A DNA stretch of 64,000 nt from the NCBI GenBank assembly GCA_016278615.1, contig JADQBM010000067.1, positions 7,143 to 71,142 of the forward strand, read 5' to 3'. The position numbers and the translations under genes are program-made. The stretch is from Clostridia bacterium (lineage in GTDB: Bacteria > Bacillota > Clostridia > Peptostreptococcales > JAAYPU01). The notes below the pieces were generated by a model that worked only from the letters and a program-made list of their open reading frames with translations, did no database searches and was not told the DNA's origin. Positions 1 through 64,000 of this stretch are shown one piece after another. Each line of letters begins with the position of its first letter. Positions within the stretch are counted from its first letter, which is position 1.

Positions 1-48
1 GGCAACCTTTATGATAGGGTTCGCCATAGCGGGCCTATCATCGATTTC

Positions 49-2028
49 TCATGGTAACTTTTTAAAATCTTTTATTGTTTTAATTCTGGCTCCTGGGGGG
101 AGAGCACCTCTAACAACCTTCTCCCAAGGGGTCCCTACTATATTCTCCATAATAACGATTGCACCTCGGTCCTCCTTTGTCCTTATTAGCCTTCCACATC
201 CTTGTTTTAATTTAAGTCCCATTTCAGGGTAATCAACTGTCATCATTGGGTCCAATCCTTCTTCCTTCGCCTCTTTACGTTGTACTTCTATTAAAGGATC
301 TAGCGCCGGAAAAGGAAGCTCCCAAACTACAAGAAGTGATAATGCCTCTCCAGGTATATCAATTCCCTCCCAAAAGCTAGTGCCAATTAGTACAGACGAC
401 ACGTCTTCTCGAAATTTTCGTACAAGATACCCTCGGTCTCCTTTATCTTCCCATAATACTTCAAAAGGAAGCTGATGGTTTTTAAATTCTTTTCTAATTC
501 TCTTAACTTCATTTAATGAGTTGATGAGTACAAGGGCGCGTCCTTTATTTTCCCTCAATATTGATACCAATTGCTCAATGGCTGGGGATACTTTATCATC
601 TTCAGGGCTTTTCTCCAAGCTATGTGCTAAATAAACAACAACCTGCTTTTCCATATCAAAGGAACTTCCAACAGTAGAATTGGTTGGCGCCTTTAACCCC
701 AAAGTACGTGAAAAATAACTGAAATCCCCTTCATTGCTTAAAGTTGCAGAAGTAAACACTACAGGTATTTTCTTTTGAAACAAATGTATATCTAGCAATT
801 CACTTAAATTCCGAGGAACCACCCAAAAACTACCATCCAATTGATCTACCCAAGTAATGACATCTTTGCTTTTATTTCCACTGAACCTATATAACGCCGT
901 CATTGCCATTTCAATTTGATTTTCAAATGTTTGTAGCATTCTTATGGTTAAAGCTTCTATGTACAGTTCTTGTTCGATTTGCATCTCTAATAGTAAGCGA
1001 TCTAAAACCTTATAAAAAGCATCCGCTGCTTTAAGCAGATTATCGTCTACTCGAATTGCTAAACGTTCTGAACGGTCATCTGCAACCACGCAGTGATTAA
1101 GAATATCAAAGAAATTGGAAAATGCTTTTTCTAAAGCAATCGCAGTTAAAATGAGAGACTCTCTTGCCCCCTGTATTTGTTCTATAGAAAAAATAATGTT
1201 ATCCATCTCTTCTTGATTAATTTTTTGCCCCGCCTGCATGGCTGCTGGAAGCATCACTTTATGACCCTCATCAAAAATAACTAAAGAATAATTGGGAAGA
1301 AGCGGCATTTTACCATCTGCAATTCGTTGGTCTCGAGTCCATAGATCTTCAAAAAAGAGTCCTCGGTCAGCAATAATCAGGTCTTTGGCAGGTCGATAGT
1401 GTTCTCTGGCTCTAACAACCTTACAAAACCCGCTACTTGAACACGTATCACAGGGCATAGATTCATCCCACCCTATCTGCTTCCACACACGATCTGAAAT
1501 ATGTGGTATTTCGGAGCGTTCACCTGTTTTAGTCTTGTCTAACCACTGATTAATCTCATCCGTCTGAGTATTATCGCCCGTCTCGTTTCTTGAGTCATTA
1601 ACCCGCTCATCACAAATATACTGACGCCTGTCCTTTGCCATTCGTGCATCTACCTCTAACCCAAGTATATCTGATAGAGTCTGAATATCTCCCTTAGGTC
1701 CGGCCAGCTGTTCTTGAAGTGCTGTTGAAGCACAGGCAATCACTACAGGTCTCCCACTGAAGCGGGCATAGGCTATTGCTGTGAGCAGGTAAGCAAATGT
1801 TTTTCCAATACCAAGTCCTGCTTCCGCTAGGTGAATTTTTTTATTGCAAACGGCATCCGCAAGCTGAAAAGCCGTAAATATTTGTTCCTCTCGAACTTCA
1901 TAACCGTGTTCCGGGAGAATATCATAAAAAACATCACCAATCCAATTGATCAATCCAGTTTGAAATTCTTCTTTGTTATTGTAATCAAAGGGTACTTTCT
2001 GCTTTACATACATACGCTGTTCCTCCAA
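49..2028 (-). CDS. DinG/XPD (Rad3)-family ATP-dependent DNA helicase, probable Fe-S type
   Basis: 659-aa ORF. Walker A-like AGLGIGKTFAYLL and DEGH box (VIFDEGH). Cys-rich segment (YICDE ... MPCDTCSSSGFC) in the position of the XPD/DinG Fe-S domain. C-terminal helicase motifs (FTSATL, SFWEGIDIPG). RBS GGAGGAA lies 6 nt upstream of the ATG. Confidence 0.8.
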   Translation of the reverse strand: MEEQRMYVKQKVPFDYNNKEEFQTGLINWIGDVFYDILPEHGYEVREEQIFTAFQLADAVCNKKIHLAEAGLGIGKTFAYLLTAIAYARFSGRPVVIACASTALQEQLAGPKGDIQTLSDILGLEVDARMAKDRRQYICDERVNDSRNETGDNTQTDEINQWLDKTKTGERSEIPHISDRVWKQIGWDESMPCDTCSSSGFCKVVRAREHYRPAKDLIIADRGLFFEDLWTRDQRIADGKMPLLPNYSLVIFDEGHKVMLPAAMQAGQKINQEEMDNIIFSIEQIQGARESLILTAIALEKAFSNFFDILNHCVVADDRSERLAIRVDDNLLKAADAFYKVLDRLLLEMQIEQELYIEALTIRMLQTFENQIEMAMTALYRFSGNKSKDVITWVDQLDGSFWVVPRNLSELLDIHLFQKKIPVVFTSATLSNEGDFSYFSRTLGLKAPTNSTVGSSFDMEKQVVVYLAHSLEKSPEDDKVSPAIEQLVSILRENKGRALVLINSLNEVKRIRKEFKNHQLPFEVLWEDKGDRGYLVRKFREDVSSVLIGTSFWEGIDIPGEALSLLVVWELPFPALDPLIEVQRKEAKEEGLDPMMTVDYPEMGLKLKQGCGRLIRTKEDRGAIVIMENIVGTPWEKVVRGALPPGARIKTIKDFKKLP

Positions 2029-2067
2029 TAAAGTAACTCGAATTTGTTTGTTTCTATATAAACAGAG

Positions 2068-2295
2068 TTCTTGGCTTCAGGTGGAGTTTTAAACTCCATC
2101 TGAAGCTTAGAAATCGTTATCCAGGGGCTGTTGAATTCTTATCTCCACCCTGTAGAGGATGGAGTCTTAGAATTCTTAGTCATCGGATAAAATGCATCTT
2201 AAATAGAATAACCATTTCTTCGCCTTAATATTTTTCAAACTAAGAACCCTAACGAAAATTCCCTCGAACCAGTAGTCTGAGGGAAAATATGTTAG
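2068..2295. repeat. Three long imperfect palindromic hairpins (2068-2112, 2133-2175, 2249-2295) in the helicase upstream spacer
   Basis: Hairpin A pairs ttcttggcttcaggtggagttt with aaactccatctgaagcttagaa. Hairpin B pairs gaattcttatctccaccct with aggatggagtcttagaattc. Hairpin C nests ctaac..ccctc with gaggg..gttag. A and B share TTCTTA/TAAGAA flanks and a CTCCA/TGGAG core. Confidence 0.5.
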
Positions 2296-2385
2296 CGCCC
2301 CTATTTTTTTAACCAAGAATCCTCAAGCATTACACTGTTAAAATCAGTTGTTAGGCGGCGTATTCATATCACAGTTTCGGCTGCA

Positions 2386-3672
2386 TCAATCTAAAATAAG
2401 CGTTGTCAGCTGAGTATGCTTAACTAATTCTTCTTCTTCTAGATATTTAATAACTGTCTGCCAATATGTCTTATCTTGAATAATGGTTTTTGATAATGAT
2501 TGAATTAGCTTAAGTACCAAATCATCATTCATTCCTTTATTATAGGTTGCTAGTCCAACTAGATTAAATTTGACCAAACCGTAAATCACGCATAATTTCA
2601 TATACGAAGTCCAAATGTCTTTTAAATCGAAAAGTTCGCAACTGTAAACAAAAACATAATTAACAAGAAAGTTCTCTAAAATATAGGATTTTTTATCCAA
2701 GTAGGGTTTTAGATATTTTTCATGATTTCTCTTATAATGTTTTTCCAACTCTTCATCTTTGATATTTGTAAAGGTGTCCAAGACTTGCATCAAGCACTCT
2801 ATATATCTCTTGGAAAAAAAGCTGATACTATCTCCTTCTTTAAACTTCATTGAAAGCATGGTGTTTAAATGATGAAACTGCTGTGTGTTTTTAAATTGAT
2901 GTTTGTTTTCTATGGTTTTTAATTCTTGCAGATCAACAAAAGATTTTGCTTCTTTGATTGTGGTTAATGCTTCCTCATAATTAAGACTTGAAAAATCAGT
3001 ACCCTCAACGATTTGATTCAAGAAGCAGCCAACAAAGGCTACTCTTTTACTTAACTCAATTGTTCGTTTTTGTAAGAAGTCAATTACCGTTGCTCTGATT
3101 TCATTGATGATCTCTATTTGTTTCAAATCTTCAATGGGAGATGAAACGACATACAGGTCATTGAACTTTACAGAATCCATAATAGACTCAAATTCAATCC
3201 CATTATCATTTAATAATGCCAGTTCTGCAGCAACAGAGCAAGACATTTCTAATCCACGTTCTATTACATCCTTTACTAAGACAATTGCTCGCGGATAACT
3301 TTTGCATGTCTTTGACAAACTACTCTCTCCCATGTTGATGAATATCTCGCAAAGGTTATTCTGATTTAAAAACGGACATGTCATTTCGTTATTAAGATTA
3401 ATGATTCCAAAATCATTCTCATTAATAGATGCTTTATTTATAGAAAGTCTCGTTTTTACAATTTCTTTAATGATCTCATTTTCACTCTGAATATATTTCT
3501 CATATGTGCCTTTATCAATGATTATTTTCCATCGTTCACAACAGGTTTCATTGCATCTAATTGGATCACACTGAAACTTGCTATAATACTTAGGTTGTAA
3601 TACTTTATACTCTTTTTCAATAGTCATATTATTAACTAATCTCCTTATTCGGGGTGCTATTGCGTTCTTCAT
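2386..3672 (-). CDS. Cys-rich FliB-like protein (flagellin lysine-N-methylase family / YkgJ-type CxxCxxCC fold)
   Basis: 428-aa ORF. The N-terminal signature YYSKFQCDPIRCNETCCERWKIIIDKGTYEKY resembles the conserved start of FliB-family proteins. There is no flagellar context in the window. The start is ambiguous; the Met at 3627 is an alternative. Confidence 0.45.
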   Translation of the reverse strand: MKNAIAPRIRRLVNNMTIEKEYKVLQPKYYSKFQCDPIRCNETCCERWKIIIDKGTYEKYIQSENEIIKEIVKTRLSINKASINENDFGIINLNNEMTCPFLNQNNLCEIFINMGESSLSKTCKSYPRAIVLVKDVIERGLEMSCSVAAELALLNDNGIEFESIMDSVKFNDLYVVSSPIEDLKQIEIINEIRATVIDFLQKRTIELSKRVAFVGCFLNQIVEGTDFSSLNYEEALTTIKEAKSFVDLQELKTIENKHQFKNTQQFHHLNTMLSMKFKEGDSISFFSKRYIECLMQVLDTFTNIKDEELEKHYKRNHEKYLKPYLDKKSYILENFLVNYVFVYSCELFDLKDIWTSYMKLCVIYGLVKFNLVGLATYNKGMNDDLVLKLIQSLSKTIIQDKTYWQTVIKYLEEEELVKHTQLTTLILD

Positions 3673-3701
3673 TATAATTCAAGACTTACTTGTTTGTAAT
3701 T

Positions 3702-3983
3702 TTATTCATTCAATCCCTTGCTATATTTTTTTTCATTTTTATCCCATTCAAACATAAACTTCACTATTGCAACTAAGGATACTCCGAAAAACACGCAAAA
3801 ATACGTTGGCAAATAATAGGCAAACGAATATGTGCTAGGAGAATTGTATAAAAGCACACTTCCCATTACAACCCCTATTAGCGCAAAGGTCCCTGCTAAT
3901 CCACCATGTTTCAGTACATACTTTAGCTTTCCTTCTTGCCTTTTCACTTCCCATGTTAAAATAAATTGTTTATGATCTTTCAA
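3702..3983 (-). CDS. Small two-TM membrane protein, unknown function
   Basis: 93-aa ORF with a TTG start preceded by GGAGGGG (5-nt spacer). Two hydrophobic helices (LAGTFALIGVVMGSVLLY and YFCVFFGVSLVAIV). Confidence 0.5.
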   Translation of the reverse strand: MKDHKQFILTWEVKRQEGKLKYVLKHGGLAGTFALIGVVMGSVLLYNSPSTYSFAYYLPTYFCVFFGVSLVAIVKFMFEWDKNEKKYSKGLNE

Positions 3984-4072
3984 CTTGACCCCTCCAAAAT
4001 AATTTGATGAGATTATGCCTTCATCTATTAAAAACTCTTTATATTATATCATAGGGTCTTGATAGATCTTTA

Positions 4073-4162
4073 TTAATTTAATTCTAGCACCATTAAATAA
4101 TCGTCTCCTTTTTCAGCTAGAATTTCAAACCCTATCTTCTTATACATTCCCACGGCATAATT
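4073..4162 (-). pseudogene. C-terminal remnant of a GNAT acetyltransferase
   Basis: A 29-codon minus-strand frame reads NYAVGMYKKIGFEILAEKGDDYLMVLELN-stop. This matches the typical GNAT C-terminal A-x-G-x-Y-x-K-x-GF motif. An in-frame stop sits directly upstream, so no N-terminal part remains. Confidence 0.4.
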
Positions 4163-4210
4163 CTATTTATCTAAGTCAGAAAACGAGCCAAATATACTAG
4201 ATGGTCTCTT

Positions 4211-4681
4211 CTATTTTATGTGTATTAAATATAGCACCCCATCACTTTTAGTAACCTCGAAGTTTAAACTGTTCTCTAAATGAAGCATGGTAGCGACATT
4301 CTTATAATTCTCACCCGAAAAAACGATACTATATTTGTTGCTTGTAGGATATCCATATATATAACAAACCACTTTCCCATCCTTTAAAAAAACTATTTGA
4401 TTCATTCCCTCACTAACGGTTTCTTTAATATTGTCCCATTTATAACCTACAACATCATATATCTTATCTTTAGGTGTATATGGGTCAAATGAATATACTA
4501 CATCCCATTCAAATGGTGTTATCTCTGTTAAATCAATTGTTTCAACGGTTTCCTCAATTGATAATACCTCATTTTTTAATAACTTTGCATTTGAATCCCA
4601 CAATTCTTTCTTGAACTGGCTAATTAAAATGACAACCCCTATTATGCTAATGATTACAATCATTACTTTTTTAACCTTCAT
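4211..4681 (-). CDS. N-terminally membrane-anchored protein, unknown function
   Basis: The ORF track gives 4211..4723. The internal Met (MKVKKVMIVIISIIGVVILI) has a GGAGGA RBS at 7 nt, so I prefer a start at 4681. One TM helix followed by a soluble domain. It lies directly downstream of the MutS-related gene and is probably co-transcribed. Confidence 0.55.
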   Translation of the reverse strand: MKVKKVMIVIISIIGVVILISQFKKELWDSNAKLLKNEVLSIEETVETIDLTEITPFEWDVVYSFDPYTPKDKIYDVVGYKWDNIKETVSEGMNQIVFLKDGKVVCYIYGYPTSNKYSIVFSGENYKNVATMLHLENSLNFEVTKSDGVLYLIHIK

Positions 4682-4737
4682 GTCAATATCCTCCAGTTCC
4701 ACCTTCTCTATTTCTTCATTCACATCTTAAATAAAAA

Positions 4738-6534
4738 TTAATCTATCCCTATCATCTTCATAAGATATAAAGCATTCCTTGTTGTAGAAATACCTTCTCT
4801 TAGTTGGTAATCAAAACGAATTTCGTTATCCTTATAATATTCTTGAAAATGATAATTTTTAATTGTATTCTTGCTTTCTCTTTCTAAAACCCCTAACTCA
4901 AGGTCATGGGTTGATACAAGACCTATATATCCCTTGCCCTGTAGTTGTTTGACTAACTTTTTTGCACCTATATGTCGATCATAAGAGTTCGTCCCTTTGA
5001 GTATTTCATCTAGGATAAAGAATACTTGTATATCCTCCTCAGTAGCTTTCACTATTTCTTTAATTCTTAATAGTTCTCCATAAAATGAGGATATACCTTT
5101 CTCAAGATTATCACTTATTCTCATGCATGTATGGATGCTAAAAAGTGAGCATATCATGGATCTCGCACAAACTGGCGCTCCTGCATAGGCAAGTACGAGA
5201 TTGATGCCTATTGTTCTCAGAAAAGTGCTCTTTCCAGACATATTAGAGCCAGTTATTAACAATATTTGTAAAGAGTCCTGAATATTTACATCATTACAAA
5301 CTTGTCTATTTGTGAGCAAGGGGTGCCCTATTTCCTTGGCTTGAAGCAATGAAGGTTTCTCAGTAATTTGTGGCATTGTCCAGTTTGGGTAATCGTATGC
5401 TATAGTCCCAAAACTAGAGAGTGCTTCAATCTCACCTATCTTTTGTAACCATTCCTCAAGTATTAATCCAGACTCTCTTTTCCACCGTTCCAGTTCAATT
5501 AAGCATTGATAATCCCATAGAAAAATCACATTAATGAGAAGAAAGATCATATTGTTTCTGTTTTCAATCCTACCAACCAATATCTCTAGTCTTTTCAATT
5601 GTTGTGGAGCGGATAAGCCTTTATTGTTGAATAACCCATCACTTAATTCCCTAAGATATCTAGATCTAAAGTTTACTTTTTCAAGGTTCCCCAGTATCCT
5701 TTTGTATACTTTAATACTCTTCTTGTACTTATAAACTTGGGTAAACTCCCAATTCCTTTTTTTTAGATTAATAGTAAGGAGCATGAATTGAAAAATAATT
5801 AGTAATAATGGAATCCCTTCTATGATGATATGCGCTACAAAAGCTAATAGAAAGGTACTTATTGTGATAATAGGCAACACACGAAATATTCCAATCATAA
5901 AAACACGACAATATAATGGTTGTTTCGTTTTAGCCCAGTTTATTAAAGCTTCAATATTGACACTCTTTTCGTCAAGCATTCTTCCTTCTACCTGAAGTTT
6001 ATGTCTTAACCATCGCTTAGTCGATAATTCACTGATTGCTTCCTGCCTTTTAATGATTGTCTCTTTATCTTTATATGGCTGTTTCAAGATATTTGAGAGC
6101 CTAACTCTTCCCATATAAGTATTCGCAGAATTAATCCACTGAAAGAGAGATCCTTGTCCAAAAATATCAAGGTCATAGGAGAACTTGTGTTTTTCATCTA
6201 TAAAATCTTCTCCACTATCTTTAAACTCAGTCCATCTACCTTCTAACCTCTTAATAGAATCAACATTTACATCTATAAGGATAGATATATACTTATGTGC
6301 TTCTCTGAGTTTCCTATGTCTTATAACCAGGTAGCTAAACAATAGCATCCACAGCAATGAAATGCTCCCAGTAATCAGCTGTCCTCCTAAACTGCTTGCA
6401 AAGATTAAGGTAACAATTAAAGCTCCTGCAGTTACCAATCTTAGCAGGCTAATAACATTCATATTTTTTGACACCTTATCTAATAATCGTCCATAATATC
6501 GGACTCTTCTTTTGTATATCTTCATGGAATCCAT
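4738..6534 (-). CDS. Membrane-associated MutS-related ATPase (MutS domain V only, no mismatch-binding domain)
   Basis: 598-aa ORF. Walker A LITGSNMSGKSTFLRTIG, a DEILKGT Walker B-like motif and the STHDLEL motif of the MutS ABC-type ATPase. Two hydrophobic helices near the N-terminus and two more near residues 200-250. Confidence 0.8.
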   Translation of the reverse strand: MDSMKIYKRRVRYYGRLLDKVSKNMNVISLLRLVTAGALIVTLIFASSLGGQLITGSISLLWMLLFSYLVIRHRKLREAHKYISILIDVNVDSIKRLEGRWTEFKDSGEDFIDEKHKFSYDLDIFGQGSLFQWINSANTYMGRVRLSNILKQPYKDKETIIKRQEAISELSTKRWLRHKLQVEGRMLDEKSVNIEALINWAKTKQPLYCRVFMIGIFRVLPIITISTFLLAFVAHIIIEGIPLLLIIFQFMLLTINLKKRNWEFTQVYKYKKSIKVYKRILGNLEKVNFRSRYLRELSDGLFNNKGLSAPQQLKRLEILVGRIENRNNMIFLLINVIFLWDYQCLIELERWKRESGLILEEWLQKIGEIEALSSFGTIAYDYPNWTMPQITEKPSLLQAKEIGHPLLTNRQVCNDVNIQDSLQILLITGSNMSGKSTFLRTIGINLVLAYAGAPVCARSMICSLFSIHTCMRISDNLEKGISSFYGELLRIKEIVKATEEDIQVFFILDEILKGTNSYDRHIGAKKLVKQLQGKGYIGLVSTHDLELGVLERESKNTIKNYHFQEYYKDNEIRFDYQLREGISTTRNALYLMKMIGID

Positions 6535-6884
6535 TGAATTCTTAGCTCCTTAAGTCATTAATACTATATTGATAGAATCTTTCATCCTTATTTAATCCAA
6601 CCCTTAGGTAAAGCCCTTAGGCACACTATACCAAATTATTCCATATTATCATATCATAAAATGAATGCTTCTGGTGTACTATAAGGATTCAAACTCAGTT
6701 AAAGTCGCTTGCAACTTATTATCTCTTTAACTGTCGGTTTTTATTTTAGTAAAACGAAACGTCCCCGAAGAACCTTTGATATTACCTTCAAAAGGTGAAA
6801 TCTCATCCTATCTATTATCAAATAGGTATTGTCATAATTTTAAATTGGTGTTGAAAAAAATTTTAAAATTAAATATTATTTGAG

Positions 6885-7353
6885 TTGAGAAAAAGATTGG
6901 GGGATGATTGTACTTTGGAAGAATTATATAATATGATTTTTAAAAGAAAGTCCTTTATAAGATTTGATGACACTTTAACCCTTTCAGAAAATGAGTTAAA
7001 GGATATAGATCAAAAAATTAAAAACTTATTTCCTCTTGTAAACATAGAAATAAGATGGAAATTGTTCCAAGAGAAAAAACTACATCTAAACGTGGAGAAT
7101 ACTGTTTGCTTATTTATAGCGAAGAAAAAGAACATTACTTGTTAAATACTGGTTATATGTTTGAACAATTGGATCTATATTTAGCATCAAAGAATATCGG
7201 CGTATGTTGGTATGGAATGGGAAAATTAAAAGAGCCTCAATGCAACAACTTAAAATATGTAATAAAAACTTTTCATTTCAACGAATTCTGAGTCCTGAAA
7301 ATGAGGATTCTAATTTAATTTCTATTGCAACATATGCTTTGGAAAAAAAGTAG
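6885..7353 (+). pseudogene. Frameshifted nitroreductase-family gene
   Basis: Nitroreductase-like pieces occur in three different frames. 6885-7145 has LEELYNMIFKRKSFIRFDD (the RRSIRxF-type motif). 7055-7291 has YCLLIYSEEKEHYLLNTGYMFEQLDLYLASKNIGVCWYG. 7288-7353 has LSPENEDSNLISIATYALEKK-stop. Confidence 0.7.
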
Positions 7354-7361
7354 GATATGTT

Positions 7362-7413
7362 AACCGCAGTTACTTATGATACGTTCACCGTATCGCTATA
7401 AAAGCGTTTTTTT
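7362..7413 (+). terminator. Rho-independent terminator-like element, copy 1 of a repeated terminator module
   Basis: aaccgcagttac, then the gatacgttcaccgtatc hairpin, then gctataaaagcg and a T7 run. It is related to the minus-strand element at 13268-13324. Confidence 0.5.
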
Positions 7414-7519
7414 ATCAAGTTTAAGCAATAGTTCTTAAAATAATTGAACTATCTCGGGACAACGAACCTGTCCCCTTGTCCCTGATATAGTATTGAAGAA
7501 TTGTGAACAGTTTATCGTA

Positions 7520-8239
7520 TTATTGATTACTTTCCTTGCTTTTAATAACCAATCGCAACTTATTGTTTGTATCACAAGTAACCAACGTCAGTGTACGGAC
7601 CTCATTTGTCGTTAATTTCTCTACTTCATCAGGCATTATAGTTAATATTTCATAGACTTCGTAGGTTATTTTTCTGCCAGTCAGATCAGTAAGGTCTATC
7701 AAATCTCCAATTCCAAGCAAATGTAAGCTTCCGAAATGTGCTCCATTTAAATAATTATGTCCAATAACAATTAAGTTTCCTGGTTCATTTGGTTCTGGTC
7801 CACTAAACTTGTTAACTGAAATGTCTAGAAGCTCATAACTCCATTCTGATAACACGGATAAGTTTAAGCCTGTTTTTTCAATTTGTAATTTTGCTATAGG
7901 TGTATACTCAACTTTGGTTTTCTCTATTGGCTTGGAAGGAAGTTGCTGAACCTCAGCAGAATTTATTTCTTCATCATTAGTGTTCTGGGACTCAGATATT
8001 GCCGCAGTATTCTGGGGCTTAGACGTTTCCGTTTTTAGTGCTACCTTTTCAAACTTCTCAAGCAGCAGCTGAGCATTTTTTTGTGCCATTTTACCTTCCA
8101 TATATACTGGATATGCACTACTTATCGCAAGAATTAGTAATATACCACTAATAATGAAAGCCCACGTCTGAAATGTAAAAAAGGCAAGAATATTCTTGCC
8201 CTTTCTATTATTACTATTTTTTTTAGATAAGTTATTCAT
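7520..8239 (-). CDS. Sortase (cysteine transpeptidase)
   Basis: 239-aa ORF with an N-terminal TM anchor. Catalytic His in LIVIGHN, a TLVTCD (TLxTC) active-site motif, and a downstream Arg (KLRLVIKS). The start overlaps the upstream surface-protein gene by 8 nt. Confidence 0.85.
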   Translation of the reverse strand: MNNLSKKNSNNRKGKNILAFFTFQTWAFIISGILLILAISSAYPVYMEGKMAQKNAQLLLEKFEKVALKTETSKPQNTAAISESQNTNDEEINSAEVQQLPSKPIEKTKVEYTPIAKLQIEKTGLNLSVLSEWSYELLDISVNKFSGPEPNEPGNLIVIGHNYLNGAHFGSLHLLGIGDLIDLTDLTGRKITYEVYEILTIMPDEVEKLTTNEVRTLTLVTCDTNNKLRLVIKSKESNQ

Positions 8240-9731
8240 TTAATTTCTTTCTTTTATGTCCAAGTAACATGCCTACACCAGCAAGTATTGCTGCGATACT
8301 TCCAAAAAACATTGCCATGCTATAATCTGTTTTCTGACCTGTTTGTGGTATTACTTCGACTTCTTCATAATTATTAGTAATAGTTGCCATTTCTATCTGA
8401 TCTGCTGCTACCTGTACTGTTCCTTCACCACTAACCGTCCATTCACTACTCAGACCAGTACGATTTTCTGTTACGTTATATTCCCCAGGCACTAGATCTT
8501 CCCATGTATAAGATTCGTCATGAGCAAAGGTTCTGGTTGCTGAGAAATCCTCTGGTCCGGTTACCGTGATCTCAAATGTCGGTAACGTCATATCACCAAT
8601 GTCGCCAGATACAATTTTTTCAACAGTTAATGAACCAACTGGAGTACTGTCAACTGGGGTACTGTCAACTGGAGTACTGTCATCTGAATCACTGTCATCT
8701 GAATCACTGTCATCTGAATCACTGTCATTTGAACCACTGTTATCTGAATCACTGTCATCTGAAGGACTGTATAAATTAGTGATGGTAGTTAAGTGTAGTT
8801 CATTTGCTACCACCTGTACGGCGCCTTCACCACTAACCGTCCATTCACTACTCAGACCTGTCCGATTTTCTGTTACGTTATATTCCCCAGGCACTAGATC
8901 TTCCCATGTATAATATTCGTTATGAGCAAAGGTTCTGGTTGCTGAGAAATCCTCTGGTCCGGTTACCGTAATCTCAAATGTCGGCAACGTCATATCGCCA
9001 ATGTCGCCAGTTACAATTTTTCTAACGGTTAATGAGCTGGATGTCCCTGTAGTTATAGTATTGTTGTCTAATGTAACTGCACCAACCATTGCTAACAACT
9101 GTCCTTTTATTTTCGCACCGGTAGTCGCTGTAATTGATTCCGATGAAAGGATATTCCCTACGAATTCAGAATTTGTCCCTAATGTAGCGGAGCTTCCAAC
9201 GGCCCAGAATATGTTGTTGTAATTAGCACCATTAATGAGCTCAACCTTACTACCTGACATAGTAGTCAGAGTAGACCCAGCTTGCAATATAAAGACAGCA
9301 TTGTTGTTGTTTTGACCATCAAGCGTAAGAGTGCCTGTGATTTGTAACTCCGTAGCTGAACTGTAAACACCAGGTGTTAAGGTTGTTCCACCAAGCTCAG
9401 CGCTGATGGCATTGCTCGTTCTAACAGTAGCATCGTTATATGCGGCTAACAGGTCATTCTTGGCCTGTAGTGCTACAGCATCAGCAATATGTACTTCCCC
9501 ACTCACGATCGCTGGTCCCTGCCCACTGAACACAGTCCCTGGGTGCAAGCCAACATCTCCGTCGATTATTGTGTTTCCCGTATTCGTAATTGTCGAACCT
9601 GCTAACACAGCAAAGCTATCCGCTGTTCCAAGATTCACAGTTGTTTCAATTGCCATACTCACAGGCGTAATCATCATAATTACCAGTAATATTAATAGTG
9701 TTAATGATATCGTTTTATTGAAATTCCTCAT
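8232..9731 (-). CDS. Sortase-anchored surface protein with an N-terminal ice-binding-like (DUF3494) beta-helix, two duplicated Ig-like domains and an SD-rich linker
   Basis: 499-aa ORF with a signal peptide. LGTADSFAVLAGSTITNTGNTIIDGDVGLHPGT is typical of DUF3494/ice-binding-like proteins. Two roughly 90-aa near-identical repeats are present. The linker is SDDSDSDNSGSNDSDSDDSDSDDSDSDDSTPVDSTPVDSTPV. The C-terminal sorting signal is IPQTG (8337-8351), then a hydrophobic helix, then HKRKK. Confidence 0.85.
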   Translation of the reverse strand: MRNFNKTISLTLLILLVIMMITPVSMAIETTVNLGTADSFAVLAGSTITNTGNTIIDGDVGLHPGTVFSGQGPAIVSGEVHIADAVALQAKNDLLAAYNDATVRTSNAISAELGGTTLTPGVYSSATELQITGTLTLDGQNNNNAVFILQAGSTLTTMSGSKVELINGANYNNIFWAVGSSATLGTNSEFVGNILSSESITATTGAKIKGQLLAMVGAVTLDNNTITTGTSSSLTVRKIVTGDIGDMTLPTFEITVTGPEDFSATRTFAHNEYYTWEDLVPGEYNVTENRTGLSSEWTVSGEGAVQVVANELHLTTITNLYSPSDDSDSDNSGSNDSDSDDSDSDDSDSDDSTPVDSTPVDSTPVGSLTVEKIVSGDIGDMTLPTFEITVTGPEDFSATRTFAHDESYTWEDLVPGEYNVTENRTGLSSEWTVSGEGTVQVAADQIEMATITNNYEEVEVIPQTGQKTDYSMAMFFGSIAAILAGVGMLLGHKRKKLNE

Positions 9732-10675
9732 AAATTTACCCTCTCCTCACAAATCTTTCTTCTATATTTTAGTATATGTAACTGGACTTCTAGAATGGCC
9801 CGGCTCTTTATGTGCTTAACGTCGTAATCAGTACTGCTTCTTATCAATATATTTTTCCTGATCTCTTTCTGCATATCAACCTTCTCATCCTACTAGACAT
9901 TACCATTTATTATGCTTTCAATGTTCATACGCTTATTGATACTGTCAATAGCTTAACAGTACCCCAAGCTAGTAATGCATAGACTATCATTGCAATGATA
10001 AGGGCTGGTTCTAAGACTTATTCTGTTTCTATACCCTGGTGTTACAGACGTTCTGAATATACCTTTGAAAGGAGTTAGAAATAGATTTGTAATAGAATAG
10101 ATGATAGAAATAAAGTAACTTGCAGTATTTGCTCCGAGCATCTTAACACGAGCCTGAAATTTATAGATCCTTTTATATGATTAGATTCATCTTATACTTA
10201 AATTTAAAATTTGTCAACAAATATTTCCAATTATTTATGTAACTATATTTTAAATAATTATAATAATAATTATAATACAAATTTTTTTCTATATCGGGCA
10301 TTAATTAGTATGCTTCGACGATTCGTTAACAGTATGCAAACTTAATAAACTGCACTCTAGTAAATAGACGCTCCAATGCTTCTCACTATATCTAAACTGT
10401 AGTATACTATATAATATTTTATTGAATGGCGCGATACTTTAATAACTTAATCGTATATATAATGACACTGGTGACACTGGTTAAAAAGATGGCTGAAGGT
10501 GAAGGTTTGGAGGATGACATATTTATTAAAGTCTATAAAGAGTATTTCTCTTAGGTTTATATTTCTACAGACAGCAAAGCTATTAAAATTTAAAGACAGT
10601 CCACTAATTCACTGTATGGAGGTTCAGAATATAGTTATATGGTAATGCTAAATATGGTAATCTAATTTTTCAAAT

Positions 10676-10712
10676 AAAAAGCTTCCATTGGTATGTTCTC
10701 TGGAAGCTTTTT
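10676..10712 (-). terminator. Bidirectional rho-independent terminator downstream of the isochorismatase-family gene
   Basis: aaaaagcttcca pairs with tggaagcttttt (12-bp stem, 13-nt loop), flanked by A and T runs. Confidence 0.7.
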
Positions 10713-10783
10713 AGCATGAGTCTTCGGAACCATCCCAATGACTCACCCACAACTGATATAAAAGTGTAAAAAAAAAATTCATT

Positions 10784-11380
10784 CTACTCAAACATTTGAT
10801 ATACTTCCTCTACATTTACTACTTCACTTCTTCCAAAACTAAGAAGCTCTAGACCTATTTTCTTCCTTTCAGCATTAAAAGATGCTGTAGTTTCAATTGG
10901 TACAATACAATTATAATTTAAGGAAAAAGCATAGCTACACGTTTCTAATACACAGACATCTGTAGCCGCTCCAACAATTATCAGATTCTTGATATTTTTA
11001 CTTTTCAGTATTTCATCTAATTTGGTATTGAAAAATGCATTCCATCTATTTTTTACAACTAGCTCTTCTCCTTCTCTTGGGGCTAAAGGAGGAATAATTG
11101 CTGCATCTGAAGTGCCTTTAACAAAATGTTTATATTTTTTTACTTCAAATCTCTCATCTAACATTTTCCAATCTCTAAAATCTTCCTCATACTCAGTTTT
11201 GATATTAACAACTAACATTCTATTTTCATTAAAATAATCCTTTAATTTAACCATTGGCGTTACTATATCTTCTTGCTTTGTTACATCAACATTTAACATC
11301 TTTACCAACGATCCATCAGGTGCTCCACCACCATATTGCATATCAATTACTAATAATGCTGTCTCTCCTTTTTTCAACAT
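10784..11380 (-). CDS. Isochorismatase-family cysteine hydrolase
   Basis: 198-aa ORF. ALLVIDMQ at the N-terminus. The catalytic Cys context GAATDVCVLETC is typical of isochorismatase/nicotinamidase-like hydrolases. Confidence 0.8.
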   Translation of the reverse strand: MLKKGETALLVIDMQYGGGAPDGSLVKMLNVDVTKQEDIVTPMVKLKDYFNENRMLVVNIKTEYEEDFRDWKMLDERFEVKKYKHFVKGTSDAAIIPPLAPREGEELVVKNRWNAFFNTKLDEILKSKNIKNLIIVGAATDVCVLETCSYAFSLNYNCIVPIETTASFNAERKKIGLELLSFGRSEVVNVEEVYQMFE

Positions 11381-11553
11381 ACCTAACCTCTCCTTTGTAT
11401 TGTTTAATTACAATAATATTATACTATTTATTCAAAGTGTTTTGTATATAAAGGTGACTTCAACTGTTTATAATCTCACTAAGATACTGATGACTACATT
11501 ATCTCTTTTGCGAATTAAAGTATAATTGTGGCATTAGATTGAATGTGTGGATG

Positions 11554-12120
11554 CTAGATACCTAATGTCTTCAGGAAAACTTCCATTATTTCCTCATATT
11601 CATCTAATGCAGTAGTATGAGGAATATCTTGTTCCTCGCCAAAGTAGTTTCTTAATCCACGTTCTTTCAAAAAGATATATTGAACGGGTGCAACAACTTG
11701 AATAGCAAGAAATTTGATCTCTTTTTCAGATAAATCTGGCTTTATTTTCTTTAATAGACCCACAATTGTTTCTGGTGTACTAAAACTATCACTGGTCATC
11801 TCATGTCTAATAAGAACACCCGTATACTTTTGGTACTTACATACCACCATAGCCATAGCCTTCAAAAATGTTCTCAACTGCTGCTTTGGAGAGTCATTAA
11901 GATTAGACAGTGCCTGAAAGGCTTCAGCAGCAGCATCATCGATTACAGATGAAACAGCTGCCACAATCAGGTTCCTTCTACTACCAAAATGATAATTAAT
12001 CAATCCAATAGAAACATGCGCTTCATATGCGATCTGTCTAATAGTTAACGTTTCAATGTCAAACTCGTCATCGAGCAGGGCTATGACCGATTTAATCAGT
12101 AATGCTTTTATTTCTGACAT
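11554..12120 (-). CDS. TetR/AcrR-family transcriptional regulator
   Basis: 188-aa ORF. The N-terminal HTH (TIRQIAYEAHVSIGLINYHFGSRRNL) is characteristic of TetR_N. It overlaps the upstream hydrolase gene by 13 nt. Confidence 0.8.
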   Translation of the reverse strand: MSEIKALLIKSVIALLDDEFDIETLTIRQIAYEAHVSIGLINYHFGSRRNLIVAAVSSVIDDAAAEAFQALSNLNDSPKQQLRTFLKAMAMVVCKYQKYTGVLIRHEMTSDSFSTPETIVGLLKKIKPDLSEKEIKFLAIQVVAPVQYIFLKERGLRNYFGEEQDIPHTTALDEYEEIMEVFLKTLGI

Positions 12121-13109
12121 ATAACCTCCTTAGAATACGTTGATAAAAAACTCTCTATAGCTTGGGAAATTTCATCATGATGACTAAAAAACATATGTCC
12201 ACCTTCCTTAAACGAGAGCAAAGTAGAATTTGGAATTTTTCCGTGGGTGTATTCAGCATAATAAAAGGGCTGTAGTGTATCATCTTCAGCATGAACCACC
12301 AATGTTGGAGCTTTTATCTCCCAAATTGGATAATCTTCAGGTGACAATTCTATAAATTGGACATTTGCATTGAAAATCCCTTTTTTTCGCAAGGAAATAG
12401 GATTCATAATTCCAAAAAACTCTCTGGCCATATCTATTTCATCTGCAGTCATTTTTTCCTGAACTTCTTTAGATACCCCCAATACATTCAAAAGATCCGA
12501 TTGGATATACTCTGTAATCATCCAGAATAGAAAATCATTATCAAATATTGTTCCAAAGACTACTGACTGAGCTGTTGTTAACTTTGGTGGGGTTTTACTT
12601 TTTGCACACATCATCGTAAGTGATTTCACGCGTTCAGGATACTTTATGCTGAATTTCAAGCCAGATGGGCCACCATCAGAGACCGCTACCACATGAACTT
12701 CGTTTATTCCCAATTTATCCAGTAAGCTCCTGTACAGAGCTGCCTGATGATCCGGGGTAGGATCTTCTGGCAATGGCGTATTTAGATACCCGAACCTGGA
12801 CACTGCTATTACCATGCAATCTTCTGGCAGGAAACTGTCTGCAAGCAGTAAACCTTGGTCATATCCACCTCCAGCACCATGTATCATTAGAACAGGATCT
12901 CCTTTACCAGAGATTGAATATTCAATAATTCCCTGATCCGTTTCAACTACGACACTTTTTGCGTTGACTTTCTCAATCTGATCCAATTCAAATTCTGAAA
13001 ATTGTTTGTACTGAATCCCCAGAAAAACAACAGCTATAATTATTAATACAAAAACTATGACCAATGCTATTTTTTTTATTTGCTTCTTTTTTATTGTGTT
13101 CATTTTCAT
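12108..13109 (-). CDS. Alpha/beta-fold hydrolase with an N-terminal membrane anchor
   Basis: The ORF track extends to 13169, but AGGAGA precedes the internal MKMNTIKKK, so the start is about 13103-13109. HGAGGG oxyanion-type motif, a nucleophile-elbow-like VAVSDGG, and GGHMF near the C-terminus. Confidence 0.75.
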   Translation of the reverse strand: MKMNTIKKKQIKKIALVIVFVLIIIAVVFLGIQYKQFSEFELDQIEKVNAKSVVVETDQGIIEYSISGKGDPVLMIHGAGGGYDQGLLLADSFLPEDCMVIAVSRFGYLNTPLPEDPTPDHQAALYRSLLDKLGINEVHVVAVSDGGPSGLKFSIKYPERVKSLTMMCAKSKTPPKLTTAQSVVFGTIFDNDFLFWMITEYIQSDLLNVLGVSKEVQEKMTADEIDMAREFFGIMNPISLRKKGIFNANVQFIELSPEDYPIWEIKAPTLVVHAEDDTLQPFYYAEYTHGKIPNSTLLSFKEGGHMFFSHHDEISQAIESFLSTYSKEVICQK

Positions 13110-13267
13110 TCTCCTTTCTTGAACATGTTCAATCGCTATAAGTATAACTTGGAGAATGAGTAAATTCAATCCATGTTAGTTCAAATCGAATCCATTGAAA
13201 ATACTACAATATAGATAATTGTTCAAAACAATATTCCCTTGTATGAATTGATATCACTTAGGTCGCA

Positions 13268-13324
13268 CAAAAAACCGCAATCTACTTAGGATACGGTTCA
13301 CTGTATCAATGTAACTGCGGTTTT
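13268..13324 (-). terminator. Rho-independent terminator downstream of merR, copy 2 of the repeated terminator module
   Basis: On the minus strand: aaaaccgcagttac-att-gatacagtgaaccgtatc-ctaagtagattgcgg-TTTTTT. The outer stem pairs AAAACCGCA with TGCGGTTTT. About 40 nt is shared with 7362-7413. Confidence 0.65.
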
Positions 13325-13375
13325 CATGAGTGAGTAATACTAAATGTGTAAATTTTCATATTTTCTCACAAATAA

Positions 13376-13906
13376 TTAGTCTGAATTTTCCCTAATCAAT
13401 GAGAGTAAATTATGAATTTCTTCATCTTTCATATTTAAACTTCTAAGAAACTTGTAATGCTCCTTCGGACTGTCCAACTCAAATTCACGATGCCAATTCA
13501 ACCAAGCTTTTTCTTCATATCCTAGCTTTATAAGCATTTCCGTCCAAGTGTTACTGGTAGAGAAGGCACTTTTACCCATAATCACTTCTTCTTTTAAAAC
13601 ATCCAGTACGAGTTTCTCTTGATTTTTTAGATTCTTAATTTCCATTTGTATCTTATTAAGACGCTCCACCAGTATGCCTGTTTTCCCATTGTTTTCAGCA
13701 TCTAAAAGCTTCTGTATATCTCGCAATGAGATTCCTGACTCTCTGTACATTAATATTTTTTCTAATTTCTCCACTTCTTGTTGTCCATAAAACCGGTAAT
13801 TATTATATTTCCTCTCCGTTGGCTTCAATAAGCCCAATTTATCGTAATATAGTATTGCACTTCTTGATAAACTAAACTTTCTTGCTAAATCTCCAATTTT
13901 ATACAT
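13376..13906 (-). CDS. MerR-family transcriptional regulator
   Basis: 176-aa ORF. The N-terminal MYKIGDLARKFSLSRSAILYYDKLGLLKP is a canonical MerR HTH, followed by a coiled-coil. Confidence 0.85.
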   Translation of the reverse strand: MYKIGDLARKFSLSRSAILYYDKLGLLKPTERKYNNYRFYGQQEVEKLEKILMYRESGISLRDIQKLLDAENNGKTGILVERLNKIQMEIKNLKNQEKLVLDVLKEEVIMGKSAFSTSNTWTEMLIKLGYEEKAWLNWHREFELDSPKEHYKFLRSLNMKDEEIHNLLSLIRENSD

Positions 13907-13926
13907 TTGTAATCCTTCTTTAATAT

Positions 13927-14400
13927 TTATTCTTCCAATAACATTTTAGCATGTTTTAAATAATAATTTAGTGAATCCTCCCATTTTTTCATATGTTTAT
14001 TAAAAGCTTCTTCTGTATTTTCTTTATAAATAGTCACTGAGGCTTCATCACTTAACGATATGAAAGTATATTCAATATTACAGTAAGTTAACTTTTTACT
14101 TTTCTCCTCCAAGTAGATATCTATTATAACAATTATATAGTTTTCTTTCATCTTGATAAATTGTATTTGATTATTATCCTTATCATGCTTTGTTATAATC
14201 CATCGATAGCAACCATAGTTGTTGTTTGTCTCAAATATGCATCCCTTCTCTGCATATCCACTTTCTGAATAAATCATCTTATACTCCCAGTCCTGCAACC
14301 ATTCTTTCTCACGAACAGGACATAAGAATGGAAATATTTCCTCTTTAGTTCCTTCTAAAGTTTGTTGATACTTTCGAATTATTTTTTTCTTATTATCCAT
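13927..14400 (-). CDS. Hypothetical protein, possibly SRPBCC/START-like ligand-binding fold
   Basis: 157-aa ORF directly upstream of merR and likely in the same operon. The pattern FPFLCPVREKEWLQDW...IYSESGYAEKGCIF resembles SRPBCC proteins that are often paired with MerR regulators. The assignment is weak. Confidence 0.35.
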   Translation of the reverse strand: MDNKKKIIRKYQQTLEGTKEEIFPFLCPVREKEWLQDWEYKMIYSESGYAEKGCIFETNNNYGCYRWIITKHDKDNNQIQFIKMKENYIIVIIDIYLEEKSKKLTYCNIEYTFISLSDEASVTIYKENTEEAFNKHMKKWEDSLNYYLKHAKMLLEE

Positions 14401-14468
14401 TATAACATCACTCCTTTATCTTTATGATAAAGTATGAAGTTATAGTCAGGTCAACTAAAAAGCCGTCG

Positions 14469-14948
14469 TCATTTATGGTACGGTTCATTCTTAATAATCC
14501 TAAAACTTCTATAGATTTGCTCCACTAAGATAAGCCTCATAAGTTGGTGGGGAAAGGTCATGGAAGAGAAAGAGAGCTCAAAATCTGCCCGTTTGATTAC
14601 TTCCTCGGACAGACCTAATGAGCCCCCAATAATAAATGCGATGTTGCTCTTCCCCTGAATTCCTAAAGCGTTAATTTTTTTTGCCAGGCCTTCAGAGGTG
14701 AGTTGTTGCCCTTTGATTACTAAAGCAACCACATACATGTCTTCTTTTAAGTTTTTCAGAATATTTATGCCTTCATTGGTTTTTACAATTTCCATTTCTG
14801 CCTCTGATAAAGATTCAGGGGCTTTTTCTTCTTTGGTTTCAATAATCGACAGATTGCAATAATTGTTTAACCGTTTAAGGTATTCTTTAACACCTTCCGA
14901 CAAAAATCCCTTTTTCATTTTTCCGACACATATAACGGTTATATTCAT
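14469..14948 (-). CDS. rlmH: 23S rRNA (pseudouridine1915-N3)-methyltransferase RlmH
   Basis: 159-aa SPOUT-family ORF. The start MNITVICVGKMKK and the C-terminal FPHQLMRLILVEQIYRSF are typical of RlmH. The position after htrA matches Bacillus synteny. Confidence 0.9.
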   Translation of the reverse strand: MNITVICVGKMKKGFLSEGVKEYLKRLNNYCNLSIIETKEEKAPESLSEAEMEIVKTNEGINILKNLKEDMYVVALVIKGQQLTSEGLAKKINALGIQGKSNIAFIIGGSLGLSEEVIKRADFELSFSSMTFPHQLMRLILVEQIYRSFRIIKNEPYHK

Positions 14949-14962
14949 ATTTTACACACCTT

Positions 14963-16168
14963 TTAAGTATCTGTAGAGGCTCCAAGCATAATACTTAATT
15001 CCATTTTTTCCTTATTTCTAACAATTTCTATTTGAACCGTATCTCCCGGTCGGTATTGATAAAGCTTACTCACTAATTGTGACATATTGGTGATTTCTTT
15101 TTCATCTGCTTTAATAATAACGTCGCCTTCCTTAAGGCCCGCTTTAGCAGCAGGAGAGTCTGCGAGTATCTCATAAACATAAGCCCCTTGATCGACTCCA
15201 AGGTCTTCATCAAAGCTATGTAAGTATTGTTCAACATCAACACCTCTTATACCGATTACTGCTTTTCTAAACTCACCTTTTTCTTTAAATTCATTAACAA
15301 TGGGTTGTGCGATGTTTATGGGGATAGAAAACCCTAATCCTTCCCCTGTTTGTATTTTTGCAGTATTGATTCCTATGACCTGCCCATATCGATTTAAAAG
15401 GGGTCCACCACTATTTCCAGGGTTAATGGACGCATCTGTTTGGATAAGTCCTTCTATACTCTCATAATTGCTAATAGGGATGGTTCTATTCAACCCACTA
15501 ATGATCCCTGAGGTAACAGTTCTTTCGAATTGGAATCCCAAAGGATTTCCAATAGCAACAGCATATTCACCTACTCTAAGTTTATCTGAGTCTCCCAGCT
15601 CTGCGGGAATTAAATCCTGAGCTTCGACTTTTACAATTGCCAAGTCAATTACAGGATCATTCCACAAGAGTGTTCCTTCCAGTTCACGACCATCTTGTAA
15701 TAAAACACTAAATGAACTCATATCTCCATTATTTATGACATGTGAATTTGTAAGAATATATCCATTCTTATCTACAATTACTCCTGTTCCCACACCTTCT
15801 CCTTTTCTCTTCCCGAAGAAGTCAGAGTATACGATTTCTGTGGATATCCCCACCACAGATGGCATGACCTTTTCTGCTACTGCTGCTGCTGCGTCTAATG
15901 AAATATCATTTGTCTGAATCTGTATGTTGTTATGTGCTTGATTATTTGCGTTTTGTGGAAACAAAAGAGGCATAGCAAAATAAGACAATGCGCCACCAAA
16001 TAGTCCAAAGACAAGTGATATAATCATAAATGCAATGACAGAAACATGAGTTTTTTTATTTTTCTTGTTTTTTTGTGGTTTAATTTCTTCATGGTTTAGA
16101 GAATTATCATTTCCTTGTTCAAGTAGATGCTTAATAGCATCTTGATCATTTTTGTCATAATGATCCAT
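14963..16168 (-). CDS. htrA: HtrA/DegP-family serine protease with a PDZ domain
   Basis: 401-aa ORF with an N-terminal TM. Trypsin-like catalytic motifs (TNSHV, DLAIVK, GNSGGPL) and a C-terminal PDZ (GLKEGDVIIKADEKEI). Confidence 0.9.
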   Translation of the reverse strand: MDHYDKNDQDAIKHLLEQGNDNSLNHEEIKPQKNKKNKKTHVSVIAFMIISLVFGLFGGALSYFAMPLLFPQNANNQAHNNIQIQTNDISLDAAAAVAEKVMPSVVGISTEIVYSDFFGKRKGEGVGTGVIVDKNGYILTNSHVINNGDMSSFSVLLQDGRELEGTLLWNDPVIDLAIVKVEAQDLIPAELGDSDKLRVGEYAVAIGNPLGFQFERTVTSGIISGLNRTIPISNYESIEGLIQTDASINPGNSGGPLLNRYGQVIGINTAKIQTGEGLGFSIPINIAQPIVNEFKEKGEFRKAVIGIRGVDVEQYLHSFDEDLGVDQGAYVYEILADSPAAKAGLKEGDVIIKADEKEITNMSQLVSKLYQYRPGDTVQIEIVRNKEKMELSIMLGASTDT

Positions 16169-16988
16169 CGTAACACCTCTCTTTTCTTATTATGTTATAT
16201 ATTTCACTGTTTTTCTCTCGGAAAGCTGTATGTATATATATATCTTTTCCAATATAATACTTTTCTTCCTCGAGAATATTCTTTATAGTCTGATAGGCCA
16301 TTTCTGGAAAATTGTTTTCATGGCTTAAATGTGCAAGTAAAACCTGTCTTTCTTTATTATTTCTTTGCAAGATACTTATAAGTGTTTTCCCTGCATCTAT
16401 ATTAGATAAATGACCTTGACTGCTTAAGATACGTTGCTTAAGATACCAAGGGTATCTTCCCATTTTAAGCATGTCGATATCATGATTGGCTTCTAAAACA
16501 AGAAAATCTGCACTGATGATCTCATTAAGAATTTCTTCTGTCATATTCCCAATATCTGTTGCAATACTCGCCTGAAGATCATCTTTATAAAAGGAGAAAC
16601 CAACTGGATCTATGGCATCATGAGGAATAGAAAAGGATTTTATCAAAAGATCATTTATATAAAACGATTCCCCTGTTATAAAATATTTCTTATTGTGATC
16701 TTGGATTTTTCCAATTCCTTGTGCCATGTTTTCCCATGTCTTAGCATTCGCATATATGGGAATGTCATGCTTCCTGGAAATTATTCCTGCACCCTTTACA
16801 TGATCAATGTGTTCATGGGTAATAAGAATCGCTGTTATGTCTTGAGGCTCTACCCCTATGGTGTTTAGCCCTTGTATAATCTTTTTACCAGAGAGCCCCG
16901 CATCTAGTAGTATTTTCGCGTTAGCTGATGCAATTAAATAACAATTCCCACTGCTCCCACTTGCAATTGAACAAAAGAGTAATTCCAT
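16155..16988 (-). CDS. walJ: MBL-fold metallo-hydrolase WalJ/YycJ
   Basis: The ORF track extends to 17102, but GGAGG lies 6 nt before the internal MELLFCSIASGSSGNCYL, so the start is at 16988. THEHIDH metal-binding motif. Synteny with yycH, yycI and htrA. Confidence 0.85.
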   Translation of the reverse strand: MELLFCSIASGSSGNCYLIASANAKILLDAGLSGKKIIQGLNTIGVEPQDITAILITHEHIDHVKGAGIISRKHDIPIYANAKTWENMAQGIGKIQDHNKKYFITGESFYINDLLIKSFSIPHDAIDPVGFSFYKDDLQASIATDIGNMTEEILNEIISADFLVLEANHDIDMLKMGRYPWYLKQRILSSQGHLSNIDAGKTLISILQRNNKERQVLLAHLSHENNFPEMAYQTIKNILEEEKYYIGKDIYIHTAFREKNSEIYNIIRKERCYDGSL

Positions 16989-17144
16989 GCTTGCCTCCAT
17001 ATCTTTAGATATTATTATATTATAAAAACATTTATTTAACAATTTTGCGACAAATATTTGTAAATTATAAAATGCATTATTAGGTAATAATGCATTTTTC
17101 AACGCGTTTTCTTTTTACTTATGCCAATACTTTACCATAAAAGA

Positions 17145-17885
17145 TTAATTCTCATATGCGCTAATATATTTCTTTTCGCCATTGTTAAATGTAATCATCC
17201 AAGCAGGCAAAGCCGTATCCGAAGTGGTGTTCTCCATACTAAATAACGAATTATCTTCAACCCAGTATACCAACTCCAGGCTTGTAATGCTAATTTCTTC
17301 ATTTATATTCTCTTTCAAGCTTGCAAATTTTAATAATGCTGTAGTTGCAGGTATCGTCACTTTCTTGTTTTCTCCATAATCTATAGGATTGAACCACAAA
17401 CGATCAATGAATATAATCCTGCCCTCTCTAATGGTAAAATTTATATAGCATTCTTCCAAGAGAATATCATGATAATAATTTTTATAAATGACAGAGTACC
17501 CATTTGCTTCTTCTTGGATATTTTCCATTTGAATATTTTCATTCATTAGATTATTACTTTCTAAAAAATCCCTTGTTAGTTGAATCGCTTGCTCTTTGTT
17601 GAGTTTTTTCTTATATAATGTGTCTTCTTGGTCTGCTCTTTCATTAATCCCTTCAACTGGGAAATTATTATATTCTATTTGAAGAACAGGCATTTTTTTT
17701 AATTTTTCAGGTATATTTGAATAAACAAAAATATTTCTGCTCTCAAGAAAGCTTAGGGTTTCATCTATTACATCAGAATCAATCCTACGATTTTCTCCAT
17801 GTTGTATTATAACACTTACTCCAAGAATAACATTCGTTATAATAAGTGCTGCTATTAGAATTGTTTTTGCTTTGGTCCAATCCAT
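17145..17885 (-). CDS. yycI: YycI-like two-component-system regulatory protein
   Basis: 246-aa ORF. The N-terminal MDWTKAKTILIAALIITNVILG closely mirrors the conserved YycI start (MDW..xKT...). One TM plus an extracellular domain. It sits between yycH and walJ. Confidence 0.7.
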   Translation of the reverse strand: MDWTKAKTILIAALIITNVILGVSVIIQHGENRRIDSDVIDETLSFLESRNIFVYSNIPEKLKKMPVLQIEYNNFPVEGINERADQEDTLYKKKLNKEQAIQLTRDFLESNNLMNENIQMENIQEEANGYSVIYKNYYHDILLEECYINFTIREGRIIFIDRLWFNPIDYGENKKVTIPATTALLKFASLKENINEEISITSLELVYWVEDNSLFSMENTTSDTALPAWMITFNNGEKKYISAYEN

Positions 17886-17895
17886 AAAAAATCTC

Positions 17896-19383
17896 CTACC
17901 TTAATGGATGCCATCCTATTGGGTCCCCTGTTCGTGCATCGAAGAAAAACAAATATTTGTCTGTTTTGAAAATCCATGAAGGAATCAGCTGTATCTCCTC
18001 GTCCTTTTGATTTTCTTCAGGTAAAAAGTAGCCCACGTCTACCATTCTGATAAAACCAACAATCTCATTAAAAATCTCATCATTGATTTTCTCCCCAAAG
18101 TCATAACCGTCTTGAACATATGCTTCTTTGATATAAGGATAACTGTTGGTTAATATATTCATCGTTGAAGCCATGTTGCTTTCTAACTCTTGTTCACTGT
18201 TTGTCATATACTGATGGGTGTCTTTTTGGTTTAAGATATACCGGCTATAATAGGTAACTTGATTGCCTAAAACTTCTACCACCAATGCTTTACTATTCCC
18301 TTGGTAACTAACAGGATAACCATTTATACGATAGCCAAAAGTAAATCTAAAACCTCTCTTATTATTCTTTTCAATGGAAAGAGATTCTTTTAAGTACGGA
18401 TAAATATTTGTACCCTTTAATGTCTTCCAATTCCCATGGTTGGTTACAAAATCAATCGCTACAGAAAATGAATTTAAATAACTCACCGTACCATAATGGA
18501 CATTATCTACTTCTTCTCTGTATTCTAAAAATCCTTTAGTGTCAACTACAAGCATTTTCTTTCCATATCCATACATATATACAACTGTCCCATTTGTCTC
18601 TACAATTTTTCTTACAAAATCAAAGCTCTCACCAAAAAAGGTTGCAGCTAAAGCATTTATTTTTTCATCTTCGAAATATTGAATTTCTTGTTCTCCGGTA
18701 ATTTCTTGAATACTGTTTTTTAGTGAATGGGGCATGAGATTATTATTCTCAACACCAAAAAACGTATTGATGGGATAGTACTTATCAAAAAAATCTCTGT
18801 TTTCTATCTCAGATAGCGGCTCAAGTATATTTTCATAGATCTTTTCAGATACAATTCGATAATATTTATTGTTTTTACCATCATATATAAAAAAGCTTTC
18901 CGGACTTGCCCTGGAATAGGCAATAGCTGTAAATACTTCAATAATCTCATCAGTCTGCGTCTTATTTGCTCCTATGGTTTCTCTCAAAGAACCGTAAGGA
19001 ATACCGGAACCAAAATCAAACTTAACAGATTCATAATCAAGTATTTGATTCCATTGTAATAATGAAATATCTTCGATGTAAAGTTCGTATTGAGTAGAGT
19101 CGCAATATGCAGTGACTAATTGATCCCAAATATCATCAAATCCCGTATACAATACGGTATACTTGCTTCCGCCAAAGTTAATACGCAGTCGAAATGGTTC
19201 TAAAAATTTCTCAATATCCATTATTTGGCTATTCGTATCTTCAATGCTTGCAGCATTAAATTGAAAAGACTCCTCTTTAGAAGTACTATCTTCCCATAAA
19301 AAATACAATAGTAGTATCGTGATACTAAACAATACTACTATGGATAGTGTTTTTATTTTTTCTTTTCTAAAAGAAATCATCAC
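17896..19383 (-). CDS. yycH: YycH-like two-component-system regulatory protein
   Basis: 495-aa ORF with a single N-terminal TM (IKTLSIVVLFSITILLLYFLW) and a large extracellular domain. The size and the position upstream of yycI fit YycH. Confidence 0.55.
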   Translation of the reverse strand: MMISFRKEKIKTLSIVVLFSITILLLYFLWEDSTSKEESFQFNAASIEDTNSQIMDIEKFLEPFRLRINFGGSKYTVLYTGFDDIWDQLVTAYCDSTQYELYIEDISLLQWNQILDYESVKFDFGSGIPYGSLRETIGANKTQTDEIIEVFTAIAYSRASPESFFIYDGKNNKYYRIVSEKIYENILEPLSEIENRDFFDKYYPINTFFGVENNNLMPHSLKNSIQEITGEQEIQYFEDEKINALAATFFGESFDFVRKIVETNGTVVYMYGYGKKMLVVDTKGFLEYREEVDNVHYGTVSYLNSFSVAIDFVTNHGNWKTLKGTNIYPYLKESLSIEKNNKRGFRFTFGYRINGYPVSYQGNSKALVVEVLGNQVTYYSRYILNQKDTHQYMTNSEQELESNMASTMNILTNSYPYIKEAYVQDGYDFGEKINDEIFNEIVGFIRMVDVGYFLPEENQKDEEIQLIPSWIFKTDKYLFFFDARTGDPIGWHPLR

Positions 19384-19395
19384 ATTTTCCGCCTC

Positions 19396-19977
19396 TTAGT
19401 TACCGAATATGCTTTTTATAAAACTCTCCAAAACTTCTACTCTGTTAGAGGGTCTGTCGGTAAATATATTGGGTTGTGCCAGCTCTTTTGGTCTTTCACT
19501 TGTCTTTTTTATCTCAAAGCCTCTTAAAATACTAATTTTCGAGGCATCTTCACTTACTTCTTCAATTAAGATTTGATATTTCCCAGGGAGTAAGTTCTCC
19601 AGTTCAATGGTATAAAAACTAAATGCACCAGTTGTTTTTACTTCTACTGGCCCATAAAATATCTCTTTGTTCAACAAATCATTTTCCTCTGTACTATCAG
19701 TAACCGTAATGGCTCCAGTGGAAATAATCGGTTGAACTCTTATATCGTCAACGCCTTCATTTGTATCATTTGCATATAAAGTAACCTGAAATGTTTTTTC
19801 ATTTCTTATTTTAACAGATATCAACAAATAATTTGAATATATAATATCATCTGAAGGGCTGATAATCTCAATCTCAGGCACTTCCTTCTGGTTTTGTATG
19901 TCATCATTTGCATAGCTTGCAATAGTTGTGGTCATTACAATGCACAGTATTAGTATATATGTAATAAATCTTTTCAT
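19396..19977 (-). CDS. Secreted protein of unknown function heading the yycH operon
   Basis: GGAGGA lies 5 nt before MKRFITYILILCIVMTTTIASYA (signal peptide). About 193 aa and beta-rich. There is a 12-nt gap to yycH. Confidence 0.6.
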   Translation of the reverse strand: MKRFITYILILCIVMTTTIASYANDDIQNQKEVPEIEIISPSDDIIYSNYLLISVKIRNEKTFQVTLYANDTNEGVDDIRVQPIISTGAITVTDSTEENDLLNKEIFYGPVEVKTTGAFSFYTIELENLLPGKYQILIEEVSEDASKISILRGFEIKKTSERPKELAQPNIFTDRPSNRVEVLESFIKSIFGN

Positions 19978-20214
19978 AGTATCCTCCATTGAACATGGGT
20001 ATTACCTTAATTGAATTATATACCTCAAATATTACAGATTAGTTACAGATGTTTTAAGTTATATTTACATAAAAGAAATTTTTCATTAATTTCCTTGATT
20101 TTTAACCCTTTCGCCCTCTATATACACTACTTTTAATTGATTTTTGTCACACTTTCACTTCTTTCCCATAATATATATAAAACAAATATTATATGCTCAA
20201 ATGGAGGGATAGTT

Positions 20215-20430
20215 ATGAGTATGGAAAAACAAGGATTGCTCGGCGGATTTGGTGGTGAGGATGGCGCCTCATTATTATTCTTTTTCTTGTTGCTTATTGT
20301 CCTTTTCTCTAATTGTAATTTATTCGATGGAATTGGAGGAATTGGGAATAGCCTTTTAGATGGTGACTCCAGTCTATTATTTTTCTTCTTATTATTGGTG
20401 GTTCTTTTCTTCAGTTGCGATTCCATTTAA
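20215..20430 (+). CDS. 71-aa tandem-repeat hydrophobic peptide (Gly-rich, then LLFFFLLLxVLF, twice)
   Basis: GGAGGG RBS lies 6 nt upstream of ATG 20215. The sequence is MSMEKQGLLGGFGGEDGASLLFFFLLLIVLFSNC NLFDGIGGIGNSLLDGDSSLLFFFLLLVVLFFSC DSI. It is followed by the GGGGATTC/GAATCCCC hairpin (20476-20508). Confidence 0.5.
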   Translation: MSMEKQGLLGGFGGEDGASLLFFFLLLIVLFSNCNLFDGIGGIGNSLLDGDSSLLFFFLLLVVLFFSCDSI

Positions 20431-20636
20431 AGAAAAGATTACAGAAGTGAAAACGAACATAGGTAGTACAGTGAGGGGGATTCGGTATCCTGGTTCTTCT
20501 GAATCCCCTTAAAATACAACACAATTTGTTTCATTTTGAAGAAAAGATATGGTTGCTTTTCTTTTTTTTACTTTTTTTTCTCTTTTAATTTGTTATAATC
20601 AACTAAAAGAAACTGAGTAAAATTGAAGGTGATAAA

Positions 20637-21197
20637 ATGAGTATTATAAAAATACATACAGATGGTGCTTGCTCTGGCAATCAAAATGCAAACAACGTAG
20701 GGGGATGGGGTGCTGTTTTGGAGTACGGTCATCATATTAAAGAGATTTATGGTGGCGAGGTTAATACGACAAATAACAGGATGGAAATGAAAGCATTGCT
20801 TAAAGCCTTGGAATGTTTAAAAAAGACCAACCTGGATATATATGTTTTTTCTGACAGCTCTTATTTAATGAATTGTTTTAGAGAAAAATGGTATGAAAAA
20901 TGGTTAATAAATAATTGGACAACCTCTGGGAAAACACCTGTAGAAAACCGAGATCTATGGGAACAATTAATTTCTCATATTCATAAACATAACATAAGTT
21001 TTTTCAGAATAAAAGGTCACCTAAATTTAAACCATCCCAATACAGATTCAAACAAATGGTACGAAAAGTTTAAGGAATGGAATGGAAATCATTTCAGTCA
21101 TTCGGAATTTCTTGAAACCGTTAAAATGAACCATCGCGCAGATGATTTGGCAAACATGGGTATTCTTGAAAATAAAGGAAATAAGTCCTCCCAGTAA
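20637..21197 (+). CDS. rnhA: Ribonuclease HI
   Basis: 186-aa ORF. The DEDD catalytic context is IHTDGACSGN, TNNRMEMKAL, VFSDSSY and HRADDLAN. There is a C-terminal extension. Confidence 0.85.
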   Translation: MSIIKIHTDGACSGNQNANNVGGWGAVLEYGHHIKEIYGGEVNTTNNRMEMKALLKALECLKKTNLDIYVFSDSSYLMNCFREKWYEKWLINNWTTSGKTPVENRDLWEQLISHIHKHNISFFRIKGHLNLNHPNTDSNKWYEKFKEWNGNHFSHSEFLETVKMNHRADDLANMGILENKGNKSSQ

Positions 21198-21259
21198 CGG
21201 CCTTATCCCTTATTTATAATTAACGATTTATTTCTATTCAAACAAGTAAATGGAATGAA

Positions 21260-22351
21260 TCACCGTATAAAGTTCTCTTCTTTTAAAACTTCTATTTTAT
21301 CATTGCTACCTATGACAACGAGACCATTTATTAATAAATCTGCCCACATAATATCCTTTGGCAACTTTGTTTCTTTTATTGCAGATTGATTCACTAAGAA
21401 AAGAGATCTGTTTCCATATAAGATGGTTCTTTTTTCATTGGATTTTATCCCCATAATATTGCCATCTACAGAAGTGTTTAACAAAACATCTTTTTCATTT
21501 CCTAACAATATCACATTAGTGGTCCCAATTTTTGAAGTGCAAATAATGAGGCCATCCATAAAAGTACTATAGGCTACTCTATCAGCAACCATAGGTTCTT
21601 CCCAAACAATTTCTTTATTTTGATTTAGTTTTAGAATTCTTTTATTTCCAACACAAATGAGCTCACCATTATCCATAAGAAATACCTGAGGAAAAATTTC
21701 ATTTTCAAAAGTCTTGCCACCTTGTATTTCACCTTGTACGTCTACGAATAAAATATTTGCTTTAATAGATTCCCCATAGGTAATTACCGATATAGCAACC
21801 TTTTCTCCCGTTGGACCTATTGAAAAATCAATAATCTTTCCGTCCTTTAGACCATTAATTCTGCCTGTTTCTTTGCCTGATCCATTAAAAAAAATCAAAT
21901 GCTCTGTCCCAGTTTTTTCTCTGGTATGAAATCCTATTAATTGCTTTTTACGATCTTCCTTTATGCTTAATATTTCTTGATTGAAATTGATTTCCTCTAA
22001 AATAATAGCTGACTGGTCAAATATATATACCTTTCCCATTTTTCTATCCGTTACATATATCACATTGCCAACATTATTTATTGAAACTTCTGATAAAGTC
22101 TCTGAGAAAGAATATTTATGGGTTTCATTTTCTGTATAAATGACCAATTCTTTTTTTTCAAAAGTGACAATGGTATTATTAAATACGTCATATTGGTACC
22201 CAGGAGTATTCAAACTTATAGTTTGTTGAACCTCATATACATAATCTCTATTTATTACAAATATATAAAGGAATATTGCTATTAATACAAAAATCAAGAC
22301 AAATAAAAGTGCTATTCTCCTATTTTTTCTATTCTTTCTTTTTCTTTTCAT
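21260..22351 (-). CDS. Membrane-anchored repeat (beta-propeller-like) protein, unknown function
   Basis: The ORF track extends to 22405, but GAGG precedes the internal MKRKRKNRKNRR, so the start is at 22351. This also removes the overlap with the upstream gene. A basic N-terminus, one TM, then repetitive beta-strand-rich sequence. Confidence 0.55.
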   Translation of the reverse strand: MKRKRKNRKNRRIALLFVLIFVLIAIFLYIFVINRDYVYEVQQTISLNTPGYQYDVFNNTIVTFEKKELVIYTENETHKYSFSETLSEVSINNVGNVIYVTDRKMGKVYIFDQSAIILEEINFNQEILSIKEDRKKQLIGFHTREKTGTEHLIFFNGSGKETGRINGLKDGKIIDFSIGPTGEKVAISVITYGESIKANILFVDVQGEIQGGKTFENEIFPQVFLMDNGELICVGNKRILKLNQNKEIVWEEPMVADRVAYSTFMDGLIICTSKIGTTNVILLGNEKDVLLNTSVDGNIMGIKSNEKRTILYGNRSLFLVNQSAIKETKLPKDIMWADLLINGLVVIGSNDKIEVLKEENFIR

Positions 22352-22370
22352 TGAAAACCTCAGCCTTCTG

Positions 22371-23492
22371 TCAAATGATTTCAAATATAACCAATGCAAT
22401 ATCATCTTTTATATTTCCTGCTGCAAAAGCCTTAACCTCTCGGTAGATTCTTGAAATAATATTTTCACCAGGTTGATTAACCGATGCGCTTAGAAGTTTA
22501 TAAACACGCTCATATCCAAAAAACTCATTTGACACATTGTCATAGGCTTCAATAATACCATCCGTGTATAAAAAGACTCTATCTCCCTTATTTAATTTAA
22601 CATCAATACTTTTATGAGAAAACTGATCTATCAAAGAACAGATTGGAAAACCATTTACATCCACTTCTTCAATCTCGTTATTTTGTCGAATAATTATAGG
22701 ATAGCAATTATGACCCGCATTCACAAAAGTGATTTTTTGTGTGCTCTTGCAATATATGCCATATAATACAGTAAAATACGTTTCTACATCAACATTCAAT
22801 TCTTTATAATTGCTTATTAAGTCGTTTATCGTTTCTTCTATACTGAGTTTTCTATTTTTCCTATTTCTCATGACCTGTCTAAGAAACATAGTAAACATGG
22901 ATGACGTTACCCCATGTCCTGAAACATCTGCAATATAAATGCCCACATGATCTTCATCTATTTCCATTATATCAAAAATGTCTCCTCCTAAAAATTCACT
23001 GGGTTCATATTTTGATTTGACATCTATACTTTTTCCATATATCCCATTTTGGGGAATAATTTTGTTTTGAATGTGTTTAGCAAAATTAAGATCCGCTTTC
23101 ATTTTTGAATATTGCTCATATATTTTCTTTTCCATTTCCTTTTGTTCAGTAATATCTCTAAATACCTCAACTGAATACACTTGCTTTGTATTTTCATTGA
23201 AAACAGGTGAACTCACAACAGAGTATGTGTTTGATTCAAAACTTTCTTCTTTATTATAAGGCTTTAGAAACTCCATGCTTTTTCTAGAGATACAATCTAT
23301 ACATTTTTGGGTTTTATTAATGGCCTCGTAGCACTTCTTTCCTACTAAATCCCCAAAATGTTCCCGCATTATTTTATTCATGAACATGACTTCGCCCTTT
23401 TTGTCAATCACACGAACCATATCCTGCATATTCTCCAAAACATGTGTCATAAAATGACATGCGCTGATTTCATCACTTTTGTATGGTTCCAT
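22371..23492 (-). CDS. PAS-domain PP2C (SpoIIE/RsbU/RsbP-type) serine phosphatase
   Basis: AGGAGA lies 7 nt before the internal MEPYKSDEI, so the start is at 23492. The N-terminal half is PAS-like (VRVIDKKGEVMFMN...VEVFRDITEQKEME). PP2C motifs GGDIFD, ADVSGHG and LYTDGIIEA are present. Confidence 0.8.
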   Translation of the reverse strand: MEPYKSDEISACHFMTHVLENMQDMVRVIDKKGEVMFMNKIMREHFGDLVGKKCYEAINKTQKCIDCISRKSMEFLKPYNKEESFESNTYSVVSSPVFNENTKQVYSVEVFRDITEQKEMEKKIYEQYSKMKADLNFAKHIQNKIIPQNGIYGKSIDVKSKYEPSEFLGGDIFDIMEIDEDHVGIYIADVSGHGVTSSMFTMFLRQVMRNRKNRKLSIEETINDLISNYKELNVDVETYFTVLYGIYCKSTQKITFVNAGHNCYPIIIRQNNEIEEVDVNGFPICSLIDQFSHKSIDVKLNKGDRVFLYTDGIIEAYDNVSNEFFGYERVYKLLSASVNQPGENIISRIYREVKAFAAGNIKDDIALVIFEII

Positions 23493-23650
23493 AACTATTT
23501 CTCCTAACTTTTTATGTATAAAACAATTGCCTATCCCATTATATATTATGTCTGGGGAAAATTTCAACAAATTCTGCAGTATTGGCCTATTTTAAGCATC
23601 AATGAAGTTATATGTGTGAAGAAAAGAGTAAGGAATGCTCTCTATATAAA

Positions 23651-23666
23651 TGTTTCACGTGAAACA
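23651..23666. promoter_or_regulatory. parS: parS centromere-like site (perfect palindrome)
   Basis: TGTTTCACGTGAAACA matches the Firmicute parS consensus TGTTNCACGTGAAACA. It lies about 85 nt downstream of the spo0J/parB stop. Confidence 0.85.
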
Positions 23667-23748
23667 TTCTTTATCATTATATAATTGTATTTACTAAAAT
23701 GGCTTCAGATAGCATTAAGCTAACTGAAGCCAAAAGTGAAATTGTTCA

Positions 23749-24612
23749 CTATTCTTCCACAGATTTAATCATTTCAATTAGTCTTTCCAGCTCATCCTGG
23801 CTATAATATTCTATCTCTATCTTTCCTTTTTTACCACCATGATTAATGGTAACTTTTGTGCCTAGTATTCTCTTTAAATCATCCTCTATGCTGAATATTT
23901 CGGGGTCTTGTATCTTTCTTTTCTTTGGTCTTATTTTCGTTTGTTTTTTATTACTTGCTGCCATTTCTATTTGTCTTACAGATAGACCTTTTTCCACGAT
24001 TTCCGATGCCAAAACTCTCTGAACATCTTTATCTTCTATGTTAATAAGTGCTCTTGCATGTCCACTGGATATTTTGTTTTCTAAAATCATACCTTGAATG
24101 TCTTCTGAAAGTTTAAGTAGTCTAAGAGAGTTTGTAATATAAGGCCTGCTTTTCCCAACATTTTTTGAGACGTCTTCTTGCCTCATACCATAGGATTTAA
24201 TCATATACTCAAATGCTTTAGATTCTTCCAGGGGATTTAAATCCTCTCTTTGTAGGTTTTCGATTATGGAAACGAGCATGTGATGTTTCTCATCAATGTT
24301 TTTAATGATGCATGGCATCTCTTTCAAAGCTGCCTTTCTTGCAGCACGCCATCTTCTCTCTCCAGCAATGATTTCATATCCCACATCTGTAGATTTCACC
24401 AAAATAGGTTGAATGACGCCATGAATTTTTATAGAGTCTGACAATTCATCAATTTTGTCTGATTTAAATATTTTTCTTGGTTGATTCTGATTTGGAGAGA
24501 TTTTGTTAATATCAATATACATGATATCCGTATCATCATCCTTATTAATTTTAATATCCGTAAATAGGGCTTCAAGTCCTTTTCCTAAACCCCGACTTTT
24601 ATTGGCTGCCAT
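23749..24612 (-). CDS. spo0J: Chromosome partitioning protein ParB/Spo0J
   Basis: 287-aa ORF. ParB box GERRWRAA and the HTH QEDVSKNVGKSRPYITNSLRLLKL. Adjacent to soj. Confidence 0.93.
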   Translation of the reverse strand: MAANKSRGLGKGLEALFTDIKINKDDDTDIMYIDINKISPNQNQPRKIFKSDKIDELSDSIKIHGVIQPILVKSTDVGYEIIAGERRWRAARKAALKEMPCIIKNIDEKHHMLVSIIENLQREDLNPLEESKAFEYMIKSYGMRQEDVSKNVGKSRPYITNSLRLLKLSEDIQGMILENKISSGHARALINIEDKDVQRVLASEIVEKGLSVRQIEMAASNKKQTKIRPKKRKIQDPEIFSIEDDLKRILGTKVTINHGGKKGKIEIEYYSQDELERLIEMIKSVEE

Positions 24613-25388
24613 TACTTCTTCTCTCCTTCAAGTTCTAAAAATTCATCAGCAAAGTCAAGGTATGCCTCAGCTCCTTTTGACTTTGGATCATATTCTACAA
24701 TGGGAAGCCCGTAACTAGGGGCTTCTGCAAGTCTCACGTTTCGGGGTATAATGGTAGTATATACTTTTTCCTTAAAATATTTTTTGACTTCCTCAACAAC
24801 TTGTATGGATAAATTAGTTCTTCCATCAAACATACTAAGAATGACGCCTTGGATTTCAAGATTTGGATTTAAATTTCTTTTAACCAGATCAACTGTACTC
24901 ATTAATTGGCTAACGCCTTCCAATGCATAGAACTCGCATTGAATGGGTATCAAAACACTATCAACTGCTGTTAATGAATTAATAGTTAGTAGACCTAAAG
25001 AAGGCGGACAATCAATAAAAGTATAATCATAATCTTGCTTTATGGCTTCAATAACTTTTTTTAGCCTCTTCTCCCTTGCTTCCATTTCTACTAACTCTAT
25101 TTCTGCTCCAGCCAACTTAACACTTGACGGAATAATATCAAGGTTTTTAATACAAGTTGGCAAAACAGCTTCTTTTGGATGAAGTGTATCATTAATTAAA
25201 ATTTCATAAATAGACAAGTCCAGAGTTTTTTTATCAATACCGATCCCACTGGTTGTGTTCCCCTGAGGGTCAATATCTATAATAAGAACCTTTTTTCCTT
25301 TAGAAGCCAAGCACGCACCTAAATTAATGTTCGTGGTTGTTTTTCCAACGCCGCCCTTTTGGTTGAAAATTGCAATTGCTTTACCCAA
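24612..25388 (-). CDS. soj: Chromosome partitioning ATPase ParA/Soj
   Basis: 258-aa ORF. Deviant Walker A NQKGGVGKTTT. TTG start with GAGGTGA 6 nt upstream. The stop overlaps the spo0J start by 1 nt. Confidence 0.93.
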   Translation of the reverse strand: MGKAIAIFNQKGGVGKTTTNINLGACLASKGKKVLIIDIDPQGNTTSGIGIDKKTLDLSIYEILINDTLHPKEAVLPTCIKNLDIIPSSVKLAGAEIELVEMEAREKRLKKVIEAIKQDYDYTFIDCPPSLGLLTINSLTAVDSVLIPIQCEFYALEGVSQLMSTVDLVKRNLNPNLEIQGVILSMFDGRTNLSIQVVEEVKKYFKEKVYTTIIPRNVRLAEAPSYGLPIVEYDPKSKGAEAYLDFADEFLELEGEKK

Positions 25389-25473
25389 AATCCATCACCT
25401 CATTTTATCTATATTTGTAACTATAATTCTATTATAAATCATAATTGAAAATTTTGCTAACTCATTTAAAAAA

Positions 25474-25489
25474 AGTGGCTAGCGCCACT
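25474..25489 (-). terminator. Short intrinsic terminator-like hairpin at the 3' edge of the GC-rich island
   Basis: The minus strand reads AGTGGC-GCTA-GCCACT followed by T7 (the plus-strand A run at 25468-25474). Confidence 0.5.
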
Positions 25490-25641
25490 CCGCTAGGGAA
25501 CCCACCGGCTTCACCTCCGACTCGCTGCGCTCCCTGCTGTCCGTTTTACCTAGCCAAGCAAGCTTGGGGTAAAAAGGCTATGGTTCCCTTCGGCACTGCA
25601 CCCTCCTTAATCGGCAAAGGAGTATCCCCTCTGCACTCCCC
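25490..25641 (-). ncRNA. Candidate structured RNA (unclassified GC-rich island in the noc-soj spacer); strand tentative
   Basis: Hand count gives 88/150 G+C (about 59%), against about 25% in flanking spacer. Nested helices are GGGAACC(25496-25502)/GGTTCCC(25582-25588), TTTTACC(25544-25550)/GGTAAAA(25568-25574), CCAAG-CAAG-CTTGG (25554-25567) and CTCCTT(25603-25608)/AAGGAG(25617-25622). There is no plausible coding frame. Confidence 0.35.
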
Positions 25642-25686
25642 TTTTTTGTATAATAGAAAATCGATATTTCCTATTATACAAAAAAA
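25642..25686. repeat. 15-bp-arm AT-rich perfect palindrome
   Basis: TTTTTTGTATAATAG, a 14-nt loop containing ATCGAT, then CTATTATACAAAAAA. Each arm contains TGTATAAT (-10-like) reading outward on either strand. Confidence 0.7.
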
Positions 25687-25719
25687 TGTTTCATGTGAAA
25701 CACTAGTTTCACGTGAAAG
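25686..25719. promoter_or_regulatory. Two adjacent degenerate parS-like sites
   Basis: TGTTTCATGTGAAACA (25686-25701) has 1 mismatch to parS. AGTTTCACGTGAAAGA (25704-25719) keeps the core and has 2 outer mismatches. The second overlaps the noc stop codon region. Confidence 0.6.
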
Positions 25720-26530
25720 AAGGATTGCTTTTTTTTGTTTCGCTTTTGGGAATTCGGATTGTAATCTCCATATAGTTACCATTATCACTCTGATTATATT
25801 CTGCATTCTTTTCTACTTCTTTTATTGTATTAAAAGCTTTTTTTAATGTATTAATGTATATGTTATAGTGAATATGTTTGGTTATTGCCGTCTTTTTTCG
25901 ATAATGTCCATGGTCTTTTATTACAGATTCAATAAGAAGCTCTGTTTCGTATACATTGAGATTTTTGTCAACAACCTCATTTAATACGTTGTGAATCTCT
26001 ATATGATCTGGAATTTTTAAAAATGCACGCGCATGCCTTTCAGTTAACCCATTTCCCAATAGTTGTCTTTGTATCTCCTCTGGCAAATTAAGAAGTCTCA
26101 TTTTATTAGATACAGTGGATTGATTTTTTCCAACCGTATCAGCTATTTCTTTTTGCGTTAATTGATATACTTCTACTAAGTTTTTATAGGCATAGGCTTC
26201 CTCTATAAAATTTAAATTTTCTCTCTGAATGTTTTCAACTAAGGACCACAACGCCATATCCTGACTATTAATCTCTTTAATAATAACCGGTACCTTAGAC
26301 AACCCTGCAAGCTTTGCTGCTCTCCATCTTCTTTCCCCTGCAATAAGATGAAAAGTTTTATCGTTTATTCGTTTTGCAATTATTGGCTGTAAGACGCCAA
26401 TTTTTTTAATAGAGTCCGATAATTCTATTAATTCCTTTTCGCTAAATACGCGTCGAGGCTGATCTGGATTAGGGTTAATGTCCTCTACAGAAACCTCTTG
26501 TATTTCATTTTTTTTTGCATTAAAAAACAT
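25709..26530 (-). CDS. noc: ParB-family nucleoid occlusion protein Noc-like
   Basis: 273-aa ORF. ParB box GERRWRAA and the HTH QKEIADTVGKNQSTVSNKMRLLNL. The position between rsmG and soj matches Bacillus noc. Confidence 0.8.
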   Translation of the reverse strand: MFFNAKKNEIQEVSVEDINPNPDQPRRVFSEKELIELSDSIKKIGVLQPIIAKRINDKTFHLIAGERRWRAAKLAGLSKVPVIIKEINSQDMALWSLVENIQRENLNFIEEAYAYKNLVEVYQLTQKEIADTVGKNQSTVSNKMRLLNLPEEIQRQLLGNGLTERHARAFLKIPDHIEIHNVLNEVVDKNLNVYETELLIESVIKDHGHYRKKTAITKHIHYNIYINTLKKAFNTIKEVEKNAEYNQSDNGNYMEITIRIPKSETKKSNPSFT

Positions 26531-26613
26531 TCTAACACCCCCGAATGCTTAAATATTCTATTTATGTTGTACGAATCCTTTAGTTTTCGTACAACAAAAA
26601 ACCCCTTAAGTCG

Positions 26614-27339
26614 TCACTTTAAGGGGGTTTTTATAGGATTTCCTGCTTTTCTGGGATATTCTAAAGGTGTATGGGTTATTTTCTGTATGTAGATAATCTG
26701 ATGCTCTAATGGAAAATGTGACAACGGTGTTTTTTCTTCTTTTTCAATCTTACCACCTAAAAGCCTAATGGCCTTTTGGCTGTCTCTTATTTCGCTTTCC
26801 ACTTGGCTACTTTTATATGCCGCAAAAGTGCCGCCAATTTTTACAAAAGGTAAACAATATTCACTTAAAACATTCAATTTTGCTACCGCTCTTGATAAAC
26901 ATAAGTCGTATTTCTCACGATGCATTACGTTTTTTCCAAGATCTTCAGCTCTTCCATGAAGTACTTTTACATTGGAGAGGTTAAGTTTTTGAATAACTTC
27001 CGTAAGAAAATTAATTTTTTTGTTCAATGAATCAACTAATAGAAATTGTTTATCTGGCAAAATGATACTTAATGGTATTCCAGGGAAACCAGCTCCCGTG
27101 CCGATGTCTATGATATTTTGAAAAGTGCCCATCTTTGGATGAGAGACGCAAACAATAGAATCTATAAAATGTTTGATGATGAAATCTCTTTCATCAATAA
27201 TGGATGTTAAATTGATCTTTTCATTCCATTCCATAACCATCTGTCTATAAATGGTGAACTTTTCAAGAGTTTGTGGTTTAATTTCAACCTTTAGCTCTTC
27301 TAAAGCATTTTGCAATAAATCTATATGATTAATGATCAT
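26614..27339 (-). CDS. rsmG: 16S rRNA (guanine527-N7)-methyltransferase RsmG (GidB)
   Basis: 241-aa ORF with the SAM motif [15 protein letters not shown]. Overlaps the mnmG stop by 4 nt. Canonical synteny. Confidence 0.93.
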
Positions 27340-29222
27340 CCCTCCTTCTTTCTTCTTTCTCTTTCAAGATTAATTAATAATACATTTATATCTGCAGGAG
27401 AGACCCCAGAAATTCTAGAAGCTTGTCCAACAGATAACGGTTTAAAAGTATTTAGTTTTTGTTGAGCTTCAATACGTAATCCTTCGATTTTAGTATAATC
27501 CAAATCTGAGCTAAGTTGTCTCTTTTCAAGCTTTTTAAATTTTTCAACTTGCGCCATTTGCTTTCCTATATATCCAGAATACTTTATTTGAATTTCTATT
27601 TGTTCACCTATTCTTATGTCTAATTCCGGTCTATTCTTATCGATTTCACTTAGAGCGCTATATGTGATTTCCGGCCTTTTAAGTAATTCTAAAAGGGTAA
27701 CTCGATTATTAACAGGACTGCTATTATATTTTTCTAAAAATGGATTAATTTCCTTAGGAACGATGTAAGTGCTTTTAATTCTATCCATTTCTTCATTAAT
27801 CTTGTCTTTTTTATAAACAAACTTTTTGTATCGCTCATCATTTATAAGTCCTATCTCATATCCCTTTTCAGTGAGTCTCAAATCGGCATTGTCCTGCCTC
27901 AATATAAGCCTATATTCTGCCCTTGAAGTCATAATTCTATAAGGTTCATTGGTTCCTTTTGTCACCAAATCGTCGATTAATACGCCGATATAACCTTCTG
28001 ATCGGTCTATAATGAAAGGGTCTTGTTCCTTGATTTTTAAAGCAGCATTGATACCGGCCATTAATCCTTGTGCTGCTGCTTCTTCATACCCTGAACTCCC
28101 ATTAAACTGACCTGCACAAAACAAGTTATTAAAATTTTTATGTTCCAAAGTGAGCTTTAAATCAATAGGATTAATGCAATCGTATTCTATTGCATATGCT
28201 GAACGGACAATTTTAGCATTTTCCAAACCTTGAATGGTTCTATAGAACTTTTCCTGCACATCTTCCGGCAAGCTGGTGGACATACCTTGAATGTAAACCT
28301 CATCTGTATCCAAACCTTCAGGTTCAATAAATAATTGGTGTCTTTCCTTATCAGCAAATCGAACCAACTTATCCTCTATGGAAGGGCAATACCGCGGCCC
28401 TACCCCTTCTATTTGTCCGCCATATAATGCGGAACGATTAATATTGTCTAAAATAACGGAATGAGTCTCTTTATTGGTATAGGTCAACCAACAAGAAACC
28501 CTGCTTTTGTGAAGATTATCATTAGTGAATGAAAAAGGAATCGTTTCTTCATCACCAGGCTGTTCTTGCATTTTTTCATAATTTAAAGTTTTACCATCTA
28601 CCCTTGCAGGGGTACCCGTTTTAAATCTCCTAAGAGAAAGACCATGCTTTTTAAGATTATCTGATAGTTCAAGAGAAGCCGAAAGACCACTGGGGCCTCC
28701 CTCATAACTCCATTCACCCAGAAAGATTCTCCCTTTAAGGAAGGTTCCTGTTGCTAAAATGACTGCTTTTGTTTCATAAAAAGCACCTGTCCTTGTAATA
28801 ACCCCTTTTACGGTTTGATCTTCAATAAATAAATCAACGACTTCTCCCTGCTTGATGTCTAAATTCTCTTGTCTTTCTAAAACCTTTTTCATTTCCGTAT
28901 GATATAAATGCTTGTCAGCTTGCATCCGCAGTGAATGAACCGCAGGACCTTTAGCAGTATTTAGCATTCTTGATTGTATAGAAGCTTTGTCAATATTGAT
29001 TCCCATTTCACCGCCAAGGGCATCGATTTCTCTAACAAGGTGAGCCTTTCCCGTAGCGCCTACAGAAGGGTTACAGGCCATCATTGCAATGGATTCTAAG
29101 TTAATTGAAAATACCAATGTGTTTAATCCCAACCGAGCAGAAGATAATGCAGCTTCACACCCTGCATGTCCGGCTCCTACAACTATGACATCATATTTTC
29201 CCATATAAAAGTTTTTAGTCAT
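27336..29222 (-). CDS. mnmG: tRNA uridine 5-carboxymethylaminomethyl modification enzyme MnmG (GidA)
   Basis: FAD motif [16 protein letters not shown]. The ORF track starts at 29234 (GTG). The ATG at 29222 has a GGTGGA RBS. About 628 aa. Confidence 0.95.
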
Positions 29223-29247
29223 TTTCACATCCACCCACTATATTATT

Positions 29248-30624
29248 TCATTTTCCCAAGCAAAATCTTGAAAAAACTTCATCGATAATATCTTCTGTAA
29301 TAGATTCTCCAATAATTTCACCCAAAGTTTCCCAAGCATTTTTTAAATCAATCTCTATAAAATCTAATGCTTCCTTTCTTTCTATCATATCCATAGAATC
29401 TTCTAAAAAACTTTTAGCTTTTTCAAGAAGATTTTTATGACGCACATTGGTAATCAATAAACTGTTTTCCTGTTTTATTTCACCCGTATAAACCATTTCT
29501 GATAATGTGTCCTCTAATTCCCTTATACCGTGCCCTTTTTTTACTGAAGCTTTAACTATCTTTTTATTAGGCAAAAGTTTTGTGACGACATTTATATCGG
29601 CTTTTAAAGGTAAGTCCATTTTATTAAAAAGTATGATGGCTTTTTTTTCCTGTAACAAGTCCATAATTTGATAGTCATCATTTGTAAGCATTTGAGAAGC
29701 ATCTAAAATAAATATAATAACATCTGCGATATTAAAAGATTCCTTTGTTTTTTCAACGCCTATTTTTTCAACCAGGTCACATGTCTCTCTTATTCCTGCG
29801 GTGTCAATAATTTTTAATGGTATCCCATTGATATGTATCATTTCTTCAATAAGATCTCGCGTTGTTCCAGGCACTTCTGTCACAATGGCCCTTGATTCTT
29901 TTAATAAAGCATTTAATAACGAAGATTTTCCTACATTTGGTTTCCCAATGATTACAGTACGCAGACCCTCTCTAATAATTTTACCCGTCTCTGCTGTATT
30001 GATTAATTGCTGTGTTTCATTAATAATTGCCATTAATTGCATCGATAAATTGTCATATGTTATTTCCTCAATATCTTCATCTGGATATTCAATAGTAACC
30101 GTTAAATGCGCAATTATCTCAAGTAATTTTTCTCTTATCTTTTGAATGGTTTCTGATAGATTCCCTTCTAATTGGTTAATGGCGACATCAAAACCCTTAT
30201 CGGTTTTAGACGATATTAAGTCAATAACGGCTTCTGCTTGGGATAAATCAATCCTTCCATTTAGAAACGCTCTTTTTGTAAACTCACCCTTTTCAGCGAG
30301 TTGTGCACCACTCTTTAAGAGAAGCTCAAGAATTCTTCGTATAGAAATCATGCCTCCATGGCAATTTATTTCTACAACATCTTCCTTTGTATAAGTATGG
30401 GGTGCTTTCATATAGGCCACAAGTACTTCATCTATAATAGTCTCTTTTTCAACAATATGACCGTATATCAGCCTTCTATCGTCTATTTGCGATAGTTTCT
30501 TTTTGCTCTTTGATACGAAAATATCATTGATAATAGATAAAGACTTCTCTCCACTTATTCTTATTATTCCTATTCCAGCTTCCCCTGGTGCCGTTGCAAC
30601 AGCAACTATGGTATCTTCCATCAT
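29248..30624 (-). CDS. mnmE: tRNA modification GTPase MnmE (TrmE)
   Basis: MMEDTIVAVATAPGEAGIGIIRISG N-terminus. G-domain GKPNVGKSSLLN and DTAGIR. C-terminal CLGK. The ORF track start at 30675 is probably too far upstream. Confidence 0.95.
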   Translation of the reverse strand: MMEDTIVAVATAPGEAGIGIIRISGEKSLSIINDIFVSKSKKKLSQIDDRRLIYGHIVEKETIIDEVLVAYMKAPHTYTKEDVVEINCHGGMISIRRILELLLKSGAQLAEKGEFTKRAFLNGRIDLSQAEAVIDLISSKTDKGFDVAINQLEGNLSETIQKIREKLLEIIAHLTVTIEYPDEDIEEITYDNLSMQLMAIINETQQLINTAETGKIIREGLRTVIIGKPNVGKSSLLNALLKESRAIVTEVPGTTRDLIEEMIHINGIPLKIIDTAGIRETCDLVEKIGVEKTKESFNIADVIIFILDASQMLTNDDYQIMDLLQEKKAIILFNKMDLPLKADINVVTKLLPNKKIVKASVKKGHGIRELEDTLSEMVYTGEIKQENSLLITNVRHKNLLEKAKSFLEDSMDMIERKEALDFIEIDLKNAWETLGEIIGESITEDIIDEVFSRFCLGK

Positions 30625-30790
30625 TTCACCTTCTATGATTATTACTTGCTCAACTTTCCCAAGCCATAAAAGCACTTCTTATTTTTATAATTCCAATGTT
30701 GAAAATTCTTATGGTAACATGAACATTTGAACTAACTTTCATGGTGGAAAAGTGGAGTTGCTATTTATATCATTATATTGGTATAAACCT

Positions 30791-30825
30791 ATGGAATAAA
30801 TAAACCTGTGAATACTCACAGGTTT
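30791..30825 (-). terminator. Rho-independent terminator after jag
   Basis: AAACCTGTGA-loop-TCACAGGTTT is followed on the minus strand by ATTTATT. Confidence 0.65.
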
Positions 30826-30852
30826 AATATTTATAGACCATTCTTTTATACT

Positions 30853-31467
30853 CTATTTGGATTCTATGATTACATGTCTGAAAGGATCTTCCCCTTCACT
30901 TCTTGTAGATATTCTACTGTTATCTTGTAAAGCGGCATGTATAATCCTTCTTTCATACGGGTTCATTGGTTCTAATCGAATACTATTACCTGTGCTTTTT
31001 ACTTTAGAACCCAATCTATTGGCAAGGTCTATTAATGTTTTCTCTCTTTTTTGTCTGTAATTTTCAGCATTTATTATTATTCTTACATATTTTTCTCTAT
31101 TTCTATTTACCACCAAACTGGTTAAATATTGTAAAGAATCTAATGTATGTCCACGTTTTCCAATAATAATCCCTGCATCTTTTCCTTCAACATTAATCTC
31201 TATATTATTTTCATTATATATTGCCTTAAGTTTTACATTTATATTCATTTTTTTAAAAATATCTTCCAGAAAACTTTCCGCAATTTTTTCAGGTTTCTCT
31301 TTAAATGTTACCCTTACTTTTGCTAACTTTGATCCTATGCCCAAGAATCCCTTTGAAGGTTCTTCCAAAACTTCTATATCTATCTCGGTTTTTGATACAT
31401 TCAGATCTTCTACAGCAAGTTCCACAGCTTCTTCTACTGTTTTGCCCCACTTTTCAGAATAATCCAT
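30853..31467 (-). CDS. jag: Jag/KhpB RNA-binding protein (Jag_N, KH, R3H)
   Basis: 204-aa ORF. KH-like GIIIGKRGHTLDSLQYL and R3H ERRIIHAAL. Downstream of yidC. Confidence 0.9.
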   Translation of the reverse strand: MDYSEKWGKTVEEAVELAVEDLNVSKTEIDIEVLEEPSKGFLGIGSKLAKVRVTFKEKPEKIAESFLEDIFKKMNINVKLKAIYNENNIEINVEGKDAGIIIGKRGHTLDSLQYLTSLVVNRNREKYVRIIINAENYRQKREKTLIDLANRLGSKVKSTGNSIRLEPMNPYERRIIHAALQDNSRISTRSEGEDPFRHVIIESK

Positions 31468-31472
31468 ATATA

Positions 31473-32132
31473 TTAACCCTCCTTGACAGTCTTGTCTCTA
31501 TTAGTAATATGTTGTTGTACCAATTGGAATAAAGTACTTATAAACCAATATAATGTTAATCCAGCCGGAAAAGAACGTCCCCACCAAATAATCATAACCG
31601 GAAATATATATTTCATTGCTTTTAAAGAAGGATTTTGAGGTCCTGCCGTAGCACTTTGGGACATGCTAAATGAAAAATATGTTGTTACTCCAGCTAAAAT
31701 CGGTAAAATCCAAAGATCTGGCAAACTCAAATCTGGAATCCAAATAAAAGAATCATGGACTGCTTCTAGCATCAATGGATCTGAAACATATAGTTCTGGC
31801 TGCCTTAATAAAGAAAATAATCCCCAAATTATAGGAATTTGAACCAACAAAGGCAAACAGCCCCCGGCAGGATTATATTTTTCTTCTTTATATAATTCCA
31901 TAACTTTTGTATTCATTTTCTCTTTATCATTGGCATATTTTGTTTGTATTTCTTTTATTTTAGGTTGTATTTCCTGCATTCTTTTTGCAGACTTAAGTTG
32001 ATGAGCAGTTAATGGATATAATGCGGCTTTTATTATGATTGTGAATAATATTATTGCAATACCATAATTTCCCACAAAATCATTTAAAAAAAACAATAGA
32101 TATCCAAGGGGTTTTGCAATCGCTGCTATCAT
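31473..32132 (-). CDS. yidC: YidC/SpoIIIJ membrane protein insertase
   Basis: 219-aa polytopic ORF with the conserved CLPLLVQIPI and PAGLTLYW motifs. Confidence 0.92.
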   Translation of the reverse strand: MIAAIAKPLGYLLFFLNDFVGNYGIAIILFTIIIKAALYPLTAHQLKSAKRMQEIQPKIKEIQTKYANDKEKMNTKVMELYKEEKYNPAGGCLPLLVQIPIIWGLFSLLRQPELYVSDPLMLEAVHDSFIWIPDLSLPDLWILPILAGVTTYFSFSMSQSATAGPQNPSLKAMKYIFPVMIIWWGRSFPAGLTLYWFISTLFQLVQQHITNRDKTVKEG

Positions 32133-32149
32133 ATGATAACCTCCTAATT

Positions 32150-32359
32150 CTATTTTAAAGGGTCATTTCCTCCTGGATGAAAAGGATTGCACTTTAATAT
32201 CCTTTTAATACCAAGAAAGAGACCTTTAATTATTCCATATTTTTGAATCGCCTGTATCATATATTCTGAGCAACTTGGATAAAAACGACAAGAAGCAGGC
32301 TTTAATGGAGAAATAATTTTTTGATACGTTTTAATTAATATTATCACAAATTTCTTCAA
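32150..32359 (-). CDS. yidD: Membrane protein insertion efficiency factor YidD
   Basis: 69-aa ORF with [10 protein letters not shown] and [10 protein letters not shown] signatures. Confidence 0.92.
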
Positions 32360-32703
32360 ATTTCTTTACCTGAAAATAATTTAATTTTTCTTAATAGTAA
32401 TTCAGTAGATTTTACCAATTCAGTAAATTTTACATCATTGATATTTTTTCTGGCAATAAATATTAAATCATATCCCTTACATAATTTATTTTTATATAAA
32501 AGATGTATTTCTTTCATGCGTCTTTTTGCTTTATTTCTTATAACACTTTTCCCTACTTTTTTACTTGCAAGAAATGCAGTTCTATTATATCCTAAATTAT
32601 TTTTTTTATAAAAAATAACAATGTGCTTTGAAGCTACTGATCTCCCACTTTTATAAATAATTGAAAAATCCTTATTTCTCCTTAGGATATTGGTTTTTAA
32701 CAT
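32356..32703 (-). CDS. rnpA: Ribonuclease P protein component
   Basis: 115-aa basic [21 protein letters not shown] is an RNR-motif-like sequence. Downstream of rpmH. Confidence 0.92.
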
Positions 32704-32740
32704 TTAAATGGGCCTTCTTTCAAAAAATTAAAAATTTTTT

Positions 32741-32769
32741 AAACAAAAAGACCACTTAATAGCGGTCTT
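32741..32769 (-). terminator. Hairpin plus U-run between rpmH and rnpA (attenuator/terminator)
   Basis: The minus strand reads AAGACCGCTATTAAGTGGTCTT followed by TTTGTTT. It overlaps the rpmH stop codon. Confidence 0.55.
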
Positions 32770-32902
32770 ATGCTGTTAATTTCTTTCTACCTCTAAATCT
32801 TCTTCTTTTTAAAAGATTACGTCCAGCCTTTGTACTCATTCTTTTTCTGAAACCATGTTCTTTACTTCTGTGTCTCTTTTTTGGTTGAAATGTCATTTTC
32901 AT
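32768..32902 (-). CDS. rpmH: 50S ribosomal protein L34
   Basis: This ORF is absent from the ORF track because it is under 60 aa. My translation is [44 protein letters not shown] (44 aa). GGAGGTG RBS lies 8 nt upstream. Confidence 0.93.
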
Positions 32903-32905
32903 TTT

Positions 32906-33271
32906 ATATACACCTCCTACTATTGCTATTTATATAAAGATTGAAATTCCAAAAACATTGCTTAGTTATTATACCTTTGAAAAATAATGCTGTCAATAAA
33001 GATGTCCAAGAATTATCATGAAACAATGTTAAATTTTTTAATCCAAAATATTCACTTTTGTAAATACACCAAGATGTTGATATGTTTAAAAGTTATTAAC
33101 AAGATGTTGATAACTTTCGGGATAGTTAAACTTTTTTGATTTTTTTTATAAATTTGTTTTAGATTTCTGTGGATAACATGCTATAATGTTAGTACTGATT
33201 TTTACTTTTATACTTTTTTTCCACTGTTTTTTTTTACTATTTTTTTCATATAAATCTGTAAGGGGGCAAAC
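32906..33271. other. oriC: oriC, upstream (rpmH-dnaA) part, with DnaA boxes and the dnaA promoter
   Basis: Perfect DnaA box TGTGGATAA at 33168-33176. A 1-mismatch box TGTTGATAA at 33105-33113 and a 2-mismatch box at 33075-33083. The 13-nt repeat CAAGATGTTGATA occurs at 33070 and 33100, 30 bp apart. Gene orientation switches here. Confidence 0.8.
33179..33187 (+). promoter_or_regulatory. Extended -10 element (TGcTATAAT) of a dnaA promoter abutting the perfect DnaA box
   Basis: TGCTATAAT lies 3 nt downstream of TGTGGATAA and about 85 nt upstream of the dnaA ATG. Confidence 0.5.
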
Positions 33272-34615
33272 ATGAACGATCAAATCAATAACATTTGGGA
33301 CAAGGCCTTAAACATTATTAAGCCTGAAATTACAGAAATCAGTTTTAATACATGGATGATCCCAATAAAACCAATTTCTATAAATTTAGAAAAAGAAAAA
33401 ATGACCTTTTCTATATATAGTGATTTTGCAAAAGGAATTATCGAAACGCGGTATTTAAATCTAATACAAAATGCGATTAAACAAGTATCTGGCAAGAACT
33501 ATCAAGTTGTTTGTATATCATCCGAAGGAAATGTACCTACAGATGATTCTCCCATAAATCATTATAACGAAAGTGTAACCGATGATTTATATCTAAATCC
33601 TAAATATATTTTTGAAACTTTTGTAATAGGTAGCAGCAATCGTTTTGCCCATGCAGCTTCTTTAGCTGTCGCAGAAACACCAGCAAAAGCCTATAATCCT
33701 TTATTTATTTATGGTGGTGTTGGATTAGGCAAAACGCATTTAATGCACGCTATTGGCCATTACATAATTAAAAATAATCCAAATTCTAAAGTCCTATATG
33801 TTTCATCAGAAAAATTTACAAACGAATTAATAAACGCAATAAAAGATGATAAAAATCCTGAATTTAGAAATAAGTTCAGAAATATTGATGTTCTACTTAT
33901 AGATGATATTCAATTTATTGCTGGAAAGGAAAGAACTCAAGAAGAATTCTTTCATACCTTTAATACTTTATATGAAGCCAATAAACAAATAATTTTGTCT
34001 AGTGATCGTCCTCCTAAAGAAATTCCTACTCTAGAGGAACGATTAAGATCAAGATTCGAATGGGGTCTCATTGCAGATATTCAAGCACCTGATTATGAAA
34101 CAAGAGTTGCTATTTTGAGAAAGAAAGCAGAAATCGAAGGGATTCAGGTAACCGAGGAATTAACAGAAGTAATAGAGTTTATTGCAGAAAAAATACAATC
34201 TAATATTCGTGAGCTAGAAGGGGCTCTCATTAGAATTGTAGCTTATGCTTCTTTGACCAATAAAGTTATTAATAAACCTTTAGCAAAAGAAGCTTTACAA
34301 GATATATTCTCTTCACAAAATCGTAAAATAACACCAAAACTTGTTAAAGATTGTGTTGCAAAATATTTTAATTTGAAAATCTCTGACCTGGAGTCAAAAA
34401 AAAGATCTCAGAACATTACTTTTCCAAGACATATTGCCATGTATATTTGCAGAGAAATGACCGATTTATCTCTTCCAAAGCTTGGCGAAACTTTTGGAGG
34501 AAGAGATCATACAACTGTACTTCATGCGGTTGAAAAAATATCTAAAGAAAAAAAATTCAACAATAGTTTAAATGAAATATTAAAAAGTATAATAGAAGAT
34601 ATTAAATCTAATTGA
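33272..34615 (+). CDS. dnaA: Chromosomal replication initiator DnaA
   Basis: 447-aa ORF. AAA+ Walker [16 protein letters not shown], Walker B LLIDDIQF, and domain IV HTH ([12 protein letters not shown]). Confidence 0.98.
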
Positions 34616-34786
34616 TTTTTTTTATAAACAGACCTGTTGATGATTTTTATGATTTATAAACACAATTTATTTTATAAAAATATGTTCATACCACATCCTC
34701 TGAACCCCTTATTAACAAATTAACAGCCCTTATTACTACTACTACTCTAAAAAAGATATAAAAAACAAGTGAGTGAAGGTGAAAAA
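34616..34786. other. dnaA-dnaN spacer: possible second oriC segment with a (TAC)4 trinucleotide array
   Basis: Weak boxes TTATAAACA occur twice. TAT-TAC-TAC-TAC-TAC-TCT lies at 34731-34748, after the GC-richer AACAGCCC and before an A-rich tract. Confidence 0.35.
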
Positions 34787-35893
34787 ATGAAAATAATATG
34801 TCAACAACAAGATCTTTCAAAAGCTTTAAATACAGTTCAAAAAGCAATAACAAATAGAACCACTATTCCTATTCTAAAAGGGATTTACTTAGAAGCATTA
34901 CCTGATGGTGTATTAAAACTGGCAGCTTCTGATTTAGATTTAAGCATAGAGAAAAAAATAAATGTAAATACTTTACAAACAGGATCCTTCGTAGTTTCAT
35001 CAAAACTATTTACAGAGATTATAAGAAAACTTCCAGAAGGAGAAATAGAGATTGAATTAATTGATAATACTGTTATGGTTAAAAGTTTCAATTCAGAATT
35101 CACTATTATAAAACAATCTGCTGAAGATTTTCCTGAAATCAATACATCAGAGAATAACAATAACTTAACTTTAAACAAAGAAATATTTAAAAACATGATT
35201 AAACAAACTGCTTTTTCTGCAAGTATAGATGAATCCAGAGGAATCATAGTAGGTGTATTAATTGAATTTGGTAAAGAGTCTATTAATATGGTTGCATTAG
35301 ACGGATTTAGAATGGCCATTCGTAAAGAAAAAATAATAAATACCATTGAAAAGAAGATAATAATACCAGCGAGAATTCTTAATGAAATTTATAAAATATT
35401 GTTAGATCATGAAGATAACGATTTATTAATTTCTATTAATGATAAAAATATTGTATTTAAAATAGATAATACCATTATATCTTCAAGACTTTTAGAAGGG
35501 GAATACATAAATTATAAAGAAATCATTCCAAAAAATTATACAAGCAAGGTGAAATTGAATAAGGAAGAATTATATAGTAGTATAGAAAGAGCTTCTTTAT
35601 TAGCAAGAGAAGGCAAAAATAATTTAATAAAAATAAAAACAGAAGAGAGCAAAATGATTATTACTTCACGTTCAGAAGAAGGAACCGTACATGAAGAAGT
35701 TTATATAGAAAAGGAAGGAGATGTTTTAGAAATAGGTTTTAATTCAAAATACATTCTTGATATATTAAGAAATGTAGACGATGAAGAACTGTATTTTGAA
35801 TTCATCTCAAATGTAAGTCCCTGTTTAATTAGACCTTTGGATGGTTTAAAGTTTGAATACCTATTGTTACCTGTAAGAATATCTATTAGTTGA
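34787..35893 (+). CDS. dnaN: DNA polymerase III beta sliding clamp
   Basis: GAAGGTGA RBS precedes MKIICQQQDLSKALNTVQKAI. The ORF track start at 34769 is upstream of this RBS. 368 aa. C-terminal LLPVRI. Confidence 0.96.
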   Translation: MKIICQQQDLSKALNTVQKAITNRTTIPILKGIYLEALPDGVLKLAASDLDLSIEKKINVNTLQTGSFVVSSKLFTEIIRKLPEGEIEIELIDNTVMVKSFNSEFTIIKQSAEDFPEINTSENNNNLTLNKEIFKNMIKQTAFSASIDESRGIIVGVLIEFGKESINMVALDGFRMAIRKEKIINTIEKKIIIPARILNEIYKILLDHEDNDLLISINDKNIVFKIDNTIISSRLLEGEYINYKEIIPKNYTSKVKLNKEELYSSIERASLLAREGKNNLIKIKTEESKMIITSRSEEGTVHEEVYIEKEGDVLEIGFNSKYILDILRNVDDEELYFEFISNVSPCLIRPLDGLKFEYLLLPVRISIS

Positions 35894-35906
35894 TAGGAGT
35901 GAATGG

Positions 35907-37160
35907 ATGAATATAGTAAAAAGAGATATATCCCAAAAGAGAGCCATAGAGTTAAAGGAAAAAATCAAAGAATATCTATCTAAGAAAGAAAAAATTGATA
36001 AAGGACTAGAAAAAAAAGAAGAAATACTCAAAAGAAAAAAAATAATATTAGATGTTTTAAATGGGACAGAAGAAGACTGGAATGATTACAAATGGCAATT
36101 AAAAAACAGGATTAATAAGGTTGATGTATTAAATAAAATAATTAGTTTATCAGAAGACGAAAAAAAAATATTAAATGATGTCAGTGAAAAATATAGGTGG
36201 GGTATATCCCCATACTATTTAAGCTTAATGAATTTTACAAAAAAATATGGACCCATAAGATTAATGTCCATACCTCTTTTAAATGAAATTAAAGATACAT
36301 ATGGAATGCTTGATCCTATGAGTGAAGAATACACAAACCCAGCCGGTTGCATTACAAGAAGATATCCTGATCGTCTTATTTTAAATGTTACAAATGAATG
36401 TGCCATGTATTGTAGATTTTGCCAAAGAAGAAGAAATATAGGACAACAAGATAAAGTAAAAAGCAAGGATATTATAGATGAGTCTATTGATTATATAAAA
36501 GCAAATGAAGAAATAAGAGATGTATTAATTACTGGTGGAGATGCACTAACCTTGAATGATCAAATTTTAGAAGATATTATTAGCAGGGTAAGAGCAATTG
36601 AACATGTTGAAATTATACGTATAGGAACAAGAACACCGGTTACAATGCCCCAAAGAATTACAAAAGAGCTATGTGACATGTTTAAAAAATACCATCCAAT
36701 GTATATCAATACACATTTCAATCATCCCATGGAAGTAACGGAAGAAGCTAAAAAAGCCTGTGAAATGTTATCAGAAGCAGGGATACCTCTTGGAAATCAA
36801 GCTGTTTTATTAAATGGAATTAATAATAGTCCTCATGTTATGAAATGTTTAAATCAAGAATTATTAAAGTGTAGAGTTAAACCTTATTATATTTTTCATG
36901 CAAAGAGTATCAAAGGGACTTCGCATTTTTCTACATCCATTGAAGATGGATTAGCCATTATGAATAATTTAAGAGGCTTCACTTCAGGAATGGCCATACC
37001 AACATACATTGTTAATGCACCAAAAGGAAAAGGAAAAGTTCCTCTAAATAGCAATAATATTGTTGAAAAAGGTGATGGATACGTTGTTATAAAAACTTGG
37101 GAAGGTGAAAAACTTAAAATAAAGAACCATAACACCATTAATATAAAACAAGTTAAATAA
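35907..37160 (+). CDS. eam: KamA-family radical-SAM/PLP aminomutase with the glutamate 2,3-aminomutase residue signature
   Basis: 417-aa ORF. The CAMYCRFCQRRR CxxxCxxC cluster is at Cys165/169/172. It aligns with Clostridium subterminale lysine 2,3-aminomutase at a constant +40 offset. PLP Lys337 corresponds to K377. Lysine-binding Asp293 and Asp330 are replaced by K333 (codon 36903) and N370 (codon 37014). Confidence 0.7.
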   Translation: MNIVKRDISQKRAIELKEKIKEYLSKKEKIDKGLEKKEEILKRKKIILDVLNGTEEDWNDYKWQLKNRINKVDVLNKIISLSEDEKKILNDVSEKYRWGISPYYLSLMNFTKKYGPIRLMSIPLLNEIKDTYGMLDPMSEEYTNPAGCITRRYPDRLILNVTNECAMYCRFCQRRRNIGQQDKVKSKDIIDESIDYIKANEEIRDVLITGGDALTLNDQILEDIISRVRAIEHVEIIRIGTRTPVTMPQRITKELCDMFKKYHPMYINTHFNHPMEVTEEAKKACEMLSEAGIPLGNQAVLLNGINNSPHVMKCLNQELLKCRVKPYYIFHAKSIKGTSHFSTSIEDGLAIMNNLRGFTSGMAIPTYIVNAPKGKGKVPLNSNNIVEKGDGYVVIKTWEGEKLKIKNHNTINIKQVK

Positions 37161-37187
37161 GAACATTAGAAATTACAATAAATAAGA

Positions 37188-37223
37188 TTTAGAAAAGATT
37201 TAAGAATCTTTTCTAAATTTTTA
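37188..37223 (+). terminator. Rho-independent terminator after the aminomutase gene
   Basis: A 13-bp stem TTTAGAAAAGATT/AATCTTTTCTAAA with loop TAAG, followed by TTTTT. Confidence 0.8.
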
Positions 37224-37251
37224 TGTAATAATTCTATGACAAGGAGAGAAA

Positions 37252-37458
37252 ATGAGAGAAATAAAGATAAGAGAAGAGTTTATAAAATTATTTCAATTAT
37301 TGAAGTACGCAAGTCTTGTTCCCTCTGGTGGAGAAGCAAAATTTGTTATTGATGAAGGTTTGGTTAAAGTGAATGGAATCATTGAAAAACAGAAAGGTAA
37401 AAAAATATATAAAGAAGATATCATTGAGTTTCAAGGAGAAAAAGTTGTAGTAAAATAA
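37252..37458 (+). CDS. yaaA: S4-domain RNA-binding protein YaaA
   Basis: 68-aa ORF directly upstream of recF. The S4-like sequence (GGEAKFVIDEGLVKVNG) matches the conserved Firmicute yaaA position. Confidence 0.85.
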   Translation: MREIKIREEFIKLFQLLKYASLVPSGGEAKFVIDEGLVKVNGIIEKQKGKKIYKEDIIEFQGEKVVVK

Positions 37459-37468
37459 AGGAGTTTAT

Positions 37469-38581
37469 ATGCGCATAAAAAGCTTGTTTATTAATAATTT
37501 TAGAAATTATGATTGTGAAGAAATTAATTTCCATGATAAAGTAAATATTATTATAGGAAACAATGCTCAAGGAAAAACAAATTTACTTGAAGCTTTATAT
37601 ATGATGTCCATGGGTAAATCTTTTAGAACCAATCGGGATCATGATATGATAAGATTTAATGAACAAAAAGCCTTTATAAAAACTTTATGTATAAAAGAAG
37701 ACTCACAACTTAACATAGATATTACATTGGATCAAACCCAAAAAAAAATAATTAAAAAAAATGGTTTAAAGTTAATAAGAAACACGGAAATTTTGAATCA
37801 TATATACATGGTGGTTTTTTCACCAGAAGATCTAAAAATTGTAAAAGAAGGGCCTGAAAAAAGAAGAAATTTTATAAATAGAGAACTTTGTCAAATAAAA
37901 CCTTTGTATTATCATAATTTATATAAATACAGTAAAGTTTTATTACAAAGAAATGCGTTTTTAAAAGATTATAAATATGAAAAGTATGATAAAAACATGT
38001 TAGATGTTTGGAATAAAGAAATCATCCGTTATGGCTTACATCTTGTTAAAAAAAGAAAAGAATTTATAAACAAATTGAATCTATTGAGTCAAGAAATACA
38101 TAAAAATATTACAAATGGTGAAGAAAACATTGAATTATTCTATGAATCTAATGTTTTTCAAAACACAGAAAATTTAATACAAGAAGATATTTATATTAAA
38201 AAATTAGAAGAAAGTATAAAAACAGATTTTTATCGAGGAAATACAAAAATAGGACCACATAAAGATGATATTAGAATCATGGTTAACGATAAAGATGTAA
38301 GATATTTTGGATCGCAAGGACAGCAAAGAACAGCTTCTTTATCCTTAAAGCTCGCTGAGATAAAATTAATATATGAAGAAACAGAAGAAGTTCCCATATT
38401 ACTATTGGATGATGTTTTATCAGAACTTGATAGCTCAAGACAAAAATATTTGATAAATTCCTTAAAAGATGTCCAATTATTTATTACAACAACAGAAATA
38501 AGTGAATTTTTAAAAGAAAGCTTAAAAGAAAACTATATATTTGAAGTGAGCAATGGAAAAGTTAAAAGAGGAGAACTCTAA
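37469..38581 (+). CDS. recF: DNA replication and repair protein RecF
   Basis: 370-aa ORF. Walker A GNNAQGKTNLLEA, the signature GSQGQQRT, and Walker B LLLDDVLSELD. Confidence 0.96.
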   Translation: MRIKSLFINNFRNYDCEEINFHDKVNIIIGNNAQGKTNLLEALYMMSMGKSFRTNRDHDMIRFNEQKAFIKTLCIKEDSQLNIDITLDQTQKKIIKKNGLKLIRNTEILNHIYMVVFSPEDLKIVKEGPEKRRNFINRELCQIKPLYYHNLYKYSKVLLQRNAFLKDYKYEKYDKNMLDVWNKEIIRYGLHLVKKRKEFINKLNLLSQEIHKNITNGEENIELFYESNVFQNTENLIQEDIYIKKLEESIKTDFYRGNTKIGPHKDDIRIMVNDKDVRYFGSQGQQRTASLSLKLAEIKLIYEETEEVPILLLDDVLSELDSSRQKYLINSLKDVQLFITTTEISEFLKESLKENYIFEVSNGKVKRGEL

Positions 38582-38662
38582 TATAGATATAAGAAAATTT
38601 TATAAAAATGTAATTATCCAATAACTGCTTTCCACCATAGTATATTATAAGAGGTGATAAGA

Positions 38663-39343
38663 ATGGCAGTTATTTTAGTCTATAACAATGACACAAATGC
38701 AATAGAAAGGTATCAAAGAAACGAAAACGATATAATGCCTTATGTTTATAACAACAGCCTTACAGTAAATGAATTTAGAGGCTCTTCAAATGCAAATCTT
38801 TTATGGACAGATAAAAGAACCATGGAAACCTGGAGTCGTTTCCGAGATTTTTATGGTGCAGCAATACCAGTAGGTTTTGCTTTTAAGAGAATTTGGGAAG
38901 GTGGACATAGCCCTCAATCTCAACATTATGCTGGAACAGCCTTGGATGTAGGTCAGGCTTTAGCACCGGCACAAAGAAATAGACTGAGACAAAGAGCCAT
39001 TGATTTTGGACTCTGGAGTTATGTGGAACCGGCTTATCTCACCCCAACATGGGTGCATATGGATAAAAGAAATCTGAATCCAGCTTGTGTCAGTGGGTAT
39101 CCTTTATTAAGATTAGGAGATGCAAGTAGTTATGTACTTATTCTCCAAGATGCATTAAATGCTTTGGGGTATACGGGTTCAGGTTTAGATGGTGTTTTTG
39201 GTAGTGGGACTGATGCTGCAGTTAGAAGATTTCAACAATCATTTGGTATTCCTGCTGATGGAATTGTGGGATGCGTTTCTTGGACACTGTTAACTCAATC
39301 AGCCAGAGGTATTGGTCAAACGGCAACAGTTGTAAATCCATAA
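38663..39343 (+). CDS. LAS-type zinc peptidoglycan peptidase (M15-like) fused to a PG_binding_1 domain, no signal peptide
   Basis: GAGGTGA RBS lies 5 nt before MAVILVY. The metal motifs SQHYAGTALDV (HxxGxAxD) and TWVHMD are present. The C-terminal LQDALNALGYTGSGLDGVFGSGTDAAVRRFQQSFGIPADGIVG is a classic peptidoglycan-binding repeat. A hand-counted 100-nt sample is 47% G+C, against 23% in recF. Confidence 0.7.
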   Translation: MAVILVYNNDTNAIERYQRNENDIMPYVYNNSLTVNEFRGSSNANLLWTDKRTMETWSRFRDFYGAAIPVGFAFKRIWEGGHSPQSQHYAGTALDVGQALAPAQRNRLRQRAIDFGLWSYVEPAYLTPTWVHMDKRNLNPACVSGYPLLRLGDASSYVLILQDALNALGYTGSGLDGVFGSGTDAAVRRFQQSFGIPADGIVGCVSWTLLTQSARGIGQTATVVNP

Positions 39344-39384
39344 GTAATAAAGATTATTTCAAAAAAATGGATAGAGATAAGTAA

Positions 39385-39409
39385 AAAGACAGAAGATATT
39401 TCTGTCTTT
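39385..39409 (+). terminator. Terminator-like hairpin after the peptidase gene
   Basis: AAAGACAGAA-gatat-TTCTGTCTTT. The U tail is weak. Confidence 0.45.
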
Positions 39410-39590
39410 AGCTATATAACGAGTTTAAAACGTATATAGAAAGTTTAAATCTTGCTCATATTGAAGAAAAACCGATTTAGTAATATTTTTTTATCAAAAG
39501 ACTAAAAATACTTTAAAAAGTTATATTAAAAGATTATAATAGTATAAGTGTCCTGATGTAATATATAAAGATAGACGATAAAAGAGGTGA

Positions 39591-41510
<1,920 letters not shown>

Positions 41511-41522
41511 GGAGGAACAAAA

Positions 41523-44042
41523 ATGAGTAGAGATTTAATAGAGAACAGTAGAATAATACAATTAGATATCAATGATGAAATGAAAAAATCCTATATTGAT
41601 TATGCCATGAGTGTTATTGTTGGAAGGGCACTTCCAGATGTCAGAGATGGATTAAAACCTGTACATAGAAGAATTTTATATGCCATGCATGAATTGGGAT
41701 TATCTCCAGATCAACCTTTTAGAAAATCAGCGCGTATCGTCGGGGATGTATTGGGTAAGTACCACCCTCATGGAGATACCTCCGTTTATGATGCTATGGT
41801 TAGAATGGCTCAAGATTTTTCCATAAGATACTTATTGGTAAATGGACATGGAAACTTTGGCTCAGTAGATGGCGACAGTGCGGCTGCTATGAGATATACC
41901 GAAGCCAAAATGACAAAGTTAGCGGCTGAAATGATAAAAGATATTAATAAGAATACCGTTGATTATATACCCAATTTCGATGAAACCCTAAAGGAACCAA
42001 CGGTCATGCCTGCAAAATTCCCGAATCTTCTTGTAAATGGGTCAAATGGAATTGCGGTTGGAATGGCTACATCCATTCCCCCTCATAATCTTGGAGAGGT
42101 TATCGATGCTACAGTTAAAATAATAGATGATGAAGAGGCGACTATTGAGGATGTCATTTCAATCATTAAAGGACCGGACTTTCCTACTGGTGCAACGATT
42201 TTAGGTAAAAACGGGATTAAGGATGCCTACAGAACAGGGCAAGGGAAAGTAATCGTAAGATCTAAAGTTGAAATAGAAGAAACAAGTAAAGGCAGAGAAC
42301 ATATTATTGTAAAGGAAATCCCATATCAAGTCAATAAATCAAGGGTTATTGAAAAAATTGCAGAGCTTGTAAGGGATAAAAAAGTTGAAGGCATATCGGA
42401 TCTTAGAGATGAATCCGATAGAAAAGGGATGCGTATCGTTATTGAATTAAAAAAAGATGCGAACCCCAATATTGTCTTAAATAGGCTTTATAAACATACA
42501 CAGCTCCAAGATACTTTCAGTATCATCTTATTGGCTTTAGTCAATGGGGAACCAAAAATATTAACTTTGTATGAAATGATCTATCATTATCTCATGCATC
42601 AAAAGGATATCGTTACGAAAAGAACCCAATATGATTTAGAAAAAGCAGAAGACAGAGCACATATATTAGAAGGATTAAAGATTGCGCTGGACAATATAGA
42701 TCAAATTATTGCCTTAATAAGAAAAGCGGATAGTGTTGCAGAAGCGAAAGAAAATTTAATGGGTTCTTTTGAACTTTCGGAAAAGCAGGCACAGGCGATC
42801 TTAGATATGCGGCTGCAAAAATTGACGGGTCTTGAAAGAGATAAAATTGAGCAAGAATTTGCGGAGCTTGTAAAGATGATAGAAGAATTTAGAAGAATTC
42901 TCTCAGATGAAAAGCTTTTGATGAGCATCATAAAAGAAGAGTTATTAGAAATAAAAGAAAAATATCAAGACGAAAGACGTACCGAAATTGTTGCAAGTCT
43001 TCAAGAAATAGAAGATGAAGATTTAATTCAAGAAGAAGATATCGCCATTACCCTTACCCATTTAGGCTATATTAAAAGATTGCCCTCTGATACATATAAG
43101 CTTCAACGAAGAGGTGGAAAAGGAATTACCGGTTTAACAACAAGAGAAAATGATTTTGTTAAACAATTAATATTGACGTCTACACATAATTTCTTATTGT
43201 TCTTTACGAATATAGGAAAAGTATACAGAATGAAAGCTTATGAAATACCTGATGCTAAGAGACAGGCAAGAGGCGTTGCTATTGTAAATCTATTAAATTT
43301 AGCTCAGGGAGAAAGAGTAACCGCTGTCATTCCTATAAAAACATTTGAAAAAGAAAAGTATCTGGTTTCGGTAACACAAAAAGGCGTTATAAAGAAAACA
43401 GATCTTGCACAATTTGATACTTCAAGAAAAACAGGTATTATTGCTATAAAACTGAAGGAAGATGATCAATTAATCAGTGTTAAGCAAACCACTGGAAATA
43501 GTGAAGTAATTGTGGTGACAAAAAAAGGTAAATCTATTTGCTTTAAAGAAACAGATGTTAGAGATATGGGCAGAACAGCTGCCGGTGTTAGAGCCATCAT
43601 CTTAAATAAAAAAGATGAAGTTGTGGCTATGGAAGTGTTTGAGATGGATGTTGTAGGAGAAACAGAATACTTATTAGTGGCAACGGAATTGGGATATGGT
43701 AAAAGAACCCACTTAAATGAATATAAGATACAAGCAAGAGGTGGAAAAGGGATTCTCACCTATGACAAAGATAAGTTGAAAAAAACAGGAGACTTAATAG
43801 GGGCAGCAGTAGTGCAAGATGAAGATGAAATCATGCTTATTAATTCTGATGGTGTTATTATCCGTTTAAATGTAAATGAAATATCTAAATTTGGTAGAGC
43901 AACACAAGGGGTTAAATTAATGCGTGTTTTGGAAAATGGGAATCTTATTTCTCTCGCCAAGGTCATCACCACAGTAGCTATTAGTGGAGATGAAGAAGAT
44001 GATGATCAGGAACAAATATCAGTTGATCTAAAAATGGATTAA
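41523..44042 (+). CDS. gyrA: DNA gyrase subunit A
   Basis: 839-aa ORF. Active-site region [14 protein letters not shown]-like [17 protein letters not shown]-terminal beta-pinwheel repeats and an acidic tail. Confidence 0.98.
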
Positions 44043-44072
44043 ATAGAGAAACATAATGATGAATTGTAACCA

Positions 44073-44101
44073 TTTGGTCCCTTTGGGACCAAAACTTTTT
44101 T
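44073..44101 (+). terminator. Rho-independent terminator after gyrA
   Basis: TTTGGTCCC-ttt-GGGACCAAA followed by ACTTTTTT. Confidence 0.85.
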
Positions 44102-44167
44102 AAATTCTATTTTATTATGAAAAAAAATGGGTATATATTAATTGTCATTACAAGGAGGTTATTTAAA

Positions 44168-44488
44168 ATGACTTTGGAACTAAAAAGTATCTTTAATAAT
44201 CAGTTAAATCAGTGGGTTATTGAGGTTCAAGGTGAGATTGATGTTTTCACAGCAAAAGATTTCAGAGAAGAACTGATTAGAACTTACAATGAAAAACAAG
44301 AAAATATTATTCTTGATTTTGGCAACCTTAATTATCTAGACAGTACGGGTTTAGGTGTCATTATAGGCGCTTATGGGAGAATGAAAGAACAGGGAAAAGA
44401 AATCTCCATTAAGAATGCAAAGTCGAATATATTAAAACTTATGACCATAACGGGTTTGGACAAGATACTAATCAAATCAAATTGTTAG
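44168..44488 (+). CDS. rsbV: Anti-sigma-factor antagonist (STAS; RsbV/SpoIIAA type)
   Basis: AGGAGG RBS precedes MTLELKSIF; the ORF track start at 44117 is upstream. The phosphorylatable-Ser context is NLNYLDSTGLGVIIG. Confidence 0.85.
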   Translation: MTLELKSIFNNQLNQWVIEVQGEIDVFTAKDFREELIRTYNEKQENIILDFGNLNYLDSTGLGVIIGAYGRMKEQGKEISIKNAKSNILKLMTITGLDKILIKSNC

Positions 44489-44522
44489 TAATTTGGTAAA
44501 ACAAACAGAAGGAGAGAAAGAA

Positions 44523-44924
44523 ATGGTCGATTTATTAAAATTCTCTATTCCCGGAAAACCGGATTATGTAGGAGTTGTTCGCTTGGCAGTTTCATCTGTT
44601 GCCAATAGAGCAGGTTTTGATATCGAAGCGATAGAAGATATAAAAGTTGCTGTATCAGAAGCTTGTAACAATGCTATTCTTCATGGAATTCATGAAAATT
44701 GTTGTAATTACGAAGTAGCTTGTTTTTTAGATGAAAAAAAACTAACCATAGTAATTGATGACCAAGGGGAAGGATATAATACCATTGACTACTTGGAGCC
44801 AGATCTAAAACATCCGAAAGAAGGCGGTTTAGGGATTTTTATTATTAAAACTCTCATGGACGAGGTAGAAATAATGTCAGATAAAATAAAAGGGACTACG
44901 ATCAAGATGACAAAATATATTTAA
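44523..44924 (+). CDS. rsbW: Anti-sigma factor serine kinase (RsbW/SpoIIAB type)
   Basis: AAGGAGAG RBS precedes MVDLLKFSIPGKPDYV. HATPase_c N-box (SEACNNAILHG) and G-boxes (DDQGEGY, GGLGIFI). Confidence 0.85.
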   Translation: MVDLLKFSIPGKPDYVGVVRLAVSSVANRAGFDIEAIEDIKVAVSEACNNAILHGIHENCCNYEVACFLDEKKLTIVIDDQGEGYNTIDYLEPDLKHPKEGGLGIFIIKTLMDEVEIMSDKIKGTTIKMTKYI

Positions 44925-44938
44925 TTGAGGGTGTTGTA

Positions 44939-45718
44939 ATGAATATAAGGGATTTGTCTGAAAAAAGCATATCTGACAGTTCAAATGTAGAGTTATTTAT
45001 GAAATACAAAGAAACCAAAGACATAGAAATAAGAAATGAATTAATTCAAAGATATCTCTATATAGCAGATATACTTGTAAAAAAATATGTTAATAAAGGG
45101 ATTGAATATGATGACTTATACCAAGTGGCATCACTTGGATTAATTCAAGCTGTTGAAAGATATGATTTGGGAAAAGGTTTTGAATTTGGAAGCTTTGCAA
45201 CCCCAACTATTTTAGGAGAAATCAAAAGATATTTTAGAGATAAGGGATGGGCGATTCGCGTCCCCAGAAGGTCACAAGAAATATCCCAAAAGCTTCAGAG
45301 CGCAAAAGAAAAACTTTCTCAAGAATTACAACGAACACCAAAGGTATCAGAACTGGCAGTATACTTAGATACCACAGAGGACGAAATTTTGCAAGCCATG
45401 GAGGCCTCATCGGTTTTTGAAATAAACTCCCTTAACCAAAAATATGATAATGATGGAAGTGATAGGGATTTAAAATTAGAGGAAGCTTTAGGGGTAGGAG
45501 ACCATAATTTTAGGAGACTTGAGAACCAGGATATGATAAAAAAGGTTTTAGCATTGATGCCCCATGTAGAAAAAGAAGTTTTTGTACAAAGATTCTTGCA
45601 AGAGAAGACTCAAGGAGAAATTGCAAAAATGATGCAGGTATCACAAATGACTATTTCAAGGATGGAAAAGAAAATCATTAACCGTTTTAAAGATGAGATG
45701 GTAAAGATTGAGATGTGA
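44939..45718 (+). CDS. sigB: Group-3 sigma factor, SigB-like
   Basis: 259-aa ORF. Region 2 FATPTILGEIKRYFRDKGWAIRVPRR and RTPKVSELAVYLD resemble B. subtilis SigB more than SigF. Region 4 HTH is QGEIAKMMQVSQMTISRMEKK. It sits in an rsbV-rsbW-sigB operon. Confidence 0.75.
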   Translation: MNIRDLSEKSISDSSNVELFMKYKETKDIEIRNELIQRYLYIADILVKKYVNKGIEYDDLYQVASLGLIQAVERYDLGKGFEFGSFATPTILGEIKRYFRDKGWAIRVPRRSQEISQKLQSAKEKLSQELQRTPKVSELAVYLDTTEDEILQAMEASSVFEINSLNQKYDNDGSDRDLKLEEALGVGDHNFRRLENQDMIKKVLALMPHVEKEVFVQRFLQEKTQGEIAKMMQVSQMTISRMEKKIINRFKDEMVKIEM

Positions 45719-45719
45719 C

Positions 45720-45750
45720 AACTTCCTTCTATTCTAAGGGAAGTTTTTAC
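45720..45750 (+). terminator. Rho-independent terminator after sigB
   Basis: AACTTCC-12 nt-GGAAGTT followed by TTTT. Confidence 0.7.
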
Positions 45751-45814
45751 TTGTTTTTTGAATAGAAAGAATCTATTATAGATAATATAAAAAACGGAGA
45801 CGGAGGAGATTAAA

Positions 45815-46798
45815 ATGAAAAGAGCCTTTTCCGGTGTTCAGCCCACAGGAAACATACATATAGGCAATTATATTGGTGCATTGAAACAATTTGTCCAACT
45901 GCAAAATGAAATGGAGACAGTTTACTGTATTGTTGACCTCCACTCCATTACAGTTCCTCAGAACCCAAAAGAACTCCAAGAACATACATTGGATGTTGCA
46001 GCTTTATATCTTTCGGTAGGACTAGACCCAAAAAAATCTATTATTTTTGTTCAATCTACTGTACCTGCTCATGCAGAATTAGCATGGATTTTAACCTGCA
46101 ATTCATATACAGGAGAGCTCAGTAGAATGATACAGTTTAAAGATAAAAGTAAGGAAAAAGAATCTGCGCCTACAGGGCTATTTACATATCCATTATTAAT
46201 GGCAGCGGATATTTTGCTATATGATGCTCAGTATGTACCAGTTGGAAATGATCAAAAGCAACATATTGAACTGACAAGAGATTTAGCAGAACGATTTAAC
46301 AACAAATATGGAGATACATTTGTTGTTCCTGAATATAAGGGGACAAAAGTAGGCGCTCGAATAATGGCCCTAGATGATCCTACTAATAAAATGAGTAAAA
46401 GTGCTGAAAACGAGCATAGTCGAATCTCCTTATTGGATACGCCTTCTAAAGTCAAAAAATCTATTATGCGGGCAACCACAGATTCAGATAATGAAATAAG
46501 ATTTGATGAAGAAAACAAACCGGGAATTAGCAATTTACTAGCAATCTATAGTGTTTTTTCTGGGTTAGATATAAAAGAAATTGAAAGAAAATATGCAGGT
46601 TGTGGATATGGACAGTTAAAGAAGGATTTGGTAGAAGTGGTTAACGATTCTTTGGTGGATATTCAAAAAAAATATTTTGAAATCAGAAAATCCGACGAAT
46701 TATTAGAGATTTTAAGAGAAGGCACAAAAAAAGCACAAAATATTTCTGAAGAGACCATGATAAGAGTAAAAGAAAAGATTGGGTTAGTAAGACTATAA
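45815..46798 (+). CDS. trpS: Tryptophan--tRNA ligase
   Basis: 327-aa ORF. A class I HIGH-type motif (QPTGNIHIGNYIGA) and KMSKS. There is no T-box leader; only about 65 nt separates the terminator from the start. Confidence 0.95.
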   Translation: MKRAFSGVQPTGNIHIGNYIGALKQFVQLQNEMETVYCIVDLHSITVPQNPKELQEHTLDVAALYLSVGLDPKKSIIFVQSTVPAHAELAWILTCNSYTGELSRMIQFKDKSKEKESAPTGLFTYPLLMAADILLYDAQYVPVGNDQKQHIELTRDLAERFNNKYGDTFVVPEYKGTKVGARIMALDDPTNKMSKSAENEHSRISLLDTPSKVKKSIMRATTDSDNEIRFDEENKPGISNLLAIYSVFSGLDIKEIERKYAGCGYGQLKKDLVEVVNDSLVDIQKKYFEIRKSDELLEILREGTKKAQNISEETMIRVKEKIGLVRL

Positions 46799-46815
46799 TT
46801 AAAAGAGCAATAAGT

Positions 46816-46851
46816 AAGGCATTCCTAAAGTATAAGAGGAGTGCTTTTTTT
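46816..46851 (+). terminator. Terminator after trpS
   Basis: AAGGCATTCC pairs with GGAGTGCTT (using G-U wobbles), followed by a T7 run. Confidence 0.6.
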
Positions 46852-46931
46852 ATCCTTTACAAAAAAGCATCTTTTAAGATACTATTATAAGTACGGATAA
46901 AGATATATGGAGAATCAAGAGGAGGAAAAGC

Positions 46932-48020
46932 ATGAATGAACTTACGACTTCAATAGATCAATTTGTTAATTATAGCGATGTAAACAAAATAGTGGCGGCT
47001 TCCATTGTATTTTTATTTTTTCTTTTACTAAGGAAAATCTTTTCAAAATATATTATTAAAATACTCCTTAAACTCAGCAAAAAAACTTCCACGGAAGTAG
47101 ATGATATTTTAATTGAATCCTTTCAAAAACCACTAAATGGATTGTTTGTTGTAATAGGTATTTTTATTGCGGTAACTATTTTGCCACTAAACTTAGAGAT
47201 TAAGACAACCGTTTTTATATTCTCCAGGTCAACAATCATTATTCTCATTGCATGGGGTATAAACAGTTTTTTAAACGCTTCTACATTCCTATTTTTTGGA
47301 ATGCAAAAGAGAGTGGGTTTAGAATTAAATCAAGCAGTAGTTCCTTTTATTTCAAAAATATTGAAAGTTCTCTTAATTGCTTTGGCAGGTGTTTTAGTAG
47401 TCAGTGAATTGGGATATGATATATCTGGATTCATTGCAGGCCTTGGATTAGGAGGGTTAGCATTTGCTTTGGCAGCACAAGATACAGCAGGAAACATCTT
47501 TGGCGGAATCATAATCTTACTGGACAAGCCCTTTACAGTAGGAGACTGGATTCTTTCTCCCAGCGTAGAAGGTGTTGTTGAGGAAATCAACCTAAGAAGT
47601 ACACGTGTAAGAACTTTTGCACAATCAGTGGTAGTCATGCCCAATTCAAAACTCACCAACGAACCCATTACCAATTGGAGCAAAATGGGGAAAAGACGCG
47701 TAACCTTCAATGTTGGAGTCACTTACAGTACACCAAGAGAGGTTCTAAAAGAATGTGTTAAAAAAACAACAGCCATGTTAGAGGCGCATCCCGATGTCCA
47801 TAAAGAAACGATTATGGTTAGATTTGATAGTTTTAACAACAGTAGTTTAGATATATTTGTATACTTTTTTACAAATACTACCCAATGGGAAGAATTCTTA
47901 AGAGTTAAAGAAGATGTGAATTATAAAATTATGGAAATCATCGAAAACGAAGGGACAAGCTTTGCTTTTCCAAGTAGAAGTATTTATATTGAACAAATGC
48001 CAAATAATAATAAAGAGTAA
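46932..48020 (+). CDS. MscS-family mechanosensitive channel
   Basis: 362-aa ORF with about 4 TM helices, then the conserved LAAQDTAGNIFGGIIILLDKPFTVGDWI pore/beta-domain signature. Confidence 0.88.
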   Translation: MNELTTSIDQFVNYSDVNKIVAASIVFLFFLLLRKIFSKYIIKILLKLSKKTSTEVDDILIESFQKPLNGLFVVIGIFIAVTILPLNLEIKTTVFIFSRSTIIILIAWGINSFLNASTFLFFGMQKRVGLELNQAVVPFISKILKVLLIALAGVLVVSELGYDISGFIAGLGLGGLAFALAAQDTAGNIFGGIIILLDKPFTVGDWILSPSVEGVVEEINLRSTRVRTFAQSVVVMPNSKLTNEPITNWSKMGKRRVTFNVGVTYSTPREVLKECVKKTTAMLEAHPDVHKETIMVRFDSFNNSSLDIFVYFFTNTTQWEEFLRVKEDVNYKIMEIIENEGTSFAFPSRSIYIEQMPNNNKE

Positions 48021-48046
48021 GAAAAGATAGATGAAAGATAGATAAA

Positions 48047-48172
48047 AGATAATAGATAAGAGATAATAGTTAATGAAAGTTTTGCTAAAGCAAAACTATT
48101 AATTATACAATGGAGATTTTGAGAAATCAAAATCCTCGTTAACTATTATCTATTAATTGTTATCTATTATCT
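48047..48172. repeat. Nested inverted-repeat element: GATA-rich long arms enclosing two hairpins
   Basis: The arms are AGATAATAGATAAGAGATAATAGTTAA (48047-48073) and TTAACTATTATCTATTAATTGTTATCTATTATCT (48139-48172), complementary except for an indel. The inner hairpins are AGTTTTGC-taaa-GCAAAACT (48078-48097) and GATTTTGA-gaaa-TCAAAATC (48115-48134). Confidence 0.65.
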
Positions 48173-48198
48173 GCATTTTATAATCCTTGGAGGTAAGA

Positions 48199-48984
48199 AT
48201 GAAAGATTTGGATCATATTAGGAAGACCATTAATACTTATGATGAAGAGATTATTGAAACGTTAGTTTTACGTTTTGAGGCCGTAGAAAAGGTTGCAGAA
48301 ATAAAAAAAGAAAAAAACCTATCTATTTTCGATGGAAAAAGGCAAGAGGACATTATAAAAAGTATTCAGCTTAGAGAAATTTCTTATGTAAACGAAATAA
48401 CGGCCATTTATAAAAAAATAATGAAAGAAAGTAGAAAACGTCAATCTCAAATATTGCTTCCGTCTAAAATTTTTATTGTGGGATTTATGGGAGCCGGAAA
48501 ATCTACAGTGGGGAGCCTCCTTTCAGAAACAACAGGTTTCAACTTTATAGATACAGATATCCTCATAGAAGAGATGACCCAAATGAAAGTGTCTGAGATT
48601 TTTAAGAGCAAAGGAGAGAAACATTTCAGGGAATTAGAAACAGATGTTTTAAACAAAATCCACAAAGAGGCATACAACATCATTGCTTGTGGGGGTGGCA
48701 TTGTTATAAAAGAAGAAAACAGAAAAATATTAAAAGAGATGGGGAAAACAGTATTTCTTAATGGCTCCATTGAAGTTATGATGAGCAGAATAGAAGACGA
48801 CAATCATCGACCCTTAACAATTCCTTTCAACAATATAAGCCCAAAGAAAAAGTATGAAGCCTTTAAAGATATTTTAGACAAAAGGATGAGATTTTATGAG
48901 GAGACAGGAGATCTCATCATAAATATAGACAATAAAAAGCCAGAAGAGATTGTAGATGAAATATTAAAAAAGCTCATTGAATAA
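48199..48984 (+). CDS. aroK: Bifunctional chorismate mutase (AroQ-type) / shikimate kinase
   Basis: GGAGG RBS lies 5 nt before MKDLDHIRKTINTYDEEIIETL, a CM_2-like helix. The second half has the shikimate kinase P-loop IFIVGFMGAGKSTVG and the GGG motif (IIACGGGIV). Confidence 0.8.
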   Translation: MKDLDHIRKTINTYDEEIIETLVLRFEAVEKVAEIKKEKNLSIFDGKRQEDIIKSIQLREISYVNEITAIYKKIMKESRKRQSQILLPSKIFIVGFMGAGKSTVGSLLSETTGFNFIDTDILIEEMTQMKVSEIFKSKGEKHFRELETDVLNKIHKEAYNIIACGGGIVIKEENRKILKEMGKTVFLNGSIEVMMSRIEDDNHRPLTIPFNNISPKKKYEAFKDILDKRMRFYEETGDLIINIDNKKPEEIVDEILKKLIE

Positions 48985-48990
48985 GATGTA

Positions 48991-49725
48991 TTATTTCGTC
49001 TGAAGCTTGTCAAGGGTATCACCAATAATGGATTGGACTTTCTCGGAGAGATTATTAGCTTCTTCTTTTGATAAGCCTTGTGTCTTTATGGGATCATGAA
49101 TGATAAAATCTACTTTTCCTGAAGCAACCCGTTTATTTAATTCGAAAAGCTTATAAGAACCACTTATTGTAATAGGAACAATGGGCACTTCAGATTTAAT
49201 GGCCAAACGAAGACTGCCTTTTTTAAAATCTGACATTTCATCACATTTGCTCCGAGTTCCTTCTGGAAAGATTACTAAAGAATACCCGTCCTTTAATAGG
49301 GAGATCCCTTGTTGTATGGCTTTTAGTGATTGACGAGGATCTTCTCGGTCTATAAAGACACTTTTAATAAGTGCGATCCATTTATTAAAAATAGGAAGGC
49401 GCTCTAAGTCAGATTTAGCCACAAAGCCCATTTGCTTATTTAAAGTGGAAAAGAAAATAGGAATATCAAACAGGCTCTGATGGTTACTGACAAATAAAAC
49501 GGCGCCTGTAGGAACTTTTTCTATTCCAGTCATATTGACTGTCGCATTTGCTTTTTTCAATAAAGCTTTTCCCCAATCATGTGATACTTTTCTAATTTCA
49601 TCTATTTGTATTAATTGATTTCCTTCAGATTCTAATTTTTTTATTTTTAAATATTTAGGAGTAAGTTTAAATAAATACCAATAAAAATAGATACCGAAAG
49701 CAAGATTTTTTAACATGTCTGTCAC
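48991..49725 (-). CDS. plsC: 1-acyl-sn-glycerol-3-phosphate acyltransferase
   Basis: 244-aa ORF. The HX4D motif (SNHQSLFDIP) and FPEGTRS motif of the LPLAT family. Confidence 0.88.
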   Translation of the reverse strand: MTDMLKNLAFGIYFYWYLFKLTPKYLKIKKLESEGNQLIQIDEIRKVSHDWGKALLKKANATVNMTGIEKVPTGAVLFVSNHQSLFDIPIFFSTLNKQMGFVAKSDLERLPIFNKWIALIKSVFIDREDPRQSLKAIQQGISLLKDGYSLVIFPEGTRSKCDEMSDFKKGSLRLAIKSEVPIVPITISGSYKLFELNKRVASGKVDFIIHDPIKTQGLSKEEANNLSEKVQSIIGDTLDKLQTK

Positions 49726-49874
49726 TCCTTTATTTTAATATTTAAATGATACCATAAAAAAATATGAGGTGCACCAAAAAAAGAAGGGCTTTATATTAAA
49801 GCTTAAAATTTACTAGAATTAAAGTAGAATTATTTCTCTGATTTAAGAAAATAATAAAAAAACTAGAGAATTAC

Positions 49875-49902
49875 TTGAAATGATAACACAGTATGGTATA
49901 AT
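49875..49902 (+). promoter_or_regulatory. Sigma-A-type promoter of the rpsF-ssb-rpsR operon
   Basis: -35 TTGAAA (49875-49880), a 16-nt spacer, and an extended -10 TGgTATAAT (49894-49902). Confidence 0.55.
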
Positions 49903-49925
49903 GATACGGCATCGATATGCTCTCT

Positions 49926-49942
49926 GCTCTGTTAATCAGAGC
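49926..49942 (+). promoter_or_regulatory. Hairpin in the rpsF 5' leader (possible S6:S18 autoregulatory motif)
   Basis: GCTCTG-ttaat-CAGAGC lies about 30 nt upstream of the rpsF start. An rpsF-leader RNA motif bound by S6:S18 is described in Firmicutes. I cannot verify a match by eye. Confidence 0.3.
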
Positions 49943-49969
49943 CATTATTGTCCATAGGGAGGTGAGAAA

Positions 49970-50257
49970 ATGAAAAAATACGAAGTGCTGTTTATTATTG
50001 ATTCAGCGTTGGAAGATGAGAAAAAAGATGCGGTAGTAGAAATGGCCAAAGAGACAATTTCTACTGACGGTGAGGTTGAAAAGGTTGATGTATGGGGAAA
50101 CAAGAAATTAGCATACACCATACAAAAGAAAAACGAAGGATATTATGTTTTAATAACATTTAAAGCTGGAAAAGATCTTCCAAAGGAATTAGATAGAAAA
50201 CTAAGAATTTCTGATGAAGTATTGAGATATCTTATCGTCAATAAAGAAGAGAAATAA
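49970..50257 (+). CDS. rpsF: 30S ribosomal protein S6
   Basis: 95-aa ORF starting MKKYEVLFII, with WGNKKLAYTI. Upstream of ssb and rpsR. Confidence 0.96.
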   Translation: MKKYEVLFIIDSALEDEKKDAVVEMAKETISTDGEVEKVDVWGNKKLAYTIQKKNEGYYVLITFKAGKDLPKELDRKLRISDEVLRYLIVNKEEK

Positions 50258-50274
50258 AATGGGTGGTGGATTAG

Positions 50275-50685
50275 ATGAATAGTGTTATATTAATAGGCAG
50301 ATTGACTAAAGATCCAGAGCTTCGATATATTCCAAATAGTGGAACAGCAGTTACGAATTTTACTGTTGCTGTAGACAGGCCTTTTTCAAAAGAAAAAATA
50401 GCTGACTTTTTTAGAGTAGTTGTTTTTGGAAAGTCTGCTGAAAATTGTTCCAACTATTTATCTAAAGGAAGACTTGTTGGTGTTTCTGGAAGATTGCAAA
50501 ACAATAATTATGAAACACAAACAGGGGAAAAACGCTATACAACTGAAGTCATTGCAGAAAGGGTAGAGTTTTTAGAGCCTAAGAATAAGCAAAAAAGCGA
50601 CAGCTATGCTAATGAAAAGGATGATGATAACTTGCCTGAAGGATTTCAGACTTTAGAAGAGGATGACGATGAAATTCCATTTTAA
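50275..50685 (+). CDS. ssb: Single-stranded DNA-binding protein
   Basis: 136-aa ORF. OB fold MNSVILIGRLTKDPELRY and an acidic C-terminal tip DDDEIPF. Confidence 0.96.
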   Translation: MNSVILIGRLTKDPELRYIPNSGTAVTNFTVAVDRPFSKEKIADFFRVVVFGKSAENCSNYLSKGRLVGVSGRLQNNNYETQTGEKRYTTEVIAERVEFLEPKNKQKSDSYANEKDDDNLPEGFQTLEEDDDEIPF

Positions 50686-50720
50686 TAGACAACTTTTAAG
50701 TAAGGAGGGAAAAAAGCCTA

Positions 50721-50942
50721 GTGAAAAGACGAATTAGAAAAAAGAAAGTATGTTTGTTCTGTACAGATAAAATCGATACAATTGACTATAAAGATTTGGA
50801 TAAATTAAAAAAGTATGTTACGGATAGAGGTAAAATTTTACCTAAAAGAATTACAGGTACTTGTGCGACACACCAAAGAGAATTAACAAAAGCAATTAAA
50901 AAAGCAAGAATGGTTGCACTTCTTCCTTTTACACAGGATTAG
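50721..50942 (+). CDS. rpsR: 30S ribosomal protein S18
   Basis: 73-aa ORF with a GTG start. [15 protein letters not shown] and [25 protein letters not shown]. Confidence 0.95.
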
Positions 50943-50960
50943 TAAGAATAAGTATTTAAA

Positions 50961-50983
50961 AGAAGCGATTCTCGCTTCTTTTT
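50961..50983 (+). terminator. Rho-independent terminator after rpsR
   Basis: AGAAGCGA-ttc-TCGCTTCT followed by TTTT. Confidence 0.8.
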
Positions 50984-51047
50984 GATATTTCAAAGGGTTA
51001 AATTAAGTTACAATCCTATTAATTGGTAAGATAATCCTTACATAGTC

Positions 51048-52034
51048 ATGATAAATGAGGTGATGGTCCTGAACATTAATAGAAGTACCAAAGGGCTTAC
51101 GGAGTCCGCTATTATTACAGCAGTTATTTGTGTTTTGGGAATAGCAGGCATGTATATTCCATTTTTAGGGATGCTCTTGTTTATAGTTCCCACGCCATTA
51201 ATTGTTATTGGAAAGAAATATGGTGTTAAGTATTCCATAATGTCTCTTGTTGCAGCATCTGTTGTTATGATCAGCTTTTCAAGTCCTGTTACATCCATAC
51301 TTGTTATTGCTTTGCCTGGAATCCCTGCTTTAGTGACAGGCGTCTTGATGAGAAGAAAAATTTTGCCGTATTATATTCTTGCGGCTACTACAATTGCTGG
51401 TATTGGCGTAACTGTTTTTTCTTTTTTTATAGCTTCCAAACTTCTAGGGGTTTCTATTATTGACAACATGCAAGAAATGTTTAAACAATCCGTTAATATT
51501 CAAGAATACATGTATTCTATAATGGGGGTAAATTCAGAATCTTTGGAACAGGCCAATGAGATGATGAAGATGTTGAGCGATATGGTTGTTGTTATCATTC
51601 CATCAGCTATTATAATGGCAGCATTTTTTTCAAGCTATGTTAATTACACTTTGGCAACTTATATATTGAGAAGAACAGGATATAAGGTAGAGAGCCTTAA
51701 GCCTTTTAGATATTTCAAATTATCAAAAAGTGCCCTTCGAGGAATCATGGTTATTGCACTTTTATCTATGGTAGCAGGATATTTAAATATAGTTGACCAG
51801 GAAGTCTTAATAACAAATGTTTACCTTTTAGGCCAACTGGTCTTTATTATCGGAGGCTTAGCGGTGGTTGCCTATTATTTAAATTATTATAAGATCAATA
51901 AACCTTTAAAGGTTGTAGTTATGGTGTTTTTAGTCCTGACAAAAGTTGGAGGGATGGTACTTTTAATTACTGGCATCTTGGATATCTTTATAGATATAAG
52001 AAAATATAAAGAGGAAAATGGGGCAAACCCTTAA
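51048..52034 (+). CDS. yybS: YybS-like polytopic membrane protein (DUF2232)
   Basis: 328-aa multi-TM ORF immediately upstream of gdpP, as in the Bacillus yybS-yybT arrangement. The start codon is uncertain. Confidence 0.7.
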   Translation: MINEVMVLNINRSTKGLTESAIITAVICVLGIAGMYIPFLGMLLFIVPTPLIVIGKKYGVKYSIMSLVAASVVMISFSSPVTSILVIALPGIPALVTGVLMRRKILPYYILAATTIAGIGVTVFSFFIASKLLGVSIIDNMQEMFKQSVNIQEYMYSIMGVNSESLEQANEMMKMLSDMVVVIIPSAIIMAAFFSSYVNYTLATYILRRTGYKVESLKPFRYFKLSKSALRGIMVIALLSMVAGYLNIVDQEVLITNVYLLGQLVFIIGGLAVVAYYLNYYKINKPLKVVVMVFLVLTKVGGMVLLITGILDIFIDIRKYKEENGANP

Positions 52035-52085
52035 AAAATTATGATATAATATTGATTGGTATCTCTTGTTACGGAGGTAAAGAAA

Positions 52086-54071
52086 ATGAAAAATACAGTA
52101 TTGAAGATATTACTTATGCCTAATACAAGAATATATTTATGGACCCTTGGAATATTTATTATCATTATTGCATTCTACAACTATTTTTTAGGGGTTGCGG
52201 CTACATTTTTATTGTTATATATGATTTATTATAATTGGAAAATTGAGCACAATAGAAAGCGACTATGGACAGAATATATAGAGAACATTACTGAAGAAAT
52301 TGATAGGACATCTCGTCAAGCTTTACTGAATTTACCAATGCCATTAACGGTGATAGAAATAGATGGCACCATCATATGGTATAATGCGAAGTTTGTTGAA
52401 ATATCCAATCAAACAGATTTATTGAATAGAAATATTGAGGAAGTTGTTCCAGGATTAAAGATACGCGAGCTCATCAGTAAAGATGAAAAGGACAGGCAAA
52501 TACAGATTCCCATCCAAGATAAAACATATAAAATGACCTGTAACGTTGTTAAGAACACAGAAGATGATAATTACAGTATTGTCTTGTACTGGTCCGACAT
52601 AACAAATTATGAGAATTTGAAAACATTATACAATGATGAAAAAACCATCGTGAGCTATATATATATAGATAATTATGAAGATGTCCTACAAAGCTCTTCT
52701 ATTGAGAGAAGGTCATTGCTTGCTGTTGAAATAGATAAAATTATTCGGGTTTGGGCAACAAGAATCAATGCTTGTGTTACAAAATATGACGACGATAAAT
52801 ATATGATTATCTTTGAAAATAAGCATCTTGAAAAACTTGAAGCCAAGAAGTTTACTATTTTAGACGAAGTAAGGGAAATAGAAACCGATTCAGATTTTCC
52901 CGCAACACTAAGTATTGGAATAGGTGTTGGTGGAAAAACCCCTATACAACAAGCTGAGTTTGCAGTGGCAGCATTAGACTTAGCACATGGTAGAGGCGGC
53001 GATCAAACAGTTATTAAAAAGATTAATAAGATAGAATATTATGGAGGAAAATCTCAAGTTGTTGAGAAACGGAACAAAGGCAAATCTAGAATAATGGCGC
53101 ATGCTATTCGACAACTTATAGATCAATCTTCAAATGTTTTTATTATGGGTCATCAATTCCCAGATATGGATTGCTTAGGAGCGGCTATTGGAATCCACCG
53201 TATGTCTGCAAATAGAAATAAAGAGGCTTTCATTATTTTAGATTCAGTCAATGAAGGCATTGAAACACTATATGATATGATTAAAACCAACAAGAATTAT
53301 AATTTCATTACAAATGAAACAGCATTAGCCACAGTAGGAAAGGATACACTTCTTGTGGTTGTAGATACCCACCGGCCAAGCTATACCCAGTGCCCGGACA
53401 TTTTATCTATGACCGATAAAATCGTTGTAATTGACCATCACAGAAAGATGGAAGAAAATATTGATACGGCAGTACTATCCTATATGGAACCTTACGCTTC
53501 CTCAACTTGTGAGCTTGTGACAGAGATTCTTCAATATATGGGAGACAAAAAAGAAGTGGATAAACTTGAGGCAGAATCACTTTTAGCTGGAATCACAGTG
53601 GATACCAAAAACTTTTCATTTAAAACCGGTGTTAGAACCTTTGAAGCAGCCTCTTGGCTCAGAAGAATTGGTGCAGATACCACAAATGTTAAACAACTCT
53701 TTCAAAGTGATATGGAAGTTTTTGTCGCAAAAGCCGAAATCATTAAAAATGCAAAACGATTGGCAAAAAGCATTGCGATTTCCGTATACGATGTAAAATA
53801 TAATAATGCGAATATTATTATTGCCCAAGCCGCTGATGAGCTTCTTGAAATCAAAGGGATAACGACGTCCTTTGTTATTGGTGCCAACCAAAAAGGAGAT
53901 GCCATTATTAGTGCTCGGTCGTTGGGAGATATTAATGTCCAAGTCATTATGGAAAAAATGGGCGGTGGCGGTCATTTAACCATGGCGGGCGCTCAGATTA
54001 ATAAACCTATTAAAGAGGCAGAACAGGAATTGACAGAAATAATTAAAGAATTTATAAAAGAGGGGGATTAA
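52086..54071 (+). CDS. gdpP: Cyclic-di-AMP phosphodiesterase GdpP (YybT)
   Basis: GGAGG RBS precedes MKNTVLKILL. Two N-terminal TM helices, a PAS-like region, a degenerate GGDEF, DHH (GHQFPDMDCLGAA, VVDTHR, VIDHH) and DHHA1 (GGGGH). Confidence 0.9.
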   Translation: MKNTVLKILLMPNTRIYLWTLGIFIIIIAFYNYFLGVAATFLLLYMIYYNWKIEHNRKRLWTEYIENITEEIDRTSRQALLNLPMPLTVIEIDGTIIWYNAKFVEISNQTDLLNRNIEEVVPGLKIRELISKDEKDRQIQIPIQDKTYKMTCNVVKNTEDDNYSIVLYWSDITNYENLKTLYNDEKTIVSYIYIDNYEDVLQSSSIERRSLLAVEIDKIIRVWATRINACVTKYDDDKYMIIFENKHLEKLEAKKFTILDEVREIETDSDFPATLSIGIGVGGKTPIQQAEFAVAALDLAHGRGGDQTVIKKINKIEYYGGKSQVVEKRNKGKSRIMAHAIRQLIDQSSNVFIMGHQFPDMDCLGAAIGIHRMSANRNKEAFIILDSVNEGIETLYDMIKTNKNYNFITNETALATVGKDTLLVVVDTHRPSYTQCPDILSMTDKIVVIDHHRKMEENIDTAVLSYMEPYASSTCELVTEILQYMGDKKEVDKLEAESLLAGITVDTKNFSFKTGVRTFEAASWLRRIGADTTNVKQLFQSDMEVFVAKAEIIKNAKRLAKSIAISVYDVKYNNANIIIAQAADELLEIKGITTSFVIGANQKGDAIISARSLGDINVQVIMEKMGGGGHLTMAGAQINKPIKEAEQELTEIIKEFIKEGD

Positions 54072-54074
54072 CAG

Positions 54075-54518
54075 ATGAAGATAATTTTAATTAAAGAAGT
54101 TAAAAAACTTGGAAAAGTTGGCGATATTGTAGAAATTAGTGATGGATATGCAAGAAATTTTCTTTTTCCAAGAGGATTAGCTAAAGAAGCAACTCAAGGA
54201 AATGTGAAAGAGTTAGAACAACGGAAAGCGGCGAAAGAAAAGAAAAGCAGTGAAGAGAAAAAAAGAGCCGAAGACTTAGCTGAGAAAATTAGCTCATTCA
54301 CAGTTCAACTAAAAACCAAGGGTGGAGAAACAGGACGTTTATTTGGTTCTATTACCTCAAAAGATATAACCGATGCCTTATTGGATCAGTATGGAATTGA
54401 AATTGATAAGAAAAAATTAAATCTTACGACTCCTATAAAACAAACAGGGGAATTTAATGTGGAGATTAAAGTATATCCTGAAGTAACAGCTCAAATGAAA
54501 GTAATCGTTTCTATATAG
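54075..54518 (+). CDS. rplI: 50S ribosomal protein L9
   Basis: 147-aa ORF starting [36 protein letters not shown]. Confidence 0.96.
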
Positions 54519-54558
54519 GATACATGATTTCAAGTTAATTATTAGGAGTTGATTTTGG

Positions 54559-55890
54559 ATGAGTCAAATGGAAAGAATTCCTCCACATAATACGGATGCC
54601 GAAAAATCTGTTCTGGGATCAATCATTTTAGATAAAGGTGCCTTGATTGAAGTCATAGAAGTTCTTAAACCTGAAGATTTCTACAGTCAAATGCATAAAG
54701 AAATTTTTGAAGCCATTATTGAATTATACAGAAAAAATGAACCAGTAGATATATTAACTTTGGCAGAAATTTTAAAAAAGAGAAAAACATTAGAAATGGT
54801 TGGGGGAAGATCTTATTTAGGACTGTTATCGTCCTCTGTCCCTTCTACGTCTAATGTGGAGTTTTATGCAAAAATTGTTGAAGAAAAGGCAGTATTGAGG
54901 AGACTTATTGAAGCCTCTTCGTTAATAATGGATAAAGGATATCAGGAAAAAACAGAAGCGAATGAAGTTTTAGATTTTGCTGAGCAAAAGGTTTTTGACA
55001 TCTCTCAGAAAAGACAAAAAAAAGGTTTTTCAATCATTAAAGATGTTCTGTGGGAAAATCTAAAAAAAATAGATGAAGCGTCAAAAATGGATGGGAATAT
55101 GACAGGCCTTACCACGGGGTTTATAGATATCAATTCTAGAACCTCTGGTCTTCAAAAATCAGATTTAATTATGATTGCAGCTCGACCAAGTATGGGGAAA
55201 ACAGCATTTGCCCTAAATATTGCTCAAAATGCTGCTGTTATGGGAAATGGATCTGTTGCTCTTTTTAGTTTGGAAATGTCAAAAGAACAGCTGGTTCAGC
55301 GACTTTTAAGCTCTGAAGCAATGGTAGAAATTCAGAAGATTAGAACAGGAAACCTTGAAACAAAGGAATGGGATAAGATCTATATGGCTATAGATGTTTT
55401 GTCAAAGGCAAATATTTACATAGACGATACCCCTGGGATTACAAGCCTTGAAATTAAAAATAAGTGCCGTAGATTAAAGGCGGATAAAGGGTTGGATCTC
55501 ATAATAATTGATTATTTACAATTAATGTCTGCTGATGGAAAAGCAGAAAGTCGTCAACAGGAAATATCGGTGATTTCTCGCTCTCTGAAAAATTTGGCGA
55601 GAGAATTGGATTGCCCTGTCATCACACTTTCCCAGCTATCCAGGGCGCCGGAGCTCAGGGCGGATCATAGACCCATACTATCTGATTTAAGAGAATCCGG
55701 CTCTATAGAGCAAGATGCAGACATCGTTATGTTCCTATATAGAGATGAATATTATAATCCTGAAACCACAGAAAAACCCAATATATGTGAAGTTCTTATT
55801 GCAAAGCAAAGGAATGGGCCAACAGGAGCCGTAGAACTTACCTGGCTGGGAAAATATACGAAGTTTGCTAATAGCTATAAAGACTCTTAA
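54559..55890 (+). CDS. dnaB: Replicative DNA helicase DnaB (DnaC in Bacillus nomenclature)
   Basis: 443-aa ORF. N-terminal PPHNTDAEKSVLGSII, Walker A ARPSMGKTAFALN, Walker B IIIDYLQLM, and SQLSR. Confidence 0.96.
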   Translation: MSQMERIPPHNTDAEKSVLGSIILDKGALIEVIEVLKPEDFYSQMHKEIFEAIIELYRKNEPVDILTLAEILKKRKTLEMVGGRSYLGLLSSSVPSTSNVEFYAKIVEEKAVLRRLIEASSLIMDKGYQEKTEANEVLDFAEQKVFDISQKRQKKGFSIIKDVLWENLKKIDEASKMDGNMTGLTTGFIDINSRTSGLQKSDLIMIAARPSMGKTAFALNIAQNAAVMGNGSVALFSLEMSKEQLVQRLLSSEAMVEIQKIRTGNLETKEWDKIYMAIDVLSKANIYIDDTPGITSLEIKNKCRRLKADKGLDLIIIDYLQLMSADGKAESRQQEISVISRSLKNLARELDCPVITLSQLSRAPELRADHRPILSDLRESGSIEQDADIVMFLYRDEYYNPETTEKPNICEVLIAKQRNGPTGAVELTWLGKYTKFANSYKDS

Positions 55891-55948
55891 TGCTTTAAGG
55901 ATAAACTGAATTTAATCTAATAAAGAGCTCATAAGGGGGAAATAGGTT

Positions 55949-56161
55949 ATGAAAAGGATCATGAGAGATACATTAATTGGGGACATCATAGAACTGGACA
56001 TTAAAACAACTGAAATTCTTAAAAAACATGGTTTAGACTGTTTAGGATGTCCCGCCTCAGAGAGTGAGAGCCTTGCTGAAGCCGCCAAAGGACACGGTGC
56101 GAATATTGAAGATATAATTCTAGAGCTTAATCGATATCTTACATTGAATAAAAAAGTATAA
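55949..56161 (+). CDS. DUF1858-type small redox-disulfide domain protein
   Basis: 70-aa ORF. TIGDIIELDIKTTEILKKHGLDCLGCPASESESLAEAAKGHG resembles the hybrid-cluster-protein-associated CxGC domain. Confidence 0.55.
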   Translation: MKRIMRDTLIGDIIELDIKTTEILKKHGLDCLGCPASESESLAEAAKGHGANIEDIILELNRYLTLNKKV

Positions 56162-56196
56162 AAATTAACAAGTTGTTTAGAAAGCAGGTGTTGTAA

Positions 56197-57478
<1,282 letters not shown>

Positions 57479-57480
<2 letters not shown>

Positions 57481-57628
57481 TGAACAATGAATAATGAACA
57501 ATGAATAATTAAGGAAAGGATTTTGCTTCAAGCAAAATCCTTTCTAATATAATAAAAGTAAAAGAATTTACCACTCGGTAAATTCTTTTTTTCCTTCATT
57601 GTTCATTGTTCATTATTCATTACTCATT
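57479..57628. repeat. Nested inverted-repeat element: 36-nt arms enclosing two strong hairpins between the convergent purA and dnaD-like genes
   Basis: The arms are AATGAACAATGAATAATGAACAATGAATAATTAAGG (57479-57514) and CCTTCATTGTTCATTGTTCATTATTCATTACTCATT (57593-57628), complementary at about 30 of 36 positions. The inner hairpins are GAAAGGATTTTGC-ttcaa-GCAAAATCCTTTC (57514-57544) and AAAGAATTTACC-actc-GGTAAATTCTTT plus a T run (57561-57592). Confidence 0.7.
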
Positions 57629-58934
57629 ACTCATTAGACTTGTCTTCCTTTAGCTTTGCTAAAAAGCATGGGCACTTTTCGCCATTTGCCAAGAGCCCGG
57701 TGTCTTTGCATGTTTCGCATTCATAAATCATATTCAAAAAATCCGCGGAATAATTATTTTCTGTTAAGAGAAAGGCCTTTTCCTGACTTAAAGAATTAAT
57801 TTGTTTTCTCAGTTGTTTGACCTTCTCTTTTGGATCTCCAGTTTGCATCAAAACAACTTTAGAAATAGCAACGCTGGATTTTGATATTTCTTCATCTATA
57901 GCTTTAATTCGAGGAATTTCTTCATATATTTTATATCTTCTGGATTCATGGAGTTTTTCATTGTTATTTCTAATGATTTCATATTCATTAAAAATCATTT
58001 TAGTATTCTTAATTTTTGTTTTGGTCTTAGAAGAAGTCCTTGAAGAAGGGTCGGCTGGAGCGTTAGGTCCCTTCTCTTTCCAGTTTTTCAAAACACTATT
58101 GATGTAATTAATATTTGGGTTAGAAATACCAGATGTTTTCTTACAAGCTTCTAAAATTGCGTCCAAATCAAAGTTCCATTCGTCAAACCACGTATCCATA
58201 ATCCTTCTCTCTTCTTCAGTAGGGTAACGAAAATTTAAGCCCAAAGCTTTAAGAATTCGTTTATACTTAGAATTTTGGATATCTGTTTTCTCTACATGCT
58301 GTTCCAAATCCTCCAGGGTTTGAATTTGACTGTCATGCCAACTTCGGACAATACTGGCAATATATTTGAAACTATTCTTATTCTTTTTATTTATACAATA
58401 GGAATACGCTTGGGCAACTAAATCGGGTTTCATTTTATAGGCATCTAACCATTCCAATATCTCAAACATCTCATTACCTTCAAAAGGACGACCAGAAATG
58501 CTCTGAATTTCATTAAACATTTGTTTCACATCATTATTCCTCATGGCCACTTCAACGTCTTTTGCAGAATACTTTTTTTTCTTCTGTTGGTCCGTTGGAG
58601 AAGACGGTTTATTATTACCAGCAGAAAAAAGCTGTTTTAGGCTAATAAACTCAACAACATAGTCGAATTGGTTGGATTCGGATTTAATGTGTTTCTTGAT
58701 AACACCCTGCCTCTCCCAATAGTTCCACGCCTTTAAGACGTCTTCTACTTCTAAATTTAAATGCTTTGCAATGGTTTCGTTGGACATGGCATCTGATTGG
58801 TCTGCATACATGCGAGCAAAAACATAGACCTTAACATAGTTGCCGTCTGCAAGAGGCATATATTCATTAATAAACATGTTTTCTATCTGGGTATCCATTA
58901 GATAAAAATCTATTTTTTCCTTAGTAAAGTTCAT
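57627..58934 (-). CDS. DnaD/DnaB_2-domain replication protein with a C-terminal helicase-loader-like coiled-coil plus CxxC...CxC module (no AAA+ domain)
   Basis: 435-aa ORF. The N-terminus FYLMDTQIENMFINEYMPLADGNYVKVYVFARMY and the later DnaD-like repeat (FKYIASIVRSWHDSQIQTLEDL; INYINSVLKNWKEKG) fit the DnaD domain. The last 120 aa or so (YEEIPRIKAIDEEISK...YECETCKDTGLLANGEKCPCFLAKL) resemble the N-terminal region I recall from clostridial DnaC/DnaI-type loaders. Confidence 0.65.
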   Translation of the reverse strand: MNFTKEKIDFYLMDTQIENMFINEYMPLADGNYVKVYVFARMYADQSDAMSNETIAKHLNLEVEDVLKAWNYWERQGVIKKHIKSESNQFDYVVEFISLKQLFSAGNNKPSSPTDQQKKKKYSAKDVEVAMRNNDVKQMFNEIQSISGRPFEGNEMFEILEWLDAYKMKPDLVAQAYSYCINKKNKNSFKYIASIVRSWHDSQIQTLEDLEQHVEKTDIQNSKYKRILKALGLNFRYPTEEERRIMDTWFDEWNFDLDAILEACKKTSGISNPNINYINSVLKNWKEKGPNAPADPSSRTSSKTKTKIKNTKMIFNEYEIIRNNNEKLHESRRYKIYEEIPRIKAIDEEISKSSVAISKVVLMQTGDPKEKVKQLRKQINSLSQEKAFLLTENNYSADFLNMIYECETCKDTGLLANGEKCPCFLAKLKEDKSNE

Positions 58935-59108
58935 GGGCCATACTCCTTAAAAATATATGATTATTTTATTTCTCTATTATATCATAATAAAGAAAATAAA
59001 AATGACATAGACTTTTTTTGATTTAATCTCAAATTATGATTAAAAAATGCAAAATAATGTTGTATAATAATATAGTCATAAATAAAATGAAGAATAGTTG
59101 GTGGGACA

Positions 59109-60758
59109 ATGAATCATTTTGAAAAATTTAATGATAAAATAAATAAATATATATCTAACCAAAAAGAGGATCGAGAGCGGTATAACCAGCTAAAGGAGAC
59201 ATTAAAGAAAAGGACACAAGCCCATTATCTTCAAGAGATGCATAAGGAAAATCAAGCATCTGCTTCGGAAAAACGAAAACGGAAATTAGAAGGAAAAGCA
59301 ATTCTTAAATCTAAGGCAATCATAGAAAAACCCATTCAAGTCCTAAAGAATATGTTTTCTTTTACACATGAAAATATAAAGTGTCTATATTCTTTTAAAA
59401 AACTTCCAAATATCAATAAATCAGTAAAGATTAAAATATTTGCCAGTGTTTTTTTAACTTTGGTTATTCTTTTTTCGTCTCTTTATATCATGGACAACCT
59501 TACAGCCTATAAGGTCATATTCAATGGCGAGGAAATTGGTGTTGTGAGAGATCCAGAAAGTGTGTTGTATCTCACAGAATTATTAGATGATAAACTGGAT
59601 ATTGTTTATAACGCAGATGTGCATATTAGAAACGAGGCCTTTGATTTTGAAAAAGTAAGAGGCTTAAATATCAAGCTAACTTCAGATGATGAGCTTTTAG
59701 ATTACTTTACTTATTTTTCTAATCTCGAAGCAATAGGCTATTCGGTCCTTATAAATGACAAGGAAGTCGCTATGTTCTCAAAAAAGAAAGAGGCGGAAAA
59801 ATTCCTTGATGAAATAAGAAATGTTTATATAGAGAAGGAAGAAGAGACCATCGAGTATGAAAAAGTCTATTTTCTTGAAAATGTAACCATTGAAGAGAAA
59901 GAAACGGCTATTTCCTCACTTAGCAATTATGATGCTGCTCTTACATATGTCCTTAAAGGAACCACAGAAGAGAAGATCTATAAAGTAAAAAAGGGAGAGA
60001 ATTATTGGACCATTGCTGATAAATATAATATTACACCAGAGGAACTTGAGGCGGCCAATCCGTCCATACACCCAGATAAAATTCAAATAGGGCAAGAGAT
60101 TAGTTTGATCGTACCAAAACCTTTAATTACTGTGGTCAGTCTTGAAAAGAGGAAGTATTATGAAAAAATACCCTATGAGATTTCATATGAAAATACAGGC
60201 GCTCTTTTTAAAGGAGAAAACGCAATTAAAAAAAGTGGAAAGAGCGGGAAAAGAGAAATTTTAGCTGAGATAGAGAGACAAAATGGAATTGAAGTATCTA
60301 GAACAGAAATAGAGTCTAAAATAATAGAAGAACCAGGAACCCAAGTTGTATTAGTAGGAACTAAAAAATTACCACCTTTAATAGGAACCGGTTCTTTTGA
60401 TCAGCCAGCAAGAGGAACGCTCACCTCCCGATATGGTATTAGATGGGGTAGAATGCATACTGGGATAGATATTGCAGCATCAACTGGGACGACCATTAGA
60501 GCAGCTGATGGAGGGGTCGTCACTTATACCGGTTGGAAAGGCAACTATGGTCTTGTGGCTATTGTTGACCATGGTCAAAATAAATCAACACTATATGCAC
60601 ATTGTAGTAAGATACTGGTAACAAAAGGGAACAAAGTATATAAGGGTCAAAAGATAGCGGAAATTGGAAGTACCGGAAGAAGTACAGGTCCCCACGTGCA
60701 TTTTGAAGTACGAATTAACGGGAAGGTACAAAACCCACTTAATTATGTGAGCTATTGA
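59109..60758 (+). CDS. Membrane-anchored M23 peptidoglycan endopeptidase with LysM and G5-like domains
   Basis: 549-aa ORF with a TM near residue 115. LysM is YKVKKGENYWTIADKYNITPEELEAANP...IQIGQEISL. The G5-like segment precedes the M23 domain. M23 motifs are HTGIDIAA and GPHVHFEV. Confidence 0.88.
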   Translation: MNHFEKFNDKINKYISNQKEDRERYNQLKETLKKRTQAHYLQEMHKENQASASEKRKRKLEGKAILKSKAIIEKPIQVLKNMFSFTHENIKCLYSFKKLPNINKSVKIKIFASVFLTLVILFSSLYIMDNLTAYKVIFNGEEIGVVRDPESVLYLTELLDDKLDIVYNADVHIRNEAFDFEKVRGLNIKLTSDDELLDYFTYFSNLEAIGYSVLINDKEVAMFSKKKEAEKFLDEIRNVYIEKEEETIEYEKVYFLENVTIEEKETAISSLSNYDAALTYVLKGTTEEKIYKVKKGENYWTIADKYNITPEELEAANPSIHPDKIQIGQEISLIVPKPLITVVSLEKRKYYEKIPYEISYENTGALFKGENAIKKSGKSGKREILAEIERQNGIEVSRTEIESKIIEEPGTQVVLVGTKKLPPLIGTGSFDQPARGTLTSRYGIRWGRMHTGIDIAASTGTTIRAADGGVVTYTGWKGNYGLVAIVDHGQNKSTLYAHCSKILVTKGNKVYKGQKIAEIGSTGRSTGPHVHFEVRINGKVQNPLNYVSY

Positions 60759-60820
60759 TATGGTTTTGTTGAAGTAGGAGTAGAAGTCGAAGTATAAATG
60801 TAAGTATGAGTGTAAATGGA

Positions 60821-60850
60821 AAGGTTGAAGCGGGTGCTTCAACCTTTTAT
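60821..60850. terminator. Bidirectional terminator between the convergent M23 and S8 genes
   Basis: AAGGTTGAAGC-gggt-GCTTCAACCTT (11-bp stem) followed by TTTAT. It abuts the S8 stop codon. Confidence 0.75.
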
Positions 60851-62163
60851 AATAGTAAATAAATCAGAAACATTAAGTTCATATCATCTGCCTTAAAGGG
60901 AAGTGAAGCTGCTTTTTTTTGTCTTCGCGATTCCGAGGGGTTTTTAGGAATTATAATGGGTGGGGAATTAACTGTTTTTTTTACATTGAGCATTTTAGTG
61001 ATATCAGCTACGCCGGCACCTTGTGAGATTCTTGGTTCTCCTCTGATGGGAATAGCTGTACTTTTTAAGGCTCTTTTTGCTTGCTCGGGAAGGACATTGC
61101 CCTCTTTTTCATAAAGAAGTGCCAAAGCGCCACTGATGAAAGGTGTAGACATTGAAGTTCCAGAGTGGGTAGTATATCCGCTTAAATTTCTATTTGAAAG
61201 GGATACAATATCTACTCCTGGTGCCATAATATCTGGTTTTATTCCTCCTGTTAAAGTAGGGCCCCTGCTAGAAAATTCTGCAACAAATAGATCTTCATAA
61301 GAGGTGGTTCGATTATCGTCAATAGAGCCAACGGTTATAACAGAAGGACTGATACCAGGAGAATTAATGGTTCTCCTGTTTGGACCACTGTTACCTGCAG
61401 CAGTAACGACGCATAAGCCATAGTTAGAAGCTGCAGTAGCACCTTTTGCAAGAGGATCCTCTCTATAGGATGTATCTGCTGGTGTTCCAAGGGATAAATT
61501 TAGTATTTTTATGTTATATTTATCTTTGTTGTCTACAACCCACTGCATGCCTGCCAAAATATCTGATGTTGAGCCACTACCTGTTTCATCTAATGTTTTA
61601 ACAGCGATAATATCTGCGTCAGGCGCTATCCCTTTATAACTTGATCTCGAAAAACCATTTCCTGCTGCAATTCCTGCTACGTGTGTGCCGTGACCATCAT
61701 CATCATAAGGGGTTTCCCGATGATTGATAAAATCTTTGAAAGCTACGATTCTATTAGTCGGTCGTACCAAATCATGATGAGGTGCTACGCCTGTATCTAT
61801 GATAGCAATTCCGATTCCTTTTCCAGTATATCCTGAATTATTGACCACTCTTGACCCCATAAACTCTCCGGCAATATTTACTGTTTTAAATACCTTGTTG
61901 TCATCGTCAATGAATTTTATCATATTATGAAGTGCAATAGGATCAACACTTTCTGAAGGAATTTCTGCTGCTACAGCATTAATAAAAGGCAATTCATATT
62001 TTATTTTGCCCTTCTTTTCTACAACACAATCTTTTATTTCATTAATGGTTCTATTGGAATAAATAATAACTTGCAACGATTGTTTGGTTCCTGCAGAAAT
62101 TCGTGCTGCAACCATTGGATGAACAAATTTAGATCTTACTTTTCTCATATTCATAAAGATCAC
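60847..62163 (-). CDS. Subtilisin-like S8 serine peptidase, no obvious signal peptide
   Basis: 438-aa ORF. The catalytic triad contexts are IAIIDTGV (Asp), HGTHVAG (His) and GTSMSTP (Ser). The N-terminal region is propeptide-like. The exact start is uncertain, as several Met codons are close together. Confidence 0.85.
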   Translation of the reverse strand: MIFMNMRKVRSKFVHPMVAARISAGTKQSLQVIIYSNRTINEIKDCVVEKKGKIKYELPFINAVAAEIPSESVDPIALHNMIKFIDDDNKVFKTVNIAGEFMGSRVVNNSGYTGKGIGIAIIDTGVAPHHDLVRPTNRIVAFKDFINHRETPYDDDGHGTHVAGIAAGNGFSRSSYKGIAPDADIIAVKTLDETGSGSTSDILAGMQWVVDNKDKYNIKILNLSLGTPADTSYREDPLAKGATAASNYGLCVVTAAGNSGPNRRTINSPGISPSVITVGSIDDNRTTSYEDLFVAEFSSRGPTLTGGIKPDIMAPGVDIVSLSNRNLSGYTTHSGTSMSTPFISGALALLYEKEGNVLPEQAKRALKSTAIPIRGEPRISQGAGVADITKMLNVKKTVNSPPIIIPKNPSESRRQKKAASLPFKADDMNLMFLIYLLL

Positions 62164-62321
62164 TCCAATACTTTTTTCAATTCATAGTATGTTTCAATAG
62201 AAAGGAGTGTTAAAGGTAATGAGAAACAGATATTCCATAAAGTGTATGTTACAAAAAGAATACAAGGTGTTATAATAGGTGTTCAGGAAGATACAACTTA
62301 AAATTAAAGGGGGAAAATGAA

Positions 62322-63074
62322 GTGAAAAGAAAGATTGTAAAGATTTCTATTGCGCTTTTTTTATTGACTTTTATTTTATTTACCTCTTCATTAAAAGATG
62401 TTACACATAACGTCTTAAATAAAATAGAGCAAAAATACTTTTTATTTGTTTCAAGAGATATGGATTCTTTTGAAACAGAAAATTTCGTAATAAAATACGA
62501 AGATGAAGAGGAGGCTGAATTAACGGCAGCCATAGCAGAAAAGTATTTTAAGCCTTTGAGTGAAAAGTTTAACTACGAGGCTAAAGGGAAAATACCTATT
62601 ATTCTTCATAGGGATATTGAGAAAATGAAGAAGACAGCATTTATGAAAACTCAGGGAATTCCCATGGGTCTTTATATAGGAAATACCATTCATATTCTTT
62701 CTCCAGGAATCTGGATAAAGTCTGACAAAAAAAAGGCAGAAATATTCGAAGAAGAAGGGCCTATTATACATGAAATGGTACATTATATTGTAGACGATAT
62801 AACCAAAGGCAATCATAAAGAATGGTTCTTTGAAGGCATATCCTTGTACACTGAATATTTATATACAGGTTTTGTTATAGGGGACGCCGTACAGCATGAA
62901 GAATTATATGCTTTTGATGAACTAGTCAATAATTTTAAAGACTTAGATCAAATAAAAGCGTATTATTCATCTTTTATTGCCATTAAAACACTTGCCGAAG
63001 AAAATAATTTTGAATACCTGAATAGTATGCTACAATATTTACGTGAAGGGAATATCTTGGAAAAAAATACTTGA
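62322..63074 (+). CDS. Membrane-anchored/secreted putative zinc metallopeptidase (HExxH)
   Basis: 250-aa ORF with a GTG start after GGGGG. N-terminal hydrophobic helix ISIALFLLTFILF. HEMVH motif followed by EGISLY, a possible third ligand Glu. It ends 32 nt before the walR start. Confidence 0.5.
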   Translation: MKRKIVKISIALFLLTFILFTSSLKDVTHNVLNKIEQKYFLFVSRDMDSFETENFVIKYEDEEEAELTAAIAEKYFKPLSEKFNYEAKGKIPIILHRDIEKMKKTAFMKTQGIPMGLYIGNTIHILSPGIWIKSDKKKAEIFEEEGPIIHEMVHYIVDDITKGNHKEWFFEGISLYTEYLYTGFVIGDAVQHEELYAFDELVNNFKDLDQIKAYYSSFIAIKTLAEENNFEYLNSMLQYLREGNILEKNT

Positions 63075-63106
63075 GACTAATTAACCTGGGAATAGGGGAG
63101 AAGAAA

Positions 63107-63802
63107 ATGGATCAAAAGAAAATACTCGTGATAGAAGATGAAAAAGCCATATCAGACATTATAAAGTTCAACCTCACCAAAGAGGGGTATGTTGTGGAAA
63201 CAGCATTTGATGGAGAAGAAGCTTTGGTAAAAGTTTTTAGCTTTGAAGCAGACTTGATCTTGTTGGATATTATGCTTCCAAAGATAGATGGTTTTCAAAT
63301 TTGTAAAAAGATTAGAGAAACCTTAAAAACACCTATTTTAATGTTAACTGCAAAAGAAGAAGAAGTAGACAAAGTACTGGGCTTGGAGCTGGGTGCTGAT
63401 GATTACATCACCAAACCCTTTGGTATGAGAGAGTTGATTGCAAGAATCAAAGCAAATATGAGAAGAATAGACTTTTTAAATCAACCGGAGACAGAATCGA
63501 AACTAATTGATTTTGGGATATTATCTTTGGATGTCAATAAATATGAGGTTCGCAAAAACAAAAAAGTTGTTGAATTAACACTCAGGGAGTATGAACTGTT
63601 GAAATATTTAGCAGAAAGCGCAAGCCAAGTATTTACCAGGGAAAAACTACTGGAAGAAGTCTGGGGATATGAGTATTATGGAGACATCCGTACAGTTGAT
63701 GTGACCGTACGACGATTAAGAGAAAAAATAGAAGATAATTCCAGTGAACCGCAATATATTATGACAAAAAGAGGAATAGGATATTATTTCAGGAGGCCAT
63801 AA
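63107..63802 (+). CDS. walR: OmpR-family response regulator, WalR/YycF-like
   Basis: GGGGAG RBS precedes MDQKKILVIEDEK. Close resemblance to WalR: LILLDIMLPKIDGF, ILMLTAKEEEVDKVLGLELGADDYITKPFGMRELIARIKANMRR. A winged-helix C-terminus is present. Confidence 0.85.
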   Translation: MDQKKILVIEDEKAISDIIKFNLTKEGYVVETAFDGEEALVKVFSFEADLILLDIMLPKIDGFQICKKIRETLKTPILMLTAKEEEVDKVLGLELGADDYITKPFGMRELIARIKANMRRIDFLNQPETESKLIDFGILSLDVNKYEVRKNKKVVELTLREYELLKYLAESASQVFTREKLLEEVWGYEYYGDIRTVDVTVRRLREKIEDNSSEPQYIMTKRGIGYYFRRP

Positions 63803-63803
63803 G

Positions 63804-64000
63804 ATGCTAGGTATAAACAGTTGGAGAAGTATCAGGTGGAAATTTATTTTTATTTACTTCCTTTTAGTCTTTATTGCCATGGTTATTGTTGGCGTTTTTA
63901 TTATTCAGCAATTGGAGGCTTATCATTTACAAACAGTACGTGACGATCTGGAAGGGTTTCATAGTACTATTGAAAGTGTTTTTAATAAATACGATGATAT
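63804..64000 (+). CDS. walK: Sensor histidine kinase, WalK-like (5' partial, runs off the window)
   Basis: ATG lies 1 nt after the walR stop. The N-terminal TM is WKFIFIYFLLVFIAMVIVGVFII. Only about 65 codons are visible, so identity is inferred from position. Confidence 0.6.
   Translation, partial: MLGINSWRSIRWKFIFIYFLLVFIAMVIVGVFIIQQLEAYHLQTVRDDLEGFHSTIESVFNKYDD

Follow-up and report, generated by a model that had tools for sequence, protein, structure and literature searches.

The noc-soj spacer and its GC-rich island

The element described here lies between noc and soj in a window of 64 kb (the whole stretch of DNA that was analysed, to which all positions refer). With the end of noc at 25709 and the start of soj at 25388, the spacer measures 320 bp, the length given in the original prediction. 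Positions 25482-25631 contain 59.3% G+C, the highest value of any 150-nt segment of the window (mean 33.3%; runner-up 52.7%), in agreement with the GC-rich block of about 59% that had been proposed. The absence of a credible coding frame was also borne out, as a Pfam search of the two open reading frames overlapping the island gave no match. A complete repeat unit spans 25468-25686 on the minus strand. Its parts and the features flanking it are listed below.

25687..25720, no strand: two parS-like palindromes, TGTTTCATGTGAAACA (25687-25702) and AGTTTCACGTGAAAGA (25705-25720), the second of which overlaps the stop codon of noc
25642..25686, minus strand: P0, AT-rich palindrome, 5' module of the repeat unit; arms 25679-25666 and 25661-25648, loop ATCG, T7 (25686-25680) pairing with A6 (25647-25642)
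25614..25634, minus strand: P1 hairpin GCAGAGGGG-AUA-CUCCUUUGC, present in the MFE fold
25598..25610, minus strand: single-stranded, Shine-Dalgarno-like segment UUAAGGAGGGUGC, conserved in the Rfam consensus
25593..25597, minus strand: P2 scar AGUGC, left by the loss of 15 nt that L073, the closest homologue, still has
25582..25593, minus strand: 5' strands of P3a (CCG, 25593-25591) and P3 (AGGGAACC, 25589-25582), from the family alignment, with which the fold agrees
25503..25581, minus strand: 79-nt insertion in the P3 loop relative to short copies ("long variant")
25490..25502, minus strand: 3' strands of P3 (GGUUCCCU, 25502-25495) and P3a (CGG, 25492-25490), from the family alignment and the fold
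25468..25489, minus strand: intrinsic terminator AGUGGC-GCUA-GCCAC followed by U7 (25474-25468), 3' end of the repeat unit
25431..25460, minus strand: likely soj promoter TTAGCA-18-TATAAT (10/12 matches), outside the element and just downstream of it

A conserved GGGG (25641-25638) precedes P1, and P0 has the conserved core TAGGAAA/TTTCCTA. Within the 79-nt insertion, a hairpin UUUUUACC/GGUAAAA encloses CCAAG-CUUG-CUUGG (25575-25544); the middle part is poorly defined, and a GGU-GAA-GCC hairpin (25515-25507) carries a second Shine-Dalgarno-like sequence, GGAGGUGA. Compared with TGTTNCACGTGAAACA, the parS-like palindromes have 1 and 2 mismatches, where chance would give 0.06 matches. Together with the T7 that follows them they constitute a terminator-like hairpin with a T-tract, which the element abuts; the dG of the hairpin next to this T-run is -12.5 kcal/mol.

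The sequence features proposed originally were all found in place. The helix GGGAACC (25496-25502) with GGTTCCC (25582-25588) and the nested hairpin TTTTACC/GGTAAAA around CCAAG-CAAG-CTTGG are both compatible with 6/6 long-variant homologues. The minus-strand AGTGGC-GCTA-GCCACT followed by T7 was called as a terminator-like site (25491..25472), and the TGTATAAT-containing palindrome was located at 25642-25686. The CTCCTT/AAGGAG hairpin exists as a sequence but is not the conserved pairing of the family, in which CUCCUUUGC pairs with GCAGAGGGG to give P1 and AAGGAG sits in the conserved single-stranded segment. Folding of the single sequence gave, against shuffles, z = -1.96 for the minus strand and -0.33 for the plus strand, a gain so marginal that the case for structure rests on comparative data. 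The prediction was right in that the island is a non-coding, strand-specific structured element, encoded on the minus strand and ending in a terminator of its own.

Assignment to Clostridiales-2 RNA

The minus strand of 25583-25648 matches Rfam RF02937 (Clostridiales-2 RNA) over model positions 1-82, with 54.9 bits and an E-value of 1.4e-12, and the description of the island as an unclassified RNA was consequently abandoned. Over the whole window Rfam gave no match at gathering thresholds, and RF02937 surfaced only in E-value mode, where it was the only match (E 2.2e-10). The score of the window copy is 3.7 bits below the gathering score of 58.6 bits because the 15-nt deletion took out hairpin P2, the variable hairpin between the two conserved segments; only AGUGC is left there, and the alignment to RF02937 at P2 reduces 18 model positions to 3 residues.

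Homologous copies elsewhere score 70-94 bits against RF02937. The window copy and L073 (71 bits) are 94.8% identical over 173 aligned nt, with a single clean 15-nt gap, and identity to L086 (84 bits), L051 (89 bits), L085 and L038 is 88-94%. With RF02937 the window copy shares the clostridial range and the P1 hairpin, which is GC-rich, of about 9 bp and at the 5' end, with GCAGAGGGG/CUCCUUUGC aligned to the paired columns of the model. The conserved unpaired UUAAGGAGGGUGC and 3' CGAAGGGAAC segments are both present exactly. It differs from the model in having no P2 and in carrying the 79-nt domain in the P3 loop. As the loss of P2 is derived in an otherwise 95% identical homologue, we class the window copy with RF02937 by descent, as a degenerate or divergent member and not a canonical one.

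The Clostridiales-2 RNA motif is due to Weinberg et al. 2017 (PMC5737381), and Rfam files RF02937 as Gene; sRNA, without a listed function. "Clostridiales-2" as the name of an RNA is not mentioned in the searchable full texts, nor in the main text of PMC5737381. The RF02937 model, with its 82 positions, ends in the 5' strand of P3 and omits P0, the 3' strand of P3, P3a and the terminator. The aligned copies show that it covers only part of a larger unit, about 190-220 bp long, which comprises P0, P1, UUAAGGAGGGUGC, P2, P3/P3a and the terminator.

Structure across the family

The 26 pairs of the family structure are 91% paired, compared with 80% in shuffles, and 0/500 shuffles reached as high a value. 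In the family alignment P1 shows changes on both sides in 8/9 pairs, P2 shows compensatory changes at 4/5 pairs, i.e. strong covariation, and P3 is 98% paired. The P3a pair 74-102 occurs as UA (35), CG (5) and UG (1), and P3a is a new covarying helix of 3 bp closing P3. The sense strand out-folds the antisense strand in 67/69 unique cores, by a mean difference of 5.4 kcal/mol, and the pairing of the core is strand-specific, G-U pairs included. The segment UUAAGGAGGGUGC is invariant in alignment A1, an invariance that is partly ascertainment because UUAAGGAGGGUGC belonged to the search pattern; the unpaired invariant segment measures 13-17 nt.

P0 precedes most full-length copies in other genomes. 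Its pairing is about 97% Watson-Crick among 38 unique sequences, which use several kinds of pair at the outer positions; the loop measures 3-32 nt, and there is no clear G-U strand bias. A role of P0 as a terminator was rejected, since it reads as T-run, hairpin and A-run on both strands and a T-run therefore follows the hairpin on neither.

In short copies the P3 loop is only AUAG or AUAA. The rare long variant also occurs in L038, L051, L073, L085 and L086, with L039 as a shortened form, and a metagenome scan for it returned only 2 matches. Its hand-drawn structure is 95.7% paired with only two compensatory changes among six sequences, too few for a covariation test, and RNAalifold favours a different long-range fold, the two pairings being mutually exclusive.

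An apparent ORF of 9 codons follows the Shine-Dalgarno-like motif in some subfamilies. A coding role was considered and rejected: this ORF is restricted to those subfamilies, the length of P2 is not a multiple of three and the ORFs overlapping the island have no Pfam match.

Copies, insertion sites and relatives

An exact-pattern scan yielded 81 loci in about 35 genomes of Clostridia. One MAG has at least 24 copies, whereas most genomes have 1-5 and several have 2-5. Cultured species with the element include Sinanaerobacter chloroacetimidivorans BAD-6, Geosporobacter subterraneus DSM 17957, Oceanirhabdus seepicola and Ruminiclostridium cellobioparum. In the MAG with 24 aligned copies, similarity begins at the T-run before P0 and stops right after the element's own T-run. 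Copies of the same genome are near-identical, variable stems included, so that amplification fits better than old paralogy. Tandem copies and 5'-shortened copies exist, and some copies are devoid of both P0 and P1. The original prediction had named a multi-copy repeat as an outcome that would count against it, and the family is indeed multi-copy and dispersed in other Clostridia; in those genomes the copies have the attributes of MITE-type elements (multi-copy, non-coding, shorter than 500 bp, no transposase).

Searches of the window with a 20-mer allowing 3 mismatches, with blastn at word size 7 and with Rfam in E-value mode detected no second copy. For the window's own genome the only hint of multiple copies comes from assembly breaks that fall within the element. 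The element had no match among plasmids, phages or viral contigs. No linked transposase or recurrent neighbour was found in 650 kb of flanking sequence, where only large paralogous families recur. A search for solo P0 palindromes was set aside, as the loose regular expression gave chiefly chance matches.

A T-run flanks nearly every copy on both sides. At the 5' edge a run of at least 4 T was present in 42/51 copies with P0, and in 29/42 of these (69%) a stable hairpin (dG -8 kcal/mol or stronger) abuts the T-run, compared with 12.7% of control T-runs. Copies begin with a T-run and ATTGTCTAGG or GTATAATAGG at the 5' side and close with GCCAC and a T-run; these ends show no inverted similarity, and inspection of the consensus ends showed no terminal inverted repeats. 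Duplication beyond the T-run (at least 4 matching bases) was not enriched, with 8.6% for the two ends of the same copy against 6.6% between different copies. Individual end repeats were seen at L031 (15 nt) and at L010 and L082 (G on both sides).

The noc-soj spacers of relatives measure about 100-130 bp and keep the parS sites and the soj promoter, including its TATAAT region. The element is absent from them, and the conservation in relatives by which the original prediction was to be checked is thus missing at this locus. At a second locus, L047, five relatives with a flanking protein of 86-93% identity have an empty site. At both noc and L047 the empty-site spacers are too diverged for base-level junctions. 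The relatives with an empty noc site are distant (Noc 58-69% identity), so that loss rather than gain is possible there. Taken with L047, the spacer comparisons indicate that the element is gained or lost between related genomes.

Origin and role of the noc-soj copy

We favour, with a probability of roughly 0.6, the reading that the island is a dispersed, RNA-structured clostridial repeat that has become the 3' UTR and terminator of noc. The unit would have inserted behind the parS palindromes at the noc end, at the T-tract that comes after them. Read-through from noc probably accounts for its transcription, since no sigma-70 promoter could be recognised. The resulting RNA would adopt a P1/P3 multi-hairpin fold and halt at the element's terminator, so that noc transcripts would now stop there, before they reach the separate promoter of soj. 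Of the two roles proposed at the outset, an independent sRNA or a noc 3' UTR, the 3' UTR is the favoured one, and the sRNA finds no sigma-70-type promoter: none was called in the window upstream of the element, in P0 or after it.

A possible but distinctly less probable explanation is that the copies are the genes of an independent trans-acting sRNA, forming a small multi-gene family, with a promoter that overlaps P0 or acts through it. The segment UUAAGGAGGGUGC would then be the seed and might, for example, pair with CCUCC-type anti-SD sequences, attach to the 16S 3' end or the 30S subunit, or bind a GGA-binding protein such as CsrA. The Rfam class Gene; sRNA, the strong covariation and sense-strand-specific structure, the invariant unpaired segment and a terminator of its own in almost every copy all speak for such a gene, as does a -10-like hexamer (TACAAT, TATACT, TATTAT) often found in P0's right arm, a few bases ahead of GGGG. 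The number of 1-5 copies in most genomes also fits a small sRNA gene family, and two further points count against a plain repeat: the very strong internal conservation of the core exceeds the needs of a purely selfish DNA repeat, and P0 may contain a non-sigma-70 promoter. However, a correctly placed sigma-70-like -35/-10 pair occurs in only 7/72 unique copies and is absent from the window copy, and P0 loops of 3-32 nt would wreck a fixed -35/-10 spacing. Moreover, copies abut host terminators, their presence differs between relatives through gain or loss, those sharing a genome are near-identical even in the variable stems, and some have neither P0 nor P1.

Two explanations tied to the locus itself are very improbable. 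The element precedes soj, shares its strand and is closed by a terminator, and the downstream gene is co-oriented in 78% of copies, as would be expected for a cis-regulatory leader (riboswitch or attenuator) of soj-spo0J with the terminator as expression platform. However, the soj promoter lies downstream of that terminator and is kept in relatives without the element, the downstream genes of the copies are unrelated to each other and oppositely oriented in 17/77, and near-identical copies occur within one genome. Equally hard to sustain is a DNA-level chromosome-segregation site, such as a ParB/Noc-associated structure near oriC: the flanking by two parS-like sites, the strand switch on the dnaA side about 7.6 kb away and the near-perfect DNA palindrome of P0, without G-U bias, are in its favour, but the element occurs in dozens of unrelated contexts, is missing from the noc-soj spacer of relatives and has a core whose pairing is strand-specific, with G-U pairs.

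Returning to the dispersed repeat, a speculative version of it, to which we give little weight, is that the Clostridiales-2 unit is a non-autonomous mobile element spreading via its structured, terminator-ended RNA, i.e. a prokaryotic analogue of SINEs. It would fit the 3' boundary, which is always the terminator U-tract, the landing on T-tracts behind terminator hairpins, the 5'-shortened copies and the co-orientation with upstream genes able to supply transcription. The core RNA structure, including its super-conserved Shine-Dalgarno-like segment, is under selection and could then serve in recruiting a reverse transcriptase or the ribosome.

The analysis removes the candidate novel RNA of the window, the island being a sub-threshold, P2-deleted Clostridiales-2 copy that supplies a terminator. 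New for Clostridiales-2 are the extended unit, the within-genome amplification, the position at T-tracts and the gain or loss between relatives. An orphan sRNA motif thereby becomes a testable question: what moves Clostridiales-2 and what its Shine-Dalgarno-like core binds.

Comparison with known systems

The bcr1 element of the Bacillus cereus group is an intergenic repeat of about 150-190 bp that is co-transcribed with its neighbours and has a predicted stable RNA fold. It is bounded by short T/A-rich direct repeats and has a defined TTTAT duplication, whereas the two ends of the present element share only the T-run; the two have no sequence similarity.

Like the present element, MITEs and IS200/IS605-derived palindrome-associated elements are small, dispersed and non-autonomous, have a hairpin close to each end and show an orientation bias. 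They differ in that the present element shows no terminal inverted repeats, its P0 and terminator hairpins are unrelated in sequence and the 650 kb of flanking sequence held no parental IS or transposase.

Among pneumococcal small interspersed repeats, SPRITE, a rho-independent-terminator-like element, and the modular BOX (PMC10969869) are likewise short, non-coding, intergenic and multi-copy, with stable RNA structures and a terminator-like hairpin. They also share optional modules, tandem or nested arrangements and the lack of a transposase of their own. The clostridial element has no sequence relation to them and a different phylum-level host range; its core is far more conserved and covaries, and it prefers the T-tract of an existing terminator.

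Group IIC introns sit directly downstream of terminator motifs (inverted repeat plus Ts), usually in the orientation of the upstream gene (PMC1702495). Unlike them, the present element has no RT ORF and a unit of only about 190-220 nt, and no group II ribozyme domain was matched by Rfam at E up to 10 in 25350-25760. The likeness to group IIC introns is thus confined to target choice, in both cases a terminator stem-loop with its T-run.

The noc-soj spacer

The element lies on the minus strand in the spacer of 320 bp between noc and soj, and the same strand holds every local gene around it.

Genes around the element
23749-24612, minus strand, spo0J
24612-25388, minus strand, soj
25709-26530, minus strand, noc
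26614-27339, minus strand, rsmG
27336-29234, minus strand, mnmG

The G+C content reaches 59.3% at 25482-25631, the top 150-nt value in the window (mean 33.3%, runner-up 52.7%). The region reads as the original prediction had described it: the GC-rich island and the spacer length were confirmed, each proposed helix was found at its place, the two ORFs overlapping the block, taken as non-coding, gave no Pfam match, and the minus-strand AGUGGC-GCUA-GCCAC hairpin followed by U7 was called as a terminator-like site. Single-sequence folding of the block yielded z = -1.96 for the minus strand and -0.33 for the plus strand; by itself, this sequence offers only weak evidence of structure.

The gene block rpmH-rnpA-yidC-jag-mnmE-mnmG-rsmG-noc-soj-spo0J precedes a switch of gene strand, from minus to plus, at 32703-33272. 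A 447-aa ORF (33272-34615) and then a 374-aa ORF stand where dnaA and dnaN are expected and, from order and size, would be these genes. Considering the strand switch and the gene order, the window probably spans oriC, with the element about 7.6 kb from this putative origin and co-oriented with the left replichore.

A degenerate member of the Clostridiales-2 RNA family

The island had been presented as a candidate unclassified RNA, with an Rfam check of the spacer proposed. At gathering thresholds Rfam was silent over the whole window, but in E-value mode 25583-25648 (minus strand) matched RF02937, the Clostridiales-2 RNA, scoring 54.9 bits where the gathering score is 58.6, with E-values of 1.4e-12 (spacer searched) and 2.2e-10 (whole window searched). 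This is the sole Rfam match in the window in that mode, and a novel, unclassified RNA is not upheld. In the model alignment, 3 residues of the window copy stand in for 18 model positions corresponding to hairpin P2, and it is this deletion that places the copy below the gathering score.

A scan of one genome per species with the pattern TTAAGGAGGGTGC-N(1-30)-CGAAGGGAAC found 81 loci, spread over about 35 genomes of Clostridia, including Acidaminobacter, Sinanaerobacter, Geosporobacter, Oceanirhabdus, Ruminiclostridium, Acetivibrio and many MAGs. All 16 copies tested, from 16 loci, passed the Rfam threshold, with 70-94 bits. The copy at locus L073 of another assembly (71 bits) is 94.8% identical to the window copy over 173 aligned bases, the essential difference being one clean 15-nt deletion that takes out P2. 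Therefore, the window copy is homologous to bona fide members, with one module degenerate, and is a new, sub-threshold RF02937 member by descent, in a family of unknown function.

Anatomy of the repeat unit

The extent of the unit was read from copies aligned together with their flanks. In one MAG, 24 copies with full flanks could be aligned, and the similarity starts at the T-run before a palindrome, P0, and stops just past the element's own T-run. The unit so defined measures about 190 bp, and the 82-nt Rfam model is a fragment of it.

Modules of the unit, 5' to 3' on the sense strand
P0: AT-rich palindrome with a conserved TAGGAAA/TTTCCTA core, often lengthened by a T-run (5') and an A-run (3') that pair
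GGGG and P1: GC hairpin, 3' of P0
Unpaired segment: UUAAGGAGGGUGC(UCAG)
P2: hairpin of variable sequence
P3a/P3: (U/C)CG-AA-GGGAACC, short loop AUAG or AUAA, GGUUCCC-UAG-CG(A/G)
3' module: simple intrinsic terminator

The window unit corresponds to 25468-25686 (minus strand); it misses P2 and carries 79 extra nt (25581-25503) inside the P3 loop. The invariant core includes an almost perfect Shine-Dalgarno (SD) sequence, after which no conserved ORF was found. In the window copy, the P1 3' strand CUCCUU can instead pair perfectly with AAGGAG of the SD-like segment (25603-25622, minus strand), which is the CTCCTT/AAGGAG hairpin first noticed there, so that P1 formation and SD sequestration are mutually exclusive; this alternative pairing is only 4 bp in most other copies. 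A subfamily from Bacillota and Acetivibrio MAGs (L006, L014, L020, L022, L026, L040, L046, L059, L064 and L081) has a long P0 loop (17-32 nt), no flanking T-run and, replacing the simple terminator, a long 3' extension closed by CAAGAAAATTCGC...GCGAATTTTCTTG.

Covariation and strand

The structure was tested on 41 diverse short-form copies and 26 pairs. Paired cells amounted to 91%, compared with 80% in shuffles (0 of 500 as high) and 39-56% with the partners slid. Compensatory changes were observed at 4 of the 5 pairs of P2 and, even with a sequence-only alignment, at 8 of the 9 pairs of P1. P3a, the 3-bp helix closing P3 that is absent from Rfam, presents U-A (35 sequences), C-G (5) and U-G (1). 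Variation in P3 itself is slight, in part because its 5' strand belonged to the search pattern. Of 69 unique cores, 67 fold more stably as the sense strand than as its complement, the mean difference being 5.4 kcal/mol; core pairing therefore uses G-U on the window's minus strand. The proposal of a strand-specific structured element is thus borne out at the level of the family, and the data point to the core acting as RNA, or at minimum as a sense single strand.

P0 differs from the core: in 38 unique sequences, its pairing is about 97% Watson-Crick, with no clear G-U bias; the outer positions show several pair types, some inside one genome, and the loop measures 3-32 nt. P0 is a hairpin-forming palindrome that may act as DNA or as RNA.

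The 79-nt domain of the long variant

The extra nucleotides in the P3 loop explain the long-range 7-bp helix enclosing a hairpin that the original prediction had reported. The long variant also occurs at L038, L051, L073, L085 and L086, and in truncated form at L039 (loci in other assemblies); a dedicated metagenome scan added two further examples only, and the variant is therefore rare. The nested hairpins originally drawn here are compatible with all six long sequences (95.7% paired), with covariation limited to two compensatory changes, while RNAalifold and the MFE fold favour pairing of UUUUUACC with a second SD-like sequence, GGAGGUGAAG. By a single A-to-G substitution, compatible with both foldings, the window's UUUUUACC reads UUUUUGCC in other copies. 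In the other full-length long copies, three changes occur together: G for the A of UUUUUACC, C for the U of GGUAAAA and C for the U of GGAGGUGAAG. The same substitution thus supports two mutually exclusive helices; this could reflect a switch or, with six sequences, a coincidence.

A dispersed repeat at terminators

The Clostridiales-2 family behaves as a terminator-associated dispersed repeat. Copies inside one genome are nearly identical, variable P2 and terminator stems included, and differ between genomes. Tandem copies (L053, L066, L083, L016, L018) and shortened copies starting exactly at TTAAGGAGG (L018, L054, L076 and others) were found. The flanking genes are both co-oriented with the element in 44 cases, both opposed in 6, divergent in 10 and convergent in 9; the element thus need not be a 5' leader, nor need it be a 3' UTR. 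No recurrent neighbouring protein family appeared besides large paralogous families, no transposase was seen beside the copies, and plasmids, phages and viral contigs gave no match. Among the Rfam features near copies (L068 1744-2042, L064 7822-7904, L007 5243-5349, L058 2674-3300), a T-box leader lies directly upstream of one copy and a tRNA cluster adjoins another; the remaining two are riboswitches, of the c-di-GMP-I and the glycine class.

Among the unique copies that carry P0, 42 of 51 have a T-run of at least 4 T at the 5' edge. In 29 of these 42, the T-run adjoins a stable hairpin, with a dG of -8 kcal/mol or stronger, against 12.7% of the other T-runs at the same loci, so that the usual site of the element is immediately on the T-tract of a host intrinsic terminator. 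Two parS-like palindromes at the noc end, then T7, take this place in the window. Relatives with the same rsmG-noc-soj-spo0J order (Noc 58-69% identity) have noc-soj spacers of only about 100-130 bp, which hold parS followed by the soj promoter region and lack the element; one of them has parS-parS-T8. At a second independent locus, L047 of Acidaminobacter, the element is absent in five relatives, which carry a terminator and T-run there (flanking response regulator 86-93% identical). Both the multiplicity of copies and this absence from relatives are outcomes that the original prediction had named as counting against it.

Three parS-type sites (consensus TGTTNCACGTGAAACA) lie at 23651-23666, 25687-25702 and 25705-25720: a perfect one just downstream of spo0J and a tandem pair at the noc end with 1 and 2 mismatches, the last overlapping the noc stop codon. 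In relatives, too, one or two parS sites follow noc at this position.

The window holds one copy of the element. A different repeat, at 8373-9035, is a 261-nt direct repeat whose copies are 89% identical and 402 nt apart. An array of at least 8 tandem 15-nt units is embedded in it (8606-8770), and the whole is probably repetitive sequence within a protein-coding gene. Metagenome contigs encoding exactly this Noc or Soj protein end inside the element, in independent assemblies: one at the centre of P0, one 14 nt into P1 and one midway through the 79-nt domain (L001 end, L002 end, L003 start). Assemblers break at repeats and palindromes, and these breaks are only a hint that the window's organism has more than one copy, or that further copies or variants exist in those samples. 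In the 24-copy MAG, the right flanks of L028, L052 and L010 show the terminal T-run, then the left arm, or left arm and loop, of another P0, and nothing beyond; at L031, a 15-nt direct repeat, CTCCTTTTTTATTGT, stands on both flanks and replaces part of the element's own terminator stem. These flanks are suggestive of palindrome-centre breakage or insertion-generated repeats, overall without statistical support.

Transcription and proposed working

Building on the observed homology, anatomy, covariation, target association and absence from relatives, we propose that the unit entered the T-tract behind the parS hairpins that close noc and would form, by read-through transcription, the 3' end of noc mRNA. 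The transcript would fold into P1 and the P3 domain, and transcription would stop at the element's own terminator, which may insulate noc from the soj-spo0J promoter. Just downstream of this terminator and ahead of soj lies a good promoter (TTAGCA-18-TATAAT, 25460..25431), whose TATAAT region is kept in relatives.

The leading alternative is an independent family of trans-acting sRNAs with the SD-like segment as seed, which would be compatible with a dispersed repeat. However, no sigma-70-like promoter was called upstream of the element in the window, elsewhere a sensibly placed one occurs in just 7 of 72 copies, and variation in the P0 loop speaks against a fixed -35/-10 arrangement; we consider such a family rather unlikely, though worth keeping in view beside read-through from noc.

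Comparison with known systems

Classical MITEs possess terminal inverted repeats, and because these are missing the unit falls outside their definition. It also differs from IS200/IS605 derivatives in that its two end hairpins are unrelated in sequence, and a duplication beyond the T-run at the unit ends is unsupported. Group IIC introns lie just downstream of terminator motifs (PMC1702495) and are alike in target choice, whereas the unit has neither ribozyme domains nor an ORF. The extended anatomy together with the insertion behaviour makes the biology of the Clostridiales-2 family testable. Among the closest likenesses in behaviour is B. cereus bcr1, a small structured Firmicutes repeat. 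The pneumococcal SPRITE and BOX elements (PMC10969869), likewise small structured Firmicutes repeats, stand beside it in this respect.

Follow-up and report, generated by a model that had tools for sequence, protein, structure and literature searches.

The window, the 64,000-nucleotide stretch of Clostridia bacterium DNA analysed here, carries between dnaN and yaaA a gene whose 417-aa product can, on its sequence, be named with confidence as glutamate 2,3-aminomutase (Eam); the enzyme itself is known, and its genomic context, though unusual, is inherited. Our preferred explanation, to which we give a probability of roughly 0.75 as a whole, joins a functional Eam, a single old insertion, co-expression with dnaA-dnaN and a likely role for beta-glutamate as a solute. 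All genes of the canonical Bacillota order dnaA-dnaN-yaaA-recF-(remB)-gyrB-gyrA are present, in order, in the window, which differs in having eam between dnaN and yaaA and a PG_binding_1 protein between recF and gyrB; a minus-strand block, rpmH-rnpA-yidC-jag-mnmE-mnmG, is followed by dnaA-dnaN-eam-yaaA(S4_2)-recF-PG_binding-gyrB-gyrA. An earlier, sequence-only reading had described a KamA-family gene of 417 aa beginning 13 nt after the dnaN stop, and this is what we find (ORF 35907-37160, the dnaN stop ending at 35893). The features of the locus are these:

33272..34615, plus strand: dnaA, a 447-aa ORF (Pfam DnaA_N, Bac_DnaA and Bac_DnaA_C on the identical locus L001)
34787..35893, plus strand: dnaN, DNA polymerase III beta clamp (Pfam DNA_pol3_beta, _2 and _3)
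35894..35906, plus strand: dnaN-eam spacer of 13 nt, holding a GGAG ribosome-binding site (TAGGAGTGAATGG)
35907..37160, plus strand: eam, predicted glutamate 2,3-aminomutase (radical SAM, PLP), ATG start, 417 aa
36399..36422, plus strand: CxxxCxxC codons for C165, C169 and C172, ligands of the predicted [4Fe-4S] cluster (2A5H alignment), read in the DNA as tgt 36399-36401, tgt 36411-36413 and tgc 36420-36422
36426-36428, plus strand: codon for R174, equivalent to R134 of lysine 2,3-aminomutase (2A5H alignment)
36903..36905, plus strand: aag codon for K333, the residue standing in place of Asp293 in lysine 2,3-aminomutase and the first member of the specificity pair
37014..37016, plus strand: aat codon for N370, the residue standing in place of Asp330 in lysine 2,3-aminomutase and the second member of the specificity pair
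37035..37037, plus strand: aaa codon for K377, the predicted PLP Schiff-base lysine, equivalent to K337 of lysine 2,3-aminomutase (2A5H alignment)
37184..37224, plus strand: AT-rich hairpin and T-run (from folding, shuffles and relatives)
37252..37458, plus strand: yaaA-type S4-domain RNA-binding protein, 68 aa (Pfam S4_2, E = 1.1e-25), the downstream boundary of the eam insertion
37469..38581, plus strand: recF (Pfam SMC_N, AAA_15 and AAA_23)

The start of dnaN is placed at ATG 34787, giving 368 aa as in relatives (368-370 aa), where the ORF list has GTG 34769. Presumably dnaA opens a dnaA-dnaN-eam transcription unit. GC skew switches sign at ~33-35 kb, near dnaA, and one perfect DnaA box lies upstream of that gene at 33168-33176; DnaA boxes are not enriched (20 matches against 23 expected).

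Pfam finds Radical_SAM and LAM_C domains in the protein, placing it among the KamA-family radical SAM/PLP enzymes, the LAM_C match covering domain positions 2-49 of 127 only. It passes the NCBIfam equivalog TIGR04368 by a margin of only 2 bits (652.3 bits, with the cut-off set at 650), its residues 5-406 matching model positions 2-403 of 404, and fails the models for lysine 2,3-aminomutase (KamA/AblA; TIGR03820, 451.9 bits against 525.4), arginine 2,3-aminomutase (TIGR04468, 396.4 against 600) and EpmB (TIGR03821, 203.2 against 369.3). HMMER aligns residues 54-400 with residues 13-360 of Clostridium subterminale lysine 2,3-aminomutase (2A5H; E = 1.3e-111) at an offset that is constant at +40 from residue 156 onward, and the alignment that had been made by eye proved exact in its residue correspondences: C165, C169 and C172 are equivalent to C125, C129 and C132, R174 to R134 and K377 to K337, while K333 stands at D293 and N370 at D330. 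The K/N pair does not vary across 17 Eam-type sequences, in which the cluster cysteines, R174 and K377 are conserved too, and it occurs in just 7 of the best 150 family representatives (50% clustering), the others being mostly D/D, as in lysine 2,3-aminomutase, with a few D/E, as in Escherichia coli EpmB. On this family-wide pattern the pair is the mark of the glutamate 2,3-aminomutase clade, as had been proposed.

Phylogenetic placement, which the sequence-only reading put forward as a check, led to the same identification. The orthologue on the C. difficile chromosome is 66% identical over 409 aa without a gap, and the smallest clade that holds both it and the window protein consists of K/N sequences only (200/200 bootstraps), apart from EpmB and the lysine aminomutases; for the deepest K/N members (45-49% identity) the support is weaker, at 110/200. 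All trees here are simple neighbour-joining trees. NCBI names matches of 63-67% identity glutamate 2,3-aminomutase; some sources call orthologues 'lysine 2,3-aminomutase'. The C. difficile Eam resembles that of the window in a conserved N-terminal extension of ~50 residues, the CxxxCxxC motif, the PLP lysine, the K/N pair and a passing TIGR04368 score, but its gene lies far from dnaA, dnaN, recF and gyrB behind an upstream spacer of ~390-400 nt, whereas the window gene is joined to the end of the dnaA-dnaN operon by 13 nt. With C. subterminale KamA the protein has in common the fold family, the cluster cysteines, R134, K337 and presumably the 1,2-amino-shift radical SAM/PLP chemistry, but it differs in the K333/N370 replacement of D293/D330 and in an N-terminal extension of ~40 residues. 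Ruzicka and Frey reportedly recognised the Lys/Asn pair in the C. difficile enzyme as the signature of glutamate 2,3-aminomutase, with beta-glutamate as product, a signature that the family analysis made here bears out. The C. difficile enzyme is referred to Ruzicka and Frey 2007 (Biochim Biophys Acta 1774:286) in the citations given by PMC11284099 and PMC7835215.

The gene is intact and is predicted to encode a functional enzyme that converts L-glutamate to beta-glutamate, and homology with lysine 2,3-aminomutase suggests how this would be done. PLP would be carried by K377 in the resting enzyme, and the [4Fe-4S] cluster held by C165, C169 and C172 would cleave S-adenosylmethionine reductively to produce a 5'-deoxyadenosyl radical, which would take the C3 hydrogen from L-glutamate bound to PLP as an external aldimine. 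A shift of the amino group from C2 to C3 would then yield beta-glutamate (3-aminoglutarate). The alpha-carboxylate would be held by R174 and the gamma-carboxylate by K333 and N370, at the positions where two aspartates bind the epsilon-ammonium of lysine in lysine 2,3-aminomutase.

Six lineages at species level, within one uncultured clade of Anaerovoracaceae, have the arrangement dnaN-eam-yaaA (among relatives, at loci L002, L003-5/L008, L006, L007 and L095); they form a small group of anaerobes from gut and sediment. Within this clade eam occupies the dnaN position in six of eight lineages, and the dnaN-linked Eam proteins group together as a monophyletic set (200/200 bootstraps), a sign that there was one old insertion. 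In eam-less relatives, located by DnaN protein search and contig look-ups, yaaA or recF comes immediately after dnaN, and the order dnaN-yaaA-recF is uninterrupted in L090, L096, L091 and L094. Two of them, L094 and L091, are nested within the eam-bearing clade in a tree of DnaA, DnaN and RecF (492/500 and 500/500), while L090, L096, L092 and L093 are outgroups; the gene is indeed an insertion relative to outgroups, as the earlier reading had held, and its suggestion that relatives be searched for the same insertion gave this distribution. In 72 other genomes (C. difficile and 71 more), eam lies away from dnaA, dnaN, recF and gyrB. The comparison indicates that eam inserted once, in an ancestor of the clade, exactly between the dnaN stop codon and the terminator of the dnaN operon, and was thereafter inherited vertically and lost in at least two lineages. 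One gain and two losses require the same number of events as three gains, and we prefer the single gain because the Eam proteins are monophyletic. The coupling to the replication operon had been called unusual, and unusual it is, but a position common to six of eight lineages is old vertical synteny rather than something recent or unique. The earlier reading had itself named presence at this position in most related genomes as what would make the insertion ordinary synteny, and for the close relatives this largely applies; the placement is odd but inherited, and gives no sign of a new kind of system.

We consider it very improbable that the protein belongs with the lysine 2,3-aminomutases (KamA/AblA), the EpmB-type enzymes that modify EF-P by beta-lysylation or the arginine 2,3-aminomutases, and was mislabelled over two substitutions. 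Its core is 48.5% identical to that of C. subterminale KamA, and the lysine label on some orthologues favours such a reading, yet the protein falls under the cut-offs of TIGR03820, TIGR03821 and TIGR04468, both lysine-binding aspartates are replaced, and the grouping with C. difficile Eam holds in every one of the 200 bootstraps. With E. coli EpmB, whose specificity positions hold D/E, it shares just 26.7% identity, and no efp gene lies within ~8 kb either side of eam, whereas EpmB is usually linked to efp or epmA. Still more improbable is that the insertion is a mobile cassette of recent arrival or arose artefactually in assembly. The relatives are mostly metagenome-assembled genomes, which might invite that suspicion, but independent assemblies in NCBI, Logan, ENA and JGI data show this same arrangement; the GC content of eam (27-32%) is like that of its flanks, without compositional anomaly; no flanking direct or inverted repeats were found around it; and Eam divergence follows that of DnaA, DnaN and GyrB.

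The structure of the locus also bears on how an inherited eam may be expressed. A strong terminator belonging to eam had been described at 37188-37223, and a hairpin is certainly present (37184-37224): arms of 17 nt at 37184-37200 and 37205-37221, 94% complementary, enclose a 4-nt loop and are followed by a T-run, and the spacer of 91 nt between eam and yaaA has a folding energy of -21 kcal/mol (z = -4.97), with 0 of 200 shuffles as good. G-C pairs are few in the stem, which is why the hairpin is absent from a consensus terminator scan and why 'strong' is generous wording for an element that is nevertheless real and conserved in relatives; it (GAAAAGAT..ATCTTTTC) follows eam in five loci and is conserved in L003, L006, L007 and L008. 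Neither is it eam's own, since a homologous hairpin stands directly 3' of dnaN in the eam-less L094, which places eam between dnaN and an inherited operon terminator. The hairpin probably serves the dnaA-dnaN(-eam) unit as its intrinsic terminator, carried over from the dnaN terminator that preceded the insertion.

On the upstream side, the 13-nt spacer is too short for a terminator or an independent promoter, and spacers of 13-19 nt are found in five of the six lineages (including L003, L006, L007, L008 and L095). The spacer of L002 measures 138 nt, no hairpin comes after its eam, and a good hairpin is lacking in L095, so operon architecture is not uniform. Elsewhere, in nearly all other genomes, eam has an upstream gap of 130-780 nt or a divergent neighbour. 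Searched at the Rfam gathering threshold, the window and the regions upstream of eam in eight diverse loci contain no riboswitch or RNA leader. Co-transcription of eam with dnaN is most likely: with neither a spacer nor a promoter region nor a riboswitch to itself, eam would be the last cistron of the dnaA-dnaN transcript, and its level would be growth-linked and origin-proximal rather than set by a stress-induced promoter.

What the enzyme does for the cell is the least certain part of our explanation. Most likely it maintains a pool of beta-glutamate as an anionic compatible solute that is metabolically inert; beta-glutamate counts among the static compatible solutes (PMC1224877), Na+ riboswitches occasionally control eam (PMC9337991), and in Moorella eam is stress-induced (PMC7835215). 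A parallel exists in the AblA/AblB system of methanogens and some bacteria, in which lysine 2,3-aminomutase and a beta-lysine acetyltransferase produce N-epsilon-acetyl-beta-lysine as a solute (PMC1224877, PMC9337991). There too a KamA-family aminomutase yields a beta-amino-acid compatible solute, but AblA/AblB is a salt-induced two-gene operon, while the window eam has neither an acetyltransferase partner nor a stress-responsive leader; a GNAT gene occurs upstream of eam only in the Aminipila locus L026, which is unrelated to that of the window. Neighbour clustering across 85 loci found no conserved partner gene for eam, the commonest neighbour occurring in 15 loci, and those neighbours that do recur (hypF/hypD/hypE, an AI-2E transporter, a CitMHS transporter and a glyoxalase-like protein) are lineage-specific. 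A Pfam survey of the window's other ORFs of at least 100 aa found no beta-glutamate-related genes. The gene is probably dispensable. Constitutive, replication-linked expression would be unexpected for an osmotically regulated solute gene.

Both the proposed expression and the proposed role have a competitor that we judge unlikely while taking it seriously. A promoter in the 3' end of dnaN might transcribe eam apart from dnaN, in which case the adjacency would be a neutral landing site without regulatory coupling. Promoter-like hexamers do occur in that region (e.g. 35549-35578, 9/12 matches) and the 138-nt spacer of L002 offers space for a promoter; however, such sites are no commoner than in shuffled sequence (39 against 42 expected), which leaves the scan uninformative on an internal dnaN promoter, whereas the 13-19 nt spacing and the ribosome-binding site are kept in five lineages and no terminator intervenes between dnaN and eam. 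As regards role, the Anaerovoracaceae (Anaerovorax, Aminipila) ferment amino acids and amines, and a host in such a family makes catabolism a live alternative: Eam might catalyse the first step of glutamate/beta-glutamate catabolism or fermentation, its housekeeping-operon placement reflecting a constitutive catabolic function. Consistent with this are the absence of a salt-responsive leader from eam and a preprint stating that bacterial Eam serves glutamate fermentation (10.1101/2025.11.21.689712). The same preprint, however, marks the glutaconate ammonia lyase as never reported in the literature; no CoA-transferase, ammonia-lyase or glutaconyl-CoA decarboxylase is conserved beside eam in the 85 loci or present in the 64-kb window; and eam was lost in nested relatives. 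We assign catabolism the same low standing as the separate promoter, and retain co-transcription and a solute role as the preferred reading.

It is a more speculative idea, and a decidedly improbable one, that the placement of eam in the replication-initiation block was selected and not accidental, with beta-glutamate synthesis scaled to replication initiation and growth rate. The gene would ride a DnaA-autoregulated dnaA-dnaN transcript at the origin, the site of highest gene dosage. An Aminipila genome (L026) has a second, phylogenetically independent eam in the dnaA-gyrA block (recF ... eam-gyrB), and among the loci examined an upstream gene lies within 13-20 nt of eam in the dnaN-linked clade only; these two observations are what allow the idea. 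Given one insertion, the chance of another independent eam context in the same ~10 kb block is ~5%, a rough, post-hoc estimate that was not computed. If the idea were true, chromosome replication would be hard-wired to the pool of an anionic solute (a K+ counter-ion). A single ancestral acquisition in the origin region, common to Aminipila and the dnaN-linked clade, was considered and rejected, for the L026 Eam is not sister to that clade (0/200) and has its nearest relatives among Lachnospiraceae sequences.

The outcome is in the main a clean annotation, in that a protein can be given the name glutamate 2,3-aminomutase, and it leaves our understanding of replication and of radical SAM chemistry unchanged. 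Among the best 150 representatives of the family, the K/N versus D/D distinction sets the top-scoring Eam-type sequences apart from the lysine-type majority. As a small point on evolution, it indicates that dnaA-dnaN-yaaA-recF, among the most conserved of Bacillota gene orders, can take a metabolic gene precisely between stop codon and terminator, and that the dnaA-dnaN block held eam across several species-level lineages and then shed it cleanly. With regard to the role of bacterial Eam, compatible solute or catabolism, the eam-plus clade of the window, whose eam is devoid of a regulatory region to itself, and its eam-minus sister lineage L094 offer a convenient comparison.

The 417-aa eam gene stands where the sequence-only reading had placed it, 13 nt past dnaN, whose frame ends at 35893, and the window DNA shows a GGAG ribosome-binding site inside the spacer. 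The gene and the repeat that follows it are:

35907-37160, plus strand: eam, ATG start, 417 aa
37184-37200 and 37205-37221: arms of an inverted repeat 3' of eam, 17 nt, 94% complementary, with a 4-nt loop and then a T-run

The product belongs to a curated family, of which it is an ordinary member. Pfam recognises Radical_SAM together with LAM_C positions 1-49 of 127, and the protein scores 652.3 bits on the glutamate 2,3-aminomutase model TIGR04368, barely passing its cut-off of 650, while failing the NCBIfam models for the lysine 2,3-aminomutase AblA (451.9 against 525.4), arginine 2,3-aminomutase (396.4 against 600) and EpmB (203.2 against 369.3). Its sole solved relative is the lysine 2,3-aminomutase KamA of Clostridium subterminale (2A5H, E = 1.3e-111), and the offset of +40 previously proposed from alignment by eye proved exact under HMMER, being constant from residue 156 onward. 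C165/C169/C172 correspond to C125/C129/C132 of 2A5H, R174 to R134, K377 to K337, K333 to D293 and N370 to D330, and the codons of all these residues were read and confirmed in the window. K333 and N370 are invariant across 17 aligned Eam-type proteins (62-81% identity). When the best 150 representatives (50% clusters) were aligned with KamA, Escherichia coli EpmB and Clostridium difficile Eam, 105 sequences carried D/D at these two positions, as KamA does, seven carried D/E, E. coli EpmB included, and nine carried K/N, of which seven were top-scoring representatives and the other two the window and C. difficile proteins. In 200/200 neighbour-joining bootstraps the smallest clade to include those two is made up of K/N sequences only; the most divergent K/N members (45-49% identity) join with lower support (110/200). 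Over the core the window protein is 67.8% identical to C. difficile Eam, 48.5% to KamA and 26.7% to EpmB, and BLASTP against the C. difficile chromosomal orthologue gives 66% over 409 aa without gaps. The earlier identification as a glutamate 2,3-aminomutase, not a lysine-type enzyme or EpmB, is confirmed in both family assignment and active-site residues.

The remainder of the window is typical for an origin region in Bacillota. The plus strand reads dnaA, dnaN, eam, an S4_2 (yaaA-type) gene, recF, a PG_binding_1 gene, gyrB and gyrA, with rpmH, rnpA, yidC, jag, mnmE and mnmG on the minus strand beside this block; the other genes are parA/parB/noc, rsmG, spoIIAA-AB-sigF, trpS, mscS, ssb, gdpP, rplI, dnaB and purA. 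GC skew reverses its sign near 33-35 kb, and a single perfect DnaA box, TTATCCACA, lies upstream of dnaA at 33168-33176. DnaA-box-like 9-mers are not enriched in the window (20 found against 23 expected). The mechanically called dnaN begins at GTG 34769 and encodes 374 aa, against 367-372 aa in all relatives; since the alternative ATG at 34787 (MKIICQQQ...) yields a fitting 368 aa, it is probably the true start. Between recF and gyrB, an interval occupied by remB/yaaB in many Bacillota, the plus strand encodes a 229-aa protein (38654-39343) with a C-terminal PG_binding_1 domain and no Pfam assignment for its N-terminal 160 residues; its GC content is about 37% against 25-30% in adjoining genes, relatives retain it, among them L090 and L094, which have no eam, and a terminator-like minus-strand hairpin (39409-39385) lies just 3' of it. 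Directly 3' of gyrA are spoIIAA (STAS), spoIIAB (HATPase_c_2) and a sigF-like sigma factor gene (44117-45718, plus strand), an origin-proximal forespore sigma-factor operon whose arrangement is kept in L002, L003 and L006. At 7520-9731 (minus strand), adjoining a sortase gene, a 499-aa protein with an Ice_binding-like domain and DUF5979/DUF7601 is probably a sortase-anchored surface protein. Rfam at gathering threshold found no tRNA, rRNA, riboswitch or other family in the whole 64-kb window.

Placement was surveyed in 80 loci, one genome per species, from an Eam-alignment scan, each searched with the window DnaA, DnaN, YaaA, RecF and GyrB proteins. The order dnaN-eam-yaaA occurred only in the two closest, L007 (a MAG labelled Anaerovorax odorimutans, Eam 82% identical to that of the window) and L008 (81%); in a further locus, L026, eam lies elsewhere within the replication block, and none of the other 72 genome loci, among them Tepidibacter, C. 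difficile, Paraclostridium, Romboutsia, Lacrimispora, Hungatella, Peptococcia and Izemoplasmatales, has a replication gene within 8 kb of eam. Contigs with close Eam homologues (L002, 74%; L003-L005, 81%; L006, 75%) all show dnaN-eam-yaaA. A second search was anchored on DnaN, independently of eam, because ascertainment through eam was to be avoided; it found eam in L095 (DnaN 70% identical) and none in L094 (73%), L090 (66%), L096 (65%), L091 (62%), L092 (62%) or L093 (59%, Anoxybacterium hadale). Whether judged by where eam usually lies or by the usual Bacillota origin block, the placement is truly atypical. Another lineage-specific placement behind an unrelated operon is seen in 14 loci of Lacrimispora, Hungatella and related MAGs (L014-L018, L021, L027, L028, L030, L035, L038, L046, L049 and L068), where hypE precedes eam by about 145 nt on the same strand, with hypF and hypD usually further upstream. 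In a Tepidibacter sp. an RNase P RNA gene follows eam by about 65 nt (L010:9302-9642), and in Alkalithermobacter, about 215 nt upstream of eam, the opposite strand encodes a raiA RNA (L031:7584-7787).

The hairpin behind eam is real: the 91 nt between eam and yaaA fold at -21 kcal/mol (z = -4.97; 0/200 shuffles folded as well), and a consensus terminator scan missed it because three G-C pairs are required. It is not, however, eam's own terminator, as had been supposed. Its core, GAAAAGAT...ATCTTTTC followed by Ts, comes after eam in the window, L003, L006, L007 and L008, and the same core stands about 25 nt past the dnaN stop in eam-less L094; eam therefore sits between dnaN and a terminator older than itself. 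The eam-yaaA spacers of L002 (14 nt) and L095 (37 nt) have no good hairpin. Between the dnaN stop and eam lie 13 nt in the window and in L006, L007 and L095; the gap widens to 19 nt in L003 and L008 and to 138 nt in L002. Elsewhere a spacer of 130-780 nt or a divergent gene almost always lies upstream of eam and the gene after it is often convergent, an arrangement which indicates that outside the clade eam is monocistronic and has a control region to itself; tight upstream coupling is therefore specific to this clade. Judging from this anatomy, eam would be the final cistron of the dnaA-dnaN transcript, which would end at 37184-37224.

A neighbour-joining tree of DnaA, DnaN and RecF (1171 columns, 500 bootstraps) gave ((((window,(L007,(L003,L008))),L094),((L006,L095),L091)),L002), with L090 and L096 outside; the clade as a whole was recovered in 492/500 replicates and its inner eight members in 500/500. 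Among Eam proteins, the dnaN-linked ones form a single clade in 200/200 bootstraps and are 74-82% identical to that of the window, all others being at most 67% identical. Two relatives nested in the eam-bearing clade have a dnaN-yaaA junction without eam, L094 (2885-2958) and L091 (6105-6138). A recent mobile insertion was rejected because GC in the eam region (27-32%) matches the flanks and no flanking repeats were found around eam in the window. The best reading is that eam was inserted once, in the clade ancestor, then passed on vertically and lost from L094 and from L091. The L094 junction could represent either a clean loss or the pre-insertion state. L091 also carries an IS21-family element (IstB-like ATPase and rve/Mu-type transposase) 3' of recF (7872-10191), and upstream of dnaA it is rearranged, with MaoC dehydratase, glnA, rpsF and ssb instead of rpmH-rnpA.

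L026, an Aminipila sp. MAG also of the Anaerovoracaceae (NZ_DAMBYD010000009.1, block 3713-11455), has after dnaA, dnaN and recF:

4842-5411: ECF sigma factor
5380-6150: DUF4367 protein
6215-6808: putative lipoprotein
7152-7700: GNAT acetyltransferase
7986-9251: eam, followed by gyrB and gyrA

A shared origin with the dnaN-linked genes was rejected, its Eam being their sister in 0/200 bootstraps and nearest to Lachnospiraceae sequences. L026 is apparently a second, independent capture in the same roughly 10-kb block; repeated capture there is suggestive, but the observation is post hoc and consistent with chance. The neighbouring GNAT recalls AblA/AblB, and no homologue of it lies beside eam in any other locus.

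By homology to lysine 2,3-aminomutase, Eam would cleave SAM at its [4Fe-4S] cluster, take hydrogen from PLP-bound glutamate and move the amino group to C3. As to its physiological role, we favour, with some uncertainty, a basal pool of beta-glutamate as solute: the compound is metabolically static and a compatible solute (PMC1224877), Na+ riboswitches occasionally control eam, among other genes (PMC9337991), the Moorella gene is stress-induced (PMC7835215), and an archaeal Eam is placed in salt tolerance by a 2022 paper, as cited in a preprint (10.1101/2025.11.21.689712). A catabolic role in these amino-acid fermenters is a real alternative. Neighbour clustering across 85 loci found no conserved partner gene; the commonest neighbour occurs in 15 of them (hypDEF, an AI-2E transporter and CitMHS recur). 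Among the other window ORFs of at least 100 aa Pfam showed no gene related to beta-glutamate, and no Rfam element lies upstream of eam in the window or in eight diverse loci.

The placement of eam behind dnaN, atypical as it is, is nevertheless of long standing in an uncultured Anaerovoracaceae clade, where it has been passed down vertically and occasionally lost. Its loss in L094 and L091 shows that eam is dispensable, and these two, set against the window clade, provide natural eam-minus and eam-plus sister lineages.

Follow-up and report, generated by a model that had tools for sequence, protein, structure and literature searches.

A putative leaderless LAS-type peptidase in the recF-gyrB gap belongs to a conserved clostridial family with a sporulation-type promoter motif

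Results

A single gene occupies the recF-gyrB gap

The window, which is the whole stretch of 64,000 nucleotides that was analysed, contains the genes dnaA, dnaN, glutamate 2,3-aminomutase, yaaA, recF, X, gyrB, gyrA and spoIIAA-spoIIAB-sigF, where X is the gene under study and the spoIIAA-spoIIAB-sigF cluster lies 4.8 kb downstream of it. X (38663..39343, + strand) encodes 226 amino acids followed by a stop codon and, on the evidence of its reading frame, domains and homologues, specifies a leaderless Peptidase_M15_3-like protein with a PG_binding_1 domain. An identical protein (P0001) was found in public assemblies. Translation starts at the ATG at 38663, downstream of the ribosome-binding site AGAGGTGA (38650..38657, + strand), where AGAGGTGAT is invariant across five syntenic loci. 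The same methionine is the start in all homologues, and the reading frame cannot be extended upstream past 38654.

Besides X, the gap between recF and gyrB (38582-39596) holds no reading frame of 40 or more amino acids, hence no DUF721 gene, and X itself does not match DUF721 (Pfam gives PG_binding_1 and a weak M15_3 match only). The usual occupant of this gap in Bacillus is a RemB/DUF721 gene. An initial annotation of this DNA had described a 226-residue protein standing in place of a DUF721-type gene, with no holin, integrase or phage gene nearby, and both descriptions hold. Among the reading frames and neighbours of X in the window there are no holin, integrase or other phage genes and no repeats; X is flanked by core genes of replication and sporulation.

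Between X and the gyrB promoter is a terminator-like hairpin, AAAGACAGAA-gatat-TTCTGTCTTT (39385..39409), with a 10-pair stem; it is listed without a strand, the scan having scored it on the - strand. A promoter scan placed a sigma-70-like gyrB promoter, TTTAAA-17-TATAAT, at 39512-39540 and found no sigma-70-like promoter in the gap between recF and X. With its own promoter (described below), ribosome-binding site, reading frame and hairpin, X is predicted to be a transcription unit of its own.

X combines a divergent M15_3-like domain with a peptidoglycan-binding domain

A divergent Peptidase_M15_3 (LAS) catalytic domain is predicted at residues 31-140 (38753..39082, + strand), based on profile alignment and on weak PF08291 matches across the family. 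When a profile of the X-family N-domain was aligned by hhalign with Pfam-verified M15_3 proteins (M15_3 plus PG_binding_1 proteins whose members carry PF08291), residues 31-140 matched residues 19-125 (probability 95.9%, E 5.7e-9). This profile-profile match points to remote kinship with M15_3. Against PF08291 itself, the full protein scores 12.3 bits (E 0.19) and the N-domain 13.8 bits, both below the gathering cut-off of 23.2. Weak, sub-threshold matches to PF08291 were obtained for 21 of 25 family members (best E 1.4e-4).

The motif SQHYAGTALD (S-x-H-x-x-G-x-A-x-D; residues 86-95, 38918..38947, + strand) includes H88 and D95 as putative zinc ligands, while H132-M-D134 (39056..39064, + strand), within WVHMD (residues 130-134), would supply the third zinc ligand and the catalytic acid. 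In an alignment of 30 homologues, S86, H88, G91 and D95 are invariant, as are H82, H132, D134 and R136, and both H88-x6-D95 and H132-x-D134 are present in 30/30. The motifs of X align with residues S79, H81, G84, A86 and D88 (invariant), H120 (nearly invariant), and D122 and R124 (invariant) of the M15_3 proteins, the WVHMD region matching their FVH(I/V)D-R. The LAS-metallopeptidase ligand motifs that had been read from this protein are therefore borne out, with H88, D95, H132 and D134 all invariant.

The top match in a BFVD fold search was an L-alanoyl-D-glutamate peptidase with a PG-binding domain (E 4.7e-6). Foldseek searches of the PDB returned nothing meaningful for a model of the N-domain alone (best E 0.47), in which the putative metal loop is poorly modelled, and for the full model gave matches confined to the PG-binding domain. 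Searches of PDB sequences with phmmer and hmmsearch yielded only PG_binding_1 proteins and weak hedgehog domains, and NCBIfam and PHROGs recognise only the binding domain of X. Taken from sequence comparison, the assignment of the N-domain as a LAS-type (M15) metallopeptidase domain is supported; zinc dependence and the bond that X would cleave are what we infer.

PG_binding_1 (PF01471) spans residues 158-203 (39134..39271, + strand; structural domain approximately residues 147-215) with a Pfam E of 2.5e-16 and 60 bits, compared to a cut-off of 23, so the domain is as canonical as had been stated. The PG-binding domains closest to it are those of SleB and SleC. Its nearest solved counterparts are 6tci, the N-domain of SleB (E 7.5e-9; rmsd 0.9 A by Foldseek), and 5tv7 from C. 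difficile, and its three-helix fold has a Foldseek rmsd of 0.7-1.0 A to 6tci, 5tv7 and phiKZ gp144.

Residues 1-31 (38663..38755, + strand) form a family-specific N-terminal extension that is predicted to be a beta-hairpin (AF2 strands 2-8 and 13-19, pLDDT above 90). The extension is absent from phage M15_3 relatives, for which hhalign and BLASTP alignments begin at residues 31-32. In the full-length family representatives listed (about 200-245 amino acids), the domain begins within the first few residues of the N-terminus. Hydropathy reveals no signal peptide or transmembrane segment in X (maximum Kyte-Doolittle 19-residue window 1.15), and hydropathy together with N-terminal composition reveals no lipobox, twin-arginine motif or membrane anchor; the first 8 residues are free of Lys and Arg, and the longest hydrophobic run is at most 6 residues. 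X also has no LPXTG-type sorting signal or hydrophobic anchor. At the other end, residues 216-226 (39308..39340, + strand) form a conserved tail, G-I-G-x-T-x-T-V-V-x-P, in which G216, G218 and T220 do not vary and T222 hardly does; it is modelled with low confidence (pLDDT below 50). The initial annotation had called X an endolysin-like protein without signal peptide or transmembrane segment. The latter point agrees with the hydropathy and with the structured hairpin at the conserved, modelled N-terminus, and the former with the alignment of phage Peptidase_M15_3 plus PG_binding_1 proteins over residues 32-210.

Base composition and synteny indicate vertical inheritance

Based on the G+C content of two 100-nt samples, X had been considered compositionally foreign and recently acquired. 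The counts themselves were about right (47% for 38901-39000, and 25% rather than 23% for 38001-38100, within recF), but composition does not mark X as foreign. Overall, X has 39.4% G+C, compared to 33.2% +/- 3.4 for 53 window genes (z 1.8, with two genes higher) and 24-35% for its immediate neighbours. The sample at 38901-39000 is the peak of X; gyrB contains a 100-nt window at 49%, and recF, at 24.4%, is among the lowest in the window, with only a 115-residue reading frame at 32356-32703 below it. GC3 of X is 0.22 (window mean 0.269; z = -1.0), and in synonymous codon usage it lies closer to the window than do 48/53 other genes, placing it in the top tenth. The sole outlier is the second codon position, where GC2 is 0.467 compared to a mean of 0.301 (z 3.8), indicating that the excess follows from the residues encoded (Ala, Gly, Arg, Trp, Pro) and is not a foreign nucleotide signature. 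The same offset is seen throughout the family, whose genes are approximately 8 points richer in G+C than their flanks at 86/86 loci, with a correlation of 0.97 (r) between gene and host G+C. A false call of horizontal transfer is thereby removed: a conserved protein rich in Ala, Gly, Arg and Trp seems foreign in a genome of 33% G+C, while its third positions are native.

The order recF-X-gyrB is kept in four other species-level genomes (L007-L010). X is 74-83% identical in these genomes, and its identities rank them in the same order as do those of gyrB, recF and gyrA. The presence of X in the same slot, with divergence that parallels the flanking core genes, contradicts the claim of recent horizontal acquisition. 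Thus both native composition and conservation at the locus, each of which the initial annotation had named as telling against its own reading, were found. The best reading is that X is vertically inherited and that its residence between recF and gyrB predates the divergence of its own clade.

X is a typical member of a large and compact clostridial family that is strongly conserved and uncharacterised. At least 596 species genomes have the family, and the carriers identified to date are Clostridia and Erysipelotrichales; one homologue (P0038) is that of Anaerobacterium chartisolvens, a cultivable carrier. Among 2.9 million viral contigs the family turned up in 4, and in three of these it lies no more than about 4 kb from a contig end. 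Two 'Bacteriophage sp.' GenBank records in INPHARED (~50% identity) were rejected as instances of phage carriage, as they are UNVERIFIED contigs with proS, an EF-G-like GTPase, a sirtuin and other bacterial genes. Identity across orders is 58-83%, which is unusually high for a lysin and which we counted against a role as a sporulation peptidase. The genomic position of the family varies between orders, with housekeeping neighbours that include recF/gyrB, mutS2/clpS, leuA, ksgA and dcw genes. Source databases label family members only as 'peptidoglycan-binding protein' or 'hypothetical', family cluster look-ups gave no informative names, and our literature search found neither a paper on the family nor a transcriptome of any carrier.

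Most X-family genes have a sigma-K-type promoter motif

In C. difficile, sigma-E and sigma-K promoters have a common -10 element and differ in the -35 element, ATA for the former and AC for the latter, and the sigma-K-dependent genes there include sleC and those of two amidases that are candidates for mother-cell lysis (PMC3789822). We used the consensus from that study. Upstream of X, 27 nt before the ATG, is a -10 box of the sigma-K/sigma-E type (CATAnnnTA), CATAGTATA (38636..38644, + strand). A -35-region block, TTATCCAATAAC (38614..38625, + strand), places TATCCA at -21 to -16 from the CATA box. All four syntenic relatives retain this block, whereas their distal intergenic DNA has diverged, and the promoter motif is the only conserved intergenic part there. 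In two of them (L009 and L010), a hairpin follows recF.

The motif is enriched across the family. Among 80 loci, which are phylogenetically related so that the counts overstate independence, a CATA box was found upstream of 74 X-family genes (26% of controls) and the full CATAnnnTA upstream of 53 (66%, compared to 3% of 567 control genes). Clustering of upstream sequences partly addresses this relatedness: after similar sequences were collapsed, the box was present in 33 of 49 independent clusters. AC was located 16-17 nt upstream of the CATA box at 51/74 loci, against a background of 9%, whereas the sigma-E-type ATA was found at 6/74, which is at background (9.6%). The X-family promoter matches, at the level of sequence, a sigma-K-type pattern, AC-16/17 nt-CATAnnnTA.

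In the window, the -35 block sits at the position of the family-wide T/G-A-A-C-C/A-A element and has TC instead of AC at the 16/17-nt spacing. X in the window and its three closest relatives carry TATCCA / TTACCCA, without AC at the exact 16-17 nt spacing. Recognition of this copy of X by sigma-K is suggested by the -10 box and by analogy with the family. Since the box contains TAwwAT, it might, less probably, be a sigma-A element. A search of the window for further CATA-box genes that might validate the motif gave few, and the subtilase encoded at 60847-62163 could not be clearly assigned as a Csp protease, so that this search adds little.

Gene contexts elsewhere in the family include wall-related genes. 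In two genomes (L088 and L089), a SleC homologue (E 5e-72 to 9h68) precedes X by 3-5 nt. This adjacency was seen in only 2 of about 90 contexts, the other matches being PG_binding_1 cross-matches. A sortase gene is immediately upstream of, and co-oriented with, the X-family gene in 22 loci and is nearby in 26, and dcw genes (mraZ, rsmH, ftsL-like, PBP, murE) are near it in others. The sortase-linked loci belong to one clade (66-98% identity of X within the set), and the X-family genes there retain their own CATA-box promoter. Given this single clade and the lack of a sorting signal in X, sortase was rejected as a functional partner and the linkage attributed to lineage synteny.

Discussion

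A proposed role in late sporulation

The X family is very widespread, tightly conserved and without a described function. We consider the chances somewhat better than even that X is a vertically inherited, zinc-dependent LAS/M15-type peptidoglycan peptidase of late mother-cell sporulation that needs no export. A catalytic region at residues 31-140, with H88, D95 and H132 as putative ligands, would be followed on its C-terminal side by the SleB/SleC-like PG_binding_1 domain. Late in sporulation, a promoter of the mother-cell sporulation type would drive its synthesis in the cytoplasm of the mother cell. X may have no signal peptide because such late synthesis would require no export, as for other leaderless late mother-cell wall hydrolases. 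There are two routes by which X could then act. By the route to which we give a slight preference within this explanation, X would be deposited outside the developing spore, at the cortex/coat boundary, and would cut cortex peptide stems at germination. By the other, which we rate at a little under half of the same explanation, X would gain access to the wall of the mother cell after that cell's membrane has failed and would help to release the spore.

The initial annotation had listed sporulation or mother-cell lysis, autolysis and a non-lytic role as possibilities. The sporulation/mother-cell lysis entry gains specific support from the conserved sigma-K-type promoter. The promoter also provides a concrete hypothesis, and in principle an answer, for how a leaderless wall hydrolase gains access to its substrate; the cell type, timing, sigma-K recognition and cellular target are those that we infer. 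In Clostridia, X thus becomes a candidate agent of either cortex hydrolysis or lysis of the mother cell, two processes that, to our knowledge, are less well defined there than in Bacillus.

A broader proposal, which is tentative and which we would sooner doubt than accept, is that the X family descends from an ancient M15_3 endolysin that was domesticated and brought under sigma-K control, and is an unrecognised peptide-stem-cutting component of late sporulation across Clostridia and Erysipelotrichales. It might work alongside SleC when the cortex is hydrolysed at germination, or it might be the mother-cell lysin that is missing in Clostridia. If this were true, the unusually high conservation of X would reflect the conserved peptidoglycan chemistry of the spore cortex.

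Alternative explanations

A recently acquired, compositionally foreign, phage-derived endolysin-like gene in the origin-proximal core would have the architecture of phage M15_3 plus PG_binding_1 lysins, as X does, and residues 32-210 of X align with a phage 'peptidase M15' that adjoins an integrase. X is also richer in G+C than its immediate neighbours, and the family position differs between orders. Nevertheless, recent transfer is highly improbable given the native GC3 and synonymous codons, the restriction of the excess to codon position 2, and an offset that recurs at every family locus examined and tracks host G+C. It also conflicts with the slot kept in four other species with congruent divergence, with the scarcity of the family in viral contigs relative to its host species, with the bacterial housekeeping genes that fill the two 'Bacteriophage sp.' records, and with the lack of a holin, integrase or repeat near X. 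Furthermore, X shares only some 25% identity with real phage lysins. The family may have had an ancient phage origin, which is a different matter from recent transfer.

Two other explanations place X in vegetative cells. X could be a truly cytoplasmic enzyme acting on soluble wall precursors or recycled muropeptides (VanX-, LdcA- or dipeptidase-like), its PG_binding_1 domain binding muropeptides and not the sacculus. No export signal is found anywhere in the family, its very high conservation and fixed length resemble those of housekeeping enzymes, its neighbours are housekeeping genes, and cytoplasmic M15 enzymes such as VanX exist (PMC6403190). We regard this as unlikely, since it leaves unexplained both the family-wide CATAnnnTA / AC-16/17 motif and the lack of a sigma-70-type promoter in the window. 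Moreover, wall peptidoglycan is the substrate or ligand of the PG_binding_1 proteins among the matches, the catalytic domain has its nearest relatives in lysins of the polymeric wall, and the taxa so far identified are Clostridia and Erysipelotrichales. Still less probable is a vegetative autolysin or remodelling peptidase exported non-classically (holin-like or lysis-dependent release, or piggy-back export), perhaps linked to the adjoining sortase or division-wall genes. The sortase and dcw contexts would fit such an enzyme, and the conserved C-terminal tail could serve as a targeting signal, but the sortase linkage is lineage synteny within a clade whose X genes keep the CATA-box promoter, the neighbours are not the same between orders, and there is no LPXTG-type signal, hydrophobic anchor or holin.

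Comparison with known systems

The nearest counterparts of X are phage Peptidase_M15_3 plus PG_binding_1 endolysins (e.g. the Bajarodcaudo virus 4 'peptidase M15', XHH63602.1; P0121-P0227), which have the same domain order and are likewise leaderless. They are ~211 amino acids long, compared to 226 for X, and the S-x-H-x-x-G-x-A-x-D and H-x-D-x-R motifs align. However, identity between the X family and these endolysins is about 25%, and X adds the 31-residue N-terminal hairpin, an invariant W-E-G-G-H insertion and the conserved C-terminal tail. Unlike the endolysins, X lies on a chromosome with neither a holin nor a lysis cassette, its family hardly occurs in viral contigs, and it has a sporulation-type promoter and falls below the Pfam M15_3 threshold.

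Among sporulation proteins, Bacillus subtilis CwlC and CwlH are late mother-cell wall hydrolases controlled by sigma-K (PMC3789822, PMC6403190). They share with X the layout of a catalytic and a wall-binding domain, but they are N-acetylmuramoyl-L-alanine amidases (Amidase_3 / Amidase_2) with other binding domains and no sequence relation to X, for which a role in lysis is a proposal. CwlC is not known to have a signal peptide. Clostridial SleC (C. difficile 9h68) shares PG_binding_1 with X, is transcribed by sigma-K in C. difficile and has a homologue directly upstream of X in the two genomes described above. SleC is, however, a lytic transglycosylase made as a pre-pro zymogen that Csp proteases activate, whereas in X, a small protein of the peptidase type, no pro-region can be detected, and the catalytic part of SleC has no match in X.

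The Streptomyces albus zinc DD-peptidase (1lbu) and the C. acetobutylicum protein 4xxt, found in the PDB via the binding domain, also combine a LAS zinc peptidase with PG_binding_1. In these proteins the binding domain comes first; they belong to other M15 subfamilies and give no detectable match to the catalytic domain of X. The 1lbu enzyme is secreted. The best PDB sequence match of the X N-domain profile is the hedgehog N-terminal domain (the 'S' of LAS), a weak match (E 0.35-1.2) over about 50 residues in which E-G-G-H..S-Q-H-Y-A-G-T-A-x-D of X aligns with D-G-H-H..S-L-H-Y-E-G-R-A-V-D, the stretch that holds the hedgehog zinc ligands. This match marks shared superfamily motifs and not membership. 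Leaderless wall hydrolases of late sporulation are already known as a kind, so the advance here is incremental; what is new is the CATA box, with AC at its characteristic spacing, upstream of most X-family genes.

Conservation of X between recF and gyrB

As the initial annotation had it, the gene between recF and gyrB, here called X, is a real 226-aa open reading frame on the + strand (38663-39343). Its ATG is preceded by the ribosome-binding site AGAGGTGA (38650-38657, + strand). The gene order is rnpA, rpmH, dnaA, dnaN, a KamA-type radical-SAM gene, yaaA (S4), recF, X, gyrB, gyrA, spoIIAA, spoIIAB and sigF, and a protein identical to X is found in public assemblies with this order unchanged.

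One genome was scanned for each GTDB species, and the family of X is present in at least 596 of these genomes. The four loci closest to the window among the matches listed, L007 (an Anaerovorax odorimutans MAG), L008, L009 and L010, have the same recF-X-gyrB arrangement. Identity to the window, in that order, is 83%, 81%, 79% and 74% for X, 90%, 89%, 87% and 84% for gyrB, and 75%, 71%, 67% and 65% for recF, so that all three genes share one ranking. X had been read as a recent horizontal acquisition into the origin-proximal core. Since the slot is kept in all four relatives and the identities are ranked like those of gyrB and recF, this reading is not supported; X is vertically conserved at the recF-gyrB locus. 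It should also be noted that a glutamate 2,3-aminomutase (radical-SAM) gene (35907-37160, + strand; TIGR04368, 652 bits vs a cut-off of 650) separates dnaN from yaaA in an otherwise canonical dnaA-dnaN-yaaA-recF block. It is present in L007, L008 and L010 and missing in L009.

Beyond the window clade, the family is found as mutS2-X-clpS, leuA-X-ykuD and acetyltransferase-X...mraZ, 3' of a sortase gene, and near ksgA. The sortase gene (PF04203) lies directly upstream of X and co-oriented in 26 loci (e.g. L024, L031, L049, L059 and L073; upstream of position 5001), all within a single clade of gut Clostridia with low G+C. X in these loci has no sorting signal and retains its own CATA-box promoter (see below).

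Phage carriage of the family is negligible: IMG/VR has 4 members among 2.9 million contigs, 3 of which lie no more than about 4 kb from the end of a contig. Two INPHARED records with about 50% identity (MT835563 and MT836301, 'UNVERIFIED: Bacteriophage sp.') were rejected as phage carriage because they are unverified and carry bacterial housekeeping genes in abundance; with proS, an EF-G-like GTPase and a sirtuin, they look like fragments of bacterial chromosomes.

Composition of X

The hand counts behind the proposal of foreign composition were about right: on recounting, G+C is 47% at 38901-39000 (X) and 25% at 38001-38100 (recF). The first sample is the G+C peak of X, and few genes of the window are as A+T-rich as the comparator recF (37469-38581; GC3 0.17), whose 24.4% G+C is among the lowest contents in the region (dnaN, 26.4%). 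With the origin-proximal block lying below the window's average G+C (33.3%), the contrast is exaggerated. Over the whole gene, X has 39.4% G+C vs 33.2% +/- 3.4 for the 53 other genes, two of which are richer, and gyrB contains a stretch of 49%. GC3 of X is 0.22 (mean 0.269; higher in 44 of the 53), GC1 is 0.49 (z 1.4), and GC2, at 0.467 (z 3.8), is the top value in the window. Synonymous codon choice fits window usage better than that of 48 of the 53 other genes. The protein is high in Ala, Gly, Arg, Trp and Pro and low in Lys, Ile and Glu.

The homologue is richer in G+C than its flanks in all 86 family loci (mean +8 points, range 2-19), and its G+C tracks that of the host (r = 0.97, span 33%-64%). 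The offset reflects a conserved amino-acid sequence encoded in A+T-rich genomes rather than foreign DNA. The checks run for refutation thus found X not compositionally atypical and its homologues vertically conserved at the locus. The largest offset belongs to L081 (DUUL01000094.1, a 1.6-kb contig binned as 'Candidatus Moraniibacteriota'), where a family member of 52% G+C has flanks of 33%; this more likely reflects wrong binning than a CPR homologue.

Domains of X

The PG_binding_1 repeat claimed for X is confirmed at aa 158-203 (Pfam E 2.5e-16). NCBIfam, PHROGs and PDB sequence searches matched the binding domain only, with SleB and SleC domains as its nearest relatives. Peptidase_M15_3 is a sub-threshold Pfam match (12.3 bits vs a cut-off of 23.2). 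Several comparisons nevertheless support the LAS-peptidase motifs of the initial annotation. An alignment of 30 homologues shows no variation at H82, S86, H88, G91, D95, H132, D134 and R136, and 21 of 25 family N-domains match PF08291 weakly (best E 1.4e-4). X aa 32-210 align with a 214-aa temperate phage protein that has clear Peptidase_M15_3 (E 2.4e-17) and PG_binding_1 (E 5.9e-17) domains, placing SQHYAGTALD opposite SYHLYGRAFD and WVHMD opposite FVHID; the phage gene closes the late region, with a few small genes between it and the integrase. The N-domain profile matches a profile of 25 Pfam-verified M15_3+PG_binding_1 proteins in hhalign (probability 95.9%, E 5.7e-9). Its best PDB sequence matches are hedgehog N-domains, weak (E 0.35-1.2) and with the zinc motif aligned. 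We take the catalytic domain to be a divergent M15_3/LAS domain with its putative metal site intact.

Three features set X apart from the phage M15_3 relatives: an N-terminal beta-hairpin of 31 residues, a WEGGH insertion that is invariant, and a C-terminal tail that is conserved but disordered (G-I-G-x-T-x-T-V-V-x-P, 39308-39340). An invariant C142 (39086-39088) lies in the inter-domain linker, and C204 (39272-39274; conserved in >=90%) in the binding domain. The cysteines and tail could provide a disulfide, or a targeting or partner-binding signal.

Hydropathy also bears out the absence of a signal peptide or TM segment. Peak 19-residue hydropathy is 1.15, under a TM-like value; residues 1-8 contain no Lys or Arg, hydrophobic runs at the N terminus reach six residues at most, and the structure model has a confident hairpin at residues 2-19. 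The reading frame cannot begin before an in-frame GTG at 38654, which leaves no space for an undetected leader, and all 30 aligned homologues start Met-Ala. A profile run against all 1.84 billion representatives returned only 346 clusters at E <=1e-3. As the listed full-length representatives (about 200-245 aa) have no more than a few residues ahead of the domain, the leaderless design is a property of the whole family.

A sigma-K-type motif upstream of the family

We surveyed the 110 nt 5' of X in all loci. A CATA box lies 20-45 nt before the start almost everywhere, irrespective of host G+C or neighbouring gene. CATA occurs at -70..-12 in 74/80 X loci and 146/567 neighbouring control genes, and CATAnnnTA in 53/80 and 19/567 (Fisher p about 1e-41; shuffles about 4). 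AC is found 16-17 nt upstream of the box in 51/74 loci, compared with 9% of 7,897 random CATA sites, while ATA (sigma-E type) takes that position in 6/74 (background 9.6%). The box-anchored consensus is T/G-A-A-C-C/A-A, 16-17 nt, C-A-T-A-w-w-A-T-A. When similar upstream sequences were collapsed into 49 clusters, 33 kept the box and 25 had AC-16/17-CATA. In C. difficile, sigma-E and sigma-K share a -10 element and differ at -35 (ATA vs AC), and sleC and two amidases with a putative role in mother-cell lysis depend on sigma-K (PMC3789822), as do B. subtilis CwlC and CwlH (PMC3789822, PMC6403190). The family motif matches what has been described for mother-cell sigma factors.

In the window, the box of X is CATAGTATA (38636-38644, + strand), and a simple scan found no sigma-70 promoter in the recF-X gap. 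Across five syntenic genomes, conservation is limited to the last ~50 nt (TTATCCAATAAC ... CCATA..TA ... AGAGGTGAT); this clade has TATCCA, without AC at the canonical spacing. X looks like an independent transcription unit, because it has its own box, hairpins lie directly 3' of recF (in two syntenic relatives) and 3' of X (39385-39409), and gyrB has a separate sigma-70-like promoter (39512-39540). Elsewhere in the window, a subtilase gene (Peptidase_S8; 60847-62163, - strand) has a perfect AC-17 nt-CATACTATG site at 62191, 28 nt upstream of its start; the protein resembles Csp germination proteases only weakly.

Sporulation-linked neighbours and possible roles

Genes for SpoIIAA (STAS), SpoIIAB (HATPase_c_2) and a sigF-like sigma-70-family protein (44117-45718, + strand) lie directly 3' of gyrA, 4.8 kb downstream of X, and this host therefore carries early sporulation genes beside the origin. 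In two G+C-rich genomes, X follows by 3-5 nt a SleC homologue with six PG_binding_1 repeats (E 5e-72 to C. difficile SleC 9h68). In these two, L088 (6383-8992, 9001-9690) and L089 (1558-3783, 3787-4470), which are MT835563 and MT836301, the multi-repeat SleC homologue and the X homologue form an operon-like pair. A YkuD (L,D-transpeptidase)+PG_binding_1 gene follows X in an Acetivibrionales lineage (L098 7879-8538, L099 3784-4443); in B. subtilis, ykuD is a spore gene that depends on sigma-K. Spore-photoproduct-lyase and SASP genes lie near X in other lineages. All of these links are anecdotal.

With slightly better than even confidence, we favour a role in sporulation. X would combine a zinc LAS peptidase with a wall-binding domain, and its own sigma-K-type promoter would drive its transcription in the mother cell at a late stage of sporulation. 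A leaderless hydrolase in that compartment would require no export. It might be laid down outside the cortex and act at germination, as SleC does, or reach the mother-cell wall on membrane failure, as proposed for CwlC and CwlH. We lean slightly towards the spore-associated role because of the SleB/SleC-like binding domain, the sleC-X pairs, and the 58-83% identity across orders, which would suit a chemically conserved substrate such as cortex.

A leaderless protein could also be a vegetative cytoplasmic precursor or recycling enzyme, which we consider unlikely given the mother-cell pattern upstream of the family. A vegetative autolysin released non-classically is more doubtful still. Recent phage-derived transfer has the 214-aa phage relative on its side, with the negligible phage carriage and native codon choice against it, and is very improbable. 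The remaining probability we assign to no particular reading. The data do not support a foreign gene in the origin core; X is an unexceptional member, inherited vertically, of a family that is widespread and uncharacterised, and for which literature searches and cluster look-ups found no publication or curated name. The sigma-K-type promoter is a new, testable regulatory lead for this family.

Compared with known systems, X probably acts like the phage M15_3+PG_binding_1 lysins, its remote homologues, but it is not a phage gene and falls below the Pfam M15_3 threshold. It resembles CwlC, CwlH and SleC in its predicted regulation and logic, and differs from them in catalytic fold.
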